From Patescibacteria group bacterium (GTDB lineage: Bacteria > Patescibacteriota > Doudnabacteria > UBA920 > O2-02-FULL-48-8): 64,000 nucleotides of DNA. The notes under the pieces are model-generated. The model searched no databases and was not told the DNA's origin. It saw nothing but the letters and a program-made list of their open reading frames with translations. The translations under genes were made by a program, and so were the position numbers. The DNA is taken from positions 173,186-237,185 of the forward strand of contig DASUKB010000001.1 in the NCBI GenBank assembly GCA_036278915.1. The letters run 5' to 3'. Below are positions 1 through 64,000 of this stretch, one piece after another; position 1 is the stretch's first letter; the number at the start of each line of letters is the position of its first letter.

Positions 1-217
1 TTTAGATGCGCCCATGACCGCTTGCTGGGCAATTTCGTCCGATCCCACGCCCGTGGTGGGCGATATTAACTTGGACCATATAGTCAACTCCATCGATTAT
101 TCGCTGCTTAATGCCAAATGGTTTACGACAGACGCCGCGAGCGACTTAAATCACGACGGGTTGGTAAATGCCATTGACTACTCCATACTCAACGAAAACT
201 GGTTTAAGACCTGGTGA
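1..217 (+). CDS. 3' end of a larger (secreted?) protein ending in two dockerin-like Ca-binding repeats; gene starts upstream of window
   Basis: Frame open to window edge. Tandem segments DINLDHIVNSIDYSLLNAKWF and DLNHDGLVNAIDYSILNENWF fit the dockerin type-I repeat pattern D-x-N-x-D-G-x-V-N-x-x-D...L. Confidence 0.5.
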   Translation, partial: LDAPMTACWAISSDPTPVVGDINLDHIVNSIDYSLLNAKWFTTDAASDLNHDGLVNAIDYSILNENWFKTW

Positions 218-295
218 TCTGTTTTGCAAAAAGAATTCTTTTTCATTATAATAAGTGTGTAAAACTAACTAAGAGAAACTAAAACACCAACCAAA

Positions 296-1279
296 ATGGC
301 TAAGTTTGATATTGTTTCCATTGGTGACACCACTATAGACGCCTTCATAGAAATCCATGAGGCTTCGGTGCACTGTAACATCAACCACGTTGACTGCCAG
401 CTCTGCCTGTCATTCGGCGACAAAATTCCCTACGAACAGCTGTCGCTAGTCCCGGCCTGCGGCAATTCGTCCAACAACGCCATTGGTTCGTCCAGGCTTG
501 GTATGCGCGATGCGTTCATAGGCGCAGTAGGCGACGACCATCAGGGCCAGCAGATTATAGACGAGCTTAAGCGCGAAGGCGTGGATACCCATATGATGAC
601 AGTCAATCGGGGCGTGCCCACAAATTTCCATTTCGTGCTGGTCTTTCGCGGTGAACGTACGATTTTGATAAAACACCAGAAATACCGCTACGACCTGCCG
701 GCCGCGTTGGACACGCAGTGGATTTATTTTTCGTCCATGGCCGCGGGCACAGAGAAATTTCATCATCAGTTCGGCAAATTCCTCGCCCAAAATTCTAAGA
801 TCCGGCTGGCGTTTAATCCGGGCACGTTTCAGATGCGCATGGGTGCGGCCAAGCTTGCTGAAATTTATAAGCACACGGAGCTATTGTTTCTCAACCGCGA
901 GGAAGCGCAGCTGGTGACCGGCCAGACAAATCGCGACATCCACAAACTGGCCCATGGCATGCACAAACTTGGCGCCAAGGTCGCCATCATCACAGATGGC
1001 CGCGACGGCAGTTACGCCTCCGACGGCACGAAAATCTGGTACGTGGATCACTTCCCAGCGCCGCGCGTGGAGGCCACGGGCGCAGGCGATGCCTACGGCA
1101 CCGGATTTACAGCGGCGATATTCCACGGGCTCACCATTCCCCAGGCTATGGTTTGGGGCACGGTCAACGGCGGCAACGTGGCGCTTAAAGTCGGCAGCCA
1201 TGCGGGTCTGCAAACAAAAAAACAGATTGAATCCTGGATCAAAAAGCACCCCAAGTTTAAAGCGAAAGAATATAAGTAA
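296..1279 (+). CDS. PfkB-family carbohydrate kinase (ribokinase/fructokinase/PFK-2-like)
   Basis: 327 aa. C-terminal EATGAGDAYGTGF matches the DT-x-GAGD signature of pfkB kinases. Located directly upstream of the glycolytic cluster. Confidence 0.8.
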   Translation: MAKFDIVSIGDTTIDAFIEIHEASVHCNINHVDCQLCLSFGDKIPYEQLSLVPACGNSSNNAIGSSRLGMRDAFIGAVGDDHQGQQIIDELKREGVDTHMMTVNRGVPTNFHFVLVFRGERTILIKHQKYRYDLPAALDTQWIYFSSMAAGTEKFHHQFGKFLAQNSKIRLAFNPGTFQMRMGAAKLAEIYKHTELLFLNREEAQLVTGQTNRDIHKLAHGMHKLGAKVAIITDGRDGSYASDGTKIWYVDHFPAPRVEATGAGDAYGTGFTAAIFHGLTIPQAMVWGTVNGGNVALKVGSHAGLQTKKQIESWIKKHPKFKAKEYK

Positions 1280-1467
1280 TGGTCGGAAAGAAATACGCCT
1301 TGGGTGTTGCATTCATTGTTGCGGGAGCGGGAGTTGCCTTGGTCGCCAGCAGGATTATATACGGAGAAAGTATTGGAATTCTAAAAGATGGGATTTTCGG
1401 CGGTTCGGGGATTATAAGTCTGGTAGGTTTTGTCTTTATAATTCAATCTTTTATGCCAGAAGAATAA
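1279..1467 (+). CDS. small hydrophobic protein (hypothetical, 2 predicted TM segments)
   Basis: 62-aa ORF. Start overlaps pfkB stop (TAATG). Gly/Ile/Val-rich hydrophobic composition. Confidence 0.35.
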   Translation: MVGKKYALGVAFIVAGAGVALVASRIIYGESIGILKDGIFGGSGIISLVGFVFIIQSFMPEE

Positions 1468-1470
1468 ACG

Positions 1471-1500
1471 GTACGTACCCGGTACGTACGACGTACGTAC
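1471..1500. promoter_or_regulatory. three GTACGTAC palindromic octamers phased at 11 bp (starts 1471, 1482, 1493); candidate operator for downstream AbrB-like ORF
   Basis: Sequence acgGTACGTACccgGTACGTACgacGTACGTACgaac read directly, ending 10 nt before ATG at 1511. Confidence 0.4.
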
Positions 1501-1510
1501 GAACAAAAAT

Positions 1511-1678
1511 ATGACTAAAGCAAAAATTACAAAAATCGGCGGTCATTCCAGTTCAATTGTTATTCCTGTCCGGATTATGAAAGACTTACACTGGAAAACA
1601 AAACAGAAAGTAGATGTTAAACGAGTCGCGCGCGGCGTGAAGATCACGGATGCAAGGAGTAAAAAACGCCGGCAATAA
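1511..1678 (+). CDS. unannotated 55-aa SpoVT/AbrB-MazE-like (swapped-hairpin) DNA-binding protein
   Basis: Below the 60-aa cutoff of the ORF track. MTKAKITKIGGHSSSIVIPVRIMKDLHWKTKQKVDVKRVARGVKITDARSKKRRQ. Pattern G-x-S-x-x-V-x-IP-x-x-[IL]...V-x-V matches MazE/AbrB N-domain. Clear paralog at 38736-38915 (-). Confidence 0.5.
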   Translation: MTKAKITKIGGHSSSIVIPVRIMKDLHWKTKQKVDVKRVARGVKITDARSKKRRQ

Positions 1679-1688
1679 CTAATGACGT

Positions 1689-1814
1689 AACCCCTCCCAA
1701 CCTCCCCTTATCTAGGGGGAGGAGTAAACCGAACCAGGCTGCAGCTTGGTTTACCCCCTCTTAGAATAAGAGGGGGTGCATAGCACGAGGGTTAACGGGG
1801 GAGTTAGAAACAAA
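1689..1814 (+). repeat. ~125-nt structured intergenic/leader element, copy 1 (three hairpins then GGGGGAGTTAGAAACAAA before ATG)
   Basis: About 90% identical to 3616-3750. Hairpins CCTCCCC/GGGGAGG, AACCAGGCTG/CAGCTTGGTT, ACCCCCTCTTA/TAAGAGGGGGT. Confidence 0.6.
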
Positions 1815-1816
1815 GC

Positions 1817-2251
1817 ATGAGCAAGTACAAAGTTCCATTCTATATATTGTTGGCGCTAGTTATTATTGCAATCGGATTGCTAGTCTACTACAAAGAAGTC
1901 AAAGCGCCGACTACGCAGCCCGCAACACAGAATAATTTGTCTACACCTCCTGTAACCGAAACTTCCCCTCCGGACAACACGCAACCCGAAACGACTCCTA
2001 CCACTGGCACGCTTGCCGGAACAGCAGATACCACAACCCTGCACATCAATAAAATTATTGTTTACAACTCTACTGGCAAAGTTGAAGTTTCTAGCACAAA
2101 TCTAAACGGCGATGGAAGCTTCAGCCTCACTCTTGCGCCAGGGGATTACATGATAGACTATGCGGCCAGCCCCGACCTGTACCCGCACTCACCGGAAAAA
2201 TTTTCCATAGTGGCCGGCCAGACGCACGAAGTGGACTATAGCGTGGAATAA
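1817..2251 (+). CDS. membrane-anchored hypothetical protein (N-terminal TM, Thr/Pro-rich linker, small beta-rich domain)
   Basis: 144-aa ORF immediately after leader element. Hydrophobic N-terminus FYILLALVIIAIGLLVYY. Confidence 0.6.
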   Translation: MSKYKVPFYILLALVIIAIGLLVYYKEVKAPTTQPATQNNLSTPPVTETSPPDNTQPETTPTTGTLAGTADTTTLHINKIIVYNSTGKVEVSSTNLNGDGSFSLTLAPGDYMIDYAASPDLYPHSPEKFSIVAGQTHEVDYSVE

Positions 2252-2255
2252 ATAT

Positions 2256-2450
2256 ATGAAGACAATTATTTTAATTTTAATTATCGGGTTTGCCGTTATT
2301 TACTGGCGAGGCACAAAAGCAATCTTCACCCAAGCGGGTATGGACTGCGACTGGCATGCGGTGTACGCCATTTGCAAAGAGCCAAGCAACAATCCTCAAA
2401 TGCCAAACATAATGGAAATTCTTAAGGCAGGAGCAAAACTGAAGAATTGA
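2256..2450 (+). CDS. small membrane protein, hypothetical
   Basis: 64-aa ORF with N-terminal TM helix, 4 nt after previous stop. Confidence 0.35.
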   Translation: MKTIILILIIGFAVIYWRGTKAIFTQAGMDCDWHAVYAICKEPSNNPQMPNIMEILKAGAKLKN

Positions 2451-2518
2451 CCTAATTACTAATTGATCTAATGTCTAAATTTTAGGTCAATTAGAAATTA
2501 ATAATTAGAAATTTTAAA
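2451..2518 (+). promoter_or_regulatory. conserved AT-rich upstream module copy 1 (palindrome CTAAATTTTAG + TCAATTAGAAATTAATAATTAGAAATTTT)
   Basis: Shared with 14730-14784 and 58966-59014, each directly upstream of an ATG. Confidence 0.45.
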
Positions 2519-3400
2519 ATGCTTGTACACATCGGCAAAATTATTCACAAAAAAATGCTCGGGCACTATGCGGTGCCGGCCTTCAATACGTCCAATTTGG
2601 AACTCACCCAGGGCATAATCCGCGCGGCCGAAGCGCAGAAGGCGCCTATAATTTTGCAAACGTCCGTGGGCGCGCTGGAGTACGCCGGCTTGGAAGAACT
2701 CATAGCCATAAACAAAGCCGCGGCCAGAGAAGCTTCCGTGCCTATCGCGCTGCACCAGGACCATTGCAAGGATTTTGAACTTATCAAAAAACTTATTGCG
2801 CACGGCTACTCGTCGGTCATGATCGATCTTTCCGCGTTGCCGTACGAAGACAACGTCAAACAGACGCGCGAGGTCGTAAAGTACGCGCACAATGCCGGTG
2901 TCTGGGTCCAGGCCGAAATCGGCAGATTGCTTGGCAACGAAGATTGGCAAAACGTCAAAAGCGGCGAGGATTTGGAAACCGATCCTGACGAGGCAGCCAA
3001 GTTTGTGGCATCCACAGGCGTAGACACGCTCGCCGTGGCGGTGGGCACCATGCACGGGATACCCGTGAATCCGGCCACGAAAAAAATTCTGCATACGCTC
3101 AAAGAGCATGTGGATTTGCCCAGGCTTCGGGCCATAGCTGCTAAAGTCAAAATTCCTCTGGTGCTCCATGGCGCTTCCGGCGTGCCGGATGTGCAGCTTA
3201 AAGAGGCGGTGAAAGAAAACGTGGCTATTTTCAATATCGACACGGATTTGCGCGTGGCGTTCAACGAAGCACTGCGGCAAAATATCAAAAAGAACCCACA
3301 GATTTATGATCCGAGGAAATTGTTGGCTCCGGCAACGGATGCTCTGCAAAAAGAAGCCGAGAAAAAGTTGCAAATTTTAGGAGCTTCAGGGAAAGCATAA
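2519..3400 (+). CDS. fba: class II fructose-1,6-bisphosphate aldolase
   Basis: 293 aa. Motifs HQDH (HLDH-like metal site) and LVLHGASG typical of class II FBA/tagatose-bisphosphate aldolase family. Confidence 0.9.
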   Translation: MLVHIGKIIHKKMLGHYAVPAFNTSNLELTQGIIRAAEAQKAPIILQTSVGALEYAGLEELIAINKAAAREASVPIALHQDHCKDFELIKKLIAHGYSSVMIDLSALPYEDNVKQTREVVKYAHNAGVWVQAEIGRLLGNEDWQNVKSGEDLETDPDEAAKFVASTGVDTLAVAVGTMHGIPVNPATKKILHTLKEHVDLPRLRAIAAKVKIPLVLHGASGVPDVQLKEAVKENVAIFNIDTDLRVAFNEALRQNIKKNPQIYDPRKLLAPATDALQKEAEKKLQILGASGKA

Positions 3401-3405
3401 ACATT

Positions 3406-3461
3406 GTCATTCTGAGCGAAGCGAAGAATCTTATAAGATCCTTCACTGCGTTCAGGATGAC
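3406..3461 (+). terminator. long imperfect hairpin in fba 3' region (plus-strand specific, contains G.U wobbles)
   Basis: GTCATTCTGAGCGAAGCGAAGAATC...TCACTGCGTTCAGGATGAC. Mismatches are T-G/G-T only on the plus-strand RNA. No T-tract. Confidence 0.35.
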
Positions 3462-3483
3462 AGGTAAAAATTAATTAAATTTT

Positions 3484-3606
3484 ATGGGTTTTGAAAAATG
3501 GCTGCACACAAAACTTGCGCCGTTTATACAAAATGAGGAAGAGTATCTGCTGATGATCGTGGGGCTGGCGGCAGTGGCTTTGTTTTTGTACGCAGTAATT
3601 AGTTGA
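3484..3606 (+). CDS. possible 40-aa membrane micro-protein
   Basis: ATG ORF MGFEKWLHTKLAPFIQNEEEYLLMIVGLAAVALFLYAVIS. Not in ORF track (<60 aa). No strong RBS. Confidence 0.2.
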   Translation: MGFEKWLHTKLAPFIQNEEEYLLMIVGLAAVALFLYAVIS

Positions 3607-3615
3607 ATAATTAAT

Positions 3616-3750
3616 AACCCCTTCCAACCTCCCCTTATGTTAAGAGGAGGAGTAGACTAAGACCAGGCTGCAGCTTGGTTTGGGTTTACCCCCTCTTAGA
3701 ATAAGAGGGGGTACGTAACACGAGGATTATCGGGGGAGTTAGAAACAAAT
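3616..3750 (+). repeat. structured intergenic/leader element, copy 2
   Basis: Near-identical to 1689-1814. Ends GGGGGAGTTAGAAACAAA, 5 nt before the gap ATG. Confidence 0.6.
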
Positions 3751-3755
3751 AATAT

Positions 3756-4814
3756 ATGAGCAAAATACGAGTTGCTATAAATGGTTTTGGTAGAATTGGC
3801 CGGCAAGCTTTTAAAATCGCCCTCACCAAACCAGAACTTGAAGTGGTGGCCATAAACGACCTCACCGAACCTGCCATACTGGCCCAGCTTTTGCGCTACG
3901 ACACCAACTACGGCCCATACGACAAAAAAGTGAGCAGCGACGAGGTGAAAGGAAAAGCCAACCCGACCACTTATTCCGTAGGAAATATTATTGTGGATGG
4001 GCAGAAAGTTCCGATATTCGCCGAGAAAGATCCAAGCGCTTTGCCCTGGAAAGATTTGGATGTGGATGTGGTACTTGAATCCACAGGAAGATTTATAACC
4101 ACAGAGGCGTCAAGTGCGCATCTTAAGGCCGGAGCCAAAAAAGTTATAATCTCCGCACCTGCCAAAGACGAAGGTATAACCCCGACATTTATAATCGGCG
4201 TCAACCACGACAAATATGCAGACCAGCAGATAATTTCCAACGCCTCCTGCACCACCAACTGCATCACTCCGGTAATTGCCGTGCTGCAGAGCAAATTCGG
4301 CATCAAGAAACTGATGATGTCCACGATTCATTCATACACCGCGGAGCAGAATTTGGTGGATGGCCCGCCGCCGGGCGGAAAGTCGCACGACATGCGCCGG
4401 GCTCGCGCCGCAGCCGTGAACATTATACCCACCTCCACGGGCGCCACTATCGCCACCACCGAAGCCATACCGGAATTGAAAGGCGCGCTGGCCGGCATGG
4501 CGTTCCGCGTGCCCACGCCAGTAGGGTCGCTCTCGGATTTCACGGTCATCCTCAACAAAAAAGTTACGGTGGAGGAAGTCAACCGCGCGTTTACCGAAAT
4601 GGCCAAACACCCGATGTGGGAAAACGTGCTTGAAGTGACCACCGAGCCTATCGTCTCAAGCGATATCATAGGCAACCCGCACTCGGCTATAGTGGATTTG
4701 TCGCTAACGCAGGTCGTGGACGGGGATATGGTGAAAGTAATCGCCTGGTACGACAACGAGTTCGGATATTCAAATAGATTCGTGGAGCAGGCAATATTGA
4801 TAGGAAAAAATTAA
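3756..4814 (+). CDS. gap: glyceraldehyde-3-phosphate dehydrogenase, type I
   Basis: 352 aa. NGFGRIGR Rossmann motif and catalytic SCTTNC. Confidence 0.95.
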   Translation: MSKIRVAINGFGRIGRQAFKIALTKPELEVVAINDLTEPAILAQLLRYDTNYGPYDKKVSSDEVKGKANPTTYSVGNIIVDGQKVPIFAEKDPSALPWKDLDVDVVLESTGRFITTEASSAHLKAGAKKVIISAPAKDEGITPTFIIGVNHDKYADQQIISNASCTTNCITPVIAVLQSKFGIKKLMMSTIHSYTAEQNLVDGPPPGGKSHDMRRARAAAVNIIPTSTGATIATTEAIPELKGALAGMAFRVPTPVGSLSDFTVILNKKVTVEEVNRAFTEMAKHPMWENVLEVTTEPIVSSDIIGNPHSAIVDLSLTQVVDGDMVKVIAWYDNEFGYSNRFVEQAILIGKN

Positions 4815-4818
4815 ACAA

Positions 4819-4899
4819 CACCCCCCGGCCTTCGGCCACACCCTCTTTAGTAAAGAGGGGGTGCGTACGCCAAGGGTTCGCGGGGGGAGTTCTAAAAAA
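4819..4899 (+). promoter_or_regulatory. leader element copy 3 (GGCC-TTC-GGCC hairpin, CCCTCTTTAG/TAAAGAGGGGG hairpin, GGGGGGAGTTCTAAAAAAATG)
   Basis: Shares hairpin + GGGGAGTTCTAAA architecture with five other sites. Confidence 0.5.
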
Positions 4900-6033
4900 A
4901 TGCCAGAGCAAAACCCACAATCAAATATTCCACCCGAAGAGCAATTTCGGCAGCCTGGTGCATTTGAGCATCATAAGCCGCATCGGTTTACCATAAACCA
5001 CATCGTGGCGTATGTGGCTTTGGGTATGCTCGGCCTGGCTATCGTGGCTGTGTCGTATTATTATCAGGTTTCAAATTATTTACCAGAACAACTGCAAAAC
5101 GTGATACATCATCCCAAGTCAACGGCCAGCTGTAACAGTACGGATATGGATCAGCTGCCAGTGTCTTGTGATGGACAAACCTCCCAAACCGACCCAACAG
5201 CCAACTGGAAAACTTATACGAACACTGATTTTGGATACGAGTTTAAGTATCCGAATAATTTAAATATTCAAAATGATGGTGGGGGAGCTATTTTTACGGA
5301 CGGCGCAGATTTTGGATCATCAGGTTACGATATATATGTGAGTCCTGACCAGGTAGGGGATGTAAATCTCACAAGCCGCGATGGTTATAAGGTTGAAAAG
5401 ATTGCCATTCCGACAATAACCGCATATGAAATCACGAAAGCTGGTTATGATCCGGAATTTTATATTGAGAACCAAAACGATCCAGGCAATTATATAAAGA
5501 TGGGCATTCAACAATATTGTGATTCGGGATCTGATTGTAAGTCTGGGGATGCTGGGAACTTATTGAATCAAATTTTATCTACTATCAAATTCCAGAATGA
5601 GTCAGCAGCACTATCAAATTTTACCTGGAAGACTTATGCGGACGATTCGGTTACTTTTGAATATCCAAGTGACTATACAATTAGTAGCCAGAAATCTGGA
5701 GTTGAAGAAGGCATTGATTTATCTGCGAATGGTATAAGCACTATAGGTATAACGAAGACTGTTACAGATGAATCAGCGGATGAAATTTTTAAAGATGCAG
5801 AGTATAATTTCAGCGTTAACAAACAAAATCCCGAAGATCAGCTAAATTACTTGACCATAGACGGATATAAGGCTATTAAATTGTATTATAGCGACTGGGA
5901 TATCGAAGATCACCTTTATAATTCAGAAATCACGATCCCGATGGGCGATACTGAATACAACTTGGTTTTTTCGGGAGCCCAAAACCAATTAACAAAATTT
6001 GACCAATTGGTTAATTCAATTAAATTTAAGTAA
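4900..6033 (+). CDS. secreted/membrane-anchored protein with two tandem WKxY...STFKF domains (paralog A)
   Basis: ORF track gives GTG 4861. ATG at 4900 follows the leader motif. TM anchor IVAYVALGMLGLAIVAV. Repeats WKTYTNTDFGYEFKYP and WKTYADDSVTFEYP. Domain ends STIKF and NSIKFK. Confidence 0.6.
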   Translation: MPEQNPQSNIPPEEQFRQPGAFEHHKPHRFTINHIVAYVALGMLGLAIVAVSYYYQVSNYLPEQLQNVIHHPKSTASCNSTDMDQLPVSCDGQTSQTDPTANWKTYTNTDFGYEFKYPNNLNIQNDGGGAIFTDGADFGSSGYDIYVSPDQVGDVNLTSRDGYKVEKIAIPTITAYEITKAGYDPEFYIENQNDPGNYIKMGIQQYCDSGSDCKSGDAGNLLNQILSTIKFQNESAALSNFTWKTYADDSVTFEYPSDYTISSQKSGVEEGIDLSANGISTIGITKTVTDESADEIFKDAEYNFSVNKQNPEDQLNYLTIDGYKAIKLYYSDWDIEDHLYNSEITIPMGDTEYNLVFSGAQNQLTKFDQLVNSIKFK

Positions 6034-6049
6034 GCTAATTAGACCGGTA

Positions 6050-7087
6050 ATGCCTGAAGTACCAACCCCAAAATCAAATACGCCGACAACGCCAGACATA
6101 CCAAAGACGCCGCCTACTGTACCGCTGCATAAGGACAGTTTTTTCCGCAGGCATTTGCTGGCGGAGTTACTGGCAACACTTCTGTTTGCGGCTACGGTTG
6201 GGGTGGTATTTTATATCTTCAGCTCCGTGCCAGTCGTGAATTTAAATCCAGTGCAGCATAAACCTGCAATTGATACATCAACTTGGAAAATATATGCCAA
6301 TGCTCAATATGGTTATCAGCTTAAATATCCATCGGATTGGCATGAATTTGATAGCACGCAAGGCGCTAGCTATGCAGATGACGAACAGAATATAGTTATG
6401 GAAGATGATATGCGTGCTGGAGAAGCAGAGATAGGACTACAGATTTCTGTATTGAAAAGTTCTTATCCTCTTACAATACCTTCGACTGATACGAATATAA
6501 ATGGTTATCCTGCTAAATACGATGCCTCTTTAAATTATTATGTTTTGCAGCACAATAATCGATACGTACAAATTAAGGAGTATAGTGATAATAACAAGCC
6601 GTCTGTGACAGATGCAATATTATCCACCTTCAAATTTACGGATAGAATTACTTCGGTAAATAGTTCTTGGAAAAAGTATCAAAACATTAAATATAATTAT
6701 AGTTTTGAATATCCTACAAAATGGGATTTGGTTCCGTGCGATGAAGATACGGTTCTTATATTCGGGCGATGTGCATCCGAAGGCACGCCGACTGTAAGTG
6801 TAAACGTGATTCCCAACTGGTCGCTTGATACATTTTATAATCAGCACCCAGATCTTACAGATCCACATAGTATAACTATTGCGGGTATACAGGCTGATGA
6901 ATTTGAATCTGTCGCACCTCCAATGGATGTTCCAGAACCTGGACCAACCCCAGGCACCAAATTAACTGCAATTGTATTTCAACACGGACCAGATGTGATT
7001 GATATTGGTCTGGCTCAAGAACCCGACGCAAATTTAACCAGCGATTTTAACCATATTATTTCCACTTTCAAATTTCTCAGTGATTAA
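6050..7087 (+). CDS. secreted/membrane-anchored tandem WKxY...STFKF domain protein (paralog B)
   Basis: ORF track starts at 5999 and overlaps A. ATG at 6050 avoids the overlap. Repeats WKIYANAQYGYQLKYP, WKKYQNIKYNYSFEYP. Domain ends STFKF. Confidence 0.55.
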   Translation: MPEVPTPKSNTPTTPDIPKTPPTVPLHKDSFFRRHLLAELLATLLFAATVGVVFYIFSSVPVVNLNPVQHKPAIDTSTWKIYANAQYGYQLKYPSDWHEFDSTQGASYADDEQNIVMEDDMRAGEAEIGLQISVLKSSYPLTIPSTDTNINGYPAKYDASLNYYVLQHNNRYVQIKEYSDNNKPSVTDAILSTFKFTDRITSVNSSWKKYQNIKYNYSFEYPTKWDLVPCDEDTVLIFGRCASEGTPTVSVNVIPNWSLDTFYNQHPDLTDPHSITIAGIQADEFESVAPPMDVPEPGPTPGTKLTAIVFQHGPDVIDIGLAQEPDANLTSDFNHIISTFKFLSD

Positions 7088-8306
7088 ATCAATTACATCC
7101 GTAAAAGTTACTGGCAAGCGCGTGGTTGTACGCGCGGGTTTTGATGTCCAATTGGAAAAGAAATCACACCATACCGAATTTACAGTTGTAGACGATACGC
7201 GGGTTCGCGATATTTTGCCTACGCTCAAATACCTTATCAAGCAGAAAGCGCGGATCGTGATAGTGTCGCACCTGGGCCGGCCGGAAGGATATGATGAGTC
7301 CAAATCTATGTGGCCAGTGGCTGAGGATTTGGCCCGGATTTTAAACTACAAACCCGTCAAAGTTACGGACCGCCTGCCTGAATACGCTGTGCCGCACGTG
7401 TATTTTTTGGCAAGTGACATCACCAAAAAAGATTACTCATCGATGAGTGAGAAAATTAGCCCCGGCGATATTTTGTTTTTGGAAAATGCAAGGTTTTATA
7501 AAGGGGAGCAGGAGAATGATCCTAAGTTTGTAAAAACCCTAGCTTCGTTTGGCGATATATATGTAGAGGATGCATTTTCCGTGGTCCACCGCAAAGAAGC
7601 TTCAACTTACGGTTTGGCCGAAAAATTACCGCATTATGCTGGCGTGTCTTTGCTCGGCGAAATAAAGTCTCTCAACCGCCTTACGCAAAACCCGGCGCAC
7701 CCGATGGTGCTTATAATGGGCGGAGCCAAAGTCGCGGATAAAGCCGGGACGATAAAAAATTTGGCCAAGCACGCGGACTTTATATTGGTCGGCGGCGCTT
7801 TGGGCAATTCGTTCCTCAAGGCCGCAGGCTACGAAACCGGCAAATCCAAAGTTGCAGATGTGGCCTTGGCCAAAGAGCTCCTGCGCAATTTTAAATCCAA
7901 AATTATCTTGCCCGCAGATATAATCGTGGCCAAATCCGAAGAGGGCGAAGCCCGTGCCTGCAGCGTGGCTGGCGTGCGGCCGAATGAAAATTTATATGAT
8001 ATCGGTCCGCAGACCGTGCTCAAGTTTTCATCTTACATCAAAAAAGCCAAGACCTTGGTTTGGAACGGCCCAATGGGTATAATAGAGATGAAGAAGTTTT
8101 CATTCGGATCCGCAGGTGTCGCCACTGCGTTTGCCGCCAGATCCCGCGGACCGGCATTTGGGGTCGTGGGCGGCGGGGAAACCATACAAGTTATAAATCG
8201 CGAGAAAGTTGCGGAATTTATAGACCATGTCTCCACAGGTGGGGGTGCGATGCTTGAATATTTAGCCGGCAAAAAATTGCCGGGAATAGAAATTTTGGAA
8301 AAATAA
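7080..8306 (+). CDS. pgk: phosphoglycerate kinase
   Basis: 408 aa. N-terminal KRVVVRAGFDV substrate-binding motif and overall PGK architecture. GTG start overlapping previous stop. Confidence 0.95.
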   Translation: MIKSITSVKVTGKRVVVRAGFDVQLEKKSHHTEFTVVDDTRVRDILPTLKYLIKQKARIVIVSHLGRPEGYDESKSMWPVAEDLARILNYKPVKVTDRLPEYAVPHVYFLASDITKKDYSSMSEKISPGDILFLENARFYKGEQENDPKFVKTLASFGDIYVEDAFSVVHRKEASTYGLAEKLPHYAGVSLLGEIKSLNRLTQNPAHPMVLIMGGAKVADKAGTIKNLAKHADFILVGGALGNSFLKAAGYETGKSKVADVALAKELLRNFKSKIILPADIIVAKSEEGEARACSVAGVRPNENLYDIGPQTVLKFSSYIKKAKTLVWNGPMGIIEMKKFSFGSAGVATAFAARSRGPAFGVVGGGETIQVINREKVAEFIDHVSTGGGAMLEYLAGKKLPGIEILEK

Positions 8307-8315
8307 GATTTATTT

Positions 8316-9920
8316 ATGCCAAAAAAGCTTTACAAAAAAGTTTTACTTATAATCCTCGACGGGTTTGGCGTGGCTACAGCGGGCCGCGGCAACGCAGTGA
8401 CGCTGGCAAACCCGCCCAACCTCAATGATTTCGTCAACAAGTACGCGGCCACCACGCTGCAGGCATCTGGACCGGCCGTGGGTCTGCCCTGGGGCGAAAA
8501 CGGCAACTCTGAAGCCGGACACCTAAATATTGGCTCTGGCCGCATAGTCGGCCAGGATATGCCGCGCATCAACCTTGCCATAGAGGACCGATCATTTTTC
8601 AGCAACCCGTCGTTTATGGAAGCCATAGAGCACGCCAAAGCCAACAATTCCAATCTCCACCTTATGGGTATGGTGAGCCCGGGCGGCTTGCACAGCTTCG
8701 ATGAGCATCTGTATGCGCTCATTGGCCTGGCTGCGGAAGCTGGCATAGGCGACCGCACGTACGTGCATATGTTCACCGACGGCGAAGACAGCAAGGAAAC
8801 AGCATTGCAGGCTTTGGATAAATTGCAAAAACGCATGGACCGCATCCACGCCGGCAAAATTGCGACTATTATGGGGAGATTTTATGCCATGGATCGCGCG
8901 GATCATTGGAACCTGACAGAACAAGCTTACCGTTGCATGGTGTTTGCCGAAGGGCAGCAGGAAAAAAGTGCGCTGAATGCGCTCACCGAATACGCCAGCC
9001 AAAATATAAAAGACCATATGATACCGCCGACTGTGATTCTGCAAGCCGACGGCTCAGCCATCAAAATTACGGATGGTGACGCGCTCATACATTTCAATTA
9101 TCGGCCCGACCGCGCCATACAGCTGACCAAAGCCTTCACCGAGCAGCACCTCAAAAAATTCATCCAGCCGTATACACCGCTTAAGGACATTATAATGGTG
9201 ACGATGACCGAGTATATAGACGGGCTGAACGTAAAAATCGCATTCCCGCCGATTCCTTTGACCAATGGCTTGGCCGAAATGATAAGCAAGCGTGGGCTGC
9301 GGCAGTTCCACTGCGCTGAGTCTGAAAAATTCGCGCACGTTTCGATTTTTTTTGACGGCGGCATCCATCCGTTTCCGGGAGAAGATCGCGAGATCGTGAG
9401 TTCTCCAGCCAGCAATTACCAAAATTACGCCAACTCGCCGGAAATGTCGGCTTACCAGCTGACGGATATGCTCATCGGCAAGCTCGATCAGAACTATACA
9501 TTTTATGTCGTGAACTTTGCCAACACCGACATGGTCGGGCACACCGGCAATCCGATGGCCTGCATCCAGGCCGTGACTTCGGTGGATACGTGCTTGGGAA
9601 AGTTGGCGGCCAAATGCCTGCAGGAAGATATTTGCATGATCATCACAGCCGATCACGGAAATATTGAGGAAATTATAGACCACCGCTCCGGTAATGTTGA
9701 GACTGAACACTCGTCCAATCCGGTGCCGTTCATAATTATTGCAAATGATTTTGCGCGCAAGAATCCCAAAGGCGGCGGTATAGAGAGTTTGGCTGGAGTT
9801 TTGCCAGTGGGCGTACTTTCCGACGTTGCACCCACCGTGCTGGAACTGCTGGGTATCCCCAAGCCTTCGGAAATGACTGGAGTGAGTTTACTGGGACAAG
9901 TCCAGCCACAAGTAAAATAA
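8316..9920 (+). CDS. gpmI: 2,3-bisphosphoglycerate-independent phosphoglycerate mutase
   Basis: 534 aa. ILDGFG and GNSEAGHLNIGSGRIV metal-binding motifs of iPGM (alkaline-phosphatase superfamily). Confidence 0.9.
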   Translation: MPKKLYKKVLLIILDGFGVATAGRGNAVTLANPPNLNDFVNKYAATTLQASGPAVGLPWGENGNSEAGHLNIGSGRIVGQDMPRINLAIEDRSFFSNPSFMEAIEHAKANNSNLHLMGMVSPGGLHSFDEHLYALIGLAAEAGIGDRTYVHMFTDGEDSKETALQALDKLQKRMDRIHAGKIATIMGRFYAMDRADHWNLTEQAYRCMVFAEGQQEKSALNALTEYASQNIKDHMIPPTVILQADGSAIKITDGDALIHFNYRPDRAIQLTKAFTEQHLKKFIQPYTPLKDIIMVTMTEYIDGLNVKIAFPPIPLTNGLAEMISKRGLRQFHCAESEKFAHVSIFFDGGIHPFPGEDREIVSSPASNYQNYANSPEMSAYQLTDMLIGKLDQNYTFYVVNFANTDMVGHTGNPMACIQAVTSVDTCLGKLAAKCLQEDICMIITADHGNIEEIIDHRSGNVETEHSSNPVPFIIIANDFARKNPKGGGIESLAGVLPVGVLSDVAPTVLELLGIPKPSEMTGVSLLGQVQPQVK

Positions 9921-9939
9921 TCTAAGTCTAACAAAAATT

Positions 9940-9968
9940 TACACCCCATTTGTATGGGGTGTTTATTG
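9940..9968 (+). terminator. rho-independent terminator after gpmI
   Basis: ACACCCCAT-TTGT-ATGGGGTGT followed by TTATTGTG. Confidence 0.55.
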
Positions 9969-9977
9969 TGCTAGAAT
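9969..9977 (+). promoter_or_regulatory. extended -10 (TGcTAGAAT) upstream of recJ
   Basis: TG-n-TAGAAT, 27 nt before ATG 10005. Confidence 0.4.
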
Positions 9978-10004
9978 GCAGACATAATTTAATTACGAAA
10001 CGTA

Positions 10005-11690
10005 ATGAAAAAGCGCTGGGTGGTGAAAGAGAAACCAAACGAGATCCCAAATTTGCCAGAGTACGAAGGCCTGGTTTTGGGATTGCTGGCGGCAAGAGGG
10101 CTTACCACCAAAGAACAAATCGAAGATTTTTTAAATCCAGATTACAACAAACTGCATGACCCGTTTTTGTTCGCAGATATGCAAAAGATATGTGCGCGTA
10201 TTTTTGATGCCATAAAAAATCAGGAAAAAATTGTCATTTATTCTGACTACGATGCCGATGCCATAACCGCGCTTGCGGTAATGTACCTGGCGCTCAAAAA
10301 ATTGGGAGCAAATCTGGATTATTATATCCCGGACCGGTTTGCTGAAGGCTATGGCATGAATGTTGAGGCTGTCAAAAAACTTTGCGAAGACGGCGCCAAA
10401 ATCATAATCACTGTGGACTGCGGCATCAATGCGGTGGAAGAAACTAACATCGCGCAAAGTTTGGGGACGGATGTTATAATTACCGACCACCACGAGCTTA
10501 CTGACGAATTGCCGAAAGCGTTTGCAATCATAAATCCCAAGAATCCGAATGATAACTATCCATTTCGGTTTCTCACCGGCGTCGGAGTGGCGTTTAAAGT
10601 TGTGCAGGCTTTGTTTAGGGGTGAGATTCTTTCCGGATGGGAAAAGTGGCTTTTGGATTTGGTTGCAATCGGTACTGTGGCTGATTTGCAGCCGCTCACG
10701 GGTGAAAATCGAATTTTGGTCAGCTTTGGCCTGAAGGTTCTGCACAAAACCAAATGGGCTGGTTTGCGCACGCTTATAAAGCTTGCAGGAGTAGACAGCA
10801 AAATTCCTGATACTTATACACTCGGGTTCATAATCGCGCCGCGCATCAATGCGGCCGGCAGGATAAAACACGCAGATGTCGCATTTAAACTACTGGTTTG
10901 TGAGGACGAAGCAGAAGCGCAAACGTTGGCCGAGGAATTAAACCAGCTCAATACTCACCGCCAACAGCTGACCGAGCAGGTCCTCTCTGAAGCGCGCAGT
11001 CAGGTTGAATTGATAGAAAACAAGAAAGTTCTGCTCGCTGCAGGCGCTGACTGGCCCAAAGGCGTGGTTGGTCTGGTGGCCGGCAAATTGGTAGAGGAGT
11101 ATGGCCGACCAGTGCTGGTAATGGATCGGGGGGAATTGGTAGCCACGGGTTCTGCGCGTTCCGTGCGCAACTTTGATATTGTCGCGGCTCTCACTCACGC
11201 CAAGGATCTGCTCACCAAATACGGCGGGCATACGCAAGCTGCGGGATTCACGCTTGTCACCGAAAACATTCCAGCTTTGCATCAGAAATTGCTAGAGTAT
11301 GCCGAGACTTTGGACGAGGAAACCTTGTCGCCAGTTTTGGAAGCGGATGCAGAGCTTGCGCCTCTGGATTTAAATATGGAAAATTACGATTTGATTTCCA
11401 AATTTGCGCCGTTTGGGTATGGTAACCACAAACCGAAGTTTTTAATTTCGTCTGTTGAAGTTTTAGAAATTCGACTCGTGGGCAAAGAATCTCGCCACTT
11501 GAAACTGCGGTTGCGAGCCGCTGAGAAAGTTTTGGACGCCATTGGATTCAATCTGGGGTTTTGGGCAGGTTCCCTTGAGCCTGGGGGCAAAGTTGATCTA
11601 ATGTTTGAACTTGACTGCAACGAGTGGAATAACCAAAAGAATTTGGAGCTTAAAATTTTGGATCTAAGAAAAAATAATTTAAAATTATAA
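10005..11690 (+). CDS. recJ: single-stranded-DNA-specific exonuclease RecJ
   Basis: 561 aa. DHH family motifs (IYSDYDADAITA, ITDHHE) and DHHA1-like C-terminal region. Confidence 0.9.
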   Translation: MKKRWVVKEKPNEIPNLPEYEGLVLGLLAARGLTTKEQIEDFLNPDYNKLHDPFLFADMQKICARIFDAIKNQEKIVIYSDYDADAITALAVMYLALKKLGANLDYYIPDRFAEGYGMNVEAVKKLCEDGAKIIITVDCGINAVEETNIAQSLGTDVIITDHHELTDELPKAFAIINPKNPNDNYPFRFLTGVGVAFKVVQALFRGEILSGWEKWLLDLVAIGTVADLQPLTGENRILVSFGLKVLHKTKWAGLRTLIKLAGVDSKIPDTYTLGFIIAPRINAAGRIKHADVAFKLLVCEDEAEAQTLAEELNQLNTHRQQLTEQVLSEARSQVELIENKKVLLAAGADWPKGVVGLVAGKLVEEYGRPVLVMDRGELVATGSARSVRNFDIVAALTHAKDLLTKYGGHTQAAGFTLVTENIPALHQKLLEYAETLDEETLSPVLEADAELAPLDLNMENYDLISKFAPFGYGNHKPKFLISSVEVLEIRLVGKESRHLKLRLRAAEKVLDAIGFNLGFWAGSLEPGGKVDLMFELDCNEWNNQKNLELKILDLRKNNLKL

Positions 11691-11692
11691 AT

Positions 11693-12109
11693 ATGCCGAA
11701 TAAATTGATTATGTACACGGATGGTGGTGCGCGTGGCAATCCTGGTCCGGCCGCAATAGGCGTCGCCATTTATGAAGCGGGGCGCATCAATGAGCCTCTC
11801 AAAACCTTCGGCAAATATTTGGGCGAGACTACGAATAATCAGGCCGAGTACCGCGCGCTTATCGCAGGTTTGGAAATGTGCAAGGCTTTGAACGCCTCAC
11901 ATGTGGTTTGCTACATGGATTCGGAATTGGTCGTACGGCAAATCACGGGTGTTTATAAAATCAAAGAGGCCGGTCTCAAAGAGCTGGCCATGGACGCCAT
12001 ACGGCTGAAGAATAATTTTGACATTGTGGAATTTAAACACGTGCCGCGCGAAAAGAACAAACTCGCTGACCGGCTGGTCAATGAGTGTTTAGATAATGAA
12101 TTGAGATAA
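11693..12109 (+). CDS. rnhA: ribonuclease HI
   Basis: 138 aa. YTDGGARGNPGPAAIGV and catalytic D/E/D pattern of type-1 RNase H. Confidence 0.85.
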   Translation: MPNKLIMYTDGGARGNPGPAAIGVAIYEAGRINEPLKTFGKYLGETTNNQAEYRALIAGLEMCKALNASHVVCYMDSELVVRQITGVYKIKEAGLKELAMDAIRLKNNFDIVEFKHVPREKNKLADRLVNECLDNELR

Positions 12110-12116
12110 ATTTTGG

Positions 12117-13391
12117 TTACCGAATTTTATAACTTGCCAAATGCATGTCGTCAAACACCGTCAGAACCGACCCATTGCTGTTGAGCGTAAATTGGGAGTT
12201 GGGTCCGACATTGGTCAGGATGGTGTAGATATTGCGATGATCACGGCCATCCAGCTCCACTGCTTTGATGGCATTTTCATTTTCGAAAAATACATAGCCG
12301 TCGTAAGAATTGATAACGGGATGATTTAGAGTGCTAATGGAGCGCAAGATCAGTTCCGTTTTTTTCTGCTGCGGATCATATAGGAGAATGTCGTTGGCGT
12401 CGGCAAACAACAGTTCATGGCTTGCTGTATCATAGCTTGCAGCCGTGGCGCCGTCGTAGATTTTTTCTAAACTGTCATTAAGTTTATAAAGCGATTTGTC
12501 TAAAAGCAGAAAAGTATTCCCTTCGCCGCGGATGATTTGCGCGTTTTGAGAAGTGGGCAGATTTGTGTAAATTGTAGTCGTAACTTTGGTGCGCAAATTA
12601 TATTCTTTCAGCAATTGGCCCTGCACGTACCAGAGGTTTTCACCATCCATGCTAAAACCCGAAACATTGGTATCCACGGTCTGCGGGTCATTAGCAGACA
12701 GAACCTGCAGCTGTCGTGCAGCCAGAATGGCGAAATTGTCGCCGTCGGTTTGCACCTGACTAATGCTTGAGATATCTGGCACCGAAAACGAATGGCTTTG
12801 GAAATAGCTTAGAACTTTAGCCGCATTGCTCCAGCGCAAATTTTCCGTAAATGTGAGGGGCACATAAAAATTTCCTATATTGCCCAGCTGCTGTGTGCTC
12901 TGGCTGCCAACGTCATAAATATGCAAATTATTATTTTGGATGTAAGCAATTTCGGTGCCATTATCCGATAAGCTGGAGAAATTATCGGACATTTCGATTT
13001 GTTGTTGCGGTTCGGCAAGAAACAGCGTGATAAAATCTCGGTCAAAGTTAACCCAGGTCGCAAGCTGCGGGTCTACGCTCAGCCGCTTAGTCCAGGACTG
13101 GTAGCCGGTTTTTTCTATCCGGACATTGTAATCGCCAGGCAGCACGAAACGCACAGTCTCAGGCGTTAATCCTTGAGCCTTTTGATTATTAAGATAAATA
13201 TCTGCTTTGTCGGGCATGGTTTGGACTATGAGTACCCCGGTTTTCACGATCTTGTGGTGCGTCCAGTCTATCTCATAGCCGATTGTAAACAAAACCAGGA
13301 GAGGGACAATTACCACAAATATGAGGATTCCAAACCCGACTAGTAGAAATCGATTGCGTAAAGTCATATAATACCTACTAATTTTACGCAA
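12117..13391 (-). CDS. membrane-anchored PEGA-domain protein with beta-propeller-like C-terminal region
   Basis: 424 aa. N-terminal TM. PEGA-like LPGDYNVRIEKTGYQSW. Convergent with rnhA (7-nt gap). Confidence 0.7.
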   Translation of the reverse strand: MRKISRYYMTLRNRFLLVGFGILIFVVIVPLLVLFTIGYEIDWTHHKIVKTGVLIVQTMPDKADIYLNNQKAQGLTPETVRFVLPGDYNVRIEKTGYQSWTKRLSVDPQLATWVNFDRDFITLFLAEPQQQIEMSDNFSSLSDNGTEIAYIQNNNLHIYDVGSQSTQQLGNIGNFYVPLTFTENLRWSNAAKVLSYFQSHSFSVPDISSISQVQTDGDNFAILAARQLQVLSANDPQTVDTNVSGFSMDGENLWYVQGQLLKEYNLRTKVTTTIYTNLPTSQNAQIIRGEGNTFLLLDKSLYKLNDSLEKIYDGATAASYDTASHELLFADANDILLYDPQQKKTELILRSISTLNHPVINSYDGYVFFENENAIKAVELDGRDHRNIYTILTNVGPNSQFTLNSNGSVLTVFDDMHLASYKIR

Positions 13392-13433
13392 AATTGAGGC
13401 AATTTACAAGGCGACCGCTTTTGAGCGGCAAAG

Positions 13434-13462
13434 TTGGACTTATATCAAATATTTGCTAATAT
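13434..13462 (+). promoter_or_regulatory. sigma70-like promoter for murA (TTGGAC-17-TAATAT)
   Basis: ORF-track TTG start at 13434 coincides with the -35 hexamer. SD-like GAGG 5 nt before ATG 13473. Confidence 0.45.
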
Positions 13463-13472
13463 AGTGAGGCTT

Positions 13473-14729
13473 ATGTCCAAATTTATAATTACAGGCGGGA
13501 AACCGCTTGCAGGTGAAATCAAAGTTTCGGGATCAAAAAACGCAATCGTGGCGCTGATGGCCGCGTCGCTTTTGACTCAAGATGAATGTGTCATCACCAA
13601 TGTTCCAGAAATTTCCGACGTCCAAAGTTTAATTGAAATATTAAAAGAATTAGGCGTACAGGTTGAATACGGCAAACATAAACTGGTCATCAGAGCAGAG
13701 AATATCGCAAAGGTGAATCCGAGTGCCGAACTGGTTGGCAAACTTCGCGGTTCGATTTTGCTTTTAGGTCCAATCCTTGCTCGCAAACATGAGGTGGATT
13801 TCCCTTTTCCGGGAGGGGATCTTATCGGCAAGCGACCTATCAATGCTCACACCGATGCATTCAAAAATTTGGGAGCCTTAGTGGATACTTCAAACGGCAC
13901 TCTTAAAATTACGGCTGATAATTTGAAGGGCAGCAAAGTCGTCCTAACCGAAACATCTGTTACCGCCACCGAAAATATCATGCTGGCCGCGGCTCTGGCA
14001 GAAGGACCTACCACAATCAAACTGGCGGCAATGGAACCGCATGTGCAGCAACTTGGGTTGTTCCTCAAAAAAATGGGAGCAAAGATTAAAGGCGTGGGCA
14101 CTCCAACTATTACAATTGAGGGCGTTGATAAATTACACGGGGCCAAAATCAAAGTTATTCCGGACGACAACGAGGCTTCGAGTTTGATTACAATGGCAGC
14201 CGTATGCGGTATGGACGTGAAGGTATCCAAACTTGAACCCGAGCATTTGGAAGACTATCTTTTGAAATTAAAAACGATGGGAGTGAATTTTGAAGTCGGG
14301 GAAGATTATGTCCGCGTGAAAAAATCTGATACGCTCATGGGAATTGCCAAACTGCAATGCGGATTTTATCCGAAATTAAATTCCGACTATATACCGCCGA
14401 TGTCTGTCTTGGCCACACAGGCTACTGGCGAAACCGTGATATATGACTGGATGTATGAAAATCGCACAGGTTACGCAACGGAATTAAACAAAATGGGCGC
14501 GCAAATTGAAGTTTTGGATCCGCACCGAGTAAAAATTGCAGGCCCGACTAAATTGCATGAGGCATCACTAAGCGCAGGAGATTTGCGCATGGGCATGACT
14601 TTGGTAATTGCCGCTTTGATAGCCGAAGGTAAATCTGAAATCAATGACGTGCATCACATCGACCGCGGGTATGAAAATTTAGAAAAAAGATTGCGAATGC
14701 TAGGCGCAGATATTAAGAGGGCGAATTAA
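13473..14729 (+). CDS. murA: UDP-N-acetylglucosamine 1-carboxyvinyltransferase
   Basis: FIITGGKPLAGEIKVSGSKNA N-terminal signature of MurA/EPSP-synthase fold. About 418 aa from ATG 13473. Confidence 0.9.
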   Translation: MSKFIITGGKPLAGEIKVSGSKNAIVALMAASLLTQDECVITNVPEISDVQSLIEILKELGVQVEYGKHKLVIRAENIAKVNPSAELVGKLRGSILLLGPILARKHEVDFPFPGGDLIGKRPINAHTDAFKNLGALVDTSNGTLKITADNLKGSKVVLTETSVTATENIMLAAALAEGPTTIKLAAMEPHVQQLGLFLKKMGAKIKGVGTPTITIEGVDKLHGAKIKVIPDDNEASSLITMAAVCGMDVKVSKLEPEHLEDYLLKLKTMGVNFEVGEDYVRVKKSDTLMGIAKLQCGFYPKLNSDYIPPMSVLATQATGETVIYDWMYENRTGYATELNKMGAQIEVLDPHRVKIAGPTKLHEASLSAGDLRMGMTLVIAALIAEGKSEINDVHHIDRGYENLEKRLRMLGADIKRAN

Positions 14730-14784
14730 CCTAATTCTAAACTGTTTAGATCAATTAGAAATTAAAAATTAGAAATTTTGATAT
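14730..14784 (+). promoter_or_regulatory. conserved AT-rich upstream module copy 2 (palindrome CTAAAC-T-GTTTAG + TCAATTAGAAATTAAAAATTAGAAATTTT)
   Basis: Aligned by eye to 2451-2518 and 58966-59014. Confidence 0.45.
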
Positions 14785-15792
14785 ATGTTTCTATCTAGAA
14801 TTGGAATTGATTTGGGCACGGCCAACACTTTGGTTTATGTTCCCAAGCACGGCATCATCATCAACGAGCCCACAGTGGTGGCTATTTCCGTAGGCGATAA
14901 TAAAATTTTAGCCGTTGGCGCAGAAGCCAAAGAAATGATCGGCCGCACGCCAGACAATATAATCGCGCACCGGCCCATGAAGGACGGAGTCATTGCCGAC
15001 TACCGCGTCACAGAAGCCATGCTGCGCTATTTCATAAACAAAGCCGCAGGTTCGGTAAGATTCTTCCGGCCTGAGGTCATGATCTCCGTGCCGGGCGGAA
15101 TTACATCAACTGAACGCCGAGCTGTCATAGATGCTGCCACGCAAGCTGGAGCCAAATCTGCGTACGTCATCAAAGAAACCGTGGCCGCGGCAATCGGCGC
15201 CGGTATAGACATTGCCGCGCCCGCCGGTAACATGGTCATAGACATTGGCGGCGGTACCACCGATGTGGCCGTGCTGTCTTTGGGAGGCATAGTTACATCT
15301 ACGTCCGTGCGCGTGGCCGGCAACAAACTTGACGCAGCCATTGCCGAATACATTCGCAAAAAGCACGGGCTTTCTGTGGGCGACCGCACCGCGGAGGAAA
15401 TTAAGATTCAGATCGGGTCTGCTATACCCGTGGAAAAAGAAATCGCGCTTGAAATCCGCGGCCGCGATCTAGTCCATGGTCTGCCCAAAACCATCCAGGT
15501 CAAAACGAACGAAATAGTAGAAGCAATTTCTGAAGAGCTGCGCGAGATCGTAAAAGCGGTGCGCGCCGTGCTACAGGAGACGCCGCCGGAACTGGCTTCG
15601 GACATCATAGACAAAGGCATGGTCCTCACGGGCGGTTCGTCGCTTTTACGCAATTTGGATAAATACATCGGCCAGTCCACGGGCGTGCCTGCGTATGTTG
15701 CGGATGACGCGCTGCTCTGCGTTGCGCGCGGCACCGGCGCGGCGCTGGACAATTTGGAATCGTACAAAAAAAGCATTCTCGCGACGAAATAA
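14785..15792 (+). CDS. mreB: MreB/Mbl-family actin-like protein (paralog 1, not followed by mreCD)
   Basis: 335 aa. GIDLGTANTLVYV phosphate-1 motif, DIGGGTTDVAV phosphate-2. Confidence 0.9.
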   Translation: MFLSRIGIDLGTANTLVYVPKHGIIINEPTVVAISVGDNKILAVGAEAKEMIGRTPDNIIAHRPMKDGVIADYRVTEAMLRYFINKAAGSVRFFRPEVMISVPGGITSTERRAVIDAATQAGAKSAYVIKETVAAAIGAGIDIAAPAGNMVIDIGGGTTDVAVLSLGGIVTSTSVRVAGNKLDAAIAEYIRKKHGLSVGDRTAEEIKIQIGSAIPVEKEIALEIRGRDLVHGLPKTIQVKTNEIVEAISEELREIVKAVRAVLQETPPELASDIIDKGMVLTGGSSLLRNLDKYIGQSTGVPAYVADDALLCVARGTGAALDNLESYKKSILATK

Positions 15793-15851
15793 ATTATCCT
15801 GTGGTTTTCTACAGCTTGTACACAGGAAAAATATTTTTCTGCGAATTGCTT

Positions 15852-15879
15852 AGGAAAGTGGCTTCCTGAAAATTTTTTT
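15852..15879 (+). terminator. terminator-like hairpin + T-tract after mreB paralog 1
   Basis: AGGAAAG-TGG-CTTCCT followed by GAAAATTTTTTT. Confidence 0.4.
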
Positions 15880-16107
15880 GACGCAAAATTTCATGCGTGC
15901 CAGAATATTTGAGGTTAAGCCTACTAAACGTTTAGAAATAGAGAATAAAAAATCGGTAAGTCGTAATTGAAACTTCGCCTCTTTAGAGAGCAGGATCAAT
16001 TCAAAAAAGACCTACTGATTTTTTGTTGGAAAAAAAGAAACCCGACAACACACGATGTGTCGTCGGGTAAGTAGGCCTGGATTATTTTTTCAAAACAGGT
16101 TCCAGCA

Positions 16108-16247
16108 CCGAACAACCGCTCGGCCAGCCGCAATGCTGGGATCGTCAAAATCCGCTATTTATATGTATATAGAAGTGGATGTTGACTCACGCAAAATTTT
16201 CTGATGAAAATTTTGAGTGTCCGCATTGCGGCTGGCCTCGCTAATAA
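16108..16247. repeat. 140-bp repeat R1 copy 1 with 15-bp terminal inverted repeats (GGCCAGCCGCAATGC ... GCATTGCGGCTGGCC); MITE-like or structured ncRNA
   Basis: 137/140 identical to 25813-25952. Internal hairpin CAAAATTTTC-TGATG-GAAAATTTTG. Confidence 0.7.
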
Positions 16248-16262
16248 GTTATCCTGGAGGTT

Positions 16263-16291
16263 TTGTCAACGCTTGTGGCAAATGGTATAAT
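16263..16291 (+). promoter_or_regulatory. strong sigma70-like promoter (TTGTCA-17-TGgTATAAT) driving leaderless holB
   Basis: -10 ends 7 nt before ATG 16298, so the predicted TSS is at or near the A of ATG. Confidence 0.55.
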
Positions 16292-16297
16292 TTGTAT

Positions 16298-17158
16298 ATG
16301 TTTGAAACAATTGCGGGCCATGCGAAACAGAAACAATTACTAACCAAATCCATAGAATCTGGCAAAATTGCGCATGCATATGTTTTTGCCGGCCCAGGTT
16401 CGGTGGGCAAAAGATTAATCGCGAAAGGCTTTGCGAACGCTTTGTTAGGGATGAGCGATGAGGGGAGAGGGATGAGTTTCCACCCGGATCTTTTAGAAAT
16501 TGCAGGGGATGAACCCGTCAAAATTGAGCAGATTCGCGAATTGATTTATAAACTTTCGTTGCAGCCTTACCAAGCCAAATACAAAATCGCGCTCATTGAT
16601 AATGCTGAAAATATGACAACTGAAGCGCAGAACGCGCTCCTTAAGGCTTTGGAAGAACCCAAAAGCTACACGGTCATGATTTTAGTCACGGAAGCTTTTG
16701 GAAAACTTTTGGGTACGATTACTTCTCGGGCGCAGAAATTAAATTTCGGTCTTGTCCGTCCTGCAGACTTCCAAGCTTTGCTTCCGGCAAATTTACCTGA
16801 ATGCGATGTAAAACAAATCGCCGAGTTTGCTGCTGGTCGCCCCGGACTGGCAGTGCGGATTGCCAACGATTCGGATTTGCGCGAAACACTTTCGGAAATA
16901 AATAATAATTTGGAAATAATCAAATCACAAGATTTACCGGCCAAACTCAAACTGGCATATGATCTGGCAGAGCTCGAAACAGTAGAGCTGCGACAACAAT
17001 TTGATTTTTGGCTTGCCAGACTTGAACAGGATCTGCTGACAGAACCAGGCAAGCTCCCGGCTCGATATATTTCCGCGGTGGCGCGATCGCGAAAGCATCT
17101 GGATCAAAACGCCAACAGCAAACTGCTTTTGACCAATTTGATGCTCCAACTCAACTGA
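16298..17158 (+). CDS. holB: DNA polymerase III delta' subunit
   Basis: ORF track begins at 16217 (inside R1 repeat). ATG 16298 gives MFETIAGHAKQK...AHAYVFAGPGSVGKR Walker-A-like clamp-loader motif. Confidence 0.85.
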   Translation: MFETIAGHAKQKQLLTKSIESGKIAHAYVFAGPGSVGKRLIAKGFANALLGMSDEGRGMSFHPDLLEIAGDEPVKIEQIRELIYKLSLQPYQAKYKIALIDNAENMTTEAQNALLKALEEPKSYTVMILVTEAFGKLLGTITSRAQKLNFGLVRPADFQALLPANLPECDVKQIAEFAAGRPGLAVRIANDSDLRETLSEINNNLEIIKSQDLPAKLKLAYDLAELETVELRQQFDFWLARLEQDLLTEPGKLPARYISAVARSRKHLDQNANSKLLLTNLMLQLN

Positions 17159-17159
17159 C

Positions 17160-18209
17160 ATGAAAAAAATTTTTATACTTTTATTGTCCCTAAGTTTGAC
17201 CGCGGTCAGCTGCAACCAGCTTTTGTTTGGCGGTACGGGAGCCATGGGCGTGTTTAAGTCCGAAGACTCCGGCCAAAGCTCTAGCGCCGCAAATAAGATA
17301 GACAAAAAAAACAATCTCAATTCAACCTCGGTGAACAGCCTCGTGTTTGGATTTAACGATAGCCAGACGATTTATTTGGCGTCATCCGCTGGCGTGTACA
17401 AAAGTTCGGACGCCGGCTCAACCTGGAAACTAATGCTGACCAATATTGCGGTCGCGGACGTGGCCGCAGACGCCACATCCGGAACGCTGTACGTGGCGGG
17501 GCTTTCGGACAACCACGGCAAAATTGTGAAAACTGCAGATGACGGCTCATCCTGGAGCGATGTCTATACTGAACCGACGTCGGGCAATACCGTCCGCTCC
17601 TTAGCTGTGGACCCAAGCAACCACGCGCAAGTATTTGCCGGCCTTTCGGCCGGAGAAATTATAGTCTCACAAGATTTTGGCCTGACCTGGCAAGTGGTCA
17701 CTGATCTCCACGACGTTATTTATCGCCTGAGGTTTGGGCCAAACGGCAATCTCTACGTACTCACGGTAAGTCACGGACTTTATGAAAGCCGCGATGGCGG
17801 AAAGACTTTTACTGATTTAAGCAGTACGCTGACGAATGGGTTTATAAATCCAGACGCGAATTTTTCATCCGTGTCCAAATTTTTGGATTTGGCTTTTGAC
17901 CAAAAACAGCCGGGAGTGCTGTACCTGGCCACGGATGCAGGACTTATACGAAGCGTGGATGATGGAATGAATTGGGCGTTTATGCAAATGCCGGTGCGCA
18001 ACGCCGAACTTCGGACTTCGGCCGTGGCAGTGGATCCGGCTAATTCCAACAATCTCTACGCAGTGGTGGGCAATACCCTATTTAAATCCACAAATGGCGG
18101 TGCGGCCTGGGAAACTAAACCCCTGGCAAGCGGCCAGGAAGTGCGTCAAATCCTAATTGACTACAGTTCGCCAAATGTGATTTACTTAGGGATGGGAGCA
18201 GCAAAGTAA
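17160..18209 (+). CDS. BNR/Asp-box repeat beta-propeller lipoprotein (Ycf48/sialidase-like fold)
   Basis: Signal peptide with lipobox AVSC. Six S-x-D-x-G-x-[TS]-[WF] repeats (SSDAGSTW, TADDGSSW, SQDFGLTW, SRDGGKTF, SVDDGMNW, STNGGAAW). Confidence 0.65.
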   Translation: MKKIFILLLSLSLTAVSCNQLLFGGTGAMGVFKSEDSGQSSSAANKIDKKNNLNSTSVNSLVFGFNDSQTIYLASSAGVYKSSDAGSTWKLMLTNIAVADVAADATSGTLYVAGLSDNHGKIVKTADDGSSWSDVYTEPTSGNTVRSLAVDPSNHAQVFAGLSAGEIIVSQDFGLTWQVVTDLHDVIYRLRFGPNGNLYVLTVSHGLYESRDGGKTFTDLSSTLTNGFINPDANFSSVSKFLDLAFDQKQPGVLYLATDAGLIRSVDDGMNWAFMQMPVRNAELRTSAVAVDPANSNNLYAVVGNTLFKSTNGGAAWETKPLASGQEVRQILIDYSSPNVIYLGMGAAK

Positions 18210-18238
18210 TAAGTTAAAAGTGAGAAGTCATAAGATTT

Positions 18239-18796
18239 ATGAATTTAAATATCTTGGACCAAAAGCAGGATGAGTTTCAAAAAATTGTTGACCACCTAAA
18301 AGGAGAATTGGCTACTTTGCGCACAGGGCGTGCAAATTCCGCTCTCGTGGAGCAATTGAGCGTGGAGTATTATGGCGCACCCACACCGCTCATCCAGATT
18401 GCTCAAATTTCCGTTCCCGAGCCGCGCGTCATAGCTATACAGCCCTACGATAAATCCGCGCTCAAAGACATAGAAAAGGCCATCCAACAGTCCAACATTG
18501 GCATCCAGCCTGTGAATGATGGCAACTTTGTTCGGCTCAATATCCCTGCCATGACCGAAGAGCGGCGCAAGGAGTTGGTCAAGGTTGTGGGCCAGATGGC
18601 GGAAAAGGCGAGAGTATCGGTGCGCAACGTGCGTGAAGATGTCTGGAAAGAAGTCCAGCGCATGGAAAAAGACGACGAGATTTCCGAAGACGACAAAATC
18701 GCGGCCAAAGAAGAACTGCAGGAAGTTGTAGACCGGTTCAATGAAGAGATCAAAAAAATCACCGAGCTGAAAGAAAAGGAAGTGATGACAATTTAG
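18239..18796 (+). CDS. frr: ribosome recycling factor
   Basis: 185 aa. Full-length RRF-like sequence with coiled-coil arm. Confidence 0.95.
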   Translation: MNLNILDQKQDEFQKIVDHLKGELATLRTGRANSALVEQLSVEYYGAPTPLIQIAQISVPEPRVIAIQPYDKSALKDIEKAIQQSNIGIQPVNDGNFVRLNIPAMTEERRKELVKVVGQMAEKARVSVRNVREDVWKEVQRMEKDDEISEDDKIAAKEELQEVVDRFNEEIKKITELKEKEVMTI

Positions 18797-18855
18797 GTTG
18801 TAGGTAGTGGGGCGTAGGCGGTAGCCTACAAACTACAACCTGCCAACTATAAACT

Positions 18856-19971
18856 ATGATATTGCTTACAATTGTAATTTTTGTAATCATTTTGGGCCTC
18901 CTAGTTTTTGTACACGAGCTGGGGCATTTTATAATGGCCCGCCGGGCCGGCATGGCAGTGGAGGAATTCGGATTTGGTTTTCCACCGAGGATTTTTGGCA
19001 TTAAGCGCGGCGAAACAACATATTCTATAAATTGGATTCCGCTGGGCGGCTTTGTAAAAATTTTGGGTGAAAACGGCGAGTCGCAAGATCCTAAAGCTTT
19101 CGGCAGCAAAGGTTTTTGGCCGAGATTCTCCGTGCTTGTGGCGGGAGTGCTTATGAACGCCATCTTTGCCTGGGCGCTTATCGCCATTGCTATGACTTCG
19201 GGTCTGCCCACTATTATCGGCCAGGGCGACACCCTGCCTTCGTATGCCCACGCCCAAGCCGCACAGGTGTCTGTGGTTGAGGTGGAGGACGGCACGCCGG
19301 CCGCCAATGCCGGCATCAAAGTTGGTGACAGCATTTACAAAATCAACGGCCAACAAATTACATCAATTGACCAGGTCCAGGCTCTGACTTCCCAGTCCGC
19401 TGGAGAGTCCACAGAATTTGAACTCAAGCGGGGCAATTCAGATTTTACTAAAACCATCACGCCCAGAGTCAACCCGCCGGAAGGCGAGGGACCACTGGGA
19501 ATTGCTTTGTCATCTGTGGCTAAAGTTTCGTACCCATGGTATCGCTCGCTCTGGCTTTCGGTGATGACTACGGCCGGGCTCATATGGGCCACGCTTTCGG
19601 CGTTTGGTCAGCTCATAGTACAAGCCGTACATCACCAGCCTGTGAGTCAGGCACTTTCTGGGCCGGTGGGTATAGCCGTGCTCACGCACGATGTGGCGCA
19701 ACTTGGGCTTATTTACCTTATCCAGTTTACGGCAGTCCTGTCGATTAATTTGGCAATTATAAACATCGTGCCATTTCCGGCGCTGGACGGCGGGCGCGTC
19801 CTGTTTTTGATCATTGAAAAAATTCGCCGCCGCAAACTAAATCCCAACGCCGAATCCTACGCCAATGCTATCGGCTTTATGCTTCTGATTCTGCTTATGG
19901 TGTTTGTGACTATTAAAGACATCAATCACTACTCGGATTCATTTAAGCATTTGTTCAGCAACTTATTTTGA
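18856..19971 (+). CDS. rseP: RIP metalloprotease RseP (site-2 protease, M50 family)
   Basis: HELGHFIMARRAG HExxH in first TM, PDZ-like middle region, C-terminal LDGG. Confidence 0.85.
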   Translation: MILLTIVIFVIILGLLVFVHELGHFIMARRAGMAVEEFGFGFPPRIFGIKRGETTYSINWIPLGGFVKILGENGESQDPKAFGSKGFWPRFSVLVAGVLMNAIFAWALIAIAMTSGLPTIIGQGDTLPSYAHAQAAQVSVVEVEDGTPAANAGIKVGDSIYKINGQQITSIDQVQALTSQSAGESTEFELKRGNSDFTKTITPRVNPPEGEGPLGIALSSVAKVSYPWYRSLWLSVMTTAGLIWATLSAFGQLIVQAVHHQPVSQALSGPVGIAVLTHDVAQLGLIYLIQFTAVLSINLAIINIVPFPALDGGRVLFLIIEKIRRRKLNPNAESYANAIGFMLLILLMVFVTIKDINHYSDSFKHLFSNLF

Positions 19972-19999
19972 CAGCTCGAAAGACTGGTGGAGAGCCTGT

Positions 20000-20007
20000 G
20001 GTATAAT
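20000..20007 (+). promoter_or_regulatory. extended -10 TGgTATAAT upstream of proS leader
   Basis: ctgTGGTATAATtgagg. The leader element lies between this and ATG 20084. Confidence 0.4.
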
Positions 20008-20016
20008 TGAGGCAAT

Positions 20017-20064
20017 GCCCTCACCCCCGGCCCCTCTCCCGGATCGGGAGAGGGGAGTTCTAAA
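20017..20064 (+). promoter_or_regulatory. leader element copy 4 (GCCCTCACCCC box + CCCCTCTCCC/GGGAGAGGGG hairpin + AGTTCTAAA)
   Basis: Lies between predicted -10 and proS ATG, hence transcribed 5' UTR. Confidence 0.5.
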
Positions 20065-20083
20065 TTGAAGTGGACCAGAGCAT

Positions 20084-21319
20084 ATGAAGCAATCAGAATT
20101 ATTTGTAAAAACCTTAAGGAACGCACCCAAAGATGAAGAGACTATAAACGCTCAACTTTTGGTGCGCGCAGGTTTTGTAAACAAACTCATGGCTGGCGTA
20201 TATTCATACCTGCCGCTTGGGCTTTTGACGTTGCGAAAAATTAGCGAACTCGTGCGTTGCGAGATGGATTCAATTGGCGGCCAGGAAATCCTTATGCCAG
20301 GATTGCATCCGGCCGAGAACTGGAAGACAACCGGCGGCTGGGACAAAGTAGATGTTTTGTTCAAGATTAAATCCCGCACCGAAAAAGACTATGCACTCGG
20401 GCAAAGCGAAGAAGAGGTCGTGACGCCGCTTGTAATGGGCTATATTGAGACCTACAAGGATCTGCCGCAGGCTGTGTATCAAATTGGCTGGAAGTTCCGC
20501 GATGAACTGCGATCCAAGTCCGGGCTTTTGCGCGGCAGGGAGTTTTTGATGAAAGATATGTACAGCTTCCATGAGAGCCAGGCGGACTTCGATAGGTTTT
20601 ATGAGATTGTCAAAAAGGCGTATCTTCGGATATTTGAAAAGATTGGGCTTGTGGCCAAGGTTACGGAAGCCTCGGGAGGCGCGTTTTCGGAAAAAATTTC
20701 CTATGAATTTATGGTACTCACTGATGCGGGGGAAGATGACATTTTGTATTGCGATGCTTGCGAGTTCTGCGTAAATACCGAAATTGCCAAAGTCGTGGCT
20801 GGCGATGCTTGCCCCAAATGCGGAAAAGGAAAATTATCGCAAGCCAAAGCTTCCGAAGTAGGAAATGTCTTTGATCTCGGCCAAAAATATGGCAAGGATT
20901 TTGACTTGGGTTTCCGGGACCAGGAAAACCAGGTTAAATATCCGATTATGGGATGTTATGGCTTGGGAATTTCAAGGCTTATGGGCGTAATTGTGGAAAA
21001 ATTCCATGACGACCGGGGAATTATCTGGCCTCAAGCAGTGTCGCCTTTTGACTTACACCTTTTAAACATTGCCCAAGATGAAAAAGTTACGGAAAAATTA
21101 TACCAAACTTTACAGTCCGCGGGGTTTTCGGTACTATTAGATCAAAGAGACGTGCGTCCCGGCGAAAAATTTGCCGACAGCGATCTTATAGGCATTCCAT
21201 GGCGGATTTTGGTGTCCGACAAAACGCTTGAAACCGATTCCGTGGAAATCAAACCCAGAAACAGCGATCAAACTTCAATTGTTAAGATAAAGGATCTGCC
21301 CGAGAGCCTAAAAAACTAA
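20084..21319 (+). CDS. proS: prolyl-tRNA synthetase, short form lacking INS editing domain (Cys4 zinc-ribbon insert instead)
   Basis: N-terminus resembles bacterial ProRS (LLVRAGFVNKL..YSYLPLG). Motif 2 FRDE...REFLMKDMYSF. CDACEFC...CPKCGKGK where E. coli carries the INS domain. Confidence 0.85.
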   Translation: MKQSELFVKTLRNAPKDEETINAQLLVRAGFVNKLMAGVYSYLPLGLLTLRKISELVRCEMDSIGGQEILMPGLHPAENWKTTGGWDKVDVLFKIKSRTEKDYALGQSEEEVVTPLVMGYIETYKDLPQAVYQIGWKFRDELRSKSGLLRGREFLMKDMYSFHESQADFDRFYEIVKKAYLRIFEKIGLVAKVTEASGGAFSEKISYEFMVLTDAGEDDILYCDACEFCVNTEIAKVVAGDACPKCGKGKLSQAKASEVGNVFDLGQKYGKDFDLGFRDQENQVKYPIMGCYGLGISRLMGVIVEKFHDDRGIIWPQAVSPFDLHLLNIAQDEKVTEKLYQTLQSAGFSVLLDQRDVRPGEKFADSDLIGIPWRILVSDKTLETDSVEIKPRNSDQTSIVKIKDLPESLKN

Positions 21320-21362
21320 AAACGAAAATCAAAAATCAGTTCCTAAATTAAAGCGACACCAA

Positions 21363-22424
21363 ATGCCACTGTTTGATTTCGTTTACGACAAATTCAGCAA
21401 AGATATAGGAATTGATTTGGGTACAGCCAATACTCTTGTCTATGTTAAAGGCCGCGGTATTGTTGTAAACGAACCGTCCGTGGTGGCCATAAACCAGAAG
21501 ACCAAGCAGATCTTGGCGATTGGAGATGATGCCAAACGCATGGTGGGCAGAACGCCTGCGCATATTGTGGCCCACCGGCCTTTGGTGGATGGTGTGATTT
21601 CTGACTTTGACATTACCGAACAAATGTTGCGCTATTTTATAGAAAAAGTTAGCCAGGCGACATTTGGCTTTTTGTCTCGTCCGCGCGTGGTAGTCGGCAT
21701 CCCTTCCGGAGTCACGGAAGTGGAAAAACGCGCGGTGCAGGATGCTACGCTAAATGCCGGCGCTCGTGCGGCATTTCTTATTGAAGAGCCTATGGCCGCA
21801 GCAATTGGAGCCAGACTTCCGGTTCAGGACCCTCAGGGCTGTTTTATCGTGGATATTGGCGGCGGGACTTCGGAGATTGCAGTCATCTCACTGGGTGGTA
21901 TTGTGGTGTCAAAAAGCATCCGCGTCGCCGGCGATGAGCTGAACGAAAACATTGTCCAATTTGCTCGGGACGAATATAACTTGCTTATCGGCGAGCGCAC
22001 GGCTGAAGACATTAAAATCCGCATTGGTTCGGCTGCGCCGCTCAAAGGTGAAAAGCAAAAAATGGCTATGCGCGGGCGTGATCTTATTTCTGGGTTACCC
22101 AAGGAAATTATGGTCACGGACGACCAGATCCGGCATGCTATTTCGCGTTCGGTCCGCTTGATCGTCAACAACATCAAAACTGCTGTTGAGGAATCTCCGC
22201 CGGAGCTGGTGGCAGACATCATGGACCGAGGCATTACTATTTCCGGCGGAGGCGCGCTCCTGCGGGGACTGGATAAACTTCTGGCACAGGAGACACAAAT
22301 GCCAATTACCGTGGCTGATGATCCGCTGACTGCCGTAGTGCGAGGCTGCGGCGTGATTTTGGAAGATCTAGAGGCGCTCAAAGACGTACTGGTACCCACC
22401 CAATTTGAACCAATTCCAAGATGA
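21363..22424 (+). CDS. mreB: rod shape-determining protein MreB (paralog 2, heads mreBCD-mrdA cluster)
   Basis: 353 aa. GIDLGTANTLVYV, DIGGGTSEIAV. Confidence 0.9.
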   Translation: MPLFDFVYDKFSKDIGIDLGTANTLVYVKGRGIVVNEPSVVAINQKTKQILAIGDDAKRMVGRTPAHIVAHRPLVDGVISDFDITEQMLRYFIEKVSQATFGFLSRPRVVVGIPSGVTEVEKRAVQDATLNAGARAAFLIEEPMAAAIGARLPVQDPQGCFIVDIGGGTSEIAVISLGGIVVSKSIRVAGDELNENIVQFARDEYNLLIGERTAEDIKIRIGSAAPLKGEKQKMAMRGRDLISGLPKEIMVTDDQIRHAISRSVRLIVNNIKTAVEESPPELVADIMDRGITISGGGALLRGLDKLLAQETQMPITVADDPLTAVVRGCGVILEDLEALKDVLVPTQFEPIPR

Positions 22425-22508
22425 AACTAAGAGCTGGGAAGTTGGAAGCTGGAAACGAGTTTTTGGCTTCCTAGCTTCTAGCTTCGAAGCTTCCTAGATT
22501 CTATTTCT

Positions 22509-23312
22509 ATGAGATTTATCTACACCCGTACATTTACAATCGGCTTCGTTATCTTTGCCCTCGTCGCAGTCATTGCTATTTCCGACGCCAAAGGGTATCT
22601 GGGCCGAGTACGCGACGGATTTGCTCTTGGGTTTGGATTTGTGGAAGAAAAGCTTACCAGCGGCGTCAATTCCGGCAAGAATTTATTTGAAACTTTCTTT
22701 ACAATCCGAAAGCTCGTAAGCGAGAATTCTTCACTTCAGCAGAAAATAAATGAACTGTCGTTTGAAAATGCCAGATTACAGATATCGTCCAGTGAGAACA
22801 CCACGCTTCGTACAGCATTGGACTTTAAGCAAAAAGAAAGCTTAAACCTGGTGCCAGTGGAGGTAGTGGCAGCGGATCCGACTGGGTTCAACCAGGTTGT
22901 AACTATTAACAAAGGCAGTAGCGACAATCTGGCTTTGGGCAACGCCGTGGTGGTCGCGCCAGGACTTTTGGTGGGCAAAATTACGTCCCTTGCGCCGCAT
23001 ACGGCGTCCGTGACGCTTATAACGGATCCGTCTGTGACTGTGGCGGCTAAAGTCCCGGATTCTGGGGCGCAGGGCCTGGTCTCCGGCGAGCATGGACTTG
23101 GGCTGTCGTTCAATCTTGTGAGCCAAAATGAGGTCATCAAAACGCAGGATAATGTCGTCACTTCTGATTTATCCCAGGACTTTCCGGAAGGTTTGCTTAT
23201 TGGACAGATTGACTCCATTAAATCCCAACCCTCGGAATTGTTCCAACAAGCATCTATTTCTCCGGCTGCGGATTTACGCAATTTGAAATTTTTATTTGTG
23301 GTTGAACCCTAA
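22509..23312 (+). CDS. mreC: rod shape-determining protein MreC
   Basis: N-terminal TM, coiled-coil (SLQQKINELSFENARLQ), beta-rich C-terminal domains (LVGKITSLAPHTASVTLITDPS). Confidence 0.8.
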   Translation: MRFIYTRTFTIGFVIFALVAVIAISDAKGYLGRVRDGFALGFGFVEEKLTSGVNSGKNLFETFFTIRKLVSENSSLQQKINELSFENARLQISSSENTTLRTALDFKQKESLNLVPVEVVAADPTGFNQVVTINKGSSDNLALGNAVVVAPGLLVGKITSLAPHTASVTLITDPSVTVAAKVPDSGAQGLVSGEHGLGLSFNLVSQNEVIKTQDNVVTSDLSQDFPEGLLIGQIDSIKSQPSELFQQASISPAADLRNLKFLFVVEP

Positions 23313-23830
23313 TGCGGTACGGGATTTTTATTTTCATGGTTCTCGGCCTTATGGCAATCCAGGGCGGGATTCTTGCACCGTTCGGATTGAGCCATTTTGG
23401 CAATCTGGCGCTGGTGTTCGTGGTTATGGTACTTACAATTTCGGACCGATCGGAAAATCTTTATTTGGCGCTTATCGCCGGACTGCTCATGGACTTTGCT
23501 TCGGGTTTGCTGCTTGGAACATTTGTGGTCTGCATGCTGGCTGTGTTTGGGTTCACCTATTTGTTCGTAAAACTGTTTATCCAGCGCACAGCCGACAGGA
23601 AACTTGTACTGCTTTCGAGTGTCCTGCTCAATACTATAGTATTGAGTTTATGTTTCTGCGCTTTGGAGCAGCTGGCGGCTCATTTTCATCTGCCGGCAAA
23701 CACTGACTGGCATAATATTTTAGGGCGCAAATTGTTATTGGACTTGGCCGCAAACGCGATCTTAACCTATCCTATCTATTGGCTTTACGTATTTATGGAA
23801 AAATTGCAGTATCGTTTTGAAAGAATATGA
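23312..23830 (+). CDS. mreD: rod shape-determining protein MreD (polytopic membrane)
   Basis: 172 aa, 4-5 hydrophobic helices. Position between mreC and mrdA. Start overlaps mreC stop (TAATG). Confidence 0.65.
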   Translation: MRYGIFIFMVLGLMAIQGGILAPFGLSHFGNLALVFVVMVLTISDRSENLYLALIAGLLMDFASGLLLGTFVVCMLAVFGFTYLFVKLFIQRTADRKLVLLSSVLLNTIVLSLCFCALEQLAAHFHLPANTDWHNILGRKLLLDLAANAILTYPIYWLYVFMEKLQYRFERI

Positions 23831-23850
23831 ACGAATTATAGAGCATCAAC

Positions 23851-25788
23851 ATGAACCCATTTGAAGACAAAAATTATTTAAACAAGAAATTTGATTCAGG
23901 TAAAAACCTGAGTTTCGAGGAAATTTACGCTGACTCCAAAGACGAGGCGCCAAGCATTGAAAGCGAACGCGAAACCATTAACTTCCGCGTGCTGGCCGTG
24001 GTGGCCGCAATCCCGATTTTACTTTTGGCGGGACGATTGTTTTTTCTGCAGTCGGTTCGCGGCGCAGACTTTCGCGCTCAGGCGGAAGGAAATAAACTCC
24101 GCGTTGTGCCCACGTACGCGCCACGCGGACTGATTTTGGATGCAAACGGCAAGACAATTGCCCAGAACATGCCGAATTTTGAGCTGGATGTGATCCCGTC
24201 CGATTTGCCCAGTGACCAACAGGCCTGGGAGACGGAAGTTGGAAAAATTTCTCAAATTTTGAATGTTGACCCGCAGACTATCGACCGGGAAATTTCGCCT
24301 CTGGACCGCGGTTCAACCCAGACCACAAGCATTGTCTCAAGCATTACCCAGGAGCAGGCGCTGGCGCTGATCCCGCAGATTTCAAATTATCAGGGGTTTA
24401 GCGTGGAAGACAACCCCATTCGGGACTATAAAGATGCGCAGGTGTTTGCGCCGGTTGTGGGCTACACCGGCAAAATCACGCAGCAGGAACTTGCCGACCA
24501 CAGCGGGCAGGGGTATTTGTTCAACGATTATATCGGTAAGACCGGACTGGAGCTGCAGTATGAAAATTATTTGCGCGGCGTGTCCGGGCAGAAGCAAACC
24601 GAAATAGATGCCCAGGGCAATGTCGTCAAATCGCTAGCCGACATAGTGCCTAAACCAGGTGACAACATTACGCTCAATATCGACTACGATCTGCAAAAAG
24701 TTATATACGATGACCTAACCAAGACCTTAAACCAATACCACCTTACCCGAGGCGCAGCCGTGGCCACCAATCCCAAAACCGGCCAGGTTCTGGCTTTGGT
24801 TTCAATTCCGTCTTACGACAATAGCCTCTTTGCCAAAGGCATTTCGCAGGAAGATTACAATACACTTCTAAATAATCCCGACCATCCGCTTTTAAATCGC
24901 GCTATTTCCGGTCTGTACCCGCCGGGTTCTACGGTCAAACCAATGATGGCTATTGCCGGATTGACCGAGGGCGTGATTACTCCTCAGACAAAAATTTTGG
25001 ATGATGGAGTCATCCGGGTGGGCAACTTTACTTTTTATGGATACGAGCATTCGGGTTTGGGCATCATGGATGTTTATTCGGCAATTGCTAAATCATCGGA
25101 TATTTATTTCTATACGGTCGGCGGCGGCCGGGCAGGCACAGGCATTTCGGGGCTTGGGCCTGACAAGATCGCGGAATGGTTCCGTAAATTCCATTTGGGA
25201 TCCAAGCTGAATATCGATTTGCCCAACGAACAGGCAGGGTTGGTGCCGGATCCGGCATGGAAACAGCAAACGCGAAACGAGCAGTGGTACCTCGGCGACA
25301 CCTATCATTATTCCATTGGTCAAGGAGATTTGCTCGTCACACCATTGCAGGTTAATTCCTGGACCGCGACTGTTGCCAATGGCGGCACTGTCATGCAGCC
25401 TTACATTCTAAACAAAATTACGGACCAGGACGGGAATGTCGTCAAACAGATGCAGCCGCAGGTTTTGGCCGCCAACCAGTTTGACCCAAACTACATTCAG
25501 GTTGTGCAGCAGGGCATGCGCGACACCACGCTGCCGGGAGGTTCCGCATATTCGCTGCATACGGTAGGCATGTCTATTTCGGGCAAAACCGGCTCGGCCC
25601 AATTTGACGCCTCTCGGCCTGATTTGACGCATGCCTGGTTTACTTCGTATGCGCCGTCAGAGGATCCGCAAATTGCGCTCACGGTATTAGTGGAATCCGC
25701 GGGCGAAGGTGCTATATATTCTGTGCCGATTTCACATGAAATTTATGACTGGTGGGCGGCAAATAGATTGAACAAAAATAATCAATAG
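23851..25788 (+). CDS. mrdA: penicillin-binding protein 2 (elongasome transpeptidase)
   Basis: 645 aa. N-terminal TM, SxxK (GSTVKP), SxN-like (YSIGQG), KTG (SGKTGSA) motifs. Confidence 0.9.
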   Translation: MNPFEDKNYLNKKFDSGKNLSFEEIYADSKDEAPSIESERETINFRVLAVVAAIPILLLAGRLFFLQSVRGADFRAQAEGNKLRVVPTYAPRGLILDANGKTIAQNMPNFELDVIPSDLPSDQQAWETEVGKISQILNVDPQTIDREISPLDRGSTQTTSIVSSITQEQALALIPQISNYQGFSVEDNPIRDYKDAQVFAPVVGYTGKITQQELADHSGQGYLFNDYIGKTGLELQYENYLRGVSGQKQTEIDAQGNVVKSLADIVPKPGDNITLNIDYDLQKVIYDDLTKTLNQYHLTRGAAVATNPKTGQVLALVSIPSYDNSLFAKGISQEDYNTLLNNPDHPLLNRAISGLYPPGSTVKPMMAIAGLTEGVITPQTKILDDGVIRVGNFTFYGYEHSGLGIMDVYSAIAKSSDIYFYTVGGGRAGTGISGLGPDKIAEWFRKFHLGSKLNIDLPNEQAGLVPDPAWKQQTRNEQWYLGDTYHYSIGQGDLLVTPLQVNSWTATVANGGTVMQPYILNKITDQDGNVVKQMQPQVLAANQFDPNYIQVVQQGMRDTTLPGGSAYSLHTVGMSISGKTGSAQFDASRPDLTHAWFTSYAPSEDPQIALTVLVESAGEGAIYSVPISHEIYDWWAANRLNKNNQ

Positions 25789-25812
25789 GGGCTCGGGCAG
25801 GAATTTTTTTGC

Positions 25813-25952
25813 CCGAACAACCGCTCGGCCAGCCGCAATGCTGGGAGCGTCAAAATTCGCTATTTATATGTATATAGAAGTGGATGTTGACTCACGCAAA
25901 ATTTTCTGATGAAAATTTTGTGTGTCCGCATTGCGGCTGGCCTCGCTAATAA
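25813..25952. repeat. 140-bp repeat R1 copy 2
   Basis: 137/140 identical to 16108-16247. Same terminal inverted repeats. Confidence 0.7.
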
Positions 25953-26020
25953 AAGTTTACGCGTTGTCTTTCAAAAATTCTCGTCCTCGCTCGATTATTT
26001 TTGTAGAAAAGGGGGGAAAG

Positions 26021-26029
26021 TGGTAGAAT
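26021..26029 (+). promoter_or_regulatory. extended -10 TGgTAGAAT giving near-leaderless mntH-like transcript
   Basis: -10 ends 12 nt before ATG 26042. Confidence 0.35.
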
Positions 26030-26041
26030 AGTTAAAGAAAT

Positions 26042-27331
26042 ATGCCGATTCAGAAACAAAAACAACCAATTGCAGAGCCTAAAAATTACTGGCATATGCT
26101 TGGCCCTGGTCTCACCACTGGCGCGGCCGACGATGATCCGTCCGGAATTGCCACCTATACGCAGACAGGTGCGGCTTTTGGTTACCAATTCCTGTGGCTG
26201 GCGCTTTTGACATTTCCGTTTATGTCCATAATCCAGGAAATGTGCGCGCGCATTGGCATTGTCACGGGCCGTGGGCTGGCAGGAGCAATTCGGCGCAATT
26301 ATTCCACCACAATACTCTTTACCTGGGCCGGATTGCTGTTTGCCGCCAACGCCTTTAATCTTGGCGCGGATTTAGGCATGATGGCACGCGCTTTACAGCT
26401 TTTAGTGCACATTAACTTTGTGGTGGCGCTGCTGGCATTTGCGGCAATCAGTTTGTATCTGCAGATTTTTACAACATACGCGTCATACGCCAAAATTCTC
26501 AAATGGACCGCCTTCGTTCTTTTATCGTATGTGGTTTCGGGATTCATTGTCCATATCGATTGGGCACAGGCAGCGCACGCCCTAGTTTTGCCAAAACTGC
26601 ACTTTAACAAACAGACGTTTATAATCTTGGCTGCGGTGCTCGGAACCACGATTTCGCCGTATTTATTTTTTTGGCAGACTTCCCAGGAAGTTGAGGAGCA
26701 GATTCAGGAAGGAAAGAAAACGATCAAGCAGCGAGAAGCCCAGACGACAGCCGCAGACATCAAAGCCATGCGCGTGGATGTCTGGTCGGGCATGCTTTTA
26801 TCCAACGTCGTTATGTTTTTTATAATCGCAGTCTGCGCGGTTACGCTTTTTTCTCACGGCATCCACGACATAACCGATGCAACTCAGGCCGCCAGCGCGC
26901 TGAAGCCTTTGGCGGGAAATTTTGCATTTCTGCTGTTCAGCCTGGGGATAATCGGGACAGGACTTTTGGGAATTCCAGTTTTGGCTGGATCGTCTTCATA
27001 TGCAATATCGGAAAGTTTTGGCTGGCGGGAAGGCTTATACCGCAAATACAAACAAGCCCATGCATTTTATGGCGTGATCATAATATCGATGCTGGTGGGA
27101 TTGTGTATGAATTTTTTGCACGTCGGGGTTATCAAAATGCTCATTTATTCCGCGGTGCTCAACGGCTTGGTGGCGCCTTTTATATTGGCGATTATCGTGC
27201 ATCTGTCTTCAAACAAAAAAATAATGAAGCAGTGGACAAACCACCCGGCCGTCACCTGGGCGGGGTGGGCTATCACAGTTTTTATGGGATTTGTGGCCGT
27301 GGCCACTGTTTGGTTTCTTCTGGCCCCTTGA
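26042..27331 (+). CDS. mntH: NRAMP-family divalent metal (Mn2+/Fe2+) transporter
   Basis: 429 aa, about 11 TM helices. N-terminal GPGLTTGAADDDPSGIATY (DPGN-like motif region). Confidence 0.8.
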   Translation: MPIQKQKQPIAEPKNYWHMLGPGLTTGAADDDPSGIATYTQTGAAFGYQFLWLALLTFPFMSIIQEMCARIGIVTGRGLAGAIRRNYSTTILFTWAGLLFAANAFNLGADLGMMARALQLLVHINFVVALLAFAAISLYLQIFTTYASYAKILKWTAFVLLSYVVSGFIVHIDWAQAAHALVLPKLHFNKQTFIILAAVLGTTISPYLFFWQTSQEVEEQIQEGKKTIKQREAQTTAADIKAMRVDVWSGMLLSNVVMFFIIAVCAVTLFSHGIHDITDATQAASALKPLAGNFAFLLFSLGIIGTGLLGIPVLAGSSSYAISESFGWREGLYRKYKQAHAFYGVIIISMLVGLCMNFLHVGVIKMLIYSAVLNGLVAPFILAIIVHLSSNKKIMKQWTNHPAVTWAGWAITVFMGFVAVATVWFLLAP

Positions 27332-27335
27332 GGAG

Positions 27336-27364
27336 TTGACAATTTTGCTGATCCCGGTTAAGAT
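27336..27364 (+). promoter_or_regulatory. sigma70-like promoter TTGACA-17-TAAGAT for greA
   Basis: Read directly. About 58-nt leader to ATG 27423. Confidence 0.45.
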
Positions 27365-27422
27365 TTCCTCGTAAGATTGGCCCCCCGAATTCGGATTAGG
27401 GTCATTTATTAAATCTAAAAAA

Positions 27423-27884
27423 ATGTCAAAACAAGTGTTGCTCACTCAGGAAGGTCTCAAAAAGCTACAAGACGAATTACGGGTGCTTAAAGACGAGCGC
27501 CGCAAAGACGTTATAGAACGTATTCAGGAAGCCGTGGCACACGGCGATTTGTCCGAGAACGCGGACTACGCCCAGGCCAAAGAAGAGCAGGCGTTCATAG
27601 AGGGCCGGATTCAGGAAATAGAAGAGATGGTCAAAAATGCCGAGATCATCGCGCAGAACCGCAATCAGAATTTGGTCAGCATCGGATCCACTGTTACCGT
27701 GGGAGTTGCCGGCAAACAGCTTCAGTACACAATCGTAGGCTCGAACGAAGCCAACCCGGCCGCGGGTAAAATTTCAAACGAATCGCTGGTCGGGCGGGCG
27801 CTTTTGGGCGGCAAAATCGGTGACCGGATTCCGGTGACTACCCCTGCCGGAACCAGTGAATATGAGATCGTAAAAATTGGATAA
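27423..27884 (+). CDS. greA: transcription elongation factor GreA
   Basis: 153 aa. N-terminal coiled-coil with acidic tip DLSENADY, C-terminal FKBP-like domain. Confidence 0.9.
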   Translation: MSKQVLLTQEGLKKLQDELRVLKDERRKDVIERIQEAVAHGDLSENADYAQAKEEQAFIEGRIQEIEEMVKNAEIIAQNRNQNLVSIGSTVTVGVAGKQLQYTIVGSNEANPAAGKISNESLVGRALLGGKIGDRIPVTTPAGTSEYEIVKIG

Positions 27885-27890
27885 AACTTA

Positions 27891-27917
27891 AACCCGCTGA
27901 CCAGCGGGTTTTTTGCA
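27891..27917 (+). terminator. rho-independent terminator after greA
   Basis: AACCCGCTG-ACCA-GCGGGTT + TTTTT. Confidence 0.7.
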
Positions 27918-27928
27918 GGAAAAATAAA

Positions 27929-27952
27929 TCCCTTCTGATTCCTCAGAAGGGA
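27929..27952 (-). terminator. terminator for convergent minus-strand gene
   Basis: CCCTTCTGA-TTCC-TCAGAAGGG. On the minus strand it is followed by ATTTATTTTT. Confidence 0.5.
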
Positions 27953-27965
27953 TGGACAGCAGAAG

Positions 27966-28430
27966 CTAAAGAGCTGATGCCAGATACTCCGGGTGGGTGT
28001 AATCCAGTCTGAGTTTGAGCCCCTGCGCGTCTTTGCAGAAGCTAAAACTGGCTGAAAAGCCGACTTCGTCGTCCGTGAGATGGTCGGCAATGAACTGTCC
28101 TTTGACAGGTTCGTAAAGGTTTTGTCCGGCATACTTTCGAAACTGCACCGAGATCACCGATCCGCAGTTTGACCATTCGTCGGGGTAAAACAGGATGCTT
28201 TGCTCCGAAAAGTACTCTCCTCGGACAAAGCGAAATGGACAGAAAGATCCGCTGGCGGACAAGGGCTGCCAGTAAGGGAGCTTGGCGAACTTGGTATTGA
28301 GTGCCAGAACTGCCTCGCGAACATCCTGCCGCATATCCTCCGATTCTTTCAGGTGCATAGGAGCCTCCTTTTCCATTGCCAGGGTATTGTAGGCAGTTCC
28401 AACCCGCTTGTCCAGTTTTGAAATCAGCAT
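27966..28430 (-). CDS. hypothetical protein (154 aa), GC-richer than neighbours
   Basis: Clean ORF between two terminators and a divergent promoter region. No family recognised. Confidence 0.5.
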   Translation of the reverse strand: MLISKLDKRVGTAYNTLAMEKEAPMHLKESEDMRQDVREAVLALNTKFAKLPYWQPLSASGSFCPFRFVRGEYFSEQSILFYPDEWSNCGSVISVQFRKYAGQNLYEPVKGQFIADHLTDDEVGFSASFSFCKDAQGLKLRLDYTHPEYLASAL

Positions 28431-28436
28431 AGCTTA

Positions 28437-28445
28437 TGGTATAAT
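28437..28445 (+). promoter_or_regulatory. extended -10 TGgTATAAT for lysS
   Basis: cttaTGGTATAATtatac, 22 nt before ATG 28468. Confidence 0.4.
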
Positions 28446-28467
28446 TATACATATTAAACAGCCATAA

Positions 28468-29919
28468 ATGACAGAAAAAATAGAAGAATTACGCAAAGTT
28501 CGCATACAAAAACTCGAACAACTCAAAAATTTGGGGGTGGACCCATATCCTGTAGATTCAGAACGCTCCCAGACTGTTGGTCAAGCAATCAAAAATTTTG
28601 AACAGCTGGCAGGGGATCAAACTAAACTCACACTGGCCGGTCGCGTCAAATCGATCCGCATCCACGGCAAACTGATTTTTGGCAATCTTGAGGACGAAAC
28701 CGGTTCGACGCAGTTTTTGCTGCGCGCGGACGTGGTGGGCGAAAAATTATTCCAGGAGTTTGATTTTTTTGACATTGGAGATTTTTTGCAAACCACGGGA
28801 CACATGAGCCTGTCCAAAACCGGAGAGAAAACTTTGGAAGTTGAAACTTATAAACTCCTGGCCAAATCTCTGCGGCCGATTCCTGCCGAATATTTCGGCC
28901 TCAAAGATTTGGAAACTCGCTTGCGCAAAAGATATCTGGATTTGCTCACCAATTCTGAAACTCGCGAATTGTTCCGCAAAAAAATGATTTTTTGGAAAAC
29001 TATCCGCGATTTTTTGGAAGGGCGTGAATTTTTGGAAGTTCAGGTTCCCGTATTTGAATCAGTCCCCGGCGGCGCGGAAGCCGAACCGTTTGTAACGCGC
29101 CACAATGCCTTAAACCAAGATTTCTATTTGCGCATCAGTTTGGAACTGCCGCTTAAGAAATTAGTTGTCGGCGGGTTTGAAAAAGTTTTTGAAATCGGCC
29201 GAGTTTTCCGCAACGAAGGCGTATCCACCGAACATTTGCAGGACTACACCCAAATGGAATTTTACTGGGCGTATTCCGAATACAATCAACTTATGGATAT
29301 GGTCCAGCAAATGTACCAAACCACGATTCAAAATATCACGGGCGGACTCAAAACTACTTACGACGGCCAGGAAATCGACTGGAGCGGAGACTGGCCGAAA
29401 CTCCGTTACTTTGATTTGTTTGGAAAACATACCGGACTTGATTTGAATACGGTTTCCGACAGCGACTTGCGCGAATACACTAAAGCCGAACATATAAAAA
29501 TTGAAGCCAACCAGGGCCGCGGCCGGCTGATTGATTTGATTTATAAAAAGAAAGTCCGCCCGATGCTGGTTCAGCCTTGTTTCCTTATTAATCCACCAGT
29601 TGAGATTGAGCCCTTGGCCAAAAAAGATCCGAAGAACCCGAAAGAAGTCCAGCGCATGCAAATTTTGGCTGGCGGCACGGAGCTTGGCAAAGGGTTTTCC
29701 GAATTGAATGATCCGCTGGACCAGCGCGCGAGATTTGAACAGCAAATGAAATTGCGCGAGACAGGCGACAAGGAAGCCCAAATGCTCGATGAGGATTATC
29801 TTGAAGCTATGGAGTACGGCATGCCGCCCATGGCCGGATTTGGACTTTCCGAAAGATTATTTGCGGTAATTATGGACAAATCCGTGCGCGAAACCACGAT
29901 TTTCCCACCGATGAAATAG
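28468..29919 (+). CDS. lysS: lysyl-tRNA synthetase, class II
   Basis: 483 aa. N-terminal OB anticodon-binding domain, motif 2 FRNEG, motif 3 GGxGxGxxR-like (GFGLSERL). Confidence 0.9.
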   Translation: MTEKIEELRKVRIQKLEQLKNLGVDPYPVDSERSQTVGQAIKNFEQLAGDQTKLTLAGRVKSIRIHGKLIFGNLEDETGSTQFLLRADVVGEKLFQEFDFFDIGDFLQTTGHMSLSKTGEKTLEVETYKLLAKSLRPIPAEYFGLKDLETRLRKRYLDLLTNSETRELFRKKMIFWKTIRDFLEGREFLEVQVPVFESVPGGAEAEPFVTRHNALNQDFYLRISLELPLKKLVVGGFEKVFEIGRVFRNEGVSTEHLQDYTQMEFYWAYSEYNQLMDMVQQMYQTTIQNITGGLKTTYDGQEIDWSGDWPKLRYFDLFGKHTGLDLNTVSDSDLREYTKAEHIKIEANQGRGRLIDLIYKKKVRPMLVQPCFLINPPVEIEPLAKKDPKNPKEVQRMQILAGGTELGKGFSELNDPLDQRARFEQQMKLRETGDKEAQMLDEDYLEAMEYGMPPMAGFGLSERLFAVIMDKSVRETTIFPPMK

Positions 29920-29922
29920 ACT

Positions 29923-30516
29923 ATGAAGAAACTTTTGATTGGCACAACCAACAAGGCCAAATTTGCGGAATATAAAAAGCTGCTTTCCGATCTGCCTATG
30001 GAATTGGCCAGCCTTTCGGATTTGGGTATTGCGGAAAAACCGGAAGAAACCGGCAAAACTTTTGAAGAAAATGCGATTATCAAGGCTAAATTTTATTATG
30101 CCAAATCGGGGATACCAACATTGGTGGATGACGGAGGGTTGGAAATAGAGGCGCTCAATGGCGAACCCGGCGTGAAAAGCCACCGCTGGATCGGCCGCGA
30201 AATGAGCGACGACGAAATTATCACGGAAGTAATGAAGCGTATGGAAGGAAAAACCAATCGCGGCTGCCGGTTCAATCTTGTTTTGGCTCTTGCCACGCCG
30301 TTTGGAATTATGACATCCGACGCGGCAGTTGAGGGCGTGATCGCAGAAGCGGCGTCTGGCAAAAAAATTGAAGGATTACCGTACCGTTCGCTGATGTATT
30401 TTCCCAATTACGATAAATATTACTGCGATCTTTCCGACAAAGAGCATGAAATATTAAATCACAGAAAACACGCGTTGGATAAAATTAAAGATATGTTTGT
30501 GGAAATTAGTAAATAG
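29923..30516 (+). CDS. rdgB: non-canonical purine NTP pyrophosphatase (RdgB/Ham1 family)
   Basis: GTTNKAKFAE matches the T-x-N-x-x-K Ham1 signature. 197 aa. Confidence 0.85.
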   Translation: MKKLLIGTTNKAKFAEYKKLLSDLPMELASLSDLGIAEKPEETGKTFEENAIIKAKFYYAKSGIPTLVDDGGLEIEALNGEPGVKSHRWIGREMSDDEIITEVMKRMEGKTNRGCRFNLVLALATPFGIMTSDAAVEGVIAEAASGKKIEGLPYRSLMYFPNYDKYYCDLSDKEHEILNHRKHALDKIKDMFVEISK

Positions 30517-30545
30517 TAATGAGTAATTAGTAACGAGTAACGAGA

Positions 30546-31808
30546 ATGCTAGATATAAAATACATCCGGGAGCACGCGGACGAGATTAAGCAAAACAATA
30601 AAAATCGCGGAGTTGATGTAAATGTCGATCGGCTTTTGGATTTGGACACCCTTCGACGCGACCACATTAAACAAATCGATGAATTGCGCGCGCAAAGGAA
30701 TCAATCTTCAAAAGGCAAGCCGAGCAAAGAAGAAATAGATAAAATGCGCAAAGTAGGCGACGAGGTCCAAAAATTAGAGTCAGATCTGGCGAAAATTGAT
30801 ATTGAGTACCATGAACTTTTTGCCAGGATCCCAAATCTCACTCATCCGGATTCGCCAGTAGGCGGCGAAGAAGATTTCAAAGTTTTGGAAACGCACGGCG
30901 AGAAGCCAAAATTTGATTTTGAACCCAAAGACCATGAACAACTCATGCTGGATTTGGGTGTAATTGATTTCGAACGTGGAGCTAAAGTTGCGGCCAGTAA
31001 ATTTTATTTCGCCAAAGCAGATCTGGTGCGCTTAAACTGGGCGCTGGTAACCTACGGTGCGGAAATGGCGGCCCGGCACGGTTTTGTGCTCATGGAAACG
31101 CCAGATATGGCCAAAAATGAGATTTTGTCGGGGATTGGTTTTAACCCGCGAGGTGAAGAAAAACAAGTTTATAACATCGCGGATTCTGACCTAAGCCTTA
31201 TTGGCACGGCGGAGATTACAGTCGGCGGGTTTCATTCGGGTGAGGTCTTGGATTTATCCGATGGCCCCAAAAAATACGCTGCCATCTCGCATTGTTTCCG
31301 CACCGAAGCCGGAGCGTATGGCCGGACAAGCAAGGGGTTGTACAGGGTCCACCAATTTACAAAATTGGAATTGTTTGTGTTCTGCAAACCAGAGGAATCA
31401 GAAAGATATCACCAGGAAATTTTGGAAATCGAAAAGGAAATTGTGAACGGTCTGGGTCTGCCGTACCAAGTTATAGATATTCCAACTGGCGATCTTGGGG
31501 GGCCGGCATATCGCAAATACGATATTGAAGCTTGGATGATTATGAAGGACGGGCCGGCCTCACCGACAGGGGAGTATGGTGAAATCACTTCAGCTTCCAA
31601 CTGCACCGATTATCAAGCGCGGCGGCTCAATATTAAGTACCGTAAAAACGATGGGGCTACTGAATATGTCCACACTCTGAATGGCACGGCAATTGTCACC
31701 AGCAGATTTCCCATCGCCATTTTTGAAAATTTCCAGACAGCCGACGGATCGATTCTTGTGCCCGAAGTCTTGCGCAAATATTTAGGCAAAGAGCGTATAA
31801 GCAAATGA
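30546..31808 (+). CDS. serS: seryl-tRNA synthetase
   Basis: 420 aa. N-terminal coiled-coil arm, class II core with FRTEAG-like motif 2 (CFRTEAGAYG). Confidence 0.9.
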   Translation: MLDIKYIREHADEIKQNNKNRGVDVNVDRLLDLDTLRRDHIKQIDELRAQRNQSSKGKPSKEEIDKMRKVGDEVQKLESDLAKIDIEYHELFARIPNLTHPDSPVGGEEDFKVLETHGEKPKFDFEPKDHEQLMLDLGVIDFERGAKVAASKFYFAKADLVRLNWALVTYGAEMAARHGFVLMETPDMAKNEILSGIGFNPRGEEKQVYNIADSDLSLIGTAEITVGGFHSGEVLDLSDGPKKYAAISHCFRTEAGAYGRTSKGLYRVHQFTKLELFVFCKPEESERYHQEILEIEKEIVNGLGLPYQVIDIPTGDLGGPAYRKYDIEAWMIMKDGPASPTGEYGEITSASNCTDYQARRLNIKYRKNDGATEYVHTLNGTAIVTSRFPIAIFENFQTADGSILVPEVLRKYLGKERISK

Positions 31809-33079
31809 GAAAAGTTCTGGAGACAATTCTTGCCGCGTACGCAAGATGGGCTTTGGCATTGCATAAGCCGCAGATTGTGGGCATAACCGGAAGCGTGGGC
31901 AAGTCTTCGGCTAAAGATGCCATAAGCTTGGTGCTTTCGCAAAAATTTTCCGTGGGCGCTACCGCAGGCAATTTCAACAGCCAGATTGGACTGCCCTTGG
32001 CGGTGCTGGGAATTAAAAAGAGCGGCGGATTCAAAAAAAATCTTGCGTCTGTTTTTGGCTGGTTGTGGATTATAATTTCCGCGCCTTTTGGGATTTTAAA
32101 ACGAGATTTTCCAAAAATTTTGGTTTTGGAAATGGGTACGGATCATCCAGGCGACATAACGGGTCTTCTGAACATCACAGGCCCGCTTTCCTCCGCAGTC
32201 CTCACGGATATTGGCATCAGCCATATGGAATTTTTTCCAAGCCGGGAAGCTTTGGCAAAAGAAAAGCTTTCAATATTGAAAGGGCTTAAAAATTCCGGCA
32301 TTGCGATTTTGAATGCCGACAATTCCAAGGTTCTAGAGGGCAAATCAAAAGTTCCGAACACGTTAACATATGGATTTGGCCCCGCAGATGTTCAAGCGCA
32401 TAATTTTCATTACACGGTCAGAGATGGCCGACCTGGCATTGTTTTTTTTGTACAAACCGCGAAAGATTCCAGGGAATTTTTTATTCCCAACGCCGTGGGC
32501 AAACCCGCGGCTTACGCGGCGCTTGGAGCCACAGCCGTTGGCCTGTCCTTCGGTTTGGATCTGCAAGAGGTTGCAAAAGCCTTGGAAAATTATCATCAGC
32601 CAGCAGGACGCTTGCAGATAATCAGCGGCGCAAATGGTTCCACGATAATTGACGATACATATAATGCCTCGCCATCATCAGTTATCGCGGCTTTGGAGGC
32701 TTTAAGCGAAGTTTCCTCCACACGTCAATTGGTAAGCCTGGGTCATATGGCGGAGCTTGGGAGTGAATCCGAATCCGGTCACAGGCAAGTTGCAGACAAG
32801 CTTGCGGCTATGAAGCCGGATATAATTTTTCTAGTCGGTGAAAAAACCAAAACTATTGAGAGTGAATTAAAAAATCGGCAATTTGCGGGCCAGGTATTCT
32901 GGTTCCCGGATTCCGATGCGGCCAAGATTTCCGTAAAACAGAATTTGCTTGCCGGCGATTGGATTTTGGTGAAAGGCTCACAGTCAGCGCGCATGGAGAA
33001 AATTGTTAAAGCGATTATGCGTAATCCGTTGGACGCGCCCAAACTTTTGGTGCGTCAGTCAAAACAGTGGCAAAGGTAA
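31805..33079 (+). CDS. murF: Mur ligase family, probably UDP-MurNAc-tripeptide D-Ala-D-Ala ligase MurF
   Basis: GITGSVGKSS P-loop. IDDTYNASPSSV (MurF-like IDD-x-YNANP). ATGA overlap with serS stop. Confidence 0.75.
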   Translation: MRKVLETILAAYARWALALHKPQIVGITGSVGKSSAKDAISLVLSQKFSVGATAGNFNSQIGLPLAVLGIKKSGGFKKNLASVFGWLWIIISAPFGILKRDFPKILVLEMGTDHPGDITGLLNITGPLSSAVLTDIGISHMEFFPSREALAKEKLSILKGLKNSGIAILNADNSKVLEGKSKVPNTLTYGFGPADVQAHNFHYTVRDGRPGIVFFVQTAKDSREFFIPNAVGKPAAYAALGATAVGLSFGLDLQEVAKALENYHQPAGRLQIISGANGSTIIDDTYNASPSSVIAALEALSEVSSTRQLVSLGHMAELGSESESGHRQVADKLAAMKPDIIFLVGEKTKTIESELKNRQFAGQVFWFPDSDAAKISVKQNLLAGDWILVKGSQSARMEKIVKAIMRNPLDAPKLLVRQSKQWQR

Positions 33080-33085
33080 ATTTAT

Positions 33086-33166
33086 TCCCTCACCCCAGAC
33101 AGATTTCGGCAGCAAATGAGGGAGTGAATCTCTCTCCCCCAGATGGGAGAGGGGGAGTTCTAAAAG
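33086..33166 (+). promoter_or_regulatory. leader element copy 5 (TCCCTCACCCC box, CTCTCCCCC/GGGAGAGGGGG hairpin, AGTTCTAAAAG)
   Basis: Same architecture as copies 4 and 6. 13 nt before ATG 33179. Confidence 0.5.
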
Positions 33167-33178
33167 TAGATAAACCTA

Positions 33179-34180
33179 ATGAAAATTTTCTCAAAGCATC
33201 GCAAAAAATTAGAGCCACATCGGCGGTTTGGCAGTCGTGAATTCCAGTCCAAACTCACGAGTGCCAAGAACTATAAGCGAAACTTGGGCCTCAAATCTCG
33301 TGGTTCAGCCCTGGCCGATATTTTTTCCAAAACCGGCTTGTCCAAAGCCGGCACGTTTGCGGCTTTGCTGGTTTTGGCCGGGATTATTTATTTTGCGGCC
33401 TTTTCTCCTTATTTTTTGGTTAAAGACATAAATGTTTCCGGCAACTCGCGGATACCGAGCCAAACAATTGTCTCAGAAATTGACTCACTGTCGCAGAAAA
33501 GATTTTTTTTGGTACCGGAAAATAGCCTGCTTTTTCTAAGCCAAGGTCGGCTGAGTGGAATTTTTAAGAAAAATCTGCCGGATATTTCGGAAGTTATATT
33601 ATCGCGCCACTGGCCGGATAAAATCAGCCTGCAGGTGACAGAGCGCAATCCAAGTTTCGTACTTTCGGCAACCGGAGAAAATTTTTTGGTGGACGACCAG
33701 GGATTCGTCATTCGCCAAGTAGTCCAAAATCCCAACTTGCTTCAAGTCGCCGATCAGGTGAGTGAGGATGTATCCCCGGGTTCAACCATAGGCGGCAAAA
33801 TTGTGCCATTTATAGTTTCCATGCAAAAACAATGGCCTGGCAAAATAACCATCCCCATCGCTTCCGCCAAAATTCCCGGGAAAGCGGCTTCCGAGGTGGA
33901 GTTTGTGTCCACGGAGGGGTGGTCAGTCCTGTTTTCCACGGACTTGCCTGTGGCAACCCAGCTGGATAGCCTTCAGCTGCTTTTAAGCCGACAGATAACG
34001 CCAGCAAATCGGGCGAAGCTTTCGTACATAGACTTGCGGCTGGCTAAGTGGGCTTACTATTGTTACAAAGACACTCCTTGCCAGCAAACATCCGAGCAAT
34101 CACAGGCGGCAATTGGTCCGCAGGCTCCCGTGACCGGATCAAGCACCCGGCAGACGCAAAATTCCGATACATCCGAATAG
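33179..34180 (+). CDS. ftsQ: FtsQ/DivIB-like cell-division protein (POTRA domain)
   Basis: Basic N-terminus, single TM (FAALLVLAGIIYFAAF), POTRA-like region VKDINVSGNSRIPSQTIV. Confidence 0.6.
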   Translation: MKIFSKHRKKLEPHRRFGSREFQSKLTSAKNYKRNLGLKSRGSALADIFSKTGLSKAGTFAALLVLAGIIYFAAFSPYFLVKDINVSGNSRIPSQTIVSEIDSLSQKRFFLVPENSLLFLSQGRLSGIFKKNLPDISEVILSRHWPDKISLQVTERNPSFVLSATGENFLVDDQGFVIRQVVQNPNLLQVADQVSEDVSPGSTIGGKIVPFIVSMQKQWPGKITIPIASAKIPGKAASEVEFVSTEGWSVLFSTDLPVATQLDSLQLLLSRQITPANRAKLSYIDLRLAKWAYYCYKDTPCQQTSEQSQAAIGPQAPVTGSSTRQTQNSDTSE

Positions 34181-34229
34181 CTTCCGGTATTGTTACAAGA
34201 TGTGTTAAGATTCGTAATTAATACCGTAA

Positions 34230-34817
34230 GTGTGCTGGCAAAAAAGGACAAAACATCTGACAGAACAAGAGGCAATCAAAAAAATTGTGGCAGGAGACTC
34301 CGAAGCGTTTGGTGTCCTGTACGATATGTATATCGAACGCATTTATAGGTTCGTCTATTTCCGGACGCATCACAAACAGACCGCCGAAGACCTGACCAGC
34401 ATCGTGTTTACCAAAGCTTTCAGTAAGTTTGGAAGCTTTGATACCAGAGTAAGTTTCTCCACATGGATTTTCAGCATCGCCCGCAACACTTGTATAGATT
34501 TTTACCGGACAGCCAAGCCGGTAGCAGACTTGGAAACAGCGCCTGATGTGGCAGAACCTTCCAACCTGGCGCGGGATTACGAACTTCGGGAAAAAGTTCA
34601 GCAGGTCAAAGCCTACTTGGAGACGCTTGCGCCCGATCAGCGCGAACTGGTTATAATGCGCCTCTGGGAAGGATTTTCCTACGATGAGATTGCCCGCATC
34701 ACCGGCAAAAAAAGCGCTAATTTGCGCGTGACATTCAGCCGGATTATAGCCCGCATGCAGAAGGAAATTACATTTGCATTAATTTTGTTTGCAATTATTT
34801 TTAAGAAATATTTATGA
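34230..34817 (+). CDS. ECF-type sigma-70 family RNA polymerase sigma factor
   Basis: Region 2 (YDMYIERIYRFVYFRT...FSTWIFSIARNTCIDFYR) and region 4 HTH (ELVIMRLWEGFSYDEIARITGKK). GTG start. Confidence 0.8.
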   Translation: MCWQKRTKHLTEQEAIKKIVAGDSEAFGVLYDMYIERIYRFVYFRTHHKQTAEDLTSIVFTKAFSKFGSFDTRVSFSTWIFSIARNTCIDFYRTAKPVADLETAPDVAEPSNLARDYELREKVQQVKAYLETLAPDQRELVIMRLWEGFSYDEIARITGKKSANLRVTFSRIIARMQKEITFALILFAIIFKKYL

Positions 34818-36322
34818 ACGAACAAATTTCGCGGATTATAGAAGAATTAAAGGCTCTGGATCCGCAGTTTGGGCAATATCCTGACGAACTGGAGAAAATT
34901 TTGTTAAGCCTCCTGGCTGTGCGGCCTGATCCGAAAGTTGATCCGGAGTTTGTCCGGACGCTTAAATCACAGCTGCTTCAAAAACTTTCGCGCCAAAAGG
35001 CTGCCGGGTTTTGGCACGGTTTATTTACGAAAAAATTAGCCTGGAGCGCGGCCGCTCTGGCGCTGGTTGTGGTGGCAGCTGTGGCTGCGTTGGGAATTTA
35101 TAGTTCAAAAAAGCAGTCTTCGGCATTGAGTTTTGGTTCGGATGTGCGCGTGGTGCATACCGTCGATGGCGCTTTTGGCAATCTCGCCACGCTTACCGCG
35201 GCATCATCGGGCGCGCAAGGGACATCAAATGCTCTGTCTATGCCCGAATCTGACATTCAGGTGAACTCCGGTGTGGGTGTCTCGTCTGCTCCGTCTAAAC
35301 TAATTGCACCTTATCAGCCGGTAAATTATAAGTATGTCTATAAAGGCGATTCGCTTAATTTGCCCTCGTCTAAACTCGACGTGCTCAAAAAACAATCTCC
35401 GGACAGCACCGCGCTTACGCAGAGCCTGTCTACGCTTGGGTTAGGACTTCTGGACTTAAATTCCTTTTCCGGAAGCAAAATCCAGTCTGTGAATTTCTCC
35501 CAGGACAATGGCTACAATTTGTACGTGGACTTAAATTCGGGCACAGTTTCCATTTCCGGTGGTTTTTATGCCGTGCCGCTAGCTTCAGACAGCGTGGTGA
35601 GCCAGCTTTGCACTCAATCCGGCTGCCCAGGGCCTGCACCTATTTCTCAGTCGGATATTCCGGATGATGCCACGCTTATTTCCATAGCCAACCAATTTTT
35701 GTCCGACCACGGAATCGCAACGTCGATTTATGGTGCGCCCGAAGTCGATGATCGTTTCGGGGTTCAAAATGAGACCATAATGGGCGCAAACCCCAAGACG
35801 CAGATTTTCTGGCCGGACAACGTAAGCATTGTCTATCCGTTTAAAGTGGGAGACAGTGAAGTTTATGACGAGTCCGGCAGCAAGACAGGGCTTTTAGTGG
35901 ACGTGGATGTGAGAAACCGGAAGGTTTCGAATGTCTCAAATTTATCCACGCAGGAGTACCAGGCCTCAAGTTATGACGCGGAAACCGATGCGGACGCAAT
36001 TATTAAGTCTGCGGAATCTGGTGGTATGTACGGTAATTTTGGCGGCTCGGAGGGCGCCAAAACTGTGGAGTTGGATTTGGGCACGCCAGTACAATCGTTC
36101 GTGCAAATGTGGGACTATCAAATGAACAGTTCGCAAGAGCTGCTTGTGCCCGCGCTAATTTTCCCCATCACCAACGCGCCTACCGACGGCAGTTTCTACC
36201 AAAAAGCAGTCGTGGTGCCTCTCATTTCGGACATTTTGAAGGAAAATTCCGGTCCGGTGAAAATCTTGAACGGCAATTCCGGTTCCGGCATTTCGGTTCC
36301 GCCAATAGCTCCGGCAAAATAA
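34814..36322 (+). CDS. putative anti-sigma factor: single-pass membrane protein with large extracytoplasmic domain
   Basis: ATGA overlap with sigma gene. Cytoplasmic N-helix, TM LAWSAAALALVVVAAVAALGIY, then about 400-aa Ser/Gly-rich domain. Confidence 0.5.
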   Translation: MNEQISRIIEELKALDPQFGQYPDELEKILLSLLAVRPDPKVDPEFVRTLKSQLLQKLSRQKAAGFWHGLFTKKLAWSAAALALVVVAAVAALGIYSSKKQSSALSFGSDVRVVHTVDGAFGNLATLTAASSGAQGTSNALSMPESDIQVNSGVGVSSAPSKLIAPYQPVNYKYVYKGDSLNLPSSKLDVLKKQSPDSTALTQSLSTLGLGLLDLNSFSGSKIQSVNFSQDNGYNLYVDLNSGTVSISGGFYAVPLASDSVVSQLCTQSGCPGPAPISQSDIPDDATLISIANQFLSDHGIATSIYGAPEVDDRFGVQNETIMGANPKTQIFWPDNVSIVYPFKVGDSEVYDESGSKTGLLVDVDVRNRKVSNVSNLSTQEYQASSYDAETDADAIIKSAESGGMYGNFGGSEGAKTVELDLGTPVQSFVQMWDYQMNSSQELLVPALIFPITNAPTDGSFYQKAVVVPLISDILKENSGPVKILNGNSGSGISVPPIAPAK

Positions 36323-36334
36323 GGAAAGCAAAAA

Positions 36335-36368
36335 GACAGAGCCTGATTCCAGGTCTGTTTTTTTTCTG
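36335..36368 (+). terminator. rho-independent terminator
   Basis: ACAGAGCCTG-ATTC-CAGGTCTGT + TTTTTTTT. Confidence 0.6.
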
Positions 36369-36432
36369 CTTGAAAATTGCCGCAAATTTTGTAAAGATAC
36401 TGGCAGACAACGAGGCAGGAGGAATTTAGGAC

Positions 36433-36993
36433 ATGAGCATTGCGCAGCCACTCAAGGAATCATACATCCCTCGAGCAACGGACTATATCGATTCGGTTGC
36501 TGATCCGATCGAGAAGTATCAGCTCGCAGTCGAACCTCTCATTGCAGAGAGGGAGCAGCTCAAACAGCGGCTCAAGCAAATTGAAAACGAAATCGAAAAG
36601 CACGCCGGCCTGCGACATAAGATTGGACGATTGGTCCGCCGGTTTGCGCGCTACGCCCAGCGGCGGAAAGATGATTTCGTCAATGGCGGAAAGCGGACAG
36701 TGAAAACTGGTTCAGGATCATTCGGGTGGCGATTGAACCCGAGTGATTCGCTTGTTTGTGATCCCGGTCTTGAGCATAAAGCCATAAAGCGGCTCATCGA
36801 GCTTGAACGATGGGATCTGCTCGATTGCCGACTACGCAAAGATCCTATCAAGGCGGCTTTGCAAAGCGGGGATTTGAGAAGCATTCCAGGTCTTTCTGTG
36901 ATCCGAAGCGAGCGTTTCCTTGTGGCCCCCTCGGGATTGTGGTCTGTTAGCCTTTTTGAGGACGGCCATATCAAGCTTCAAGGCGAACGCTAG
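36433..36993 (+). CDS. gam: phage Mu Gam-like host-nuclease inhibitor / Ku-like DNA-end-binding protein
   Basis: 186 aa. Segment RRKDDFVNGGKRTVKTGSGSFGWRLNPSD...LVAP parallels Mu Gam RDELTNGGKVKTANLVTGDVSWRVRPPS...IIP (recalled from memory). N-terminal coiled coil. Gene is GC-richer than flanks. Confidence 0.7.
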   Translation: MSIAQPLKESYIPRATDYIDSVADPIEKYQLAVEPLIAEREQLKQRLKQIENEIEKHAGLRHKIGRLVRRFARYAQRRKDDFVNGGKRTVKTGSGSFGWRLNPSDSLVCDPGLEHKAIKRLIELERWDLLDCRLRKDPIKAALQSGDLRSIPGLSVIRSERFLVAPSGLWSVSLFEDGHIKLQGER

Positions 36994-37008
36994 TGTCTAG
37001 AAGAAGTT

Positions 37009-37044
37009 GGCCTTGCTGGGGCAATCCCGGCAAGGCTTTTTTTA
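37009..37044 (+). terminator. rho-independent terminator after gam-like gene
   Basis: GCCTTGC-TGGGGCAATCCCG-GCAAGGC + TTTTTTT. Confidence 0.65.
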
Positions 37045-38619
37045 GTTCACGTGGTATTCGGTGATGTAGATATCGCCCTTAAATCCTGGCGTGTCCGGGT
37101 ACACTTGTTCTTGCACCGTATCCCAGTTGCCAGGAACGTTTGGCTTATTGGACCCAAACCCAGTGGTCCATACCAGCCAGACTGTGTCATTTGTTTGGAC
37201 TTCAGGGTGATTGAAAATCGTATCGGTGAGCACCAGGTCGTCGGCCGAAAGCAGAGCTGTGCCAGAGAAGTGGGGGATCGTGGACAGCGGTCCGCTTGAG
37301 ATAAGTTCGGGGTGAATGCCGGTTTGGTTATAATATCTGAACGTAAAGTACACGAAACTTGAGCCGACATAAATTTTATCACCTGGTCTGGCGTATTCGT
37401 TGACCTCAGCCGCTGCCGCGGCCATGCCGGGCTTTTTGTCTACCGTGCGGTTGAAGAAGATGTTCTCCACTCCCATATCGTACCAATTTTTATAAAACGT
37501 AAAGATAAGCGCCACCACGAACACAGAGGACAGGACCTGGCGCACAGTAGGTTTCGGGATCATATCCACCACTGCGGCCACGAGGATGGTGAAGAAGACG
37601 GACGTGAACACGAAGTATCGCTCCTGATAAATTGCAGTCTGAAGCGAGAGAAAAATAGACAGCACAAACGGCACGAGGATGCTTAAGGCTATAAACCATT
37701 TGATTTCGGCCTTACCGCGTCGCAGAAATAGGTAAATAGCTACTAAGGCCACGATGGTTGCGATAATTTGAATGAGGTGCCTTATACCCTGGCCGCCGAA
37801 GATCATAGTCCAAATCGTGCCAGGAATGCTCCAGCGGTCCAGGGGCGGGATCCAGTATGCGGCATCCACACGGCCTTTCTGCACCAAAAATTGCCCGAGC
37901 CAGGGCACAAAGAGGATAAACGCAAAGACATAGGCTCCGACTGTTCTAACGGTCGCATTTTTATACCACTGCCAGTTGACTTGTTTGTGCTTGAACAGCC
38001 AATAAATGAGATATAAACCCTGTGCGGCTACGGAAAAAATTAAATAATAATGCGTGTAGATGCACGCCGCAGCCAAAACTCCATAGATAAGCCAGTGTTT
38101 GATTTTCTGAGTCTCAAGAGCTCGGAACAGGAAATAGCTTGAGAGGAGGATAAGAAACGTGCCCAGCGTGTACATGCGCGCCTCCAGAGAGTACTGGGCC
38201 TGGAATGGGTTTATGGCGATAAGCAGCGCGGAAAACAGCGCCAACCTTTGGGATCCAAAAGCTTTTTTTACAAACAAATAAGCGGCCCATATCGTGAGCG
38301 TGCCAAAAAGAATAGAAAACCCGCGCAGAGACAGAAGTCCAGTGCCTGTGACGTAAGTCCAAAGTTTTAGAAGAATATAATAAAGCGGGGGATGCACATC
38401 CAGGCCTATGCGGTACATCATTTCATGCCAGCTATAGTCGCGTACATAGAGCGCGCTGAATGCTTCGTCATGCCAGAGCGCTACGGCTGTGTTGTTGTAG
38501 AAGCGCAAGTACACACCAAATGCCAAAATCGGCAGCAGCCACCAGGTGGAAAGTTCAGTTACGCGAAACTTAGCGGATTTTTTTGAAACAGATTTTGGAA
38601 TTATTTTTTTTGTAGGCAT
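37042..38619 (-). CDS. GT-C fold glycosyltransferase, family 39/83-like (PMT/ArnT-type dolichyl/undecaprenyl-phosphate sugar transferase)
   Basis: 525 aa, more than 10 TM helices. N-terminal loop AVALWHDEAFSALY (DE motif of GT39/ArnT family). Confidence 0.7.
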   Translation of the reverse strand: MPTKKIIPKSVSKKSAKFRVTELSTWWLLPILAFGVYLRFYNNTAVALWHDEAFSALYVRDYSWHEMMYRIGLDVHPPLYYILLKLWTYVTGTGLLSLRGFSILFGTLTIWAAYLFVKKAFGSQRLALFSALLIAINPFQAQYSLEARMYTLGTFLILLSSYFLFRALETQKIKHWLIYGVLAAACIYTHYYLIFSVAAQGLYLIYWLFKHKQVNWQWYKNATVRTVGAYVFAFILFVPWLGQFLVQKGRVDAAYWIPPLDRWSIPGTIWTMIFGGQGIRHLIQIIATIVALVAIYLFLRRGKAEIKWFIALSILVPFVLSIFLSLQTAIYQERYFVFTSVFFTILVAAVVDMIPKPTVRQVLSSVFVVALIFTFYKNWYDMGVENIFFNRTVDKKPGMAAAAAEVNEYARPGDKIYVGSSFVYFTFRYYNQTGIHPELISSGPLSTIPHFSGTALLSADDLVLTDTIFNHPEVQTNDTVWLVWTTGFGSNKPNVPGNWDTVQEQVYPDTPGFKGDIYITEYHVN

Positions 38620-38735
38620 ATTTAAGTGCGTTAATCGTTATTGGGCAGCGCGGCGCGTGGGGCGTTCGCGGCTTTCGGTTTGTGGACGTAAAACTTCAAC
38701 GTAAACCGATGCGCGCAGCGCTGCCGCTAAACGCG

Positions 38736-38915
38736 CTAGCGTTTTTTAGTTTTCGCATCGTGGATAAGTATACCACCAGCAACTCTTTTGAGCTGCAGGT
38801 ACTGGTGCTCATGCCAGCCAAACATCCTGACAAATTCCGCAGGCATTGCAATCACCAAAGTTTTCCCTGATCCCGTCTTGGTTAATTTACGTTTTGTGTT
38901 TGTTGGCCTTGCCAT
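38736..38915 (-). CDS. unannotated 59-aa SpoVT/AbrB-MazE-like DNA-binding protein (paralog of 1511-1678)
   Basis: MARPTNTKRKLTKTGSGKTLVIAMPAEFVRMFGWHEHQYLQLKRVAGGILIHDAKTKKR aligns to TKAKITKIGGHSSSIVIPVRIMKDLHW...VKRVARGVKITDARSKKRRQ. Sits between the two GT-C genes on the same strand. Confidence 0.5.
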   Translation of the reverse strand: MARPTNTKRKLTKTGSGKTLVIAMPAEFVRMFGWHEHQYLQLKRVAGGILIHDAKTKKR

Positions 38916-38930
38916 AAATTATATTGTTTA

Positions 38931-38954
38931 AGTATTGAGTTTAGTATTGAGTTA
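38931..38954. repeat. tandem 12-mer AGTATTGAGTT(T/A) x2 upstream of AbrB-like paralog
   Basis: Read directly. Lies between the GT-C stop (38975) and the small ORF start (38915) on the minus strand. Confidence 0.3.
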
Positions 38955-38974
38955 TAACTCGCCCCCGACGTTGT

Positions 38975-40627
38975 TTAATGTCCAGAGTTGGGATCGGTAT
39001 TAAATCCCGGGTTAGTGATTGGTTTGCACGAGTCTTCCGGCATATTTAGTTGCTCGTAGACGGTCATGGCGGTAAGCCCAAACTGGTTTATATCCTGTTT
39101 AACAAGTTCGGCTGTGGGGTGGTAGTGGCAGAATTTTTGACTGTCAAAAAGTGTGCTCATAGTAAAGACAATCTGATCATTGTGTTTGAGATTAGCCTCA
39201 TAGCTTGAGGCGGGATCAAGCAACTGATACGGCTGGTTGGCTTCGGTCGTGAGATAATCAGTAGTCTGCACAGAGAAAGTATCCAATACAAGGTAAGTGT
39301 CTGCTTTGTCGTTCCGCGCATTCAAATAATTTGAAACGTCCGTGAGGTCCGAACGATAAGCATAATAATCATCCGGAGAATTGGCGGCCACCGTAAATAC
39401 AGCATAGAAGTTATAGTAAAAAATAGCTCCCAAAAACACTACCGCAAATGCCACGCGTCCGGGCCGGTTGATGACGTATTGTTTGAGCCAGATCCAGAAT
39501 TTATGCAAGCTCCAGGCGGACAAAATAAAAATTGGAGGGATAACGCCTATAATGCGTAGTCCGTGCGGTATGCCTTCGGCTGTGGTTATCTCAGGCACAA
39601 TCATAAACCAAAACCACACCGCGACCAGAGCCTGGTATACTGTCCGCTCGTGTAAATTTTGCCGCCAAACGTCCCAGAGAAATTTAAAGAACATAATCGT
39701 AAACCAAATCAAACTTATGGCAAAGAATGGGCTTATGAAAGGCGACAGGAACGGGTATCCGGATACGTTTTGGCGCCAGTTGAGATCGCCCTGAGTAAAG
39801 AAACTCAGCATAGTTTTTTTCACCACAGTCACAAACGTGCCTACCACGTCGCCATTGTTGAGCTGCTGGTTGAAGATGGAAACCTGTCCGGCCCGGCCCA
39901 CAAATGAATCCGGGTGCTGTACGAAATAGATGCCAATCCAGGCAAAGGCAATTATAAATCCAGTTCCAAAAATGATTTTGGGAGTCATGTACCTGCGGAT
40001 TGTTTCGCGCATATGCGCGCGATTGGCAAGCATGAGTAAAAATCCCATGCCGACTGCCAAAGGAATCATCATGCGATAGGAGATGTAAGTGTAAAACCCC
40101 AGGCCAAAAAAAATGCCGGATAAAAATGCCGAGATCGCGCGCGAACCGGTCCGGAATTCGGGCGTCTGGAAAAATTTAACAGCAAACAGAAAGGTAAGGG
40201 TGGTAAACAGCGGTATGAGGTTGGCGCGGAATCCATTGCGGTTGAGCATAAGCATGTAACTTGAACATGCCATAAAAAACGATGCTAAAAGCGCGACGTT
40301 TTTGCCAAACATCCGTTTGACCAAGAAATACGTGGCAAATACTTCCAGCACGCCGACCCCGCCCGAGACTATATGGTGCTGCCAAGGGCCTCGTCCAAAC
40401 ACGGCCACTGACGCGGCCAAAAGATAGAAGTACAGCGCCTCACGGCCGTTGCCGCGCGGGTAAAACGGCTGCAAATGGCCGTGGAGTATAGAATTCACAT
40501 CCAGGCCGTTGGCCGCTTCGTCGGGAAATAGGCCGTTGGGAAAAGTTGCGATATGCCAGAACCGAAGGAAAATCGCCAGGAGCAGAATTACGACCAAAAT
40601 CCAGTGATCTTTTATAAATTTTGCCAT
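38975..40627 (-). CDS. GT-C fold glycosyltransferase, family 39/83-like (paralog)
   Basis: 550 aa polytopic. N-terminal loop FPNGLFPDEAANGL (DE motif). Confidence 0.7.
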   Translation of the reverse strand: MAKFIKDHWILVVILLLAIFLRFWHIATFPNGLFPDEAANGLDVNSILHGHLQPFYPRGNGREALYFYLLAASVAVFGRGPWQHHIVSGGVGVLEVFATYFLVKRMFGKNVALLASFFMACSSYMLMLNRNGFRANLIPLFTTLTFLFAVKFFQTPEFRTGSRAISAFLSGIFFGLGFYTYISYRMMIPLAVGMGFLLMLANRAHMRETIRRYMTPKIIFGTGFIIAFAWIGIYFVQHPDSFVGRAGQVSIFNQQLNNGDVVGTFVTVVKKTMLSFFTQGDLNWRQNVSGYPFLSPFISPFFAISLIWFTIMFFKFLWDVWRQNLHERTVYQALVAVWFWFMIVPEITTAEGIPHGLRIIGVIPPIFILSAWSLHKFWIWLKQYVINRPGRVAFAVVFLGAIFYYNFYAVFTVAANSPDDYYAYRSDLTDVSNYLNARNDKADTYLVLDTFSVQTTDYLTTEANQPYQLLDPASSYEANLKHNDQIVFTMSTLFDSQKFCHYHPTAELVKQDINQFGLTAMTVYEQLNMPEDSCKPITNPGFNTDPNSGH

Positions 40628-40696
40628 TTAAGTTTTAGATTTTAGTTTCATAAATCCGATTGAATTTTTGCACCCGATATTGTATAATTTAGCCAC

Positions 40697-41074
40697 ATGT
40701 TTAGCGTTAAATTAAAACAGGTTACGGATGCCCGGTCAGGCTTTATTTATGAGCCTTTTAACTACCGAAGTATCGGATTGTCTCTTGTCATAAACATTAT
40801 ACATTGGGCAATTCTTATTTTCAAGCTGGGTTTTGGGCACGCTCCGATTCTGATCCGCTTCAATGTCGTATATGGACCGGATTTAGTTAAGAGCGCTCGA
40901 TTTGCATATCTGATTCCGCTGGCAGCATTGGTTTTATTGGCTGTGAACGTTGCTATCTCCATAATGTTTTATCGGCGCGAGAAACTGGCCGCATACTTTT
41001 TGAATTGTGCCAGTATCGCCATCCAATTGATTTTTTTGGCCGCGACCATAATTTTGCTTTCAATCAATGCCTAA
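40697..41074 (+). CDS. small polytopic membrane protein, hypothetical
   Basis: 125 aa, 3-4 TM helices. Immediately upstream of the GT2 gene, overlapping its start by 8 nt. Confidence 0.45.
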   Translation: MFSVKLKQVTDARSGFIYEPFNYRSIGLSLVINIIHWAILIFKLGFGHAPILIRFNVVYGPDLVKSARFAYLIPLAALVLLAVNVAISIMFYRREKLAAYFLNCASIAIQLIFLAATIILLSINA

Positions 41075-42722
41075 TAAGCGCACTAAAACCGCAAGATTTT
41101 TTGAAATTTTCCCCGGAGTCCTGACTTGGACCACGCTTTTGGGTGCGCCAATTTTGTCATACTACCATCCCGTGTGGGTATCTGTATTTATAATCGGGTT
41201 TGATTTGTATTGGTTCCTCAAAGGCGGCAATGTTGCCTTGCATCTGCTGCATTCATACGCTACTTTGCGCACGCATGCAAAAGTTGACTGGATGGATTTT
41301 TGCCAGCGCCTTGCTAATCGTGAGTCTTTCAAAAATTATCTTAAGCTCCAGCAACAGGCTGCTGGCCGAGATTTGAAGAATTTTTACGATTTGCAGCTTT
41401 CGCGTTTAACCAAAGTGCCATCCGATCGCAATCTTGATTGGACGCAAATTTACCATCTTATAATCGCACCGACGTACAATGAGGATTTAGGAGTTATAGA
41501 AGCGTCGATTCAGTCATATTTGTCGTCAGACTATCCGAAGGATAAAATGATTTTTGTTCTGGCGACAGAAGAGCGTGCGGGCGAGACCGCTGACCAGTAT
41601 GCGGCAATTTTATCATCTCGGTACGCGGGCAGTTTTCATAAGTTTTTGGCAATCAAGCATCCAGATGGAATCCCGGGTGAGGCCAAAGGCAAAGGCGCCA
41701 ATATCGCTTACGCGGCAAGACAGGCCCAAAAACTTTTGGATGAGGAACTCATACCATATGAAAACATCCTCGTGTCCGTCTTTGACATAGATACCATCGC
41801 TGACCGGCAATACTTCAGCCATTTAACATACGACTTTTTGACGAGCCGAAAGCCTTTGCGCACCAGTTTTCAGCCGATGCCGCTCTTCCACAATAATATC
41901 TGGGATACGCCGGCTATCGCTCGCGTGATCGCGGTCTCTTCGTCATTCTGGCAGTTGGTGGAGGCCTCCCGACCAGATCGTCTCGTGACATTTTCTTCGC
42001 ACTCCATGAACTTTCGCACGCTCGTGGATGTGGGATTTTGGCGCACAGACATAATTCCCGAGGATTCGCATATTTTTTGGCAATGTTTCTTGCACTTCAA
42101 TGGCGATTACCGCACCGAACCGCTGTTTACGACTGTATCCATGGACGCGGTGCTGGGCAACAGCTACTTCGGCACGCTCGTGGCGCAGTACAAACAGAAA
42201 CGGCGCTGGGCCTGGGGCGTCACGGAAATTTCCATGGTCATACCGGAATTTATGCACAACAAAAAAATTCCGCTCTGGAAGAAGTGGGTCTACGGCGAGC
42301 GGCTTATAGAGGGTCATTATTTCTGGGCCACGGCTTCGATTATGATTGCGATCTTAGGCTGGCTGCCACTTACATTGGGCGGAGCGCATTTTGGGTCAAC
42401 TGTGGTGGCTGTAAACCTGCCGATTATGACCAAATTCATAATGAGCGTAGCCACTTTTTTCCTTGTTTTCTCCATGTACATAAATATCGTCCTCTTGCCG
42501 AAGCGTCCGCAAGGCTACCCGCGTTGGAAATCCGTGTCCATGCTGGTCCAGTGGGTGTTTTCGCCGATTGTTTCATCCGTGTTTGGAAGTCTTCCGGCAA
42601 TTGATGCGCAAACCAGACTGATGTTTGGCAAGTATATGGAATTTTGGGTAACGCCCAAAGTCCGGCGCACAAATTTGGTTTCGCCTGAGTCAGCTGTGCC
42701 CCAGGAAGTGGTTGTAAAATAA
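41067..42722 (+). CDS. processive family-2 glycosyltransferase (cellulose/chitin/PNAG-synthase-like)
   Basis: 551 aa. N- and C-terminal TM bundles. Cytoplasmic GT-A domain with D, DxD-like (VFDIDT) and Q-x-x-R-W (QKRRW) motifs. Confidence 0.8.
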   Translation: MPNKRTKTARFFEIFPGVLTWTTLLGAPILSYYHPVWVSVFIIGFDLYWFLKGGNVALHLLHSYATLRTHAKVDWMDFCQRLANRESFKNYLKLQQQAAGRDLKNFYDLQLSRLTKVPSDRNLDWTQIYHLIIAPTYNEDLGVIEASIQSYLSSDYPKDKMIFVLATEERAGETADQYAAILSSRYAGSFHKFLAIKHPDGIPGEAKGKGANIAYAARQAQKLLDEELIPYENILVSVFDIDTIADRQYFSHLTYDFLTSRKPLRTSFQPMPLFHNNIWDTPAIARVIAVSSSFWQLVEASRPDRLVTFSSHSMNFRTLVDVGFWRTDIIPEDSHIFWQCFLHFNGDYRTEPLFTTVSMDAVLGNSYFGTLVAQYKQKRRWAWGVTEISMVIPEFMHNKKIPLWKKWVYGERLIEGHYFWATASIMIAILGWLPLTLGGAHFGSTVVAVNLPIMTKFIMSVATFFLVFSMYINIVLLPKRPQGYPRWKSVSMLVQWVFSPIVSSVFGSLPAIDAQTRLMFGKYMEFWVTPKVRRTNLVSPESAVPQEVVVK

Positions 42723-42743
42723 TAAGAAGTAATCGCAATTTTT

Positions 42744-43811
42744 ATGAGATTCGTATATTTGGAGGCGTTCGGACTGGCATTCTTCATCTCGTTTGTGGCT
42801 ACATTTCTGGTTTCGCGCATGGCGGTGCGCCGAAAAATTATTGACTTCCCTGATGAAGAGCGGAAATTCCACAAAGCCCCCACGCCGACATTGGGTGGCT
42901 TGGCAGTGTTTGCCAGTTTTTTCCTGGTCACATTTTTTTTGGGAGTTTTGGGCGGATACCTGGTGGGAGGCACGCTTCCTTTGCGCGTGCTTTTGGGTAT
43001 CTGGGCCGGCGGCATGATACTTATGATCGGCGGATATCTGGATGACCGCTACCGCCTGCCGCCATCATATTCTGTTATTTTCCCGATCCTGGCCGCCCTG
43101 ACCGTGGTTTTTTCCGGCGTGTCAGCCGTGAGTATTCATAATCCATTTACGGGAAACATTGTCCAGCTGAATAGTTTTGAAGTAGCCGGCCTCCCGGTAC
43201 TTTCGGGTGTCGTCGTATTCTGCTGGATGCTCGGCATGACTTACACTACGAAGTTGCTGGACGGCATGGACGGGCTGGTCACGGGCATTTCGGCTATTGG
43301 CGCAATCGTAATCTTTTTGCTGTCACTCACGCCACAGGTCATGCAGACTCCCACGGCAATTCTGGCCATTACCTTTGCTGGGGCTCTGCTTGGGTTTTTG
43401 ATTCTGAATTTTTATCCGGCTAAAATTTTCCTTGGCGAATCCGGGTCAACTTTCGCCGGATTTATGCTGGGAATTTTGGCAATCGTCTCCGGCGGGAAAA
43501 TCGCCACCGCGATTTTGGTCATGGGCATCCCGCTTTTGGATGTCATTTGGGTTATACTGCAGCGCCTGTTCAACCGACAGTCGCCGTTTACTGGCGACCG
43601 CAGGCATCTGCATTTCCGTTTGCTGGACATTGGGTTTTCAGAACCACAAGCGGTGCTTTTCCTGTATGCGCTGTCTGGATTTTTTGGAGCTACAGCCCTC
43701 TTTCTTCAATCATTGGGAAAATTAGTGGCCTTATTGATATTGATTTTCGTCATGGTGATTATTGTAAGCACAATATTTTTCGCGGTTAGGCCGCGACAAA
43801 CTAAATTTTGA
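42744..43811 (+). CDS. GT4 MraY/WecA-family polyprenyl-phosphate phospho-sugar transferase
   Basis: 355 aa, about 10 TM. Motifs IGGYLDDRYRLPP and LLDGMDGLVTG. Confidence 0.75.
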   Translation: MRFVYLEAFGLAFFISFVATFLVSRMAVRRKIIDFPDEERKFHKAPTPTLGGLAVFASFFLVTFFLGVLGGYLVGGTLPLRVLLGIWAGGMILMIGGYLDDRYRLPPSYSVIFPILAALTVVFSGVSAVSIHNPFTGNIVQLNSFEVAGLPVLSGVVVFCWMLGMTYTTKLLDGMDGLVTGISAIGAIVIFLLSLTPQVMQTPTAILAITFAGALLGFLILNFYPAKIFLGESGSTFAGFMLGILAIVSGGKIATAILVMGIPLLDVIWVILQRLFNRQSPFTGDRRHLHFRLLDIGFSEPQAVLFLYALSGFFGATALFLQSLGKLVALLILIFVMVIIVSTIFFAVRPRQTKF

Positions 43812-43831
43812 AAAATTAAAACAAATATTTT

Positions 43832-44281
43832 ATGAAGAAGACATGTTTACTTCTGGTCGCGGTTGGTTTGGTGGCGGCTTCTTGCAATTCCAGCAACCAG
43901 CTACGTCAGGATGAAGTCATTCAGATCAAATCGCGGAGGTTCTCGGTACAGCTAGCAGACACGCCGCAGGAGCGAGAGCAGGGCTTAAGCGGCATTGCGG
44001 CTATTTCCGACGAAGAAGGAATGCTGTTTCTGTTTTCCGGTCCCCAGTCGCCGCAATTTTGGATGAAGGATATGAATTTCCCGCTGGATTTGGTTTGGAT
44101 TAATGGTGATAAAATTGTCGGCATTACGGATAATGTGCCAACTCAGCCGAAGGTGCCGGACAGTCAGCTGGCGACATACGCGCCGCCTTCACCCGTGGAT
44201 AAAGTCCTTGAAGTCAATGCCGGCTGGGCTCTGCGCAAAGATGTAAACGTGGGCGACACCATTACTGTAGTCAGCCAATAG
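43832..44281 (+). CDS. DUF192-family lipoprotein
   Basis: Lipobox AASC. Core RRFSVQLADTPQEREQGLSG...LFLFSG...WMKDMNFPLDLVWIN resembles DUF192/COG1430. Confidence 0.6.
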   Translation: MKKTCLLLVAVGLVAASCNSSNQLRQDEVIQIKSRRFSVQLADTPQEREQGLSGIAAISDEEGMLFLFSGPQSPQFWMKDMNFPLDLVWINGDKIVGITDNVPTQPKVPDSQLATYAPPSPVDKVLEVNAGWALRKDVNVGDTITVVSQ

Positions 44282-44286
44282 AGGGG

Positions 44287-44315
44287 TTGACCGGGTTCCA
44301 AATTTTTGCTAAAAT
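44287..44315 (+). promoter_or_regulatory. sigma70-like promoter TTGACC-17-TAAAAT for rplU
   Basis: Read directly. Leader element copy 6 lies between it and the ATG. Confidence 0.45.
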
Positions 44316-44331
44316 ATTTGGGCAATAATTA

Positions 44332-44378
44332 TCCCTCACCCTCTTACCCCTCTCCCGAGAGGGATAGGGGAGTTCTAA
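44332..44378 (+). promoter_or_regulatory. leader element copy 6 (TCCCTCACCC box, CCCCTCTCCC/GGGATAGGGG hairpin, AGTTCTAAG)
   Basis: Same architecture as copies 4 and 5. Confidence 0.5.
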
Positions 44379-44392
44379 GAAGAAGAATCAAG

Positions 44393-44692
44393 ATGCAGGC
44401 AGTTATAGAAACAGGCGGAAAGCAGTATCTGGTTTCCCCCAAAGAGAAATTGGCAATCGAAAAAATCGCAGGCGCCGCCGGCGACACTGTGGCTTTTGAC
44501 AAAGTCCTGCTCACCATCGACGGCGACAAAGTCAGCCTGGGCAAACCATATCTGGCTAATCAGAAAGTTTCGGCCAAAATCGTAGAGCAGTCACGAGCCG
44601 AGAAATTGACTGTATTTAAATACCGCGCCAAGTCGCGCTACCGACGCAAAACTGGACATCGCCAGAGCCAGACTATAGTTGAAATTCAATAA
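44393..44692 (+). CDS. rplU: 50S ribosomal protein L21
   Basis: ORF track begins 44306. ATG 44393 gives MQAVIETGGKQYLVSPKEKL..., canonical bL21 N-terminus, 99 aa. Confidence 0.9.
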   Translation: MQAVIETGGKQYLVSPKEKLAIEKIAGAAGDTVAFDKVLLTIDGDKVSLGKPYLANQKVSAKIVEQSRAEKLTVFKYRAKSRYRRKTGHRQSQTIVEIQ

Positions 44693-44711
44693 CCGTAAAA
44701 TTAAAATACGA

Positions 44712-44745
44712 ACTGATTAACCAGTTCGTATTTTTGTAATGGTTC
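44712..44745. terminator. bidirectional rho-independent terminator between rplU and recR
   Basis: ATACGAACTG-ATTAA-CCAGTTCGTAT flanked by T/A tracts on both strands. Confidence 0.6.
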
Positions 44746-44761
44746 GTACTTTCGTAGATTG

Positions 44762-45373
44762 CTAAAATTCCTGCCGGCCTTCCATAGCCTTGGACAAAGT
44801 GAATTCGTCCGCGTACTCCAAATCGGCGCCCATAGGAAGTCCGCGGCCGATGCGCGTGACTTTCACGTGCGCGTATTCGGGATTTTTGAGGAGTTTGGAA
44901 ATGTACATAGCCGTGGCTTCGCCTTCAAGTGATGGGTTGGTGGCGAGGATTATTTCTTTGGGAGAATTTGGGTTACGAACCCGTTCTAGCAGCTTTCGGA
45001 TAGTAAGGTTTTCCGCGGACACGCCCTCCAGCGGGGAAATAACCCCGCCCAGCACATGGAATACGCCGGGGAAGTCGGAGAGTTGGTCCATAGCCACCAC
45101 GTCCATGGGATCCTCCAGCACGCAAATAACGTTTTGGTTGCGGTGGGTATCCGCGCAGATCTTGCACGGGTTGGTTTCGGCCATGTTGAAGCATACCGAA
45201 CAGTAAATGATATTTTTTTGAAGATTGCTTAAAGCTTGAGCAAAAGCATCCACGTCTATGGATGGCTGTTTGAGCAGGTAAAACGTTAGTCTCTGCGCTG
45301 TTTTTGGTCCCACGCCGGGCAGCCTTGAGAGTTGAGTGATTAGATTTTGTATGGATTTCGGCAGGGTGGACAT
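44762..45373 (-). CDS. recR: recombination protein RecR
   Basis: 203 aa. HhH (LPGVGPKTAQR), C4 zinc finger (CSVC...CKIC), Toprim domain. Confidence 0.9.
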   Translation of the reverse strand: MSTLPKSIQNLITQLSRLPGVGPKTAQRLTFYLLKQPSIDVDAFAQALSNLQKNIIYCSVCFNMAETNPCKICADTHRNQNVICVLEDPMDVVAMDQLSDFPGVFHVLGGVISPLEGVSAENLTIRKLLERVRNPNSPKEIILATNPSLEGEATAMYISKLLKNPEYAHVKVTRIGRGLPMGADLEYADEFTLSKAMEGRQEF

Positions 45374-45467
45374 AGGAGAATTTTAACAAAATTTATATAA
45401 AAAACAAACCATAATTAAAAAGAATCGGCAAGCCCCGGAGGGCCTGCCGCAGGTATGTGGCTGCGTG

Positions 45468-45746
45468 CTAGTGCACGTTGCGTGAGAAGACAGAATCCCG
45501 GGCTTTCGCCATCGGGCTGCCATGGCGAGGCGGAAGCTCTTCGAGATCGCCGTCGTCGAGCGCGTTTTCGATCTGATGCTGGCCGCGGATGAGGAGATCC
45601 TGACTGCTGGATGTGCCGTCTGGATTCTCAAAAGTGCAGGTGATATTCTCGCCATCGATCTTGGTGATGCGAAAGATAGGTGAGAGACCCGGGTTTTGAT
45701 TCATCACCTGGTATCTGCTCCCGACCACTACCGCTTTCCAAGGCAT
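45468..45746 (-). CDS. hypothetical 92-aa protein in GC-elevated patch
   Basis: Strong SD AAGGAGGGG 5 nt upstream of ATG (minus strand). Composition clearly GC-richer than surrounding genes. Confidence 0.45.
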   Translation of the reverse strand: MPWKAVVVGSRYQVMNQNPGLSPIFRITKIDGENITCTFENPDGTSSSQDLLIRGQHQIENALDDGDLEELPPRHGSPMAKARDSVFSRNVH

Positions 45747-45861
45747 TTAGCCCCTCCTTTTGGTTCATTCAAAATCAGCGACTTAAATTCTATATTAAAT
45801 GAAGCAAAAAAACAAGATAGGCTGGTACTTGTCAAAAGGTCTAATTTGACTTAAGCTTATG

Positions 45862-46020
45862 CCAAAGGCCGCCAGGGGGGATCGATCGCAACCTTACGTG
45901 CTGGGAAACATGATAAGGTGCTCTGGCGGCCTCCACACTTACTTTCGGAGGAATCTACTTGGCCATTAGGCCGAACAACACAAAAGAACGGTTTCCACCT
46001 CGGAACCCGTTTTTGTTTTT
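45862..46020 (+). ncRNA. candidate structured RNA (~155 nt) ending in rho-independent terminator; unclassified
   Basis: Long-range stem GGCCGCCAG...CTGGCGGCC, inner stems CCTTA/TAAGG, CCTCC/GGAGG, GGCC-ATTA-GGCC. Terminator ACGGTTTCC-ACCTC-GGAACCCGT + TTTTGTTTTTG. Confidence 0.25.
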
Positions 46021-46107
46021 GTATAAAATGTGTATACTCCAGCAATAATTTAGGTGTTACACACTGAATGGATGATAATTCATTAATTAAATTTCTGAAA
46101 AAGTGAT

Positions 46108-46914
46108 ATGACTATAAAAAAATTAGCGCCAATTGTTGTGATAGTGGTAATTGCAATAGCAATTATTGGAGGATTAAATATAAATAAAAAAGGCCAGATC
46201 AGTACGAACCATGCCCAAAAACAACAACAACAAGATATTTACAAGGCCGCTGAACAAGCTCAATTACCACAACTCCAAGCAAAAACTAATATTATTCTTG
46301 CCGATGCCAAAGCTTCCTCTGATCTAAAGTTTGTTAAAGATGATACTACATCGGATGGAAAATCTGTAAAATGGTATTCATATACCGATAAATATGGAAG
46401 AAAAGTAAGCTATGCCTTGGGAGATGATGGTATCATTTGGGACTCAACAGCTAGTAGTTTAATCCAAGGAAATACAATCATCAATTCAGATGCTAACTCT
46501 GGTGTACCCTTGGGTTGGAAAATCTACTCGAATCCAGCTGGCTATCAGGTAGCATACCCGCCGGATTGGTTTATTTCTACCGTTACTCAGCCAAAAGCGG
46601 ATGATCTAAGCGAGCTCGTAATTCAACCGTATGAACCAGATTACGCCGAATCTCCTTACACGTTCCAAATATTCGTGAATTTAGAGCCATTAGAATATTT
46701 TACCAACCAACTTGGAGACAATAAAAACAATCTAAAAGATATTCAACTGAATGGGTATGAAGCCAAACAATTGTACTTAAATGGTTCTCCATCGGATTAT
46801 TATATTGAGAGAAATGGAAATACTTTTGTAGTAAGCTCAAATTATATAGGTGGAGATAACATCTCAAAAGAGGATACAGATAAAGTATTATCGAGTTTCA
46901 AATTCACACAGTAA
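46108..46914 (+). CDS. secreted/membrane-anchored WKxY...SFKF domain protein (paralog C, single domain)
   Basis: TM anchor IVVIVVIAIAIIGGL. Motif GWKIYSNPAGYQVAYPPDW. C-terminus LSSFKFTQ. Confidence 0.6.
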   Translation: MTIKKLAPIVVIVVIAIAIIGGLNINKKGQISTNHAQKQQQQDIYKAAEQAQLPQLQAKTNIILADAKASSDLKFVKDDTTSDGKSVKWYSYTDKYGRKVSYALGDDGIIWDSTASSLIQGNTIINSDANSGVPLGWKIYSNPAGYQVAYPPDWFISTVTQPKADDLSELVIQPYEPDYAESPYTFQIFVNLEPLEYFTNQLGDNKNNLKDIQLNGYEAKQLYLNGSPSDYYIERNGNTFVVSSNYIGGDNISKEDTDKVLSSFKFTQ

Positions 46915-46919
46915 AACAA

Positions 46920-46950
46920 AAACTGCCTAATTTTAGGCAGTTTTTTATTC
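46920..46950. terminator. bidirectional terminator between paralog C and dnaB
   Basis: AAAAACTGCCTAA-TTT-TAGGCAGTTTTTT. Confidence 0.6.
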
Positions 46951-48411
46951 CACGCCGATTTGGGCCATCATTACATCATCTGCGCTTGGGGTTTTGGCCA
47001 GGTTTTTGAAAGTTGTCTTTTCGCCATCAAAGTAGAGTTCAATTTCGCCAGTTGGGCCGTTGCGATGTTTGCGGATGAGAATTTCCGCCACGTGCGGTTT
47101 TTTGGAATCTTTACCCGTGTACATTTCATCGCGGTAGATAAACATAACCACGTCCGCGTCCTGTTCTATGGAGCCGGATTCGCGCAAATCCGAAAGCTGC
47201 GGCTTTTTGTCGCCCCCACGCTGCTCAACGGCGCGCGACAGCTGCGACAGGGCCAAAATCGGGATGTTCAATTCTTTGGCCAAAATTTTGAGCGAGCGGG
47301 AAATTTCCGAAACTTCCTGCACGCGGTTCTCGGTGGAATGCCCCTGCATCAGCTGCAAATAGTCTATGACGATAAGGTCTAAATCATGCTCGGACTGTAG
47401 TCGCCTGGCTTTGGTGCGCAGTTCCATTATATTGAGCGCGCCCTGATCGTCTATGAAGATTGGCGCTTCGGAAAGCCTGCCCAAGGCATGGCCGATCCGT
47501 TCAAAGTCGTTGTCCACGCCAACGTCAGAGAGCCTGCCGGTGCGCATTTTCCATAAATCCACGTCCGCCTCGGCCGCCAGCAAGCGGTCCACGAGCTGGT
47601 CTTTACTCATCTCCAGCGAAAACACGGCAACATTTTTCTTGTAATTGACAGCAGCGTTGCGGATAATGTCCAAAGCCAGGGAAGTTTTGCCCATGCTCGG
47701 TCGAGCAGCCAGGATTACCAGGTCGCTTTTTTGCAATCCGCCGAGTTTGCTGTCCAGGTCGTGGTAGCCGGTGGGCAGGCCGCGTAATTTGCCTTTTTCG
47801 CGGTGAAGCTCGTCCAAACGGTCAAACGTCTCGTGTAAAATCTCCGATAAGGGCACGAAATTTTGCTTCAGGTATGCTTGCGATACGGAAAAGAGTTTTT
47901 GTTCGGCGGAGTCAAGGAGTGTCTCCAAATCCGTGTCTTCCTGGTATCCCAAAGATACTATGTCTGTGGCCTGGGCAATGAGGCGCCGGAGTGTTCCTTT
48001 GCGGCGGACGATATTGGCATAGTGCAAGACGTGAGCAGCCGAAGGCACGGTGTTCACAAGTGTAGTCAGGTAAGATGCACCTCCGATTCTGTCCAAAGAC
48101 GCGCCTTCCTCCAGTTTATTAGACACGGTTAAAATGTCTATGGAAGCGCGTTCGTCGTAGAGCCGGACGATGGCCGAGTAGATAATCCGGTGTCTTTCCT
48201 CATAAAAATCGTTAGCCGAAAGGATATCTGCGATCTTTATGATGGCGTCGCGGTCCAAAATCAAAGACCCAAGCACGGATTGCTCAGCTTCCAATGATTG
48301 GGGCGGGATGCGGCCTGCCCAGGCGTCTACGACTTTGGTTTGTTGTTGTTTTGTTGCCACAGAGGTTTTAATTGGTATTGGCATTATGCCGACACTAAAA
48401 GGTTTATGCAA
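46945..48411 (-). CDS. dnaB: replicative DNA helicase DnaB
   Basis: 488 aa. N-terminal LPPQSLEAEQSVLGSLIL. Walker A GARPSMGKTS. RecA-like C-terminal domain. Confidence 0.9.
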   Translation of the reverse strand: MHKPFSVGIMPIPIKTSVATKQQQTKVVDAWAGRIPPQSLEAEQSVLGSLILDRDAIIKIADILSANDFYEERHRIIYSAIVRLYDERASIDILTVSNKLEEGASLDRIGGASYLTTLVNTVPSAAHVLHYANIVRRKGTLRRLIAQATDIVSLGYQEDTDLETLLDSAEQKLFSVSQAYLKQNFVPLSEILHETFDRLDELHREKGKLRGLPTGYHDLDSKLGGLQKSDLVILAARPSMGKTSLALDIIRNAAVNYKKNVAVFSLEMSKDQLVDRLLAAEADVDLWKMRTGRLSDVGVDNDFERIGHALGRLSEAPIFIDDQGALNIMELRTKARRLQSEHDLDLIVIDYLQLMQGHSTENRVQEVSEISRSLKILAKELNIPILALSQLSRAVEQRGGDKKPQLSDLRESGSIEQDADVVMFIYRDEMYTGKDSKKPHVAEILIRKHRNGPTGEIELYFDGEKTTFKNLAKTPSADDVMMAQIGVE

Positions 48412-48555
48412 AGGGGAAAAGTGGGAAAGGTGGGGAGAACAGGTTAAATAAAAAGACAGCCTTTTGCCGCCTTATTGATTACCATATGAATTATAGATTG
48501 TGAATTTTTGCGTGTCAAAAAAAGAGGCGGCGAACCAAACGGTCCGCCGCAAATG

Positions 48556-48717
48556 CTAGTACTTCGTCTCCGGGCCGTCCGGGTATGGCCCGCGCTTGAC
48601 TACCAACTCTGGGGCACGGAACAGCTTCGGGCCAATCTCGTTTTTGGCGGCCTTCTTTGCCGACTTTTTGAGTTTGGCCGCCGAGTTTTTCTGCTTCGGG
48701 CAGGGATCTTCGCACAT
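48556..48717 (-). CDS. unannotated 53-aa Lys-rich small protein with strong RBS
   Basis: GGAGGAATTCA-ATG. MCEDPCPKQKNSAAKLKKSAKKAAKNEIGPKLFRAPELVVKRGPYPDGPETKY. The ORF track shows a different frame here (48515-48715). Confidence 0.35.
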   Translation of the reverse strand: MCEDPCPKQKNSAAKLKKSAKKAAKNEIGPKLFRAPELVVKRGPYPDGPETKY

Positions 48718-48727
48718 TGAATTCCTC

Positions 48728-48901
48728 CTAATTCAAGTATGGCTTCCAATAGACTTCCGATTTTGCCGCACGCTCGCTGAGAAAATTTGTGGTGTTGTGG
48801 AGTTTGACCAGGTATTTTGCCCGGGCCAACAATCTGATCTGTCTGTTTATTTCTTTCACTTTCGCGATTCTACGTTCTTGATCAGTTACTTCTCGCTGCA
48901 T
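48728..48901 (-). CDS. unannotated 57-aa small protein with strong RBS
   Basis: ACGGAGGAACA-ATG, 20 nt downstream of cysS stop. MQREVTDQERRIAKVKEINRQIRLLARAKYLVKLHNTTNFLSERAAKSEVYWKPYLN. In-frame ATG subset of ORF-track 48728-48964. Confidence 0.35.
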   Translation of the reverse strand: MQREVTDQERRIAKVKEINRQIRLLARAKYLVKLHNTTNFLSERAAKSEVYWKPYLN

Positions 48902-48920
48902 TGTTCCTCCGTTGTATTGA

Positions 48921-50303
48921 TCAGAACTTCTTTTTGACGCGGAAGCCATCGGTCGTATCTTCAACGATGTAGCCGTTGCTCTCTATGGCGCGCCGTAGTT
49001 CGTCGGCTCGTACAAAATCCTGGGCTTTACGAGCCACTTCCCGGTCATCTATGAGGGTGCGCACGGTTTCCGGTATCACCTTGGCTGCGGTCCAAACTTC
49101 CTGCAACTTAAGGCCTAAGACTTTATCAAACCTAAAAAGCGTCGCCAGTTTGTCCGCAGACGGAAGTGCAGATTTTACCAGGTCCCAAAGTACCGCAATT
49201 GCCTGGGGCGTTTCCAAATCATTATTTATGGCGCCTTGAAACCTCTGTTCGTATTCAGATATCACTTTGCCTGCTGGATCGTAAGTTGAAATTTCGGAAT
49301 AGAGATTGTTGAGAGCGTTTTGGGCTGCTGTCAAAGACTCCCAGGTAAAATTAAGTTTGCTCCTATAGTGGGAGGTCAAAACGAGATACCGATACGCAAG
49401 CGGATTGAAGCCTTTGTCCACAACTGATTTGAGCGTAAGGAAATTTCCTTCGGATTTGGCCATTTTGCCGTTATCCAAAAGTAAGTGCTCGCCGTGGATC
49501 CAATAATTTACAAATTTTTTGTCAGTTGCGGCTTCAGACTGCGCGATCTCGTTGGTGTGGTGGGGAAATTTGAGGTCTATGCCGCCCGTGTGGATATCAA
49601 ACGGCTGGCCGAGGTATTCGGTGCTCATAGACGAGCACTCTATGTGCCAGCCCGGGAATCCGTCACCCCAGGGACTGGGCCATCGTAAAATGTGGTTTTG
49701 GTAGCGGCCGACGGCCTTAAACCAGAGCACAAAATCAATCGGGTTTTTTTTGGCAGGGTCAGCCACAACTTCCTGACGCGCGCCCAAAAGCATATCGTCC
49801 AGATTTTGCCCGGTGAGTTGGTTGTAGTCTGGGAATTTAGACACATCAAAATAAATAGCTTCATCTGACTCGTAAGCAAAGCCACGTTCAAAAAGCTTTT
49901 GGATGAGGGCTATGTGCTCTTGGATATGGTGGGAAGCTTTGGGATACTTATCTGCCGGCAGAATATTTAAGGCTTCTAGATCTTCGTAAAACGCTTGCTC
50001 GTATTTTTGCGCAATGGCTAAGACATCTTCGGCAGTGTGGGCGTTTTTTTCCATTTTATCTTCGCCTGTGTCGGCGTCCGATGTAAGATGGCCCACATCT
50101 GTAATGTTCATTACAAATTTCACATGGAATCCGTCAAAAAGAAGCGTACGATGGAGTATGTCGTTGAGGATCATCATCCTTAGATTTCCGATGTGGGCGT
50201 AATCGTAAACCGTAGGGCCGCAAGCGTAAAAACCCACTTCTTTGTCGTGGATTTGCCTAAATTCTTCAATTTTCCGAGACAGGGAATTATATAGCTTGAG
50301 CAT
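48921..50303 (-). CDS. cysS: cysteinyl-tRNA synthetase
   Basis: 460 aa. HIGH (YAHIGNLR) and KMSKS (GKMAKSEGN) motifs. Zn-binding Cys near N-terminus. Confidence 0.9.
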
Positions 50304-50362
50304 AGGGGTAAGTATAACAAAAACAGTGCTCCCGTCTACCTTACCATAAAATGTGGAGAAAT

Positions 50363-51295
50363 CTAAAGCCAGCGTTTGCGGCGGAAGTATACGAGCAGGC
50401 CCACTACCATAACAATCATAAGCGTGAGCAAGATCACAAAAAACTGCACGTCGTCGGCTATATGAAAATATTTTTCTATCGTCACGCGGTCAAAGAAAAT
50501 CATAAAGTCCGTAATAAACGTCAAAATAGACACCACCACGGACACAATGGTGAGGACTTTCAAAATATCTTCTATCTGATGGCTGGCCAGGGTTTGATTT
50601 GTCCCTTCGTAGGATTCCACGGATTCTTTGTCGGAGGCGAGCATATCCCAAATATTTTCCGCAGTCTCAATGAGATTTTGGAAATAAGCTTTGGAATCCT
50701 TGAACATTATGTAGTCGCGCTTGCTGCGCGAAAGTTTGCCGAGGATGAATTTATGCATCTTCATAATTCGGCGGTAGACGATGATATTTTTTTTCAGCTG
50801 CGATAGCTTGTGCGGAGTCGTAATGTCGATTTCAAACGCGTCGCGGCCAGCCTGCACAATTTCACGGTTGAGATTGTCCAAAATAGGGAAACTGCGCTTA
50901 AACAGCAATTCCAGGATTGAAAACAGCAGGTATCCGGAATTGGCGCCCATGTATTGATTGCGGACATTGTCATACTGCGAGATGTTTTTCGTGAGATTGA
51001 CCAAGGTTTTCATAGACCCGTCGTGGACCGTGACTAGATAATCTTTTCCTAGGAAAAAATCAACTTCGGCCGGGCGAATTTCACGTTTGACTTTATCCGA
51101 GAATGGGAAGAGCAAAATCAAAAAGTGATAGCTGTCATATTCGTCTATCTTGGCGCGGGCGGACGAACCGACTACGTCTTCAAAGTCCAGCGGATGAAAG
51201 CGGAAGTTTTCTTTGAGGTAGAGGATGTCCGACTCGTCGGGGTTGACTATGTCTACCCACTTAAGATTTTTGGTATGGATAATTTTTAGGGCCAT
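50363..51295 (-). CDS. CorA-family divalent cation transporter, divergent (no canonical GMN)
   Basis: N-terminal VDIVNPDESDILYLKENFRFHPLDFEDV typical of CorA. Two C-terminal TMs. The loop where YGMNF normally sits reads DFMIFFD. Confidence 0.7.
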   Translation of the reverse strand: MALKIIHTKNLKWVDIVNPDESDILYLKENFRFHPLDFEDVVGSSARAKIDEYDSYHFLILLFPFSDKVKREIRPAEVDFFLGKDYLVTVHDGSMKTLVNLTKNISQYDNVRNQYMGANSGYLLFSILELLFKRSFPILDNLNREIVQAGRDAFEIDITTPHKLSQLKKNIIVYRRIMKMHKFILGKLSRSKRDYIMFKDSKAYFQNLIETAENIWDMLASDKESVESYEGTNQTLASHQIEDILKVLTIVSVVVSILTFITDFMIFFDRVTIEKYFHIADDVQFFVILLTLMIVMVVGLLVYFRRKRWL

Positions 51296-51451
51296 GTTTT
51301 GAGCCTTTTTGTTTCTACGAATGTACGAAAAGACGAACCTACGAACTAAGTATATTAAACCATAGATTAACCAAGAATCAAAGTTTTGTACTTTTGGAAT
51401 TTGGTATTTCCGCAGTAGCGCGACTAGAGGAGGGTAAGATATTGTCGCGCT

Positions 51452-51841
51452 GTGGATTTGTCAAAAAAGATATCTGTATGTTATAATTCGGTTACGTTTG
51501 AAAGCCAATTTGATAAAAAAATCAAAGAAATTACAATTGTGGACAAAATTATAAGTCCCGAAATCCGAAGTTTTCTGGAAAAACTCCTAAGCGACAAAAA
51601 AATCAACGCCACGGGAGAATTGAAGGACCAAATGGTTTCGGATCTCAACGACCGCTTGGAAGTCCGATTCAACCAACTCGTCATAGAGCACCTTTCTATA
51701 CAGGAACTGGATGCCTTAGCAGAGGTGGCCGAGGAGGGACCCGAAGCCGTACAACAATTTTTGCGCAAAAATATCAAAAACATTGATGCGCTTTTTGCCG
51801 AGGCTATGCAGCAATTTGCGCAAGCTTATCTAGAGGGATAA
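51452..51841 (+). CDS. small acidic helical protein (chaperone-like?), translationally coupled to giant protein; true start probably 51539 or 51632
   Basis: Stop TAA abuts ATG of 51842 (taaATG). GAAGGA SD 4 nt before ATG 51632. Confidence 0.45.
   Translation: MDLSKKISVCYNSVTFESQFDKKIKEITIVDKIISPEIRSFLEKLLSDKKINATGELKDQMVSDLNDRLEVRFNQLVIEHLSIQELDALAEVAEEGPEAVQQFLRKNIKNIDALFAEAMQQFAQAYLEG
51458..51487 (+). promoter_or_regulatory. sigma70-like promoter TTGTCA-18-TGtTATAAT heading the giant-protein/T4CP module
   Basis: ORF-track GTG start 51452 lies inside this promoter, so translation probably starts downstream (GTG 51539 or SD-preceded ATG 51632). Confidence 0.4.
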
Positions 51842-54800
51842 ATGTCCGAACAAGAACCATTTAACGGCATGAAAATTCCAGGATACGAACAATCTCCTCA
51901 AGCAGAGGAGCCAGTTCAACATCCAGAAGAAAAACCACAGCGGACATATAATCGGGTAGATCTTTACCAAACGGGCTTCCGTAACGGGTTAAGCGCGGAA
52001 ACAATGGATCAATATCCGGATAACCACGAACTTGCAAAATTAATTGGCACTAAAATTGAAAACCGTCAAAAAAATTCTGATTCTGAAAAATTAAAAGATA
52101 AAGTCCGAGATATTTTACATTCACAGATGAAGCGAGATGGCCACACCAAGCCAATCCAACCTTCCGGCAATCGGGTTGATATGAAATTGCATACTGTTAC
52201 AGAAGATCAGATTTCGGGTTTAGATGAAACAGAGAGAGCAGCGCTTGAGGGTAAATTTACAAAACTTCCAAGCATCCAGAGGAATTGGAAGGGTGACCCG
52301 AAAATATATAAGCAATATCCGAATTTCGGCTTGGATAAATATGAAGAAAATCAGCTGACTTCACGGTTGAAACACCAGTCCGAGCCAACTACTCCTGGCA
52401 TTCCTCCTGTACCAGATGAAAACATCCGGGATCGTGAACCTATGACCGAACGACAAGCTGAACGTATCTTTTTGGGCAAAACGCAAGAGGAGCGGGAAGC
52501 GGAAAATCTTTTCCGTGCCCAAGAATCAAAGCCGGAGAAACAGCCCACGGCAAACCATGATTTGCTTATGCGCGCGGGCAGAAAATTGTACCTGGATTTG
52601 GACTTGCCTGAAAGATTTGCGGAACTGGATGCGATGGATGACGCAGAACTCAAGACTTTGCTTTTGACTTACTACGGCAACGATGCCGAGTATGTCCAAG
52701 CCTTGTCTGATGCTGAAAAGTTATCGGATGACGACGTCAAAATACTAGGCTTAGAACTTAATCGTTCTCATGGATCTGCGAGTTTGGAAAAAGAAAAAAA
52801 AGAAGGAGGTCGGCGCAAACTTTTTGCCTCGGAACTCTCTGACTACATAGATGCCTACGCCAGGCAGGAGGCTAAGCGGCAATGGCAGAAATTATACGAA
52901 AAATCCGGATTCTTCCGCCGCGTCCAGCTTCACTTGGGCGAAAACTATTATGTAGACGTAAAACTTTACAACGAGATCCGGGAGAATATTGAAAAAAATA
53001 AAACCCTCACAACTTTGCTCAAGACCCGGATAGCAGGAAAGGACGTGGAGATTGGCCGCACGGACGATGAAAGTTATCGCCTGCTGGACGCAATTTTGGA
53101 AGCATACGAAAACGATTTAGGTCTGAAGGAAAACGAAAAGGCCAAGAAAGTGGAGGATGAAAAGTTTGATTCAGGACTCTCCGTTATCATTGTGCAAGCA
53201 GTCAAGCACGACTGGGACCGCAAACAATTCAACGAAGAATTAAATTTGCTTTTGGGCAGCACATATAGATCGCAAAACGCCAAGGCTTCCATTCACGAAG
53301 GCCATGTGTTTGCGTTTTCCGATATTTACCAGTATGTGGAGCAGTACAAATCCCAGATTAAAGATCTGGTGGAAAAGTACGGGCCGGAGGCTGGCGAGCA
53401 CATCAATGGCCTTATGGGCGTGGATTTGTATCTTGGGAAAATTGATGCGGACATCCGCAAGGACCCCAGAAAGGCTGCCTGGATCGATAAATTGCCCGCA
53501 GGACTTCAGAGCAGCAGAGTTTTTGGTCTCATAGCCAACCCGGCTGTGTTTGGGTCGGCTACAGCCATGATTGGGCGAGGCTTTGCCAAGGGTAAATTGA
53601 GTAAAGCACTTACTACAGCCACGGCAGCCGCCATGCTGCCTACTACTGCAAGTCTCTGGGTACCTATGGTTGCCGCTGCTGCCGTGGGTGGATTATATAC
53701 GGGCTTGCGGCGCAATAAAGAAATTTCGGAAGACTGGAATTCGGAATTAAAGGAGCAGGCCATGGGCCGCGTGGCAGGCGGAGCGCGCAATGAAAAAATC
53801 CGGAAGTTTATGCTGGATATGGAAGATGCAAACGTTTCGGCGCAGAAACTTTCGGCAATTACAAACGCGGACGATGCTTCCAAAAGATTAGTGGCAGAAA
53901 TTTACGCAAGGCTAGATATAGAAAACGCCGGAGGTCAGGAAATGTTCCGCGCATCCGAGAAAAACGCGGATCTTTCCAGCCGCCGCGCGGATATGAACAA
54001 ATTATATTTGGCACTGCGGCAGTTGGAAGGAAAACCCGGCTTTGCCAGAACGGACCTGGCAGCTCTTATAGACGAACAAACAAAAAGCTTCCGCACTGAA
54101 ATGAAAAGCCGCGAAACTGCACTAAGAGATTTTCGCGCGGGCCAGAATTTGCGCGCCGCGGTCCAGGGCGCACTCACAAGCATTGCGGGGTCCATCATAA
54201 CGCAAGAAGCTATTTATTGGGGCAAAGAAGGGCTGAATTTGCTGGGTTCAAATTTCACGCCTGGCGATACCCTGGCGCATATGGGCGGCAGGAAGCTTAT
54301 AACTGGCGAGTGGCATAAGCATTTCTTGGGTCCGCTTTCGCACGAAAACGTTATAAGTTTTTCCCATGGCGTGGAAGTACATCTCGACTCCCCGGAAGGT
54401 TTTGGCATAGAACCCAATTCCGATGGCACTATAAATTACCTTTACCATGGCGAGCATATAGCAGATCATTTGGCGTTGGCACAAGACGGACATGGCCTGT
54501 CGGATACAGCCAAAAAGATTCTGACCGACAAAGGTTTTCATATCCATGAAAGCGCTGCTCGCACTGTGATTTCGCAAACCACGGCTCATGAAATCGTTCG
54601 CGGACAGATGCCGCAGGCAACTTTGGAAAATCTCAAACAAAAGTACGCGGATGCCAATTGGGGCGTGCATCACCGGCTGGACTGGCACCACCAAGGACCA
54701 CAGGAAAGTTCGTTCTTCAACAAAATTATAGAACACCCGGGCAAAGAGCAGATGGAATATCTAAATTTTGACGCGAACGGACATGTGGTGGTGGACGCTC

Positions 54801-56032
54801 ATAAAATTGTAGAAAACTTTGCGCAAAATTTACGCGACGACAATAAAGATTTGTTTATCAATCCTGACGGGTCTGTGGATGCCAAAATGCGTGGGCTTTA
54901 TAAGCAACTGTTCGAGTGGCAGCAGAAAGGCGAGTTGGGCAAGCATATCCACGCGGTGGTTTTGCCAGACAAGCATTCAAGCTTGAGCGCCGTATTTGTC
55001 GGTAACGCCGACGGAAAAATTACATTGTCCGAATCTTTGTCCAAACTTGTGAATCCGGATCATTTGGCGGACGGGAAACTTCCATACACCATAGAACTGC
55101 GCTTGGATGACGGCCACGTGCTGGCTACGGCTTCCGGCGGCAATGGAATGTTTGAACAAAGCGTTTCTGAAATAACTAAACACGTGCCTCATACTCTGGA
55201 AATTTACGATACATCTATCATACCGCCTGTGAGTGGGTACATGAATCCATTTTTGGCTACTCCTATGGCCAAACGCTACCCGCTCAAAACCGCGAGCGTG
55301 GGAGGGGGCAGAACAGTTGCGGCAGAACCGATTCTTGTGCCAAGTCAATCGTCAGAAATTGAGATTCCGCAAGCAGAATCGGAAACCGCAGCGACAAAAG
55401 ATTTGGGTGAAACCCTGCACGCAGAACCTATAAAGTCTGGGGTACGAATAGTAGACGAAGCGCCTTTGCGCGCGGCTGAACCAGAGCAAATTGACCTGCC
55501 GGAGGATATGCACATTCAGCCGACAGAGCACATTGAGCGCGGCAAAGATAAAAAACGCAAAATCTTTTTGCGTGGAGAAAGAATTAAATCCAATTCGGGG
55601 ACAATTTATGAAGCAATTATCGATGCCCTTAAGGTCTTGCCGCACATCCGCACCAAGGCCAATTTGGAAAAACTACTTACCGCGCAATTCAGAATTTTGG
55701 CCTCAAAAGACGGTTATGATTCTACAAAACAAAATTTCGGAAACTATTTAAAAAGAGATTATGGCCTTGAACCGGACGACTTCAAAGTTAGCCGCAGCAA
55801 AGATCATTTCTACGTTAAACTGGATGCCAAGGCCGAATTAGTGCCGCTGCTGCGGACATTCCAAGCCAACAAAGATGTGCAGGAAAAATTGTACTATGAG
55901 TTCAAGAATATGCAGTCCGACGTCAAAGAGCATAAATTGCCGAGATTTCGGGTTAATCTTTTGGAGAATATGATACGGAAGATGTCGGGCCGGAGTACGA
56001 ATGAAGACGAAGACGGTAAACCCAAACCTTGA
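51842..56032 (+). CDS. giant 1396-aa protein: charged/low-complexity N-terminal half, central TM hairpin, His-rich C-terminal half; hypothetical
   Basis: Single uninterrupted ORF. Hydrophobic segments VFGLIANPAVFGSATAMIGRGF and AMLPTTASLWVPMVAAAAVGGLY near residues 556-630. No recognisable enzymatic motif. Confidence 0.7.
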   Translation: MSEQEPFNGMKIPGYEQSPQAEEPVQHPEEKPQRTYNRVDLYQTGFRNGLSAETMDQYPDNHELAKLIGTKIENRQKNSDSEKLKDKVRDILHSQMKRDGHTKPIQPSGNRVDMKLHTVTEDQISGLDETERAALEGKFTKLPSIQRNWKGDPKIYKQYPNFGLDKYEENQLTSRLKHQSEPTTPGIPPVPDENIRDREPMTERQAERIFLGKTQEEREAENLFRAQESKPEKQPTANHDLLMRAGRKLYLDLDLPERFAELDAMDDAELKTLLLTYYGNDAEYVQALSDAEKLSDDDVKILGLELNRSHGSASLEKEKKEGGRRKLFASELSDYIDAYARQEAKRQWQKLYEKSGFFRRVQLHLGENYYVDVKLYNEIRENIEKNKTLTTLLKTRIAGKDVEIGRTDDESYRLLDAILEAYENDLGLKENEKAKKVEDEKFDSGLSVIIVQAVKHDWDRKQFNEELNLLLGSTYRSQNAKASIHEGHVFAFSDIYQYVEQYKSQIKDLVEKYGPEAGEHINGLMGVDLYLGKIDADIRKDPRKAAWIDKLPAGLQSSRVFGLIANPAVFGSATAMIGRGFAKGKLSKALTTATAAAMLPTTASLWVPMVAAAAVGGLYTGLRRNKEISEDWNSELKEQAMGRVAGGARNEKIRKFMLDMEDANVSAQKLSAITNADDASKRLVAEIYARLDIENAGGQEMFRASEKNADLSSRRADMNKLYLALRQLEGKPGFARTDLAALIDEQTKSFRTEMKSRETALRDFRAGQNLRAAVQGALTSIAGSIITQEAIYWGKEGLNLLGSNFTPGDTLAHMGGRKLITGEWHKHFLGPLSHENVISFSHGVEVHLDSPEGFGIEPNSDGTINYLYHGEHIADHLALAQDGHGLSDTAKKILTDKGFHIHESAARTVISQTTAHEIVRGQMPQATLENLKQKYADANWGVHHRLDWHHQGPQESSFFNKIIEHPGKEQMEYLNFDANGHVVVDAHKIVENFAQNLRDDNKDLFINPDGSVDAKMRGLYKQLFEWQQKGELGKHIHAVVLPDKHSSLSAVFVGNADGKITLSESLSKLVNPDHLADGKLPYTIELRLDDGHVLATASGGNGMFEQSVSEITKHVPHTLEIYDTSIIPPVSGYMNPFLATPMAKRYPLKTASVGGGRTVAAEPILVPSQSSEIEIPQAESETAATKDLGETLHAEPIKSGVRIVDEAPLRAAEPEQIDLPEDMHIQPTEHIERGKDKKRKIFLRGERIKSNSGTIYEAIIDALKVLPHIRTKANLEKLLTAQFRILASKDGYDSTKQNFGNYLKRDYGLEPDDFKVSRSKDHFYVKLDAKAELVPLLRTFQANKDVQEKLYYEFKNMQSDVKEHKLPRFRVNLLENMIRKMSGRSTNEDEDGKPKP

Positions 56033-56065
56033 TTTAAACTTAAAATTAATCTATACTTAGCTGCT

Positions 56066-56404
56066 ATGGAAAAGATTGAATCAAACAATTTTAAGTCTCC
56101 TGAAGTTCCCAAAGATTCGCAAGAATTTTTGGAACAGGTTGAGCATGCCGCGCGCGCTCGCAAGCCGGAGAATTCCGCTCTGAGCGAAAATGGGGTGGAA
56201 AGCGATACGCGCGATCTTCACCGGAGCATCCGAACGCAGAATGAAATAACAGCGGCCGAAATCCCGCAAGAGCTTGACTCACAACAGAAAACTCGAGTTC
56301 TCAACGAATTGCTTAAGCCGACAGATGACGAAATCAGCCATCCGACGCTTGAACCCTACGATGAAATAGAAAATATCCTCAAAAAAGCCATTCCTGGCGA
56401 ATAA
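56066..56404 (+). CDS. acidic disordered 112-aa protein, hypothetical
   Basis: ORF between giant protein and ATPase. Glu/Asp/Ser-rich. Confidence 0.4.
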   Translation: MEKIESNNFKSPEVPKDSQEFLEQVEHAARARKPENSALSENGVESDTRDLHRSIRTQNEITAAEIPQELDSQQKTRVLNELLKPTDDEISHPTLEPYDEIENILKKAIPGE

Positions 56405-56438
56405 GTTTTCCAAGTTGTAAACGCAAACAAAAACCTAA

Positions 56439-58964
56439 ATGAACAGCACAGTCGCAATATTTTTTTGGATCATACTCGTAGCCGTCCTCGGACTGGTTGG
56501 TTTGATGTTGTATTTTTTCCTCCATGATTATTTGCGCAAAAGCACATGGGGCCCGCGGATTTTGAACTCAGTGTTTTTGGAAGTCACAGTCCCAAAAGAA
56601 AATTCCGATCCAAGCCAGGAGGCGGCCAAAGAGGAAAAAGACATCATCGCCATCGCGGAGCAGTTTTTTACAACCATAGCCCACGCGGAGGACAAGCGCG
56701 ATATCCAGCATTTTTTAAACATCAACGATTATATTTCATTTGAGATTGCGGCCACAGGCAAAAAGATTTCATTTTATATAAATGTGCCGCGCAAACTTCA
56801 GCCGCTCGTGGAAAAGCAGCTCCACGCCCAGTATCCCAAAGCGCAAATTGATCAGGTTAAGCCTTATAACATCTTCCACAAACACTCAAGCCAGGCCGCA
56901 GCCGAACTGGTTTTGCAAAAATCGCACATCTATCCGCTCCGGACGTACAAAGCCATGGAAACTGATCCCTTGAATGCCCTTACAAACAGTTTGTCCAAAC
57001 TTATGGAAGATGAAGGCGCGGCTATCCAGCTGCTTATTTCTCCGGCAGGGTCTGAATGGCAAAGCAAACCCCGCCATTTGGCGCTCGAGATCCAGCAGGG
57101 CAAAAATCCATCGGATGTAACGGCTACTATGAGCGAAAAATTTCTACGCGGTTCAGGTAAATTCGCAGGCGAACTTTTGAGCGAGGCGTTTGGCGCCAAG
57201 AAAAACCCAAACAAATTTGACCCGTCGGGAATGGACAAACCGATAAATTTAACGCCGATGCAGCAGGAGATCGTGAAAAAATTTGAAGAGAAAGCTTCGC
57301 GCACCGGGTACAAATTCAATTTGCGCGTGGTGGCATCTGCTCCGGACGCGCAATCGGCCGAGCTGCATTTGAAAAATATTACAGCAAGTTTTATGCAGTA
57401 CAGCATGCCGCCGTTCAATGGCTTCAAGGTCAAATCCATAAACACCAAACGAATCGTGACTGACTATGTATTCCGCGTGTTCCGCAATACTTCAAACGTA
57501 CTCAACACCGAGGAGATTTCATCGATCTGGCATCCGCCGACTCGGTTTACCGAAACGCCGAATATAAAATGGCTGACCTCAAAAAAAGCACCTCCGCCGC
57601 AGGATTTGCCGCCGGAAGGAGTTATCTTGGGCGAAAGCATCTATCGCGGAGTCAAACAAACCGTCAGGATTGCGCGCGATGACCGCCGCAGGCACCAGTA
57701 CATAATTGGCCGCACCGGCACTGGCAAAACCGAGCTTATGAAAAATATGGCTATCCAGGACATTCGCGCAGGCGAAGGCGTAGCCATAGTGGATCCGCAC
57801 GGCGATCTGGTGGAAGATGTTTTACAGTATGTGCCCAAAGAACGCGCCGGCGACGTTATCCTTTTTGAGCCGTCCGACATGGACCGGCCGCTGGGACTCA
57901 ATATGCTGGAGATTTCTGACCCATCCCAAAAAGATTTTGCGGTGCAGGAGATGATCTCAATTTTTATGAAGCTGTTTCCGCCGGAAATGATCGGACCGAT
58001 GTTTGAGCACAATATGCGAAATGTAATGCTGACGCTTATGCAAGACCACCAGTATCCAGGCACGATTGCCGACATTCCGCGCATGTTTACCGACACGGAT
58101 TTTCAAAAATACAAAGTTTCAAAAGTTTCAGATCCGATAGTGCGCAGTTTTTGGGAAAAAGAAATGGCCAAAACTTCGGACTTCCATAAATCCGAAATGC
58201 TGGGGTATCTTATTTCCAAAGTCGGTCGTTTTGTGGAGAACGAAATGATGCGCAATATAATCGGCCAGCCGCATTCATCATTTGATTTCCGAAAAGTTAT
58301 GGACGAAGGCAAAATTCTGCTTATAAATCTTTCAAAGGGCAAAACCGGCGAGGTGAACGCCAAACTTTTGGGACTTATAATCGTCTCCAAGCTTCAGATG
58401 GCGGCGCTGTCGCGCGCGGACGTAGCGGAAGACTCACGAAGAGATTTCTATTTGTATGTTGATGAGTTCCAGAATTTCGTCACGGACAGTTTCGCTACTA
58501 TCCTTTCGGAAGCGCGCAAATACAGGTTGAATTTAATAATGGCCCACCAGTTTATTTCTCAGTTGTCCGCCGAAAAAGAAGGTTCGTCTGGCCTGGATAC
58601 CTCTATGCGTGACGCTGTGTTTGGCAATGCGGGGACTATGGTCTGCTTCCGCATTGGCGTGGATGATGCCGAAATTATGGCCAAAGAATTTGCGCCGGTG
58701 TTCAATGAGTTTGACGTCATCAACATCGACCGGTTCAACGCCTGCGTTAAACTTATGATCGCGGGCACGGCCTCCAGGCCTTTCAATATGCACACGTTCC
58801 CCAAACCGCAGGATGCCAATCCGGAGTCGGCAAAGATTATTCGCGGCATGTCGAGACTGGCATTTGGCCGATCTCGCGCGGACGTGGAAAAAGACATTTT
58901 GGAGCGCACTAAGTTGGGGAGTCCGGAAAAGAGCGGCCCAGCCGCTGTGGAGCGAACACTATAG
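56439..58964 (+). CDS. type IV coupling-protein-like ATPase (TraD/TrwB/VirD4 family, FtsK-HerA superfamily) with N-terminal TM and ~390-aa unique N-domain
   Basis: TM IFFWIILVAVLGLVGLMLYFFL. Walker A GRTGTGKT about 25 aa upstream of IVDPHGD (TrwB has GATGTGKS...IVDPNGD). Walker B FYLYVDEF. ARKYRLNLIMAHQFISQL (T4CP Q-x-x-SQL motif). Confidence 0.65.
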   Translation: MNSTVAIFFWIILVAVLGLVGLMLYFFLHDYLRKSTWGPRILNSVFLEVTVPKENSDPSQEAAKEEKDIIAIAEQFFTTIAHAEDKRDIQHFLNINDYISFEIAATGKKISFYINVPRKLQPLVEKQLHAQYPKAQIDQVKPYNIFHKHSSQAAAELVLQKSHIYPLRTYKAMETDPLNALTNSLSKLMEDEGAAIQLLISPAGSEWQSKPRHLALEIQQGKNPSDVTATMSEKFLRGSGKFAGELLSEAFGAKKNPNKFDPSGMDKPINLTPMQQEIVKKFEEKASRTGYKFNLRVVASAPDAQSAELHLKNITASFMQYSMPPFNGFKVKSINTKRIVTDYVFRVFRNTSNVLNTEEISSIWHPPTRFTETPNIKWLTSKKAPPPQDLPPEGVILGESIYRGVKQTVRIARDDRRRHQYIIGRTGTGKTELMKNMAIQDIRAGEGVAIVDPHGDLVEDVLQYVPKERAGDVILFEPSDMDRPLGLNMLEISDPSQKDFAVQEMISIFMKLFPPEMIGPMFEHNMRNVMLTLMQDHQYPGTIADIPRMFTDTDFQKYKVSKVSDPIVRSFWEKEMAKTSDFHKSEMLGYLISKVGRFVENEMMRNIIGQPHSSFDFRKVMDEGKILLINLSKGKTGEVNAKLLGLIIVSKLQMAALSRADVAEDSRRDFYLYVDEFQNFVTDSFATILSEARKYRLNLIMAHQFISQLSAEKEGSSGLDTSMRDAVFGNAGTMVCFRIGVDDAEIMAKEFAPVFNEFDVINIDRFNACVKLMIAGTASRPFNMHTFPKPQDANPESAKIIRGMSRLAFGRSRADVEKDILERTKLGSPEKSGPAAVERTL

Positions 58965-58965
58965 T

Positions 58966-59014
58966 AAAAATTGATCTAATTTCTAAAATTTAGGTCAATT
59001 AAAAATTATAAATT
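58966..59014 (+). promoter_or_regulatory. conserved AT-rich upstream module copy 3 (palindrome CTAAA-A-TTTAG + TCAATTAAAAATTATAAATT)
   Basis: Aligned to 2451-2518 and 14730-14784. Confidence 0.45.
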
Positions 59015-59425
59015 ATGAAGAAGCTTAATCCTAAAGATAACGCCGCTCATCTGTTTTGCCTGTTTCTGGCAGAGGAAATGCGAAAACGCACGATTTCGCT
59101 TGGTCAGGCCAAGGAAATGGCGCGCGCCGTAGTGGCTCACAAAAATCTTGTCGATAACGAAGAGCATATGTTGCGGCTGGTTATCGAACTTTCCAAAGAT
59201 TTCCCGCAACTCAAGAATTTTGAAAAAAAACTTGCGGAATATATTGAGAAGACAACACGCTCCAAACAAGAACTTTTGATTACAGAGTTTGTCTCGCAAA
59301 TTATGGATTCCGACCCAAACCAGGCCATGAGAATTCTGGATGACGCTATAGAGTCGTCTTACAATTTGGACGCTCTCAAAGCTAAGTATCCAGAACTTGG
59401 ACAATTTTTAAACCAAAACCAATGA
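59015..59425 (+). CDS. hypothetical helical 136-aa protein
   Basis: ORF directly after module copy 3. No family recognised. Confidence 0.5.
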   Translation: MKKLNPKDNAAHLFCLFLAEEMRKRTISLGQAKEMARAVVAHKNLVDNEEHMLRLVIELSKDFPQLKNFEKKLAEYIEKTTRSKQELLITEFVSQIMDSDPNQAMRILDDAIESSYNLDALKAKYPELGQFLNQNQ

Positions 59426-59562
59426 TCGAACAACCTGAAGCCAAACCAAAATCAGTAGAATCTCAGCCTGAAGTTTCAGACGAGACTTTGCAGGAAATCA
59501 TTAATATGCTCGAGGAGTGCTATTCGTTGGACGACCTTTCGAAAAAATTTGCCTCGCTTTGA
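59422..59562 (+). CDS. possible 46-aa acidic micro-protein, ATGA-coupled to 59015 gene
   Basis: aaccaATGAtcg: start overlaps upstream stop. MIEQPEAKPKSVESQPEVSDETLQEIINMLEECYSLDDLSKKFASL. Confidence 0.3.
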   Translation: MIEQPEAKPKSVESQPEVSDETLQEIINMLEECYSLDDLSKKFASL

Positions 59563-59639
59563 ACAATTTGGTATAATTCTTATGTTGTTTAAACATTTCT
59601 GAAACCAAAGCAAAACCAATATTTAGCTAAATTGGATAC

Positions 59640-59668
59640 TTGACCTCCCTGTGGATAAGTGGTAATAT
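59640..59668 (+). promoter_or_regulatory. sigma70-like promoter TTGACC-17-TGgTAATAT
   Basis: Spacer contains a consensus DnaA-box-like TGTGGATAA (single copy). A second extended -10 TGgTATAAT lies at 59569-59577. Confidence 0.45.
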
Positions 59669-59766
59669 ATCTTGGTGTTAATTGCTTTTCTGAAATAAAA
59701 ACAGGATTATTTCGTAGTAATTCAAGACGCACATACTTACAGGAAATTAAGATCCAGAACAAATTT

Positions 59767-60372
59767 ATGGACAATACCAACAACCTGGCGCTAATTGCGC
59801 AAATGATAGAATCCGCTGAAAAAAACATTCAGTCTGCCAAGCAGCTCTTGCGCGACCTTATGGGCGGCCGCATGCCTTCTATAGACACATCCGAAATTTC
59901 AAGACGGGCGCAGAATCTTTCCGTTTCGGAAGGAGGTAAAATTATCGAAGGCGTGTTTGACGGGCAAAATATGATTGGGCCGGATGGCAAACAATATCCG
60001 GTGCCGGCTAATTACGCTTCAAAGAGCAAGCTTGTGGAAGGCGACGTGCTTAAATTGACCATTGCCGATGACGGCTCATTTATCTACAAACAAATCGGAC
60101 CCATAGAACGCCGCAAGATCCTGGGCCTTTTGAGCCAGGACGAAAAAGGCGAATACCGCGTCGTGGCCGAAGGCAAATCCTTCAAAGTCCTGCTGGCTAG
60201 TTTGACTTATTTTAAGGCCGAGCCGGGGGATGAAGTCACTATAGTTTTGCCCAAGGATTCTGATGCGACCTGGGGCGCTGTAGAGAACGTCATTAAGCAG
60301 GGTACCGCTCCGGCGGCAGGAATTCCAACTGCCAGCAAGAGCTCGGACGAAACAGAACTAGAAGAAATATAA
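59767..60372 (+). CDS. hypothetical protein (202 aa from ATG 59767)
   Basis: ORF track begins 59659 (inside promoter). First ATG 59767 gives MDNTNNLALIAQMIESAEKNIQ.... Confidence 0.5.
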   Translation: MDNTNNLALIAQMIESAEKNIQSAKQLLRDLMGGRMPSIDTSEISRRAQNLSVSEGGKIIEGVFDGQNMIGPDGKQYPVPANYASKSKLVEGDVLKLTIADDGSFIYKQIGPIERRKILGLLSQDEKGEYRVVAEGKSFKVLLASLTYFKAEPGDEVTIVLPKDSDATWGAVENVIKQGTAPAAGIPTASKSSDETELEEI

Positions 60373-60381
60373 CTCCAATAC

Positions 60382-60837
60382 ATGCCAGAAACATTGCCAG
60401 ACAGTCCGTCAGCATATAGTAAAATCGTAGGTCAGTTTATTCGGTTCGCGGTGGTTGGTATTGTGAACACGGCAATCAATTTTGTCATTGTGCTATTGCT
60501 TTCAAGCTTGTTCGGCATTACCAAAGGCGAAAAAATCATTTGGATTTCGATGGTGGGCTTCATAGCCGCTACTACCAATAGCTATTTTATGAACAAAGCC
60601 TGGGCATTCCATGACCAAAGCCATGGAGGCGCCCAAAAGCCCACCATTTTTTTGGCTGTGAGCTTAGTAGGGCTGGCGATTAACAGTGGGATAGTGTACT
60701 TTGTCACGACGCATGTAAATCCAATACTAAATTTGGGTCCTCACATCTGGGAAGTCGTCGCACTCGTCGTGGCCACCGGTATCAGCCTTATTTGGAATTT
60801 TATAGGCTATAAATTATTTGTGTTTAAAAATAGTTAG
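60382..60837 (+). CDS. GtrA-family membrane protein (polysaccharide/glycolipid translocation accessory)
   Basis: 151 aa, 4 TM. N-terminal FIRFAVVGIVNTAINFVIV GtrA signature. Confidence 0.75.
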   Translation: MPETLPDSPSAYSKIVGQFIRFAVVGIVNTAINFVIVLLLSSLFGITKGEKIIWISMVGFIAATTNSYFMNKAWAFHDQSHGGAQKPTIFLAVSLVGLAINSGIVYFVTTHVNPILNLGPHIWEVVALVVATGISLIWNFIGYKLFVFKNS

Positions 60838-60907
60838 GGTAGACAATCACAAAAGCGGCTATGAGCCGTTTTTTATTTTGTCCGAAATTGTGGTAAAATA
60901 AAGCGCT

Positions 60908-62464
60908 ATGAGTAACCTTGTTTTATATCGCAAATTCCGATCGCTGTCGTTTGCCGACTTGGTCGGACAAAATCACGTAAAACTCACACTGACCCACGCC
61001 GTGGCCAACCACCGCCTGGGGCACGCGTATCTTTTTTGCGGCCCGCGAGGAGTAGGCAAAACTTCAGTTGCCAGGATTTTGGCTCGCGCGGTGAATTGTC
61101 CGAACGCCAAAGAGGGCGAACCCTGCAATGAGTGTGAAATTTGCAAAGAATTCCTTAATGGCACGTCACTGGATGTTTTGGAGATCGATGCGGCCAGCCA
61201 CACCGGCGTGGATAACATCCGTGAACTTATAGAACACTTGCAGTTTGCGCCAACGCGCGCGCAGTACAAAGTAATCATCATCGACGAAGTCCATATGCTC
61301 TCACGCGGCGCGTTCAATGCCCTGCTCAAAAGCCTGGAGGAGCCGCCTGCCCATGCCATTTTTATATTGGCCACCACTGAAGTCCATAAATTACCAGCGA
61401 CCATAGTTTCTCGCACCCAGCGCTTTGATTTCAAAAAAGGCTCTGTGGCCGATCTTACTGCAAGGCTTAAATTTGTCTGCAAACAGTCGCAGATTTCCGC
61501 ATCCGAGGAAGCGATAGCTATAATTGCCCAATCCGCGGATGGAAGTTTCCGAGATGCCTTGTCGCTCTTGGATCAGGTGGCAAGTTTTGCGTCAGGCGAG
61601 ATTACACCCGAACTTGTGGAAGACGTGCTGGGCAAGACGAGCTTTAAATCCTGTTCGGATTTTTTTGATTTGATATTGTCGGTCCAGACATTGGAAGCGG
61701 TGCGGTTTGTGTCGGAATTGTCCTTCGCGGGACGCGATTTACTGCAGTTCCAGAAAGATTTTTTGGAATACCTCCGCCAAAGCTTGCTGCTTAAAGTCGG
61801 GGTCAAAACGGAAATTATTTTGCCGGAAGAGCAATTGCAAAAATGTACAAATCAGATAGGAAAGATTTCATTGGACCAGCTTGTAAGGATTATAGAGGTA
61901 TTCCAAAAATCCGGGTCTGAACTCAAATGGACAGCTATACAGAGCCTGCCTTTGGAACTGGCCGCGGTTGAGGCGATAAGCCTATCAGAATCATCTGTGT
62001 CATTGCGAGGAGCACCTCAAAAATCACCTGCTGCGACGAAGCAATCTGTCTCTAGTGAAGAGATCGCCACGTCCCGCCGAAGCGGGGCTCGGCAAGACAA
62101 TGATCCCCAATTATTACAGCAGGTAACTGAAAACTGGCCTAAGATTTTGGAAAAATTGAAAGATTACAACCATTCGCTTATTCCAAGCCTGAAGCTTGCC
62201 CACCCAGTGGAAATAATAGACCAAGAGCTTGTGGTAACTTTTCCGTATAAATTCCACAAGGATGCAGTGGAACAGCGCAAAAATAAAATTGTCGTGGATC
62301 AGGTCATCGAAGAAGTTACGGGGCTTAAGCTTATGATCAAGCCAGTGGTGGAAAAAGACTGGCAGGCAAATCCTCGGCCGACGGACGAAAAACCAGCGGC
62401 GGATTCCGGTGAAAATCTTATGGAATCTGCGCTGAAGATTATGGGTGGAGAAGTTGAAAGCTAA
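60908..62464 (+). CDS. dnaX: DNA polymerase III subunit gamma/tau
   Basis: 518 aa. GPRGVGKTS Walker A, Zn module CNECEIC, DEVHML Walker B, SRT sensor motif (IVSRTQRF). Confidence 0.9.
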   Translation: MSNLVLYRKFRSLSFADLVGQNHVKLTLTHAVANHRLGHAYLFCGPRGVGKTSVARILARAVNCPNAKEGEPCNECEICKEFLNGTSLDVLEIDAASHTGVDNIRELIEHLQFAPTRAQYKVIIIDEVHMLSRGAFNALLKSLEEPPAHAIFILATTEVHKLPATIVSRTQRFDFKKGSVADLTARLKFVCKQSQISASEEAIAIIAQSADGSFRDALSLLDQVASFASGEITPELVEDVLGKTSFKSCSDFFDLILSVQTLEAVRFVSELSFAGRDLLQFQKDFLEYLRQSLLLKVGVKTEIILPEEQLQKCTNQIGKISLDQLVRIIEVFQKSGSELKWTAIQSLPLELAAVEAISLSESSVSLRGAPQKSPAATKQSVSSEEIATSRRSGARQDNDPQLLQQVTENWPKILEKLKDYNHSLIPSLKLAHPVEIIDQELVVTFPYKFHKDAVEQRKNKIVVDQVIEEVTGLKLMIKPVVEKDWQANPRPTDEKPAADSGENLMESALKIMGGEVES

Positions 62465-63041
62465 AAACAAACTGAAACGATGCCCCTGGCCTGGTGAGGA
62501 TAAGCTTATGATTCTCTACCACGACCGCGAGTGGGGTGCGCCCCTGCACCGTGACCTGAAAATTTACGAATTTTTGGTTTTGGAAACGTTCCAGGCCGGG
62601 CTTTCGTGGCGCACTGTTTTGCATAAACGCAAAAATTTTCAACGGGCGTTTGCGAATTTTGATTTCCGCAAAGTTGCCAAGTTTGGCAAACGGGAAATAG
62701 ACAAACTGCTTGGTGATGCGGGCATAATCCGCAACCGTGCCAAGATTGAAGCGGCAGTGCACAACGCCCGATGTTTTCTACATGTACGAGATGAGTTCGG
62801 CACTTTCGACAAGTATATGTGGAGTTGGGTTTCGGGTAAACCTATAGTCCACAAAATAAAATCAGCTAAAGATTTGCCAATCTACAACGACGAAGCAGTC
62901 AAATGGGCCAAAGACCTAAAAAAGCGGGGATTTAAATTCCTGGGTCCTACGGTGGTGTACGCGCATATGCAAGCAGTGGGCATGGTAAATGACCACATGG
63001 TTGACTGTTTTAGATACAAAAAATTGCGCTATAGCGCATAA
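62445..63041 (+). CDS. tag: DNA-3-methyladenine glycosylase I
   Basis: YHDREWGAP..E.FQAGLSWRTVLHKR..F matches Tag (HhH-GPD-like, zinc). Overlaps dnaX 3' end by 20 nt. Confidence 0.85.
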   Translation: MEKLKAKNKLKRCPWPGEDKLMILYHDREWGAPLHRDLKIYEFLVLETFQAGLSWRTVLHKRKNFQRAFANFDFRKVAKFGKREIDKLLGDAGIIRNRAKIEAAVHNARCFLHVRDEFGTFDKYMWSWVSGKPIVHKIKSAKDLPIYNDEAVKWAKDLKKRGFKFLGPTVVYAHMQAVGMVNDHMVDCFRYKKLRYSA

Positions 63042-63050
63042 AATTTTTGG

Positions 63051-63122
63051 CTGGGGAGGAAGGGATCGAACCTTCGTATGGGGGCTTCAAAGGCCCCTGC
63101 CTTACCGCTTGGCTACTCCCCA
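63051..63122 (-). tRNA. tRNA-Gln (anticodon UUG)
   Basis: Minus-strand read TGGGGAG-TA-GCCAAGCGGTAAGGC-A-GGGGC-CTTTGAA-GCCCC-CATAC-GAAGG-TTCGATC-CCTTC-CTCCCCA-G. 7-bp acceptor stem, anticodon loop cuUUGaa, TTCGATC T-loop. Confidence 0.8.
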
Positions 63123-63132
63123 AAGCCTCGTA

Positions 63133-63161
63133 AATATAGCAAAAATTTAGTATAATTTCAA
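63133..63161 (-). promoter_or_regulatory. sigma70-like promoter TTGAAA-17-TATATT for tRNA-Gln
   Basis: Minus-strand read. -10 ends 8 nt before the tRNA 5' end, so transcription likely starts at or near the mature 5' end. Confidence 0.45.
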
Positions 63162-63266
63162 TGCTTGGAAGACGCCGGTTGTATATGTCATAATCATATT
63201 GAACAACTATTTTGTTGTGCAAAACGGAGATAACTAAAAAGTAAGAACCAAGTAAGAGCGAGGTAA

Positions 63267-63722
63267 GTGCCAAAATTGATACAAAAAATCAACAGGATTA
63301 TATATAGAATTATTGAGCCGATTTTCCCGTATGTCCGGGATGCACTTTTGGCGTGCGGTATTATTCATCATCATGGCCGGCAGCGGTATCCGGTAGGATT
63401 TTTGGAAAAAAATAAAAATGCGCAAGAGTTTGAAAATTATCTCGGGCGCTTAGGCTTCCGAAAAAACAAAATTGCCTGGAAGGACGAAGGGGAAATTCTA
63501 GGCATGCGCAAGCTGGATGGATTTGATTTTTGCTATCACATTCGGATTTTTTCGGACGGTGAAGTGCGCGGACACTACGAACGTACCGTAGAAAGCAATG
63601 CCTGGAACCATTTTTTTGAAATCGGCATGGAACCGCGTACTCAAGACTTTAGGAAATTTACACAGCCTTTTCTACAGGCTGTACCGGAATTTGAAATATC
63701 AACTGCCACAGTAACGAGCTGA
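63267..63722 (+). CDS. hypothetical protein (151 aa)
   Basis: GTG-start ORF with varied composition. 65-nt convergent overlap with the ATP-grasp gene, so one of the two ends may be mis-set. Confidence 0.4.
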   Translation: MPKLIQKINRIIYRIIEPIFPYVRDALLACGIIHHHGRQRYPVGFLEKNKNAQEFENYLGRLGFRKNKIAWKDEGEILGMRKLDGFDFCYHIRIFSDGEVRGHYERTVESNAWNHFFEIGMEPRTQDFRKFTQPFLQAVPEFEISTATVTS

Positions 63723-64000
63723 CATCGCGTGGCTCGCCCTGGTACGGGTGGTGGTGCAAATCCAAAAATGGGGAGCTGTTGCACTCAATTACACCGCAAA
63801 GTTTTTGGCCCCTGTAGCTTCTACTCATGTCGTTGATGATAAAATCAATGCCAATGACCGGGTCATCCACGACTTTGGCAATTTTTTCAAAAAGTTGTTT
63901 GTTATCTGGATGCACATTGTCGGTGAAGTCTTCCGTGATTGCGCCCACGCCGCGACTGACTTTGTCTGACAGATATACTGCATCACCGTCCTTTGGTATT
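63658..64000 (-). CDS. ATP-grasp family enzyme, C-terminal part (gene continues past window end)
   Basis: Minus frame open to position 64000. CGVIECNSSP matches the ATP-grasp (I/V)E(V/C)N-x-SPG signature. Confidence 0.5.
   Translation of the reverse strand, partial: IPKDGDAVYLSDKVSRGVGAITEDFTDNVHPDNKQLFEKIAKVVDDPVIGIDFIINDMSRSYRGQKLCGVIECNSSPFLDLHHHPYQGEPRDVSSLLWQLIFQIPVQPVEKAV

Follow-up and report, generated by a model that had tools for sequence, protein, structure and literature searches.

A divergent Mu Gam family gene at a fixed chromosomal locus in Saccharibacteria-related Patescibacteria

The Gam protein of phage Mu is a dimer that binds the ends of double-stranded DNA and blocks the loading of RecBCD (PMC12407980). 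It is treated in the literature as a dsDNA-end-binding homologue of Ku (PMC1378119; PMC12407980), and a passage in PMC8987985, citing Bhattacharyya 2018, states that Gam can mediate NHEJ of host DNA. The Gam protein of phage lambda shares the name and the inhibition of RecBCD, but it is unrelated, being a DNA mimic that binds RecBCD itself (PMC12407980). Homologues of Gam in bacteria are usually dismissed as prophage leftovers (PMC1378119). Gam proteins are in use as reporters of double-strand breaks and in base editors (PMC3809393, PMC5576876).

The gene described here is located at positions 36433..36993 (forward strand) of a 64,000-nucleotide stretch of DNA from a Patescibacteria group bacterium (to be referred to as the window). 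It begins with an ATG codon in the list of open reading frames and encodes a protein of 186 amino acids. A Shine-Dalgarno motif, AGGAGG, is found at 36417..36422 (forward strand), 10 nt 5' of the ATG. The gene is real, and its position is the one given in the initial annotation. The protein is identical in sequence to HEX5429683.1 at NCBI, which is labelled 'host-nuclease inhibitor Gam family protein [Patescibacteria group bacterium]'. The NCBI name bears out the earlier suggestion that the DNA belongs to a reduced-genome organism. Patescibacteria are ultra-small and have very little DNA-repair equipment. In a survey of the literature, Gam was not met with in Patescibacteria or Saccharibacteria. 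The assignment to Gam is already public in the NCBI annotation, and the gene is not a new kind of system.

Several profiles support the Gam assignment, which had initially been made from the sequence by eye. The Pfam model PF07352 matches the window protein with an E value of 4e-7 and a score of 30.5 bits (cutoff 28.3), over residues 42-166 and positions 24-149 of the 149 in the profile. This pass is marginal, about 2 bits over the curated gathering score. The orthologs P0002-P0005 are below the cutoff, with scores of 13-25 bits for PF07352, and Gam is still their top match. PHROG 491 ('Mu Gam-like end protection') matches the window protein at E=3e-6. An exhaustive phmmer search with the window protein, through 1.84 billion sequences that represent clusters of about 15 billion proteins, gave 35 matches at E<=1e-3, and 31 of the 33 full-length matches that were aligned also match PF07352. 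The profile of this 33-sequence family alignment finds PDB entry 2P2U ('Host-nuclease inhibitor protein Gam, putative') with an E value of 5.8e-24 along 155 residues; no other solved structure was reached from the family of the window protein. Nothing relevant was found among PDB sequences by phmmer with the window protein alone or with a profile of its subclade only, and a word-indexed homolog search with the single window protein returned only the protein itself.

For comparison with Mu Gam, a reference sequence was used that agrees at every residue with the gam gene of the phage Mu record (AF083977, 5801-6322; 100% identity). With hhalign, the profile of the five-member subclade that includes the window protein matches Mu Gam with 93.7% probability (E=1.9e-7, 148 columns), and columns 14-165 of the profile are aligned to residues 8-167 of Mu Gam, nearly the full length. 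The BLASTP match between the window protein and Mu Gam is weak, with about 24% identity over 109 residues (E=0.004). Weak secondary matches were observed to Siphovirus Gp157 (PF05565) and PHROG 253, with E values of 8.7e-4 and 1.6e-3, respectively, both of which are Gam-related phage families. The score for PF05565, 19.8 bits, is below its cutoff of 28.6, and the Gam model is clearly the better fit. An identity as RecN, the sole NCBIfam match, was rejected as spurious, based on coiled-coil similarity. Judged from these sequence comparisons, the window protein does belong to the Mu Gam family, as a divergent member. Because its margin over the PF07352 cutoff is 2 bits and its four closest relatives are sub-cutoff, the subclade is an outlying branch of Gam, and its biochemistry may have drifted.

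In the alignment of 33 family sequences, two residues, G95 and E160, never vary, and three others, W99, F162 and P166, come close to this (window numbering). All five residues are present in the window protein, each opposite the corresponding Mu Gam residue (G, W, E, F and P, respectively). Within the subclade (n=5), G95, E160 and P166 are kept in every member, W99 is replaced by Phe in P0004 alone, and F162 is replaced by Leu in P0002 alone. The Gam motif that had been proposed for this protein was right in its WRLNP segment, and the segment before it reads NGGK-RT-VKT, with two residues rather than one in the middle. The terminal 'IP' of the proposed motif (S-I-P, residues 150-152) was misplaced, as in the profile alignment E-D-F-S-I-I-P of Mu Gam faces S-E-R-F-L-V-A-P, which contains E160, F162 and P166.

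The structure of the window protein was predicted with AF2. Prediction from the single sequence gave a pLDDT of 49 and was unusable, and a monomer model based on the alignment was used instead (pLDDT 94.4, pTM 0.72). This model has a long N-terminal helical region, residues 11-82 (helices 11-56 and 58-82), and a C-terminal alpha/beta domain. The long helix is in accord with the N-terminal coiled coil that had been noted. The net charge of the window protein is +8, with values of +4 to +12 for the other members of the subclade, and a positive charge would be compatible with DNA binding. A Foldseek search of the PDB with the pLDDT-94 model retrieved neither 2P2U nor Ku, and Foldseek gave no more than weak, unnamed viral matches. 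Ku is also absent from the Pfam matches of the window protein at E<=10 and from the members of the family alignment, and no Ku chain is found in the PDB profile search at E<=1. The Ku-like character that had been proposed for the protein is therefore not borne out by Pfam, by the PDB profile search or by Foldseek.

The Gam-like gene is surrounded by housekeeping genes. About 50 proteins of the window were scanned with Pfam, and they include glycolysis enzymes, RecJ, RNase H, MurA, two MreB proteins, MreC, MreD, PBP2, clamp-loader subunits, RRF, RseP, several aminoacyl-tRNA synthetases, Ham1, MurF, FtsQ, an ECF sigma factor, two PMT_2 glycosyltransferases, GT2, GT4, L21, RecR, DnaB, CorA and a T4SS coupling protein. 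No integrase, capsid, transposase or other phage protein, and no Ku, LigD or ligase gene, is present among these proteins, consistent with the description of the gene as solitary. Phage genes are lacking over the 36 kb on its left and the 27 kb on its right; no Mu transposase A/B, GemA, Mor or portal genes were found in the window, and no ligase, Ku, LigD or nuclease partner adjoins the gene. A positive control is provided by a distant Gam (P0037, L003), whose gene belongs to a typical Mu-like prophage that also encodes MuA, a MuB-like ATPase, GemA, Gp27 and a Mu portal. As the Mu context is recognised there, it would have been recognised in the window if present. A repeat search around the Gam-like gene found no flanking direct or inverted repeats and no att- or TSD-like repeats, and Rfam finds only a tRNA-Gln.

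The locus was compared in four genomes, the window and three contigs with orthologs, L007 (P0003, an uncultured Candidatus Saccharibacteria bacterium in GTDB), L008 (P0004, a Logan assembly) and L010 (P0002, an NCBI MAG labelled Candidatus Doudnabacteria). The slot and orientation of the gene are the same in all four, with FtsQ upstream and a convergent PMT_2 pair directly after the gene. The PMT_2 pair is part of a conserved block that continues with a 125-aa gene, GT2, GT4 and DUF192. The neighbouring proteins are 40-78% identical across the four genomes, and the Gam-like orthologs 26-41%. Since the slot is the same while the neighbours have diverged to this extent, the gene was in place before the lineages split. 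On this evidence, the Gam-like gene is an old host gene kept by vertical descent, and a prophage remnant or recent island is largely excluded. The suggestion that it is domesticated thus gains strong support from the conserved position of such divergent orthologs.

Conservation of the locus rests on few genomes, because the subclade consists of only five sequences found among the 1.84 billion cluster representatives. A scan of a genome collection with the window protein found nothing, and a scan with the A4 alignment found only the known Saccharibacteria contig. Scans of metagenomes and of viral collections for subclade relatives found nothing, and tblastn against 50,697 phage records gave no match.

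Upstream of the gene, an ECF sigma factor is encoded at 34230-34817 and is followed by a 502-aa protein without a family match. The pair had been described as sigma and anti-sigma factors. The sigma factor is confirmed, and the 'anti-sigma' designation rests on a start/stop overlap and a membrane segment recognised by eye. The pair is located upstream of the Gam-like gene in three of the four genomes, and in L010 an amino-acid kinase gene and a HAD hydrolase gene stand in its place. The idea that the gene works together with the ECF sigma pair was considered and rejected, as the pair is missing in L010, which has the closest ortholog, a terminator lies between the units, and the conserved -35-like element resembles a housekeeping one rather than an ECF one. 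The neighbourhood is not conserved, so it implies no functional connection.

In L007, the Gam-like gene is closely preceded by an extra 129-aa ORF (9519-9908) with its own promoter-like sequence and closely followed by a TPR gene (10700-11452). Together with the replacement of the ECF pair in L010, these ORFs suggest that the junctions around the gene tolerate small insertions. In the window, a 59-aa ORF at 38736-38915 (reverse strand), AbrB/SpoVT-like by eye and with no Pfam, NCBIfam or PADLOC match, sits in a 355-bp gap (38620-38974) between the two PMT_2 genes. These genes abut or overlap in L007, L008 and L010, and the ORF in the gap is therefore an insertion specific to the window.

The Gam-like gene has its own set of putative expression signals. 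An intrinsic-terminator-like hairpin with a T-run is found upstream at 36335..36365 (forward strand), with its stem at 36341-36354, the tail CTGTTTTTTT and the T-run extending to 36365. This hairpin would terminate the unit of the ECF sigma and 502-aa genes and insulate that of the Gam-like gene. It is followed by a promoter-like element at 36368..36397 (forward strand), in which a -35-like GCTTGAAA (36368-36375) is separated by a 16-nt spacer from a weak -10-like TAAAGA (36392-36397). The element is not called by a consensus promoter scan, and a promoter function is suggested by its conservation. A strong intrinsic-terminator-like hairpin is located downstream at 37009..37044 (forward strand), where it separates the Gam-like gene from the convergent PMT_2 gene, with a 13-bp stem (37009-37037) containing 8 G-C pairs and then a T-run. 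Both of the terminators that had been noted around the gene thus correspond to hairpins with T-runs.

The same layout is found in the window, L007, L008 and L010: a hairpin terminator, the -35-like element, GGAGG, an ORF of 186-191 aa and another hairpin terminator. The sequence GCTTGAAA or GCTTGCAA is kept directly 5' of all four orthologs. A hairpin with a T-run is also present 5' of the orthologs in L007, L008 and L010, as are GGAGG 5' of the start codons and a strong hairpin immediately 3' of the stop codons. The Gam-like gene is therefore predicted to be monocistronic, with its own terminators and promoter-like element.

The gene had been pointed out as part of a GC-elevated patch. Its GC content is indeed as stated, at 52.4%, and the adjacent genes are at 45.7-49.9%, not in the low 40s, with a window mean of 47.1%. 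The gene ranks third among 54 genes in GC content (z=1.4) and is at the 92nd percentile of sliding windows of the same size. Its GC3 is ordinary, at 0.545 (rank 22 of 54, z=0.34), and the excess is located at codon position 1 (z=2.1). The orthologs also have GC contents 4-10 points above their surroundings, and GC3 is ordinary in the L007 ortholog as well (z=0.04). As an excess at codon position 1 with ordinary GC3 reflects amino-acid composition, the elevated GC is due to a protein rich in Arg, Ala, Gly and Glu and not to foreign codon usage. With normal GC3, and with flanking genes above the low 40s, the patch loses its value as a mark of foreign origin.

The window holds far stronger compositional outliers elsewhere, at 4861-7087 and 46108-46914. 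The former (forward strand) contains two low-GC genes with PsbP-like domains (GC 0.40, GC3 0.32-0.37), which separate GAPDH from phosphoglycerate kinase in a row of genes that are otherwise glycolytic. The latter (forward strand) is a 268-aa ORF with no Pfam, NCBIfam or PADLOC match, the strongest compositional outlier of the window (GC 0.359, GC3 0.286). It is preceded by a gap of about 730 bp (45374-46107) between RecR and DnaB that has no ORF of at least 100 aa. The RecR-DnaB interval of L010 contains different small ORFs, and this spot looks variable and possibly acquired. A cluster at 51452-59425 consists of a 1396-aa protein without a Pfam match, small unannotated ORFs and an 841-aa VirD4/TrwB-type T4SS coupling protein (56439-58964), and is probably part of the Patescibacteria type IV secretion system of PMC12102498. 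In addition, two full-length MreB paralogs (14785-15792 and 21363-22424) are encoded together with MreC, MreD and a PBP2-type transpeptidase in this reduced-genome Patescibacterium.

The Gam-like gene diverges faster than every one of its neighbours. Between the window and L007, the Gam-like proteins are 26.5% identical, versus 44-78% for the neighbours. The tree of the four Gam-like proteins is ((window,L010),(L007,L008)), with 37.5% identity between the window and L010 and 41.4% between L007 and L008. In comparison, the neighbours place the window closest to L007, with 50% versus 36-39% identity for FtsQ, 56% versus 38-40% for DUF192, and 78% versus 71% for the aaRS. This incongruence, observed with four taxa, could be due to rate variation, to diversifying selection, or to the exchange of old alleles by homologous recombination. 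Exchange by recombination is plausible because Saccharibacteria are naturally competent (PMC10633639). The fast divergence and the incongruent tree are more in keeping with a role in conflict than with one in core repair. Estimates of dN/dS were rejected as uninformative at 26-41% protein identity.

The observations are best explained, with a fair measure of confidence, by a divergent Mu Gam family (PF07352) gene that was captured long ago by a Saccharibacteria-related Patescibacteria lineage, is now an ordinary, independently transcribed chromosomal gene, and encodes a probable DNA-end binder. By homology with Mu Gam, the protein would most likely dimerise via its long N-terminal helices and use its C-terminal alpha/beta domain to clamp linear double-stranded DNA at the ends. 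Such clamping would block the loading of exonucleases, and the protein could also hold ends for ligation by a housekeeping ligase. Its role in the cell may be the protection of break ends, end joining, or the handling of incoming or foreign linear DNA. The same biochemistry could also serve a different purpose, as a conflict gene that acts on foreign linear DNA (phage, conjugative or transforming) or against a nuclease or defence system, and that evolves rapidly under diversifying selection with alleles exchanged between strains. The Gam-like gene is the fastest-evolving of its block, and its tree joins the window with L010 where the neighbours join it with L007. The natural competence of Saccharibacteria makes allele replacement at conserved flanks feasible (PMC10633639), end-binding Gam proteins are known in the phage-defence interplay with RecBCD and Gabija (PMC12407980), and the T4SS coupling-protein cluster is located 15-20 kb away. 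However, the neighbours are cell-wall and glycosylation housekeeping genes with no defence island, and rate variation alone could mimic the incongruence among four taxa at 26-41% identity. Moreover, no defence model of PADLOC matches the Gam-like protein or the unannotated neighbours; with PADLOC-DB v2, there is no match for the window protein (P0001), P0002 or P0004, and P0003 has only a coiled-coil-level match to LmuB (E=0.003). A conflict gene is the main rival explanation, though an unlikely one. Similarly tentative is a joint reading in which a domesticated Gam serves as a host end-handling factor, either as a stand-in for Ku where repair equipment is minimal or for incoming linear DNA in naturally competent cells, and occurs as two old allele classes (the window/L010 type and the L007/L008 type) that are under diversifying selection and swapped by transformation.

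Two further explanations were considered. One is that the ORF persists as a decaying, function-less relic in which DNA-end binding is gone. The very fast divergence, the sub-threshold Pfam scores of four of the five subclade members and the extreme rarity of the subclade in databases could be read in this way. The ORF is nevertheless intact in all four full-length orthologs, at 186-191 aa, with its promoter-like element, Shine-Dalgarno site and terminators conserved, a confident predicted fold, and G95, E160 and P166 in all five subclade members, W99 and F162 each being changed in one. Reduced genomes rarely keep useless genes over such divergence, and the relic is regarded as improbable. The other is a decayed Mu-like prophage remnant or 'moron', or a recently acquired GC-rich islet, and we give it very little credence. 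The same position in four genomes, with neighbours 40-78% identical, means that any acquisition predates their split. Phage genes are lacking over the 36 kb on the left and the 27 kb on the right, the search for direct or inverted repeats beside the gene found none, and the phage and viral collections searched yielded no subclade relatives. These points stand against a GC content 5 points above the window mean, with the orthologs 4-10 points above their surroundings. The GC3 values of the gene and its L007 ortholog are unremarkable (z=0.34 and 0.04, respectively), and the excess is at codon position 1. Other points in favor are the self-contained promoter-gene-terminator cassette, which is like that of phage morons, the view in the literature that bacterial Gam orthologues go back to prophage insertions (PMC1378119), and another solitary Patescibacteria Gam, P0036 (L001), that looks recently acquired. 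Recent acquisition and prophage decay are largely excluded for the gene in the window.

Under the preferred reading, an anciently captured Gam that is now a host gene, a Gam-family gene is stably inherited and apparently separately transcribed in ultra-small bacteria. If end binding has been kept, the gene would show clearly how a phage anti-nuclease protein can be taken over for the handling of host DNA ends, and its product would be a candidate for a minimal Ku-like factor of the Candidate Phyla Radiation. The subclade is also a source of highly divergent Gam variants. New here are the fixed chromosomal locus in a small Saccharibacteria-related lineage, the conserved layout, apparently monocistronic, and the fast, incongruent evolution; the GC patch as evidence of foreign origin and the association with the ECF sigma factor have been removed. 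The advance is contextual and evolutionary and not mechanistic, because the protein was already annotated as Gam at NCBI and we infer its function.

The mechanism proposed for the window protein is Ku-like, but a relationship to Ku was not reproduced here, and, in contrast to Ku/LigD NHEJ, no LigD adjoins the gene. Two other Gam proteins, P0036 (L001) and P0038 (L006), are also encoded by stand-alone genes among housekeeping genes, on contigs resembling those of reduced-genome bacteria. They are canonical Gam proteins, with PF07352 scores of 114 and 56 bits, respectively, and their loci are unrelated to that of the window; they are separate captures and not orthologs of the window gene. P0036 comes from a MAG named Patescibacteria by NCBI, and its gene (L001 10001-10600, on a 963-kb contig) has two-component, T2SSE and CCA-adding-enzyme genes around it. 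Its strongly deviating GC3 (0.76, compared to a neighbour mean of 0.46; z=3.8) suggests that this Gam gene was captured recently and independently.

The window subclade differs from other Gam proteins in a C-terminal tail of about 20 residues (167-186) that is conserved within the subclade and aligns poorly elsewhere. The window protein belongs to the same family as Mu Gam (174 aa, PF07352) by profile and has a similar length. The two proteins share the G...W-R-x-x-P and E-x-F-x-x-x-P signatures, and the long N-terminal helix followed by an alpha/beta domain that is predicted for the window protein would be a further likeness. The window gene, however, is located outside a Mu-like early operon or any prophage, at a fixed locus in four Patescibacteria genomes.

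Follow-up and report, generated by a model that had tools for sequence, protein, structure and literature searches.

The Patescibacteria are ultra-small bacteria that live on other cells, and most of this large branch is uncultured. In a stretch of 64,000 nucleotides from a Doudnabacteria-like Patescibacteria MAG (hereafter the window), the gene of an ATPase resembling type IV coupling proteins (T4CPs) lies downstream of the gene of a giant protein of 1396 aa, and the question that this locus raises is whether the two work together. An earlier note on this DNA had suggested that the giant may be the substrate or channel partner of the ATPase, or else that the cluster is the remnant of an integrated conjugative element (ICE). 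On balance we consider it probable that two separable modules have been joined here, a Patescibacteria-wide core ATPase (module B) and an accessory giant cassette (module A).

A coupling protein-like ATPase

The ATPase gene is made up of the following parts.

56439-58964, + strand: ATPase gene, 841 aa, T4CP class, membrane-anchored, in the order TM helix, DUF8128, RecA-like NBD with a putative all-alpha insertion
56451-56519, + strand: single N-terminal TM helix (aa 5-27) followed by basic residues, from the sequence and the AF2 model
56571-57614, + strand: DUF8128, a family-specific N-terminal alpha/beta domain (aa 45-392), by precomputed PF26449 assignment
57621-58808, + strand: ATPase domain (aa ~395-790) with a helical insertion at aa ~495-608
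57708-57731 and 58449-58469, + strand: Walker A and Walker B

The motifs that the earlier note singled out, GRTGTGKT (aa 424-431), IVDPHGD (450-456), YLYVDEF (671-677) and ARKYRLNLIMAHQFISQL (692-709), are all located in the 841-aa protein and are invariant or nearly so among 44 ATPase homologues, GRTGTGKT and YLYVDEF being invariant. In the AF2 model the N-terminal helix spans aa 4-42, with the hydrophobic stretch at 5-27, and the positive-inside rule predicts a cytoplasmic location for the rest of the chain. The DUF8128 domain has a mean column identity of 36% (62 sequences), with PF26449 as the precomputed assignment of an identical protein (P0001) and of nearly all of the 120 homologues listed. 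It has no match among PDB sequences, nor in a copy of Pfam that apparently does not hold the DUF8128 model, and literature searches on DUF8128 and on DUF5663, a second domain met with below, gave no papers. The ATPase family itself is already annotated. The window's protein is 100% identical to that of an NCBI Patescibacteria MAG, with more than 4436 homologues, and carries there the name type IV secretion system DNA-binding domain-containing protein.

In Pfam, in NCBIfam and among PDB sequences the ATPase matches T4CPs best, and it scores above the gathering cutoffs of the Pfam families TrwB_AAD_bind and T4SS-DNA_transf, with its best NCBIfam scores, SXT_TraD at 55.8 bits (cutoff 366) and a CD1115 VirD4-like family at 41.1 (cutoff 250), far below the T4CP equivalog cutoffs. 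In structural comparison the VirB4 CTD, DndH and HerA score about equal to T4CPs, thus the class assignment rests mainly on sequence. Taken together, profile and structure searches group the ATPase with TrwB, TraD and VirD4, as the earlier note had it, and with DotL, and support a relative of the VirD4/TrwB coupling proteins rather than a member of the HerA/DUF87 defence families. With the T4CPs (TrwB of R388, VirD4, TraD, DotL/IcmO, Cagbeta) it shares a membrane-anchored RecA-like NBD with Walker A and B, and its helical insertion at aa ~495-608 may correspond to their all-alpha domain. It differs from them in having one TM helix (aa 5-27), where T4CPs usually have two directly before the NBD, and in the 350-aa DUF8128 between anchor and NBD, in a window with no identified T4SS or relaxase genes, and in being a core gene of fixed synteny that is not in a mobile element.

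VirB4 (TrwK; Thermoanaerobacter VirB4 CTD, 4ag5) is likewise ~800 aa with an N-domain and a C-terminal ATPase, and gives the top Foldseek E-values over ~940 columns, but sequence profiles favour T4CPs, there is no VirB4-type N-terminal domain (CagE_TrbE_VirB) in the ATPase, and its N-domain matches neither VirB4 nor any other Pfam family. The layout of FtsK/SpoIIIE, an alpha/beta motor with a gamma domain and several N-terminal TM helices, is not that of the ATPase. The idea that it substitutes for FtsK is weakened as FtsK is a poorer structural match and ftsK is mentioned in two transcriptome papers on TM7x (Saccharibacteria).

A core gene of Patescibacteria

Full-length relatives of the ATPase, at 40-83% identity, are found in at least 600 GTDB species from many named Patescibacteria lineages. 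Synteny with CysS, CorA, GtrA and DnaX is kept around the gene, the annotated genes near it in six relatives are of housekeeping type, as are the identified genes in the rest of the window, and GC content is uniform along it. The ATPase is a vertically inherited, chromosomally fixed core gene that is widely conserved across Patescibacteria. Among the window genes with a Pfam assignment, which cover ~3.7 to 63 kb apart from some small ORFs and ORFs without a domain, there is no VirB4, relaxase or integrase; within the window the ATPase is indeed an orphan with respect to T4SS genes.

These observations bear directly on the ICE alternative, which can be widened to a decayed ICE or defence-island remnant with an ATPase of HerA/DUF87 or MADS type. 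PADLOC does match the ATPase to mad8 (1.9e-16, 58 bits, over the ATPase domain only), with weaker matches to HerA and DndH, and the DUF87 score is just over the Pfam cutoff. However, the five ORFs from the DUF5663 ORF to p201 give no other PADLOC match and so no other mad gene, no HerA-type partner effector (NurA, Sir2, DUF4297 or similar) accompanies the ATPase, and neither an integrase, relaxase or VirB4 nor a partner nuclease or methylase stands among the window genes with a Pfam assignment. With uniform GC, vertical and lineage-congruent inheritance in fixed synteny and T4CPs as the best sequence matches, the remnant reading fails as an account of the ATPase, and we regard it as very improbable.

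That Patescibacteria have orphan T4CP homologues is known from the literature. Of 3,035 genomes of the phylum surveyed by Quinonero-Coronel et al. 2025 (PMC12102498), 2,918 contained VirD4-type homologues, 5,713 in all, a set that may not include the DUF8128 family, with only 148 near virB4; their function is given there as unknown and possibly exapted. The ATPase comes from the same phylum and fits what is reported there, T4CP homologues that are abundant and nearly all distant from virB4, whilst DUF8128, the OB-fold partner, the conserved synteny and the DUF5663-giant cassette are not described there.

The ATPase might, then, be the trans-encoded coupling protein of the MPF-FATA-like T4SS of Patescibacteria, recruiting substrates to its channel. 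It is T4CP-class in sequence and structure, Patescibacteria T4SS clusters are generally without a coupling protein or relaxase (PMC10633639, PMC12102498), and T4CP genes often lie away from virB4 (PMC12102498). Yet T4CP homologues are known from 2,918 genomes and VirB4 from fewer, 2,417, and the T4CP homologue of Southlakia is not essential while its T4SS genes are (both PMC12102498); the genes in conserved synteny serve replication and housekeeping and are not those of a T4SS, and a 350-aa domain behind a single TM helix is foreign to canonical T4CPs. We hold this role to be unlikely.

The giant and its leader

Upstream of the ATPase lie the features below.

51458-51487, + strand: sigma-70-like promoter TTGTCA-18-TG-n-TATAAT with extended -10, 11/12 matches
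51539-51841, + strand: small helical DUF5663-like protein of 100 aa with probable start GTG 51539 (listed ORF 51452-51841, 129 aa)
51842-56032, + strand: giant protein, 1396 aa, charged in its N-terminal half, conserved in the core (aa ~316-1146) and variable at the C-terminus
53519-53716, + strand: hydrophobic hairpin in the middle of the giant (aa ~560-625), rich in Ala and Gly and with a basic stretch behind it, by Kyte-Doolittle and family consensus
56066-56404, + strand: acidic ORF of 112 aa (p112; D+E 22%, K+R 12.5%) directly upstream of the ATPase, conserved in position and very fast-evolving in sequence

The ORFs listed at 51452-51841, 51842-56032, 56066-56404 and 56439-58964 exist as claimed, and so does the junction taaATG at 51839-51844, where the small ORF's stop abuts the ATG of the giant. 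The strong promoter said to stand in front of them is also present, and probably drives the run of DUF5663-like ORF, giant, acidic ORF, ATPase and the small p136 and p46 that follow; it falls, however, inside the listed 129-aa GTG ORF. Translation of the small ORF probably begins at GTG 51539 instead, for a product of 100 aa that agrees in length with the orthologues of 100-101 aa at related loci L001 and L092 and is 80% identical to the 100-aa ORF of L001. The window's small ORF has no match to Pfam DUF5663 (PF18908). Its homologues (37-38% identity) and the small ORFs before distant giants (5/5) do match, with E-values of 2e-8 to 7e-4, the L092 orthologue matches weakly, and an in-house DUF5663-like profile unites the window copy with these homologues and distant leaders.

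The giant has no signal peptide. Its hairpin stands at a conserved position and is clearly hydrophobic in relatives (Kyte-Doolittle maxima of 1.6-2.07 at the homologous position), but is only marginally so in the window (1.48-1.5), a correction to the TM hairpin of the earlier note. The His-rich C-half amounts to 5.5% histidine in aa 640-1000. Sequence searches of Pfam, NCBIfam, PADLOC and PDB with the giant, p201, p136 and p112 gave nothing usable, the giant having no match in any of the four and p136 no family match in Pfam or NCBIfam. The giant family is rare, with ~87 clusters in a full HMMER scan and 2 from a word-based search of 5.8e9 proteins; the metagenome scan rested on an alignment of 8 giants, as one of 25 proved too divergent. 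Some members carry kinase, PP2C or glycosyltransferase domains. A DUF5663 ORF of ~100 aa precedes the giant gene in every locus with visible upstream sequence, and the two form a separate two-gene cassette.

Does the giant belong with the ATPase?

It might be assumed from the tight packing of these genes that the ATPase is a dedicated protein translocase or insertase, with DUF5663 proteins as helical targeting chaperones and giant hairpin proteins as cargo, in keeping with the substrate-translocation module of the earlier note. The gaps in the run from DUF5663 ORF to ATPase are 0-34 bp, p136 follows after 50 bp, one strong promoter precedes the run, with no strong internal terminator, and the giant combines a membrane hairpin with the lack of a signal peptide; the enzymatic domains of some family members are effector-like. 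The logic would be similar, by analogy, to that of T7SS EssC with WXG100/LXG substrates or of a T4CP with its adaptor. EssC, however, has FHA domains, and its ATPase domains come three or four in tandem, unlike the ATPase here, and the locus has no WXG/LXG motifs or other T7SS genes and its gene linkage is not conserved.

The giant lies beside the ATPase only in L001, L003 and L092, where the ATPase is at least 78% identical, and is absent at L004 (ATPase 73% identical, on a 964-kb contig), at L007 and L008 and at ~74 other ATPase loci. A giant-family profile run against 1575 ORFs finds matches only in the window's subclade. Distant giants with their DUF5663 leader lie in unrelated contexts, beside a solute-binding protein, an archease and acyltransferase, or a histidine kinase, with the ATPase near none of the 8 within the sequenced flank (4 of them with at least 8 kb downstream). 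Most ATPase loci are without DUF5663 or a large ORF. Giants as general neighbours of the ATPase were considered and rejected, as the large ORFs elsewhere are class II ribonucleotide reductase (one with an intein), cobalamin adenosyltransferase and ClpB. The pair is thus largely not conserved in relatives, which the earlier note had itself named as a refutation, and the giant-plus-ATPase unit is a lineage-specific juxtaposition, not a general system.

Against this, analogous cassettes of a DUF5663-like leader and a non-homologous large hairpin protein stand upstream of the ATPase in L012, L046/L048 and L051, the large protein having 1279 aa in L046 and 2043 aa with a Metallophos domain in L048, and a DUF5663-like ORF precedes the ATPase in L017 too. 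The Pfam DUF5663 scores for L046, L048 and L051 are below threshold. Outside the giant family, 5 of 8 independent DUF5663-like matches are upstream of the ATPase on the same strand, for which a binomial p of ~0.03 against an assumed 26% is rough, weak and post hoc. That large proteins with a DUF5663 leader turn up repeatedly in front of the ATPase, and in more than one lineage, speaks for some dependence between modules A and B. Partnership between giant and ATPase keeps this much in its favour, its direct linkage being confined to the window's subclade, and a dedicated translocase with giants as cargo seems to us a doubtful reading. A bolder form of it, in which the ATPase is a stand-alone, T4SS-independent export or insertion motor of Patescibacteria, DUF5663 proteins are its chaperones, giants are cargo for the cell surface or host bacterium and p201 forms a cap or adaptor ring, we think quite improbable.

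The small ORFs and p201

Around and beyond the ATPase gene the window continues as follows.

59015-59425, + strand: p136, helical, 136 aa, just downstream of the ATPase, mainly in Doudnabacteria-like relatives
59422-59562, + strand: p46, acidic, 46 aa, overlapping the p136 stop (ATGA)
59549-59577, + strand: second promoter-like site TTGCCT-17-TG-n-TATAAT, upstream of p201
59767-60372, + strand: p201, ~200 aa, with a helix of 30 aa at the N-terminus, a pair of OB/cold-shock-like barrels, a disordered linker and an acidic tip SSDETELEE(I/L)
60382-60837, + strand: GtrA-family membrane protein (Pfam GtrA_DPMS_TM, 2.7e-21), last gene of the p201 transcription unit
60851-60873: terminator-like hairpin after the GtrA gene

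The acidic 112-aa ORF reported between giant and ATPase is confirmed. It is 37% identical to an L001 ORF over 57 aa, and a same-strand ORF, mostly of 70-220 aa, lies within 600 bp upstream of the ATPase in 78 related loci; a single conserved family of upstream acidic ORFs was rejected, since they cluster only within lineages. p136 is 72% identical in L001 and L003, 38% in L004 and 30-32% in L017 and L028, and gene calls of 45-65 aa occupy the p46 position in L001, L003, L004 and L092, the L001/L003 copies being 44% identical.

Judged by sequence conservation, the neighbour of the ATPase is p201, not the giant. It lies downstream of the ATPase on the same strand in ~38 loci, its acidic tip is invariant, and at loci without a neighbouring DnaX (L046, L048, L051, L022, L030) it is still found beside the ATPase. 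It is not a universal partner, as it was not detected beside the ATPase in Microgenomates-, Gracilibacteria- and Peregrinibacteria-type loci. Some JGI names and a weak Pfam match suggest an AbrB/MazE-type antitoxin, a candidate set aside as the model has OB-like barrels. In layout the model would resemble SSB, with OB-like barrels, disordered linker and acidic tip; p201 has no sequence similarity to SSB-type OB proteins or to the coiled-coil and OB rings of PAN/Mpa. p201 sits just outside the region that the earlier note took in and was not mentioned there.

A possible mode of action

Under the two-module reading, module B would consist of a membrane-anchored ATPase preceded by a fast-evolving acidic ORF and, in Doudnabacteria-like and related lineages, followed by p201, with module A a cassette that, in one subclade of Doudnabacteria, has come in behind the operon promoter and ahead of the acidic ORF. 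The ATPase may form a hexameric ring under the membrane and thread a linear polymer with ATP, as T4CPs do. p201 could bind the substrate, most likely single-stranded nucleic acid, and dock on the motor via its acidic tail. Such a motor would act independently of the Patescibacteria T4SS or in trans with it, and the giant would not be an obligate partner, being at most one of several DUF5663-led cargoes.

Implications for Patescibacteria

The movement of DNA and protein across the envelope is central to the Patescibacteria lifestyle, and it is recognised that the genomes have, without explanation so far, a T4CP-class motor that is commoner than the T4SS and fixed beside replication genes (PMC12102498). 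The locus adds three experimental handles: the DUF8128 domain, the conserved OB-fold p201 with its SSB-like acidic tail, and a variable slot upstream of the ATPase that repeatedly hosts DUF5663-led giants with enzymatic domains. If the motor moves nucleic acid it would bear on DNA handling or acquisition in Patescibacteria, and if it moves giants it would be a new secretion route, a previously undescribed pathway in episymbiotic bacteria.

The gene run and its promoters

The gene group described in the earlier note, from 51452 to 59562, does exist; in the six-frame listing it is a run of six same-strand open reading frames (ORFs) and has at its centre a 1396-aa giant protein and an ATPase of the type IV coupling protein (T4CP) class with a DUF8128 region.

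Features of the gene run (ORFs from the six-frame listing, promoter-like site from the sequence)
51452-51841, +, ORF with GTG start, 129 aa as listed
51458-51487, +, promoter-like site TTGTCA-18-TG-n-TATAAT
51842-56032, +, giant protein, 1396 aa
56066-56404, +, acidic ORF, 112 aa
56439-58964, +, ATPase, 841 aa
59015-59425, +, p136, 136 aa
59422-59562, +, p46, 46 aa

Both the taaATG junction and the promoter-like site are present in the sequence. The small ORF directly 5' of the giant is also real, but the promoter falls within the 129-aa GTG ORF as listed; the start is more probably the GTG at 51539, which gives 100 aa and matches the 100-101-aa orthologues. A 204-bp gap (59562-59767) divides the ATPase-p136-p46 run from p201 and GtrA, with two promoter-like sites in or at it (59549-59577 and 59640-59668), thus p201 may be transcribed separately despite its conserved position.

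A T4CP-class ATPase

The motifs quoted for the ATPase are present and are invariant or nearly so across 44 aligned homologues. Its C-terminal half matches the Pfam families TrwB_AAD_bind (41.6 bits, cutoff 20.5) and T4SS-DNA_transf, with DUF87 and TraG-D_C both barely over cutoff, the top NCBIfam matches are TraD and VirD4 models, both far under their cutoffs, and the only sequence matches in the PDB are TrwB and DotL. Taken with an AF2 model (mean pLDDT 78.5), these matches place the ATPase in the VirB4/VirD4/HerA branch, and the TrwB_AAD_bind, TraD, VirD4, TrwB and DotL matches bear out the T4CP-like label in that sequence prefers this class. The PADLOC model mad8, of the MADS defence system, also matches the ATPase domain with 58.5 bits, above every Pfam T4CP model. 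Among the five neighbouring ORFs scanned with PADLOC there was no match and no other mad gene; the match suggests that mad8 is itself an ATPase of the T4CP/HerA branch.

A core gene in a housekeeping setting

An NCBI Patescibacteria group MAG has, on a 386-kb contig, a protein with 100% identity to the ATPase, and the relatives nearest to it carry the label Candidatus Doudnabacteria. Scored homologues number more than 4436, and scanning GTDB at one genome for each species gave at least 600 full-length relatives, of which 80 loci with 40-75% identity to the window ATPase were kept (database homologues reach 83%). They are found in Doudna-, Magasanik-, Uhr-, Staskawicz-, Berkel-, Gracili-, Peregrini-, Gottesman-, Davies-, Levy-, Woese- and Curtissbacteria. 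The order in Doudnabacteria-like genomes is CysS(-), CorA(-), then a small acidic ORF, the ATPase, ORFs of ~137, ~47 and ~200 aa, GtrA and DnaX. This distribution and conserved order show the ATPase to be a vertically inherited core gene, which disposes of the suggestion that it is the remnant of an integrated conjugative element. The core status agrees with published work in which VirD4-type homologues occur in 2,918 of 3,035 Patescibacteria genomes and VirB4 in 2,417, with 148 of 5,713 homologues near virB4; the T4CP homologue of Southlakia is non-essential, and the authors allow exaptation as a possibility (PMC12102498).

The genes identified in the window are housekeeping genes (GAPDH, PGK, iPGM, MurA, two MreB, MreC, PBP2, Nramp, FtsQ, CorA, GtrA, RecJ, RRF, tRNA synthetases, an ECF sigma factor, RecR, DnaB, CysS, DnaX), and GC content is uniform at 0.43-0.50. 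As the earlier note had it, no VirB4, relaxase or integrase is found among them. A 186-aa ORF (36433-36993, +) matches phage Mu Gam (PF07352, 4e-7, over cutoff); it is surrounded by housekeeping genes, with two PMT_2 glycosyltransferases just downstream. The two MreB-family genes are paralogues within 7 kb of each other (14785-15792 and 21363-22424, +), the second followed by MreC, a 172-aa ORF and PBP2. A tRNA-Gln(TTG) at 63048-63122 (-) is the sole RNA gene detected in the 64 kb by Rfam and ARAGORN.

Among the relatives, the ATPase orthologue of Doudnabacteria MAG JAWKSI010000003.1 (L018:10019-11068) has two in-frame stops in the DUF8128 region, which may reflect a pseudogene or a fault in the assembly. 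In the Microgenomates-type group ribonucleotide reductase (RNR) and cobalamin adenosyltransferase recur upstream of the ATPase, together with a 630-700-aa ORF without a Pfam match, and one class II RNR (L066:2938-6510) contains a LAGLIDADG intein.

A putative OB-fold partner and a second T4CP-like protein

Just outside the interval of the earlier note lies p201 (59767-60372), a protein predicted to have two OB-like barrels, with an acidic tip. It is 67-88% identical among Doudnabacteria-like loci and is found 3' of the ATPase on the same strand in ~38 of 78 loci, at ATPase identities as low as ~43%, and it keeps this place at loci where DnaX is not the neighbour. No Pfam family covers p201, which has at least 8000 homologues. 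Its layout is like that of SSB, and we infer that it is a substrate-binding adaptor that docks via its acidic tail.

Two loci carry a second, longer T4CP-like paralogue (L046:14234-17305, 1023 aa; L048:13972-17193, 1073 aa) two genes 3' of the DUF8128 ATPase, past p201 and a 346-aa ORF, so that p201 lies between two related motors. In the L046 copy, the one scanned, aa 405-723 match TrwB_AAD_bind, DUF87 and TraG-D_C. Such a pair agrees with PMC12102498, which counts ~2 T4CP homologues per genome.

The giant protein and its cassette

A word-based search with the giant returned only itself and one 1975-aa protein at 49% identity, and an exhaustive HMMER scan gave a family of 87 representatives, mostly of 1200-2300 aa, sharing a core at aa ~316-1146. 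The central hydrophobic hairpin is conserved and there is no N-terminal signal peptide in the family; the hairpin claimed for the giant stands as a family trait, more hydrophobic in relatives, but is only marginal here (Kyte-Doolittle ~1.5), whilst the "His-rich" C-half amounts to 5.5% His over aa 640-1000. Six of 25 members carry extra catalytic domains (PP2C in two, GT2 in two, GT9 in one and a Ser/Thr kinase in one, the last C-terminal in P0262 at aa 1825-2006), so the family has a conserved core and a variable enzymatic-domain architecture. Wherever upstream sequence is present a ~100-aa helical ORF of DUF5663 type precedes the giant.

It does not appear that giant and ATPase, proposed as a possible module, form a general unit. 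Between the window and L001 identity is 49% for the giant, 83% for the ATPase and 88% for p201, and the giant adjoins the ATPase only at the most closely related loci (L001, L003, L092; ATPase identity >=78%). Even by profile search it was not found in L004 (ATPase identity 73%, on a 964-kb contig), L007, L008 and ~74 other ATPase loci, and at eight distant metagenome loci with giant and DUF5663 leader the ATPase was not found in the flank, four of these having at least 8 kb downstream. In other lineages it is RNR and ClpB that supply the large ORFs next to the ATPase.

The best-supported reading is thus of two modules, a core T4CP-class motor with its OB-fold partner and a separable DUF5663-giant cassette. 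By its family, the motor would be a hexameric ATPase that uses ATP to thread a linear polymer, nucleic acid being the likeliest, and the cassette would have been inserted promoter-proximally in one subclade.

A rival explanation is that the DUF5663-led giants are cargo of the motor. Between CorA and the ATPase, Doudnabacteria-like genomes have a variable slot that holds DUF5663 with the giant in the window, DUF5663 with a 177-aa ORF in L017 and DUF5663 with three large ORFs in L012, and that is empty in L004. In a distant lineage, at L046 and L048 (ATPase 44-46% identical), a DUF5663-like ORF and then a 1279- or 2043-aa protein again precede the ATPase; these proteins are not homologous to the giant but like it have no signal peptide and bear a hydrophobic hairpin, and one has a Metallophos domain. 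Five of eight independent DUF5663-like matches outside the giant family lie upstream of the ATPase on the same strand, a placement (rough post hoc binomial, p ~0.03) that is only suggestive of some link. Against this stand the many ATPase loci without a giant and the distant giants without the ATPase, and we consider cargo unlikely.

The annotation of the ATPase family and its orphan status were already known; the partner protein p201, the synteny, the definition of the DUF5663-giant cassette and the variable slot are new here. If true, giants as cargo of the motor would be the most interesting outcome.
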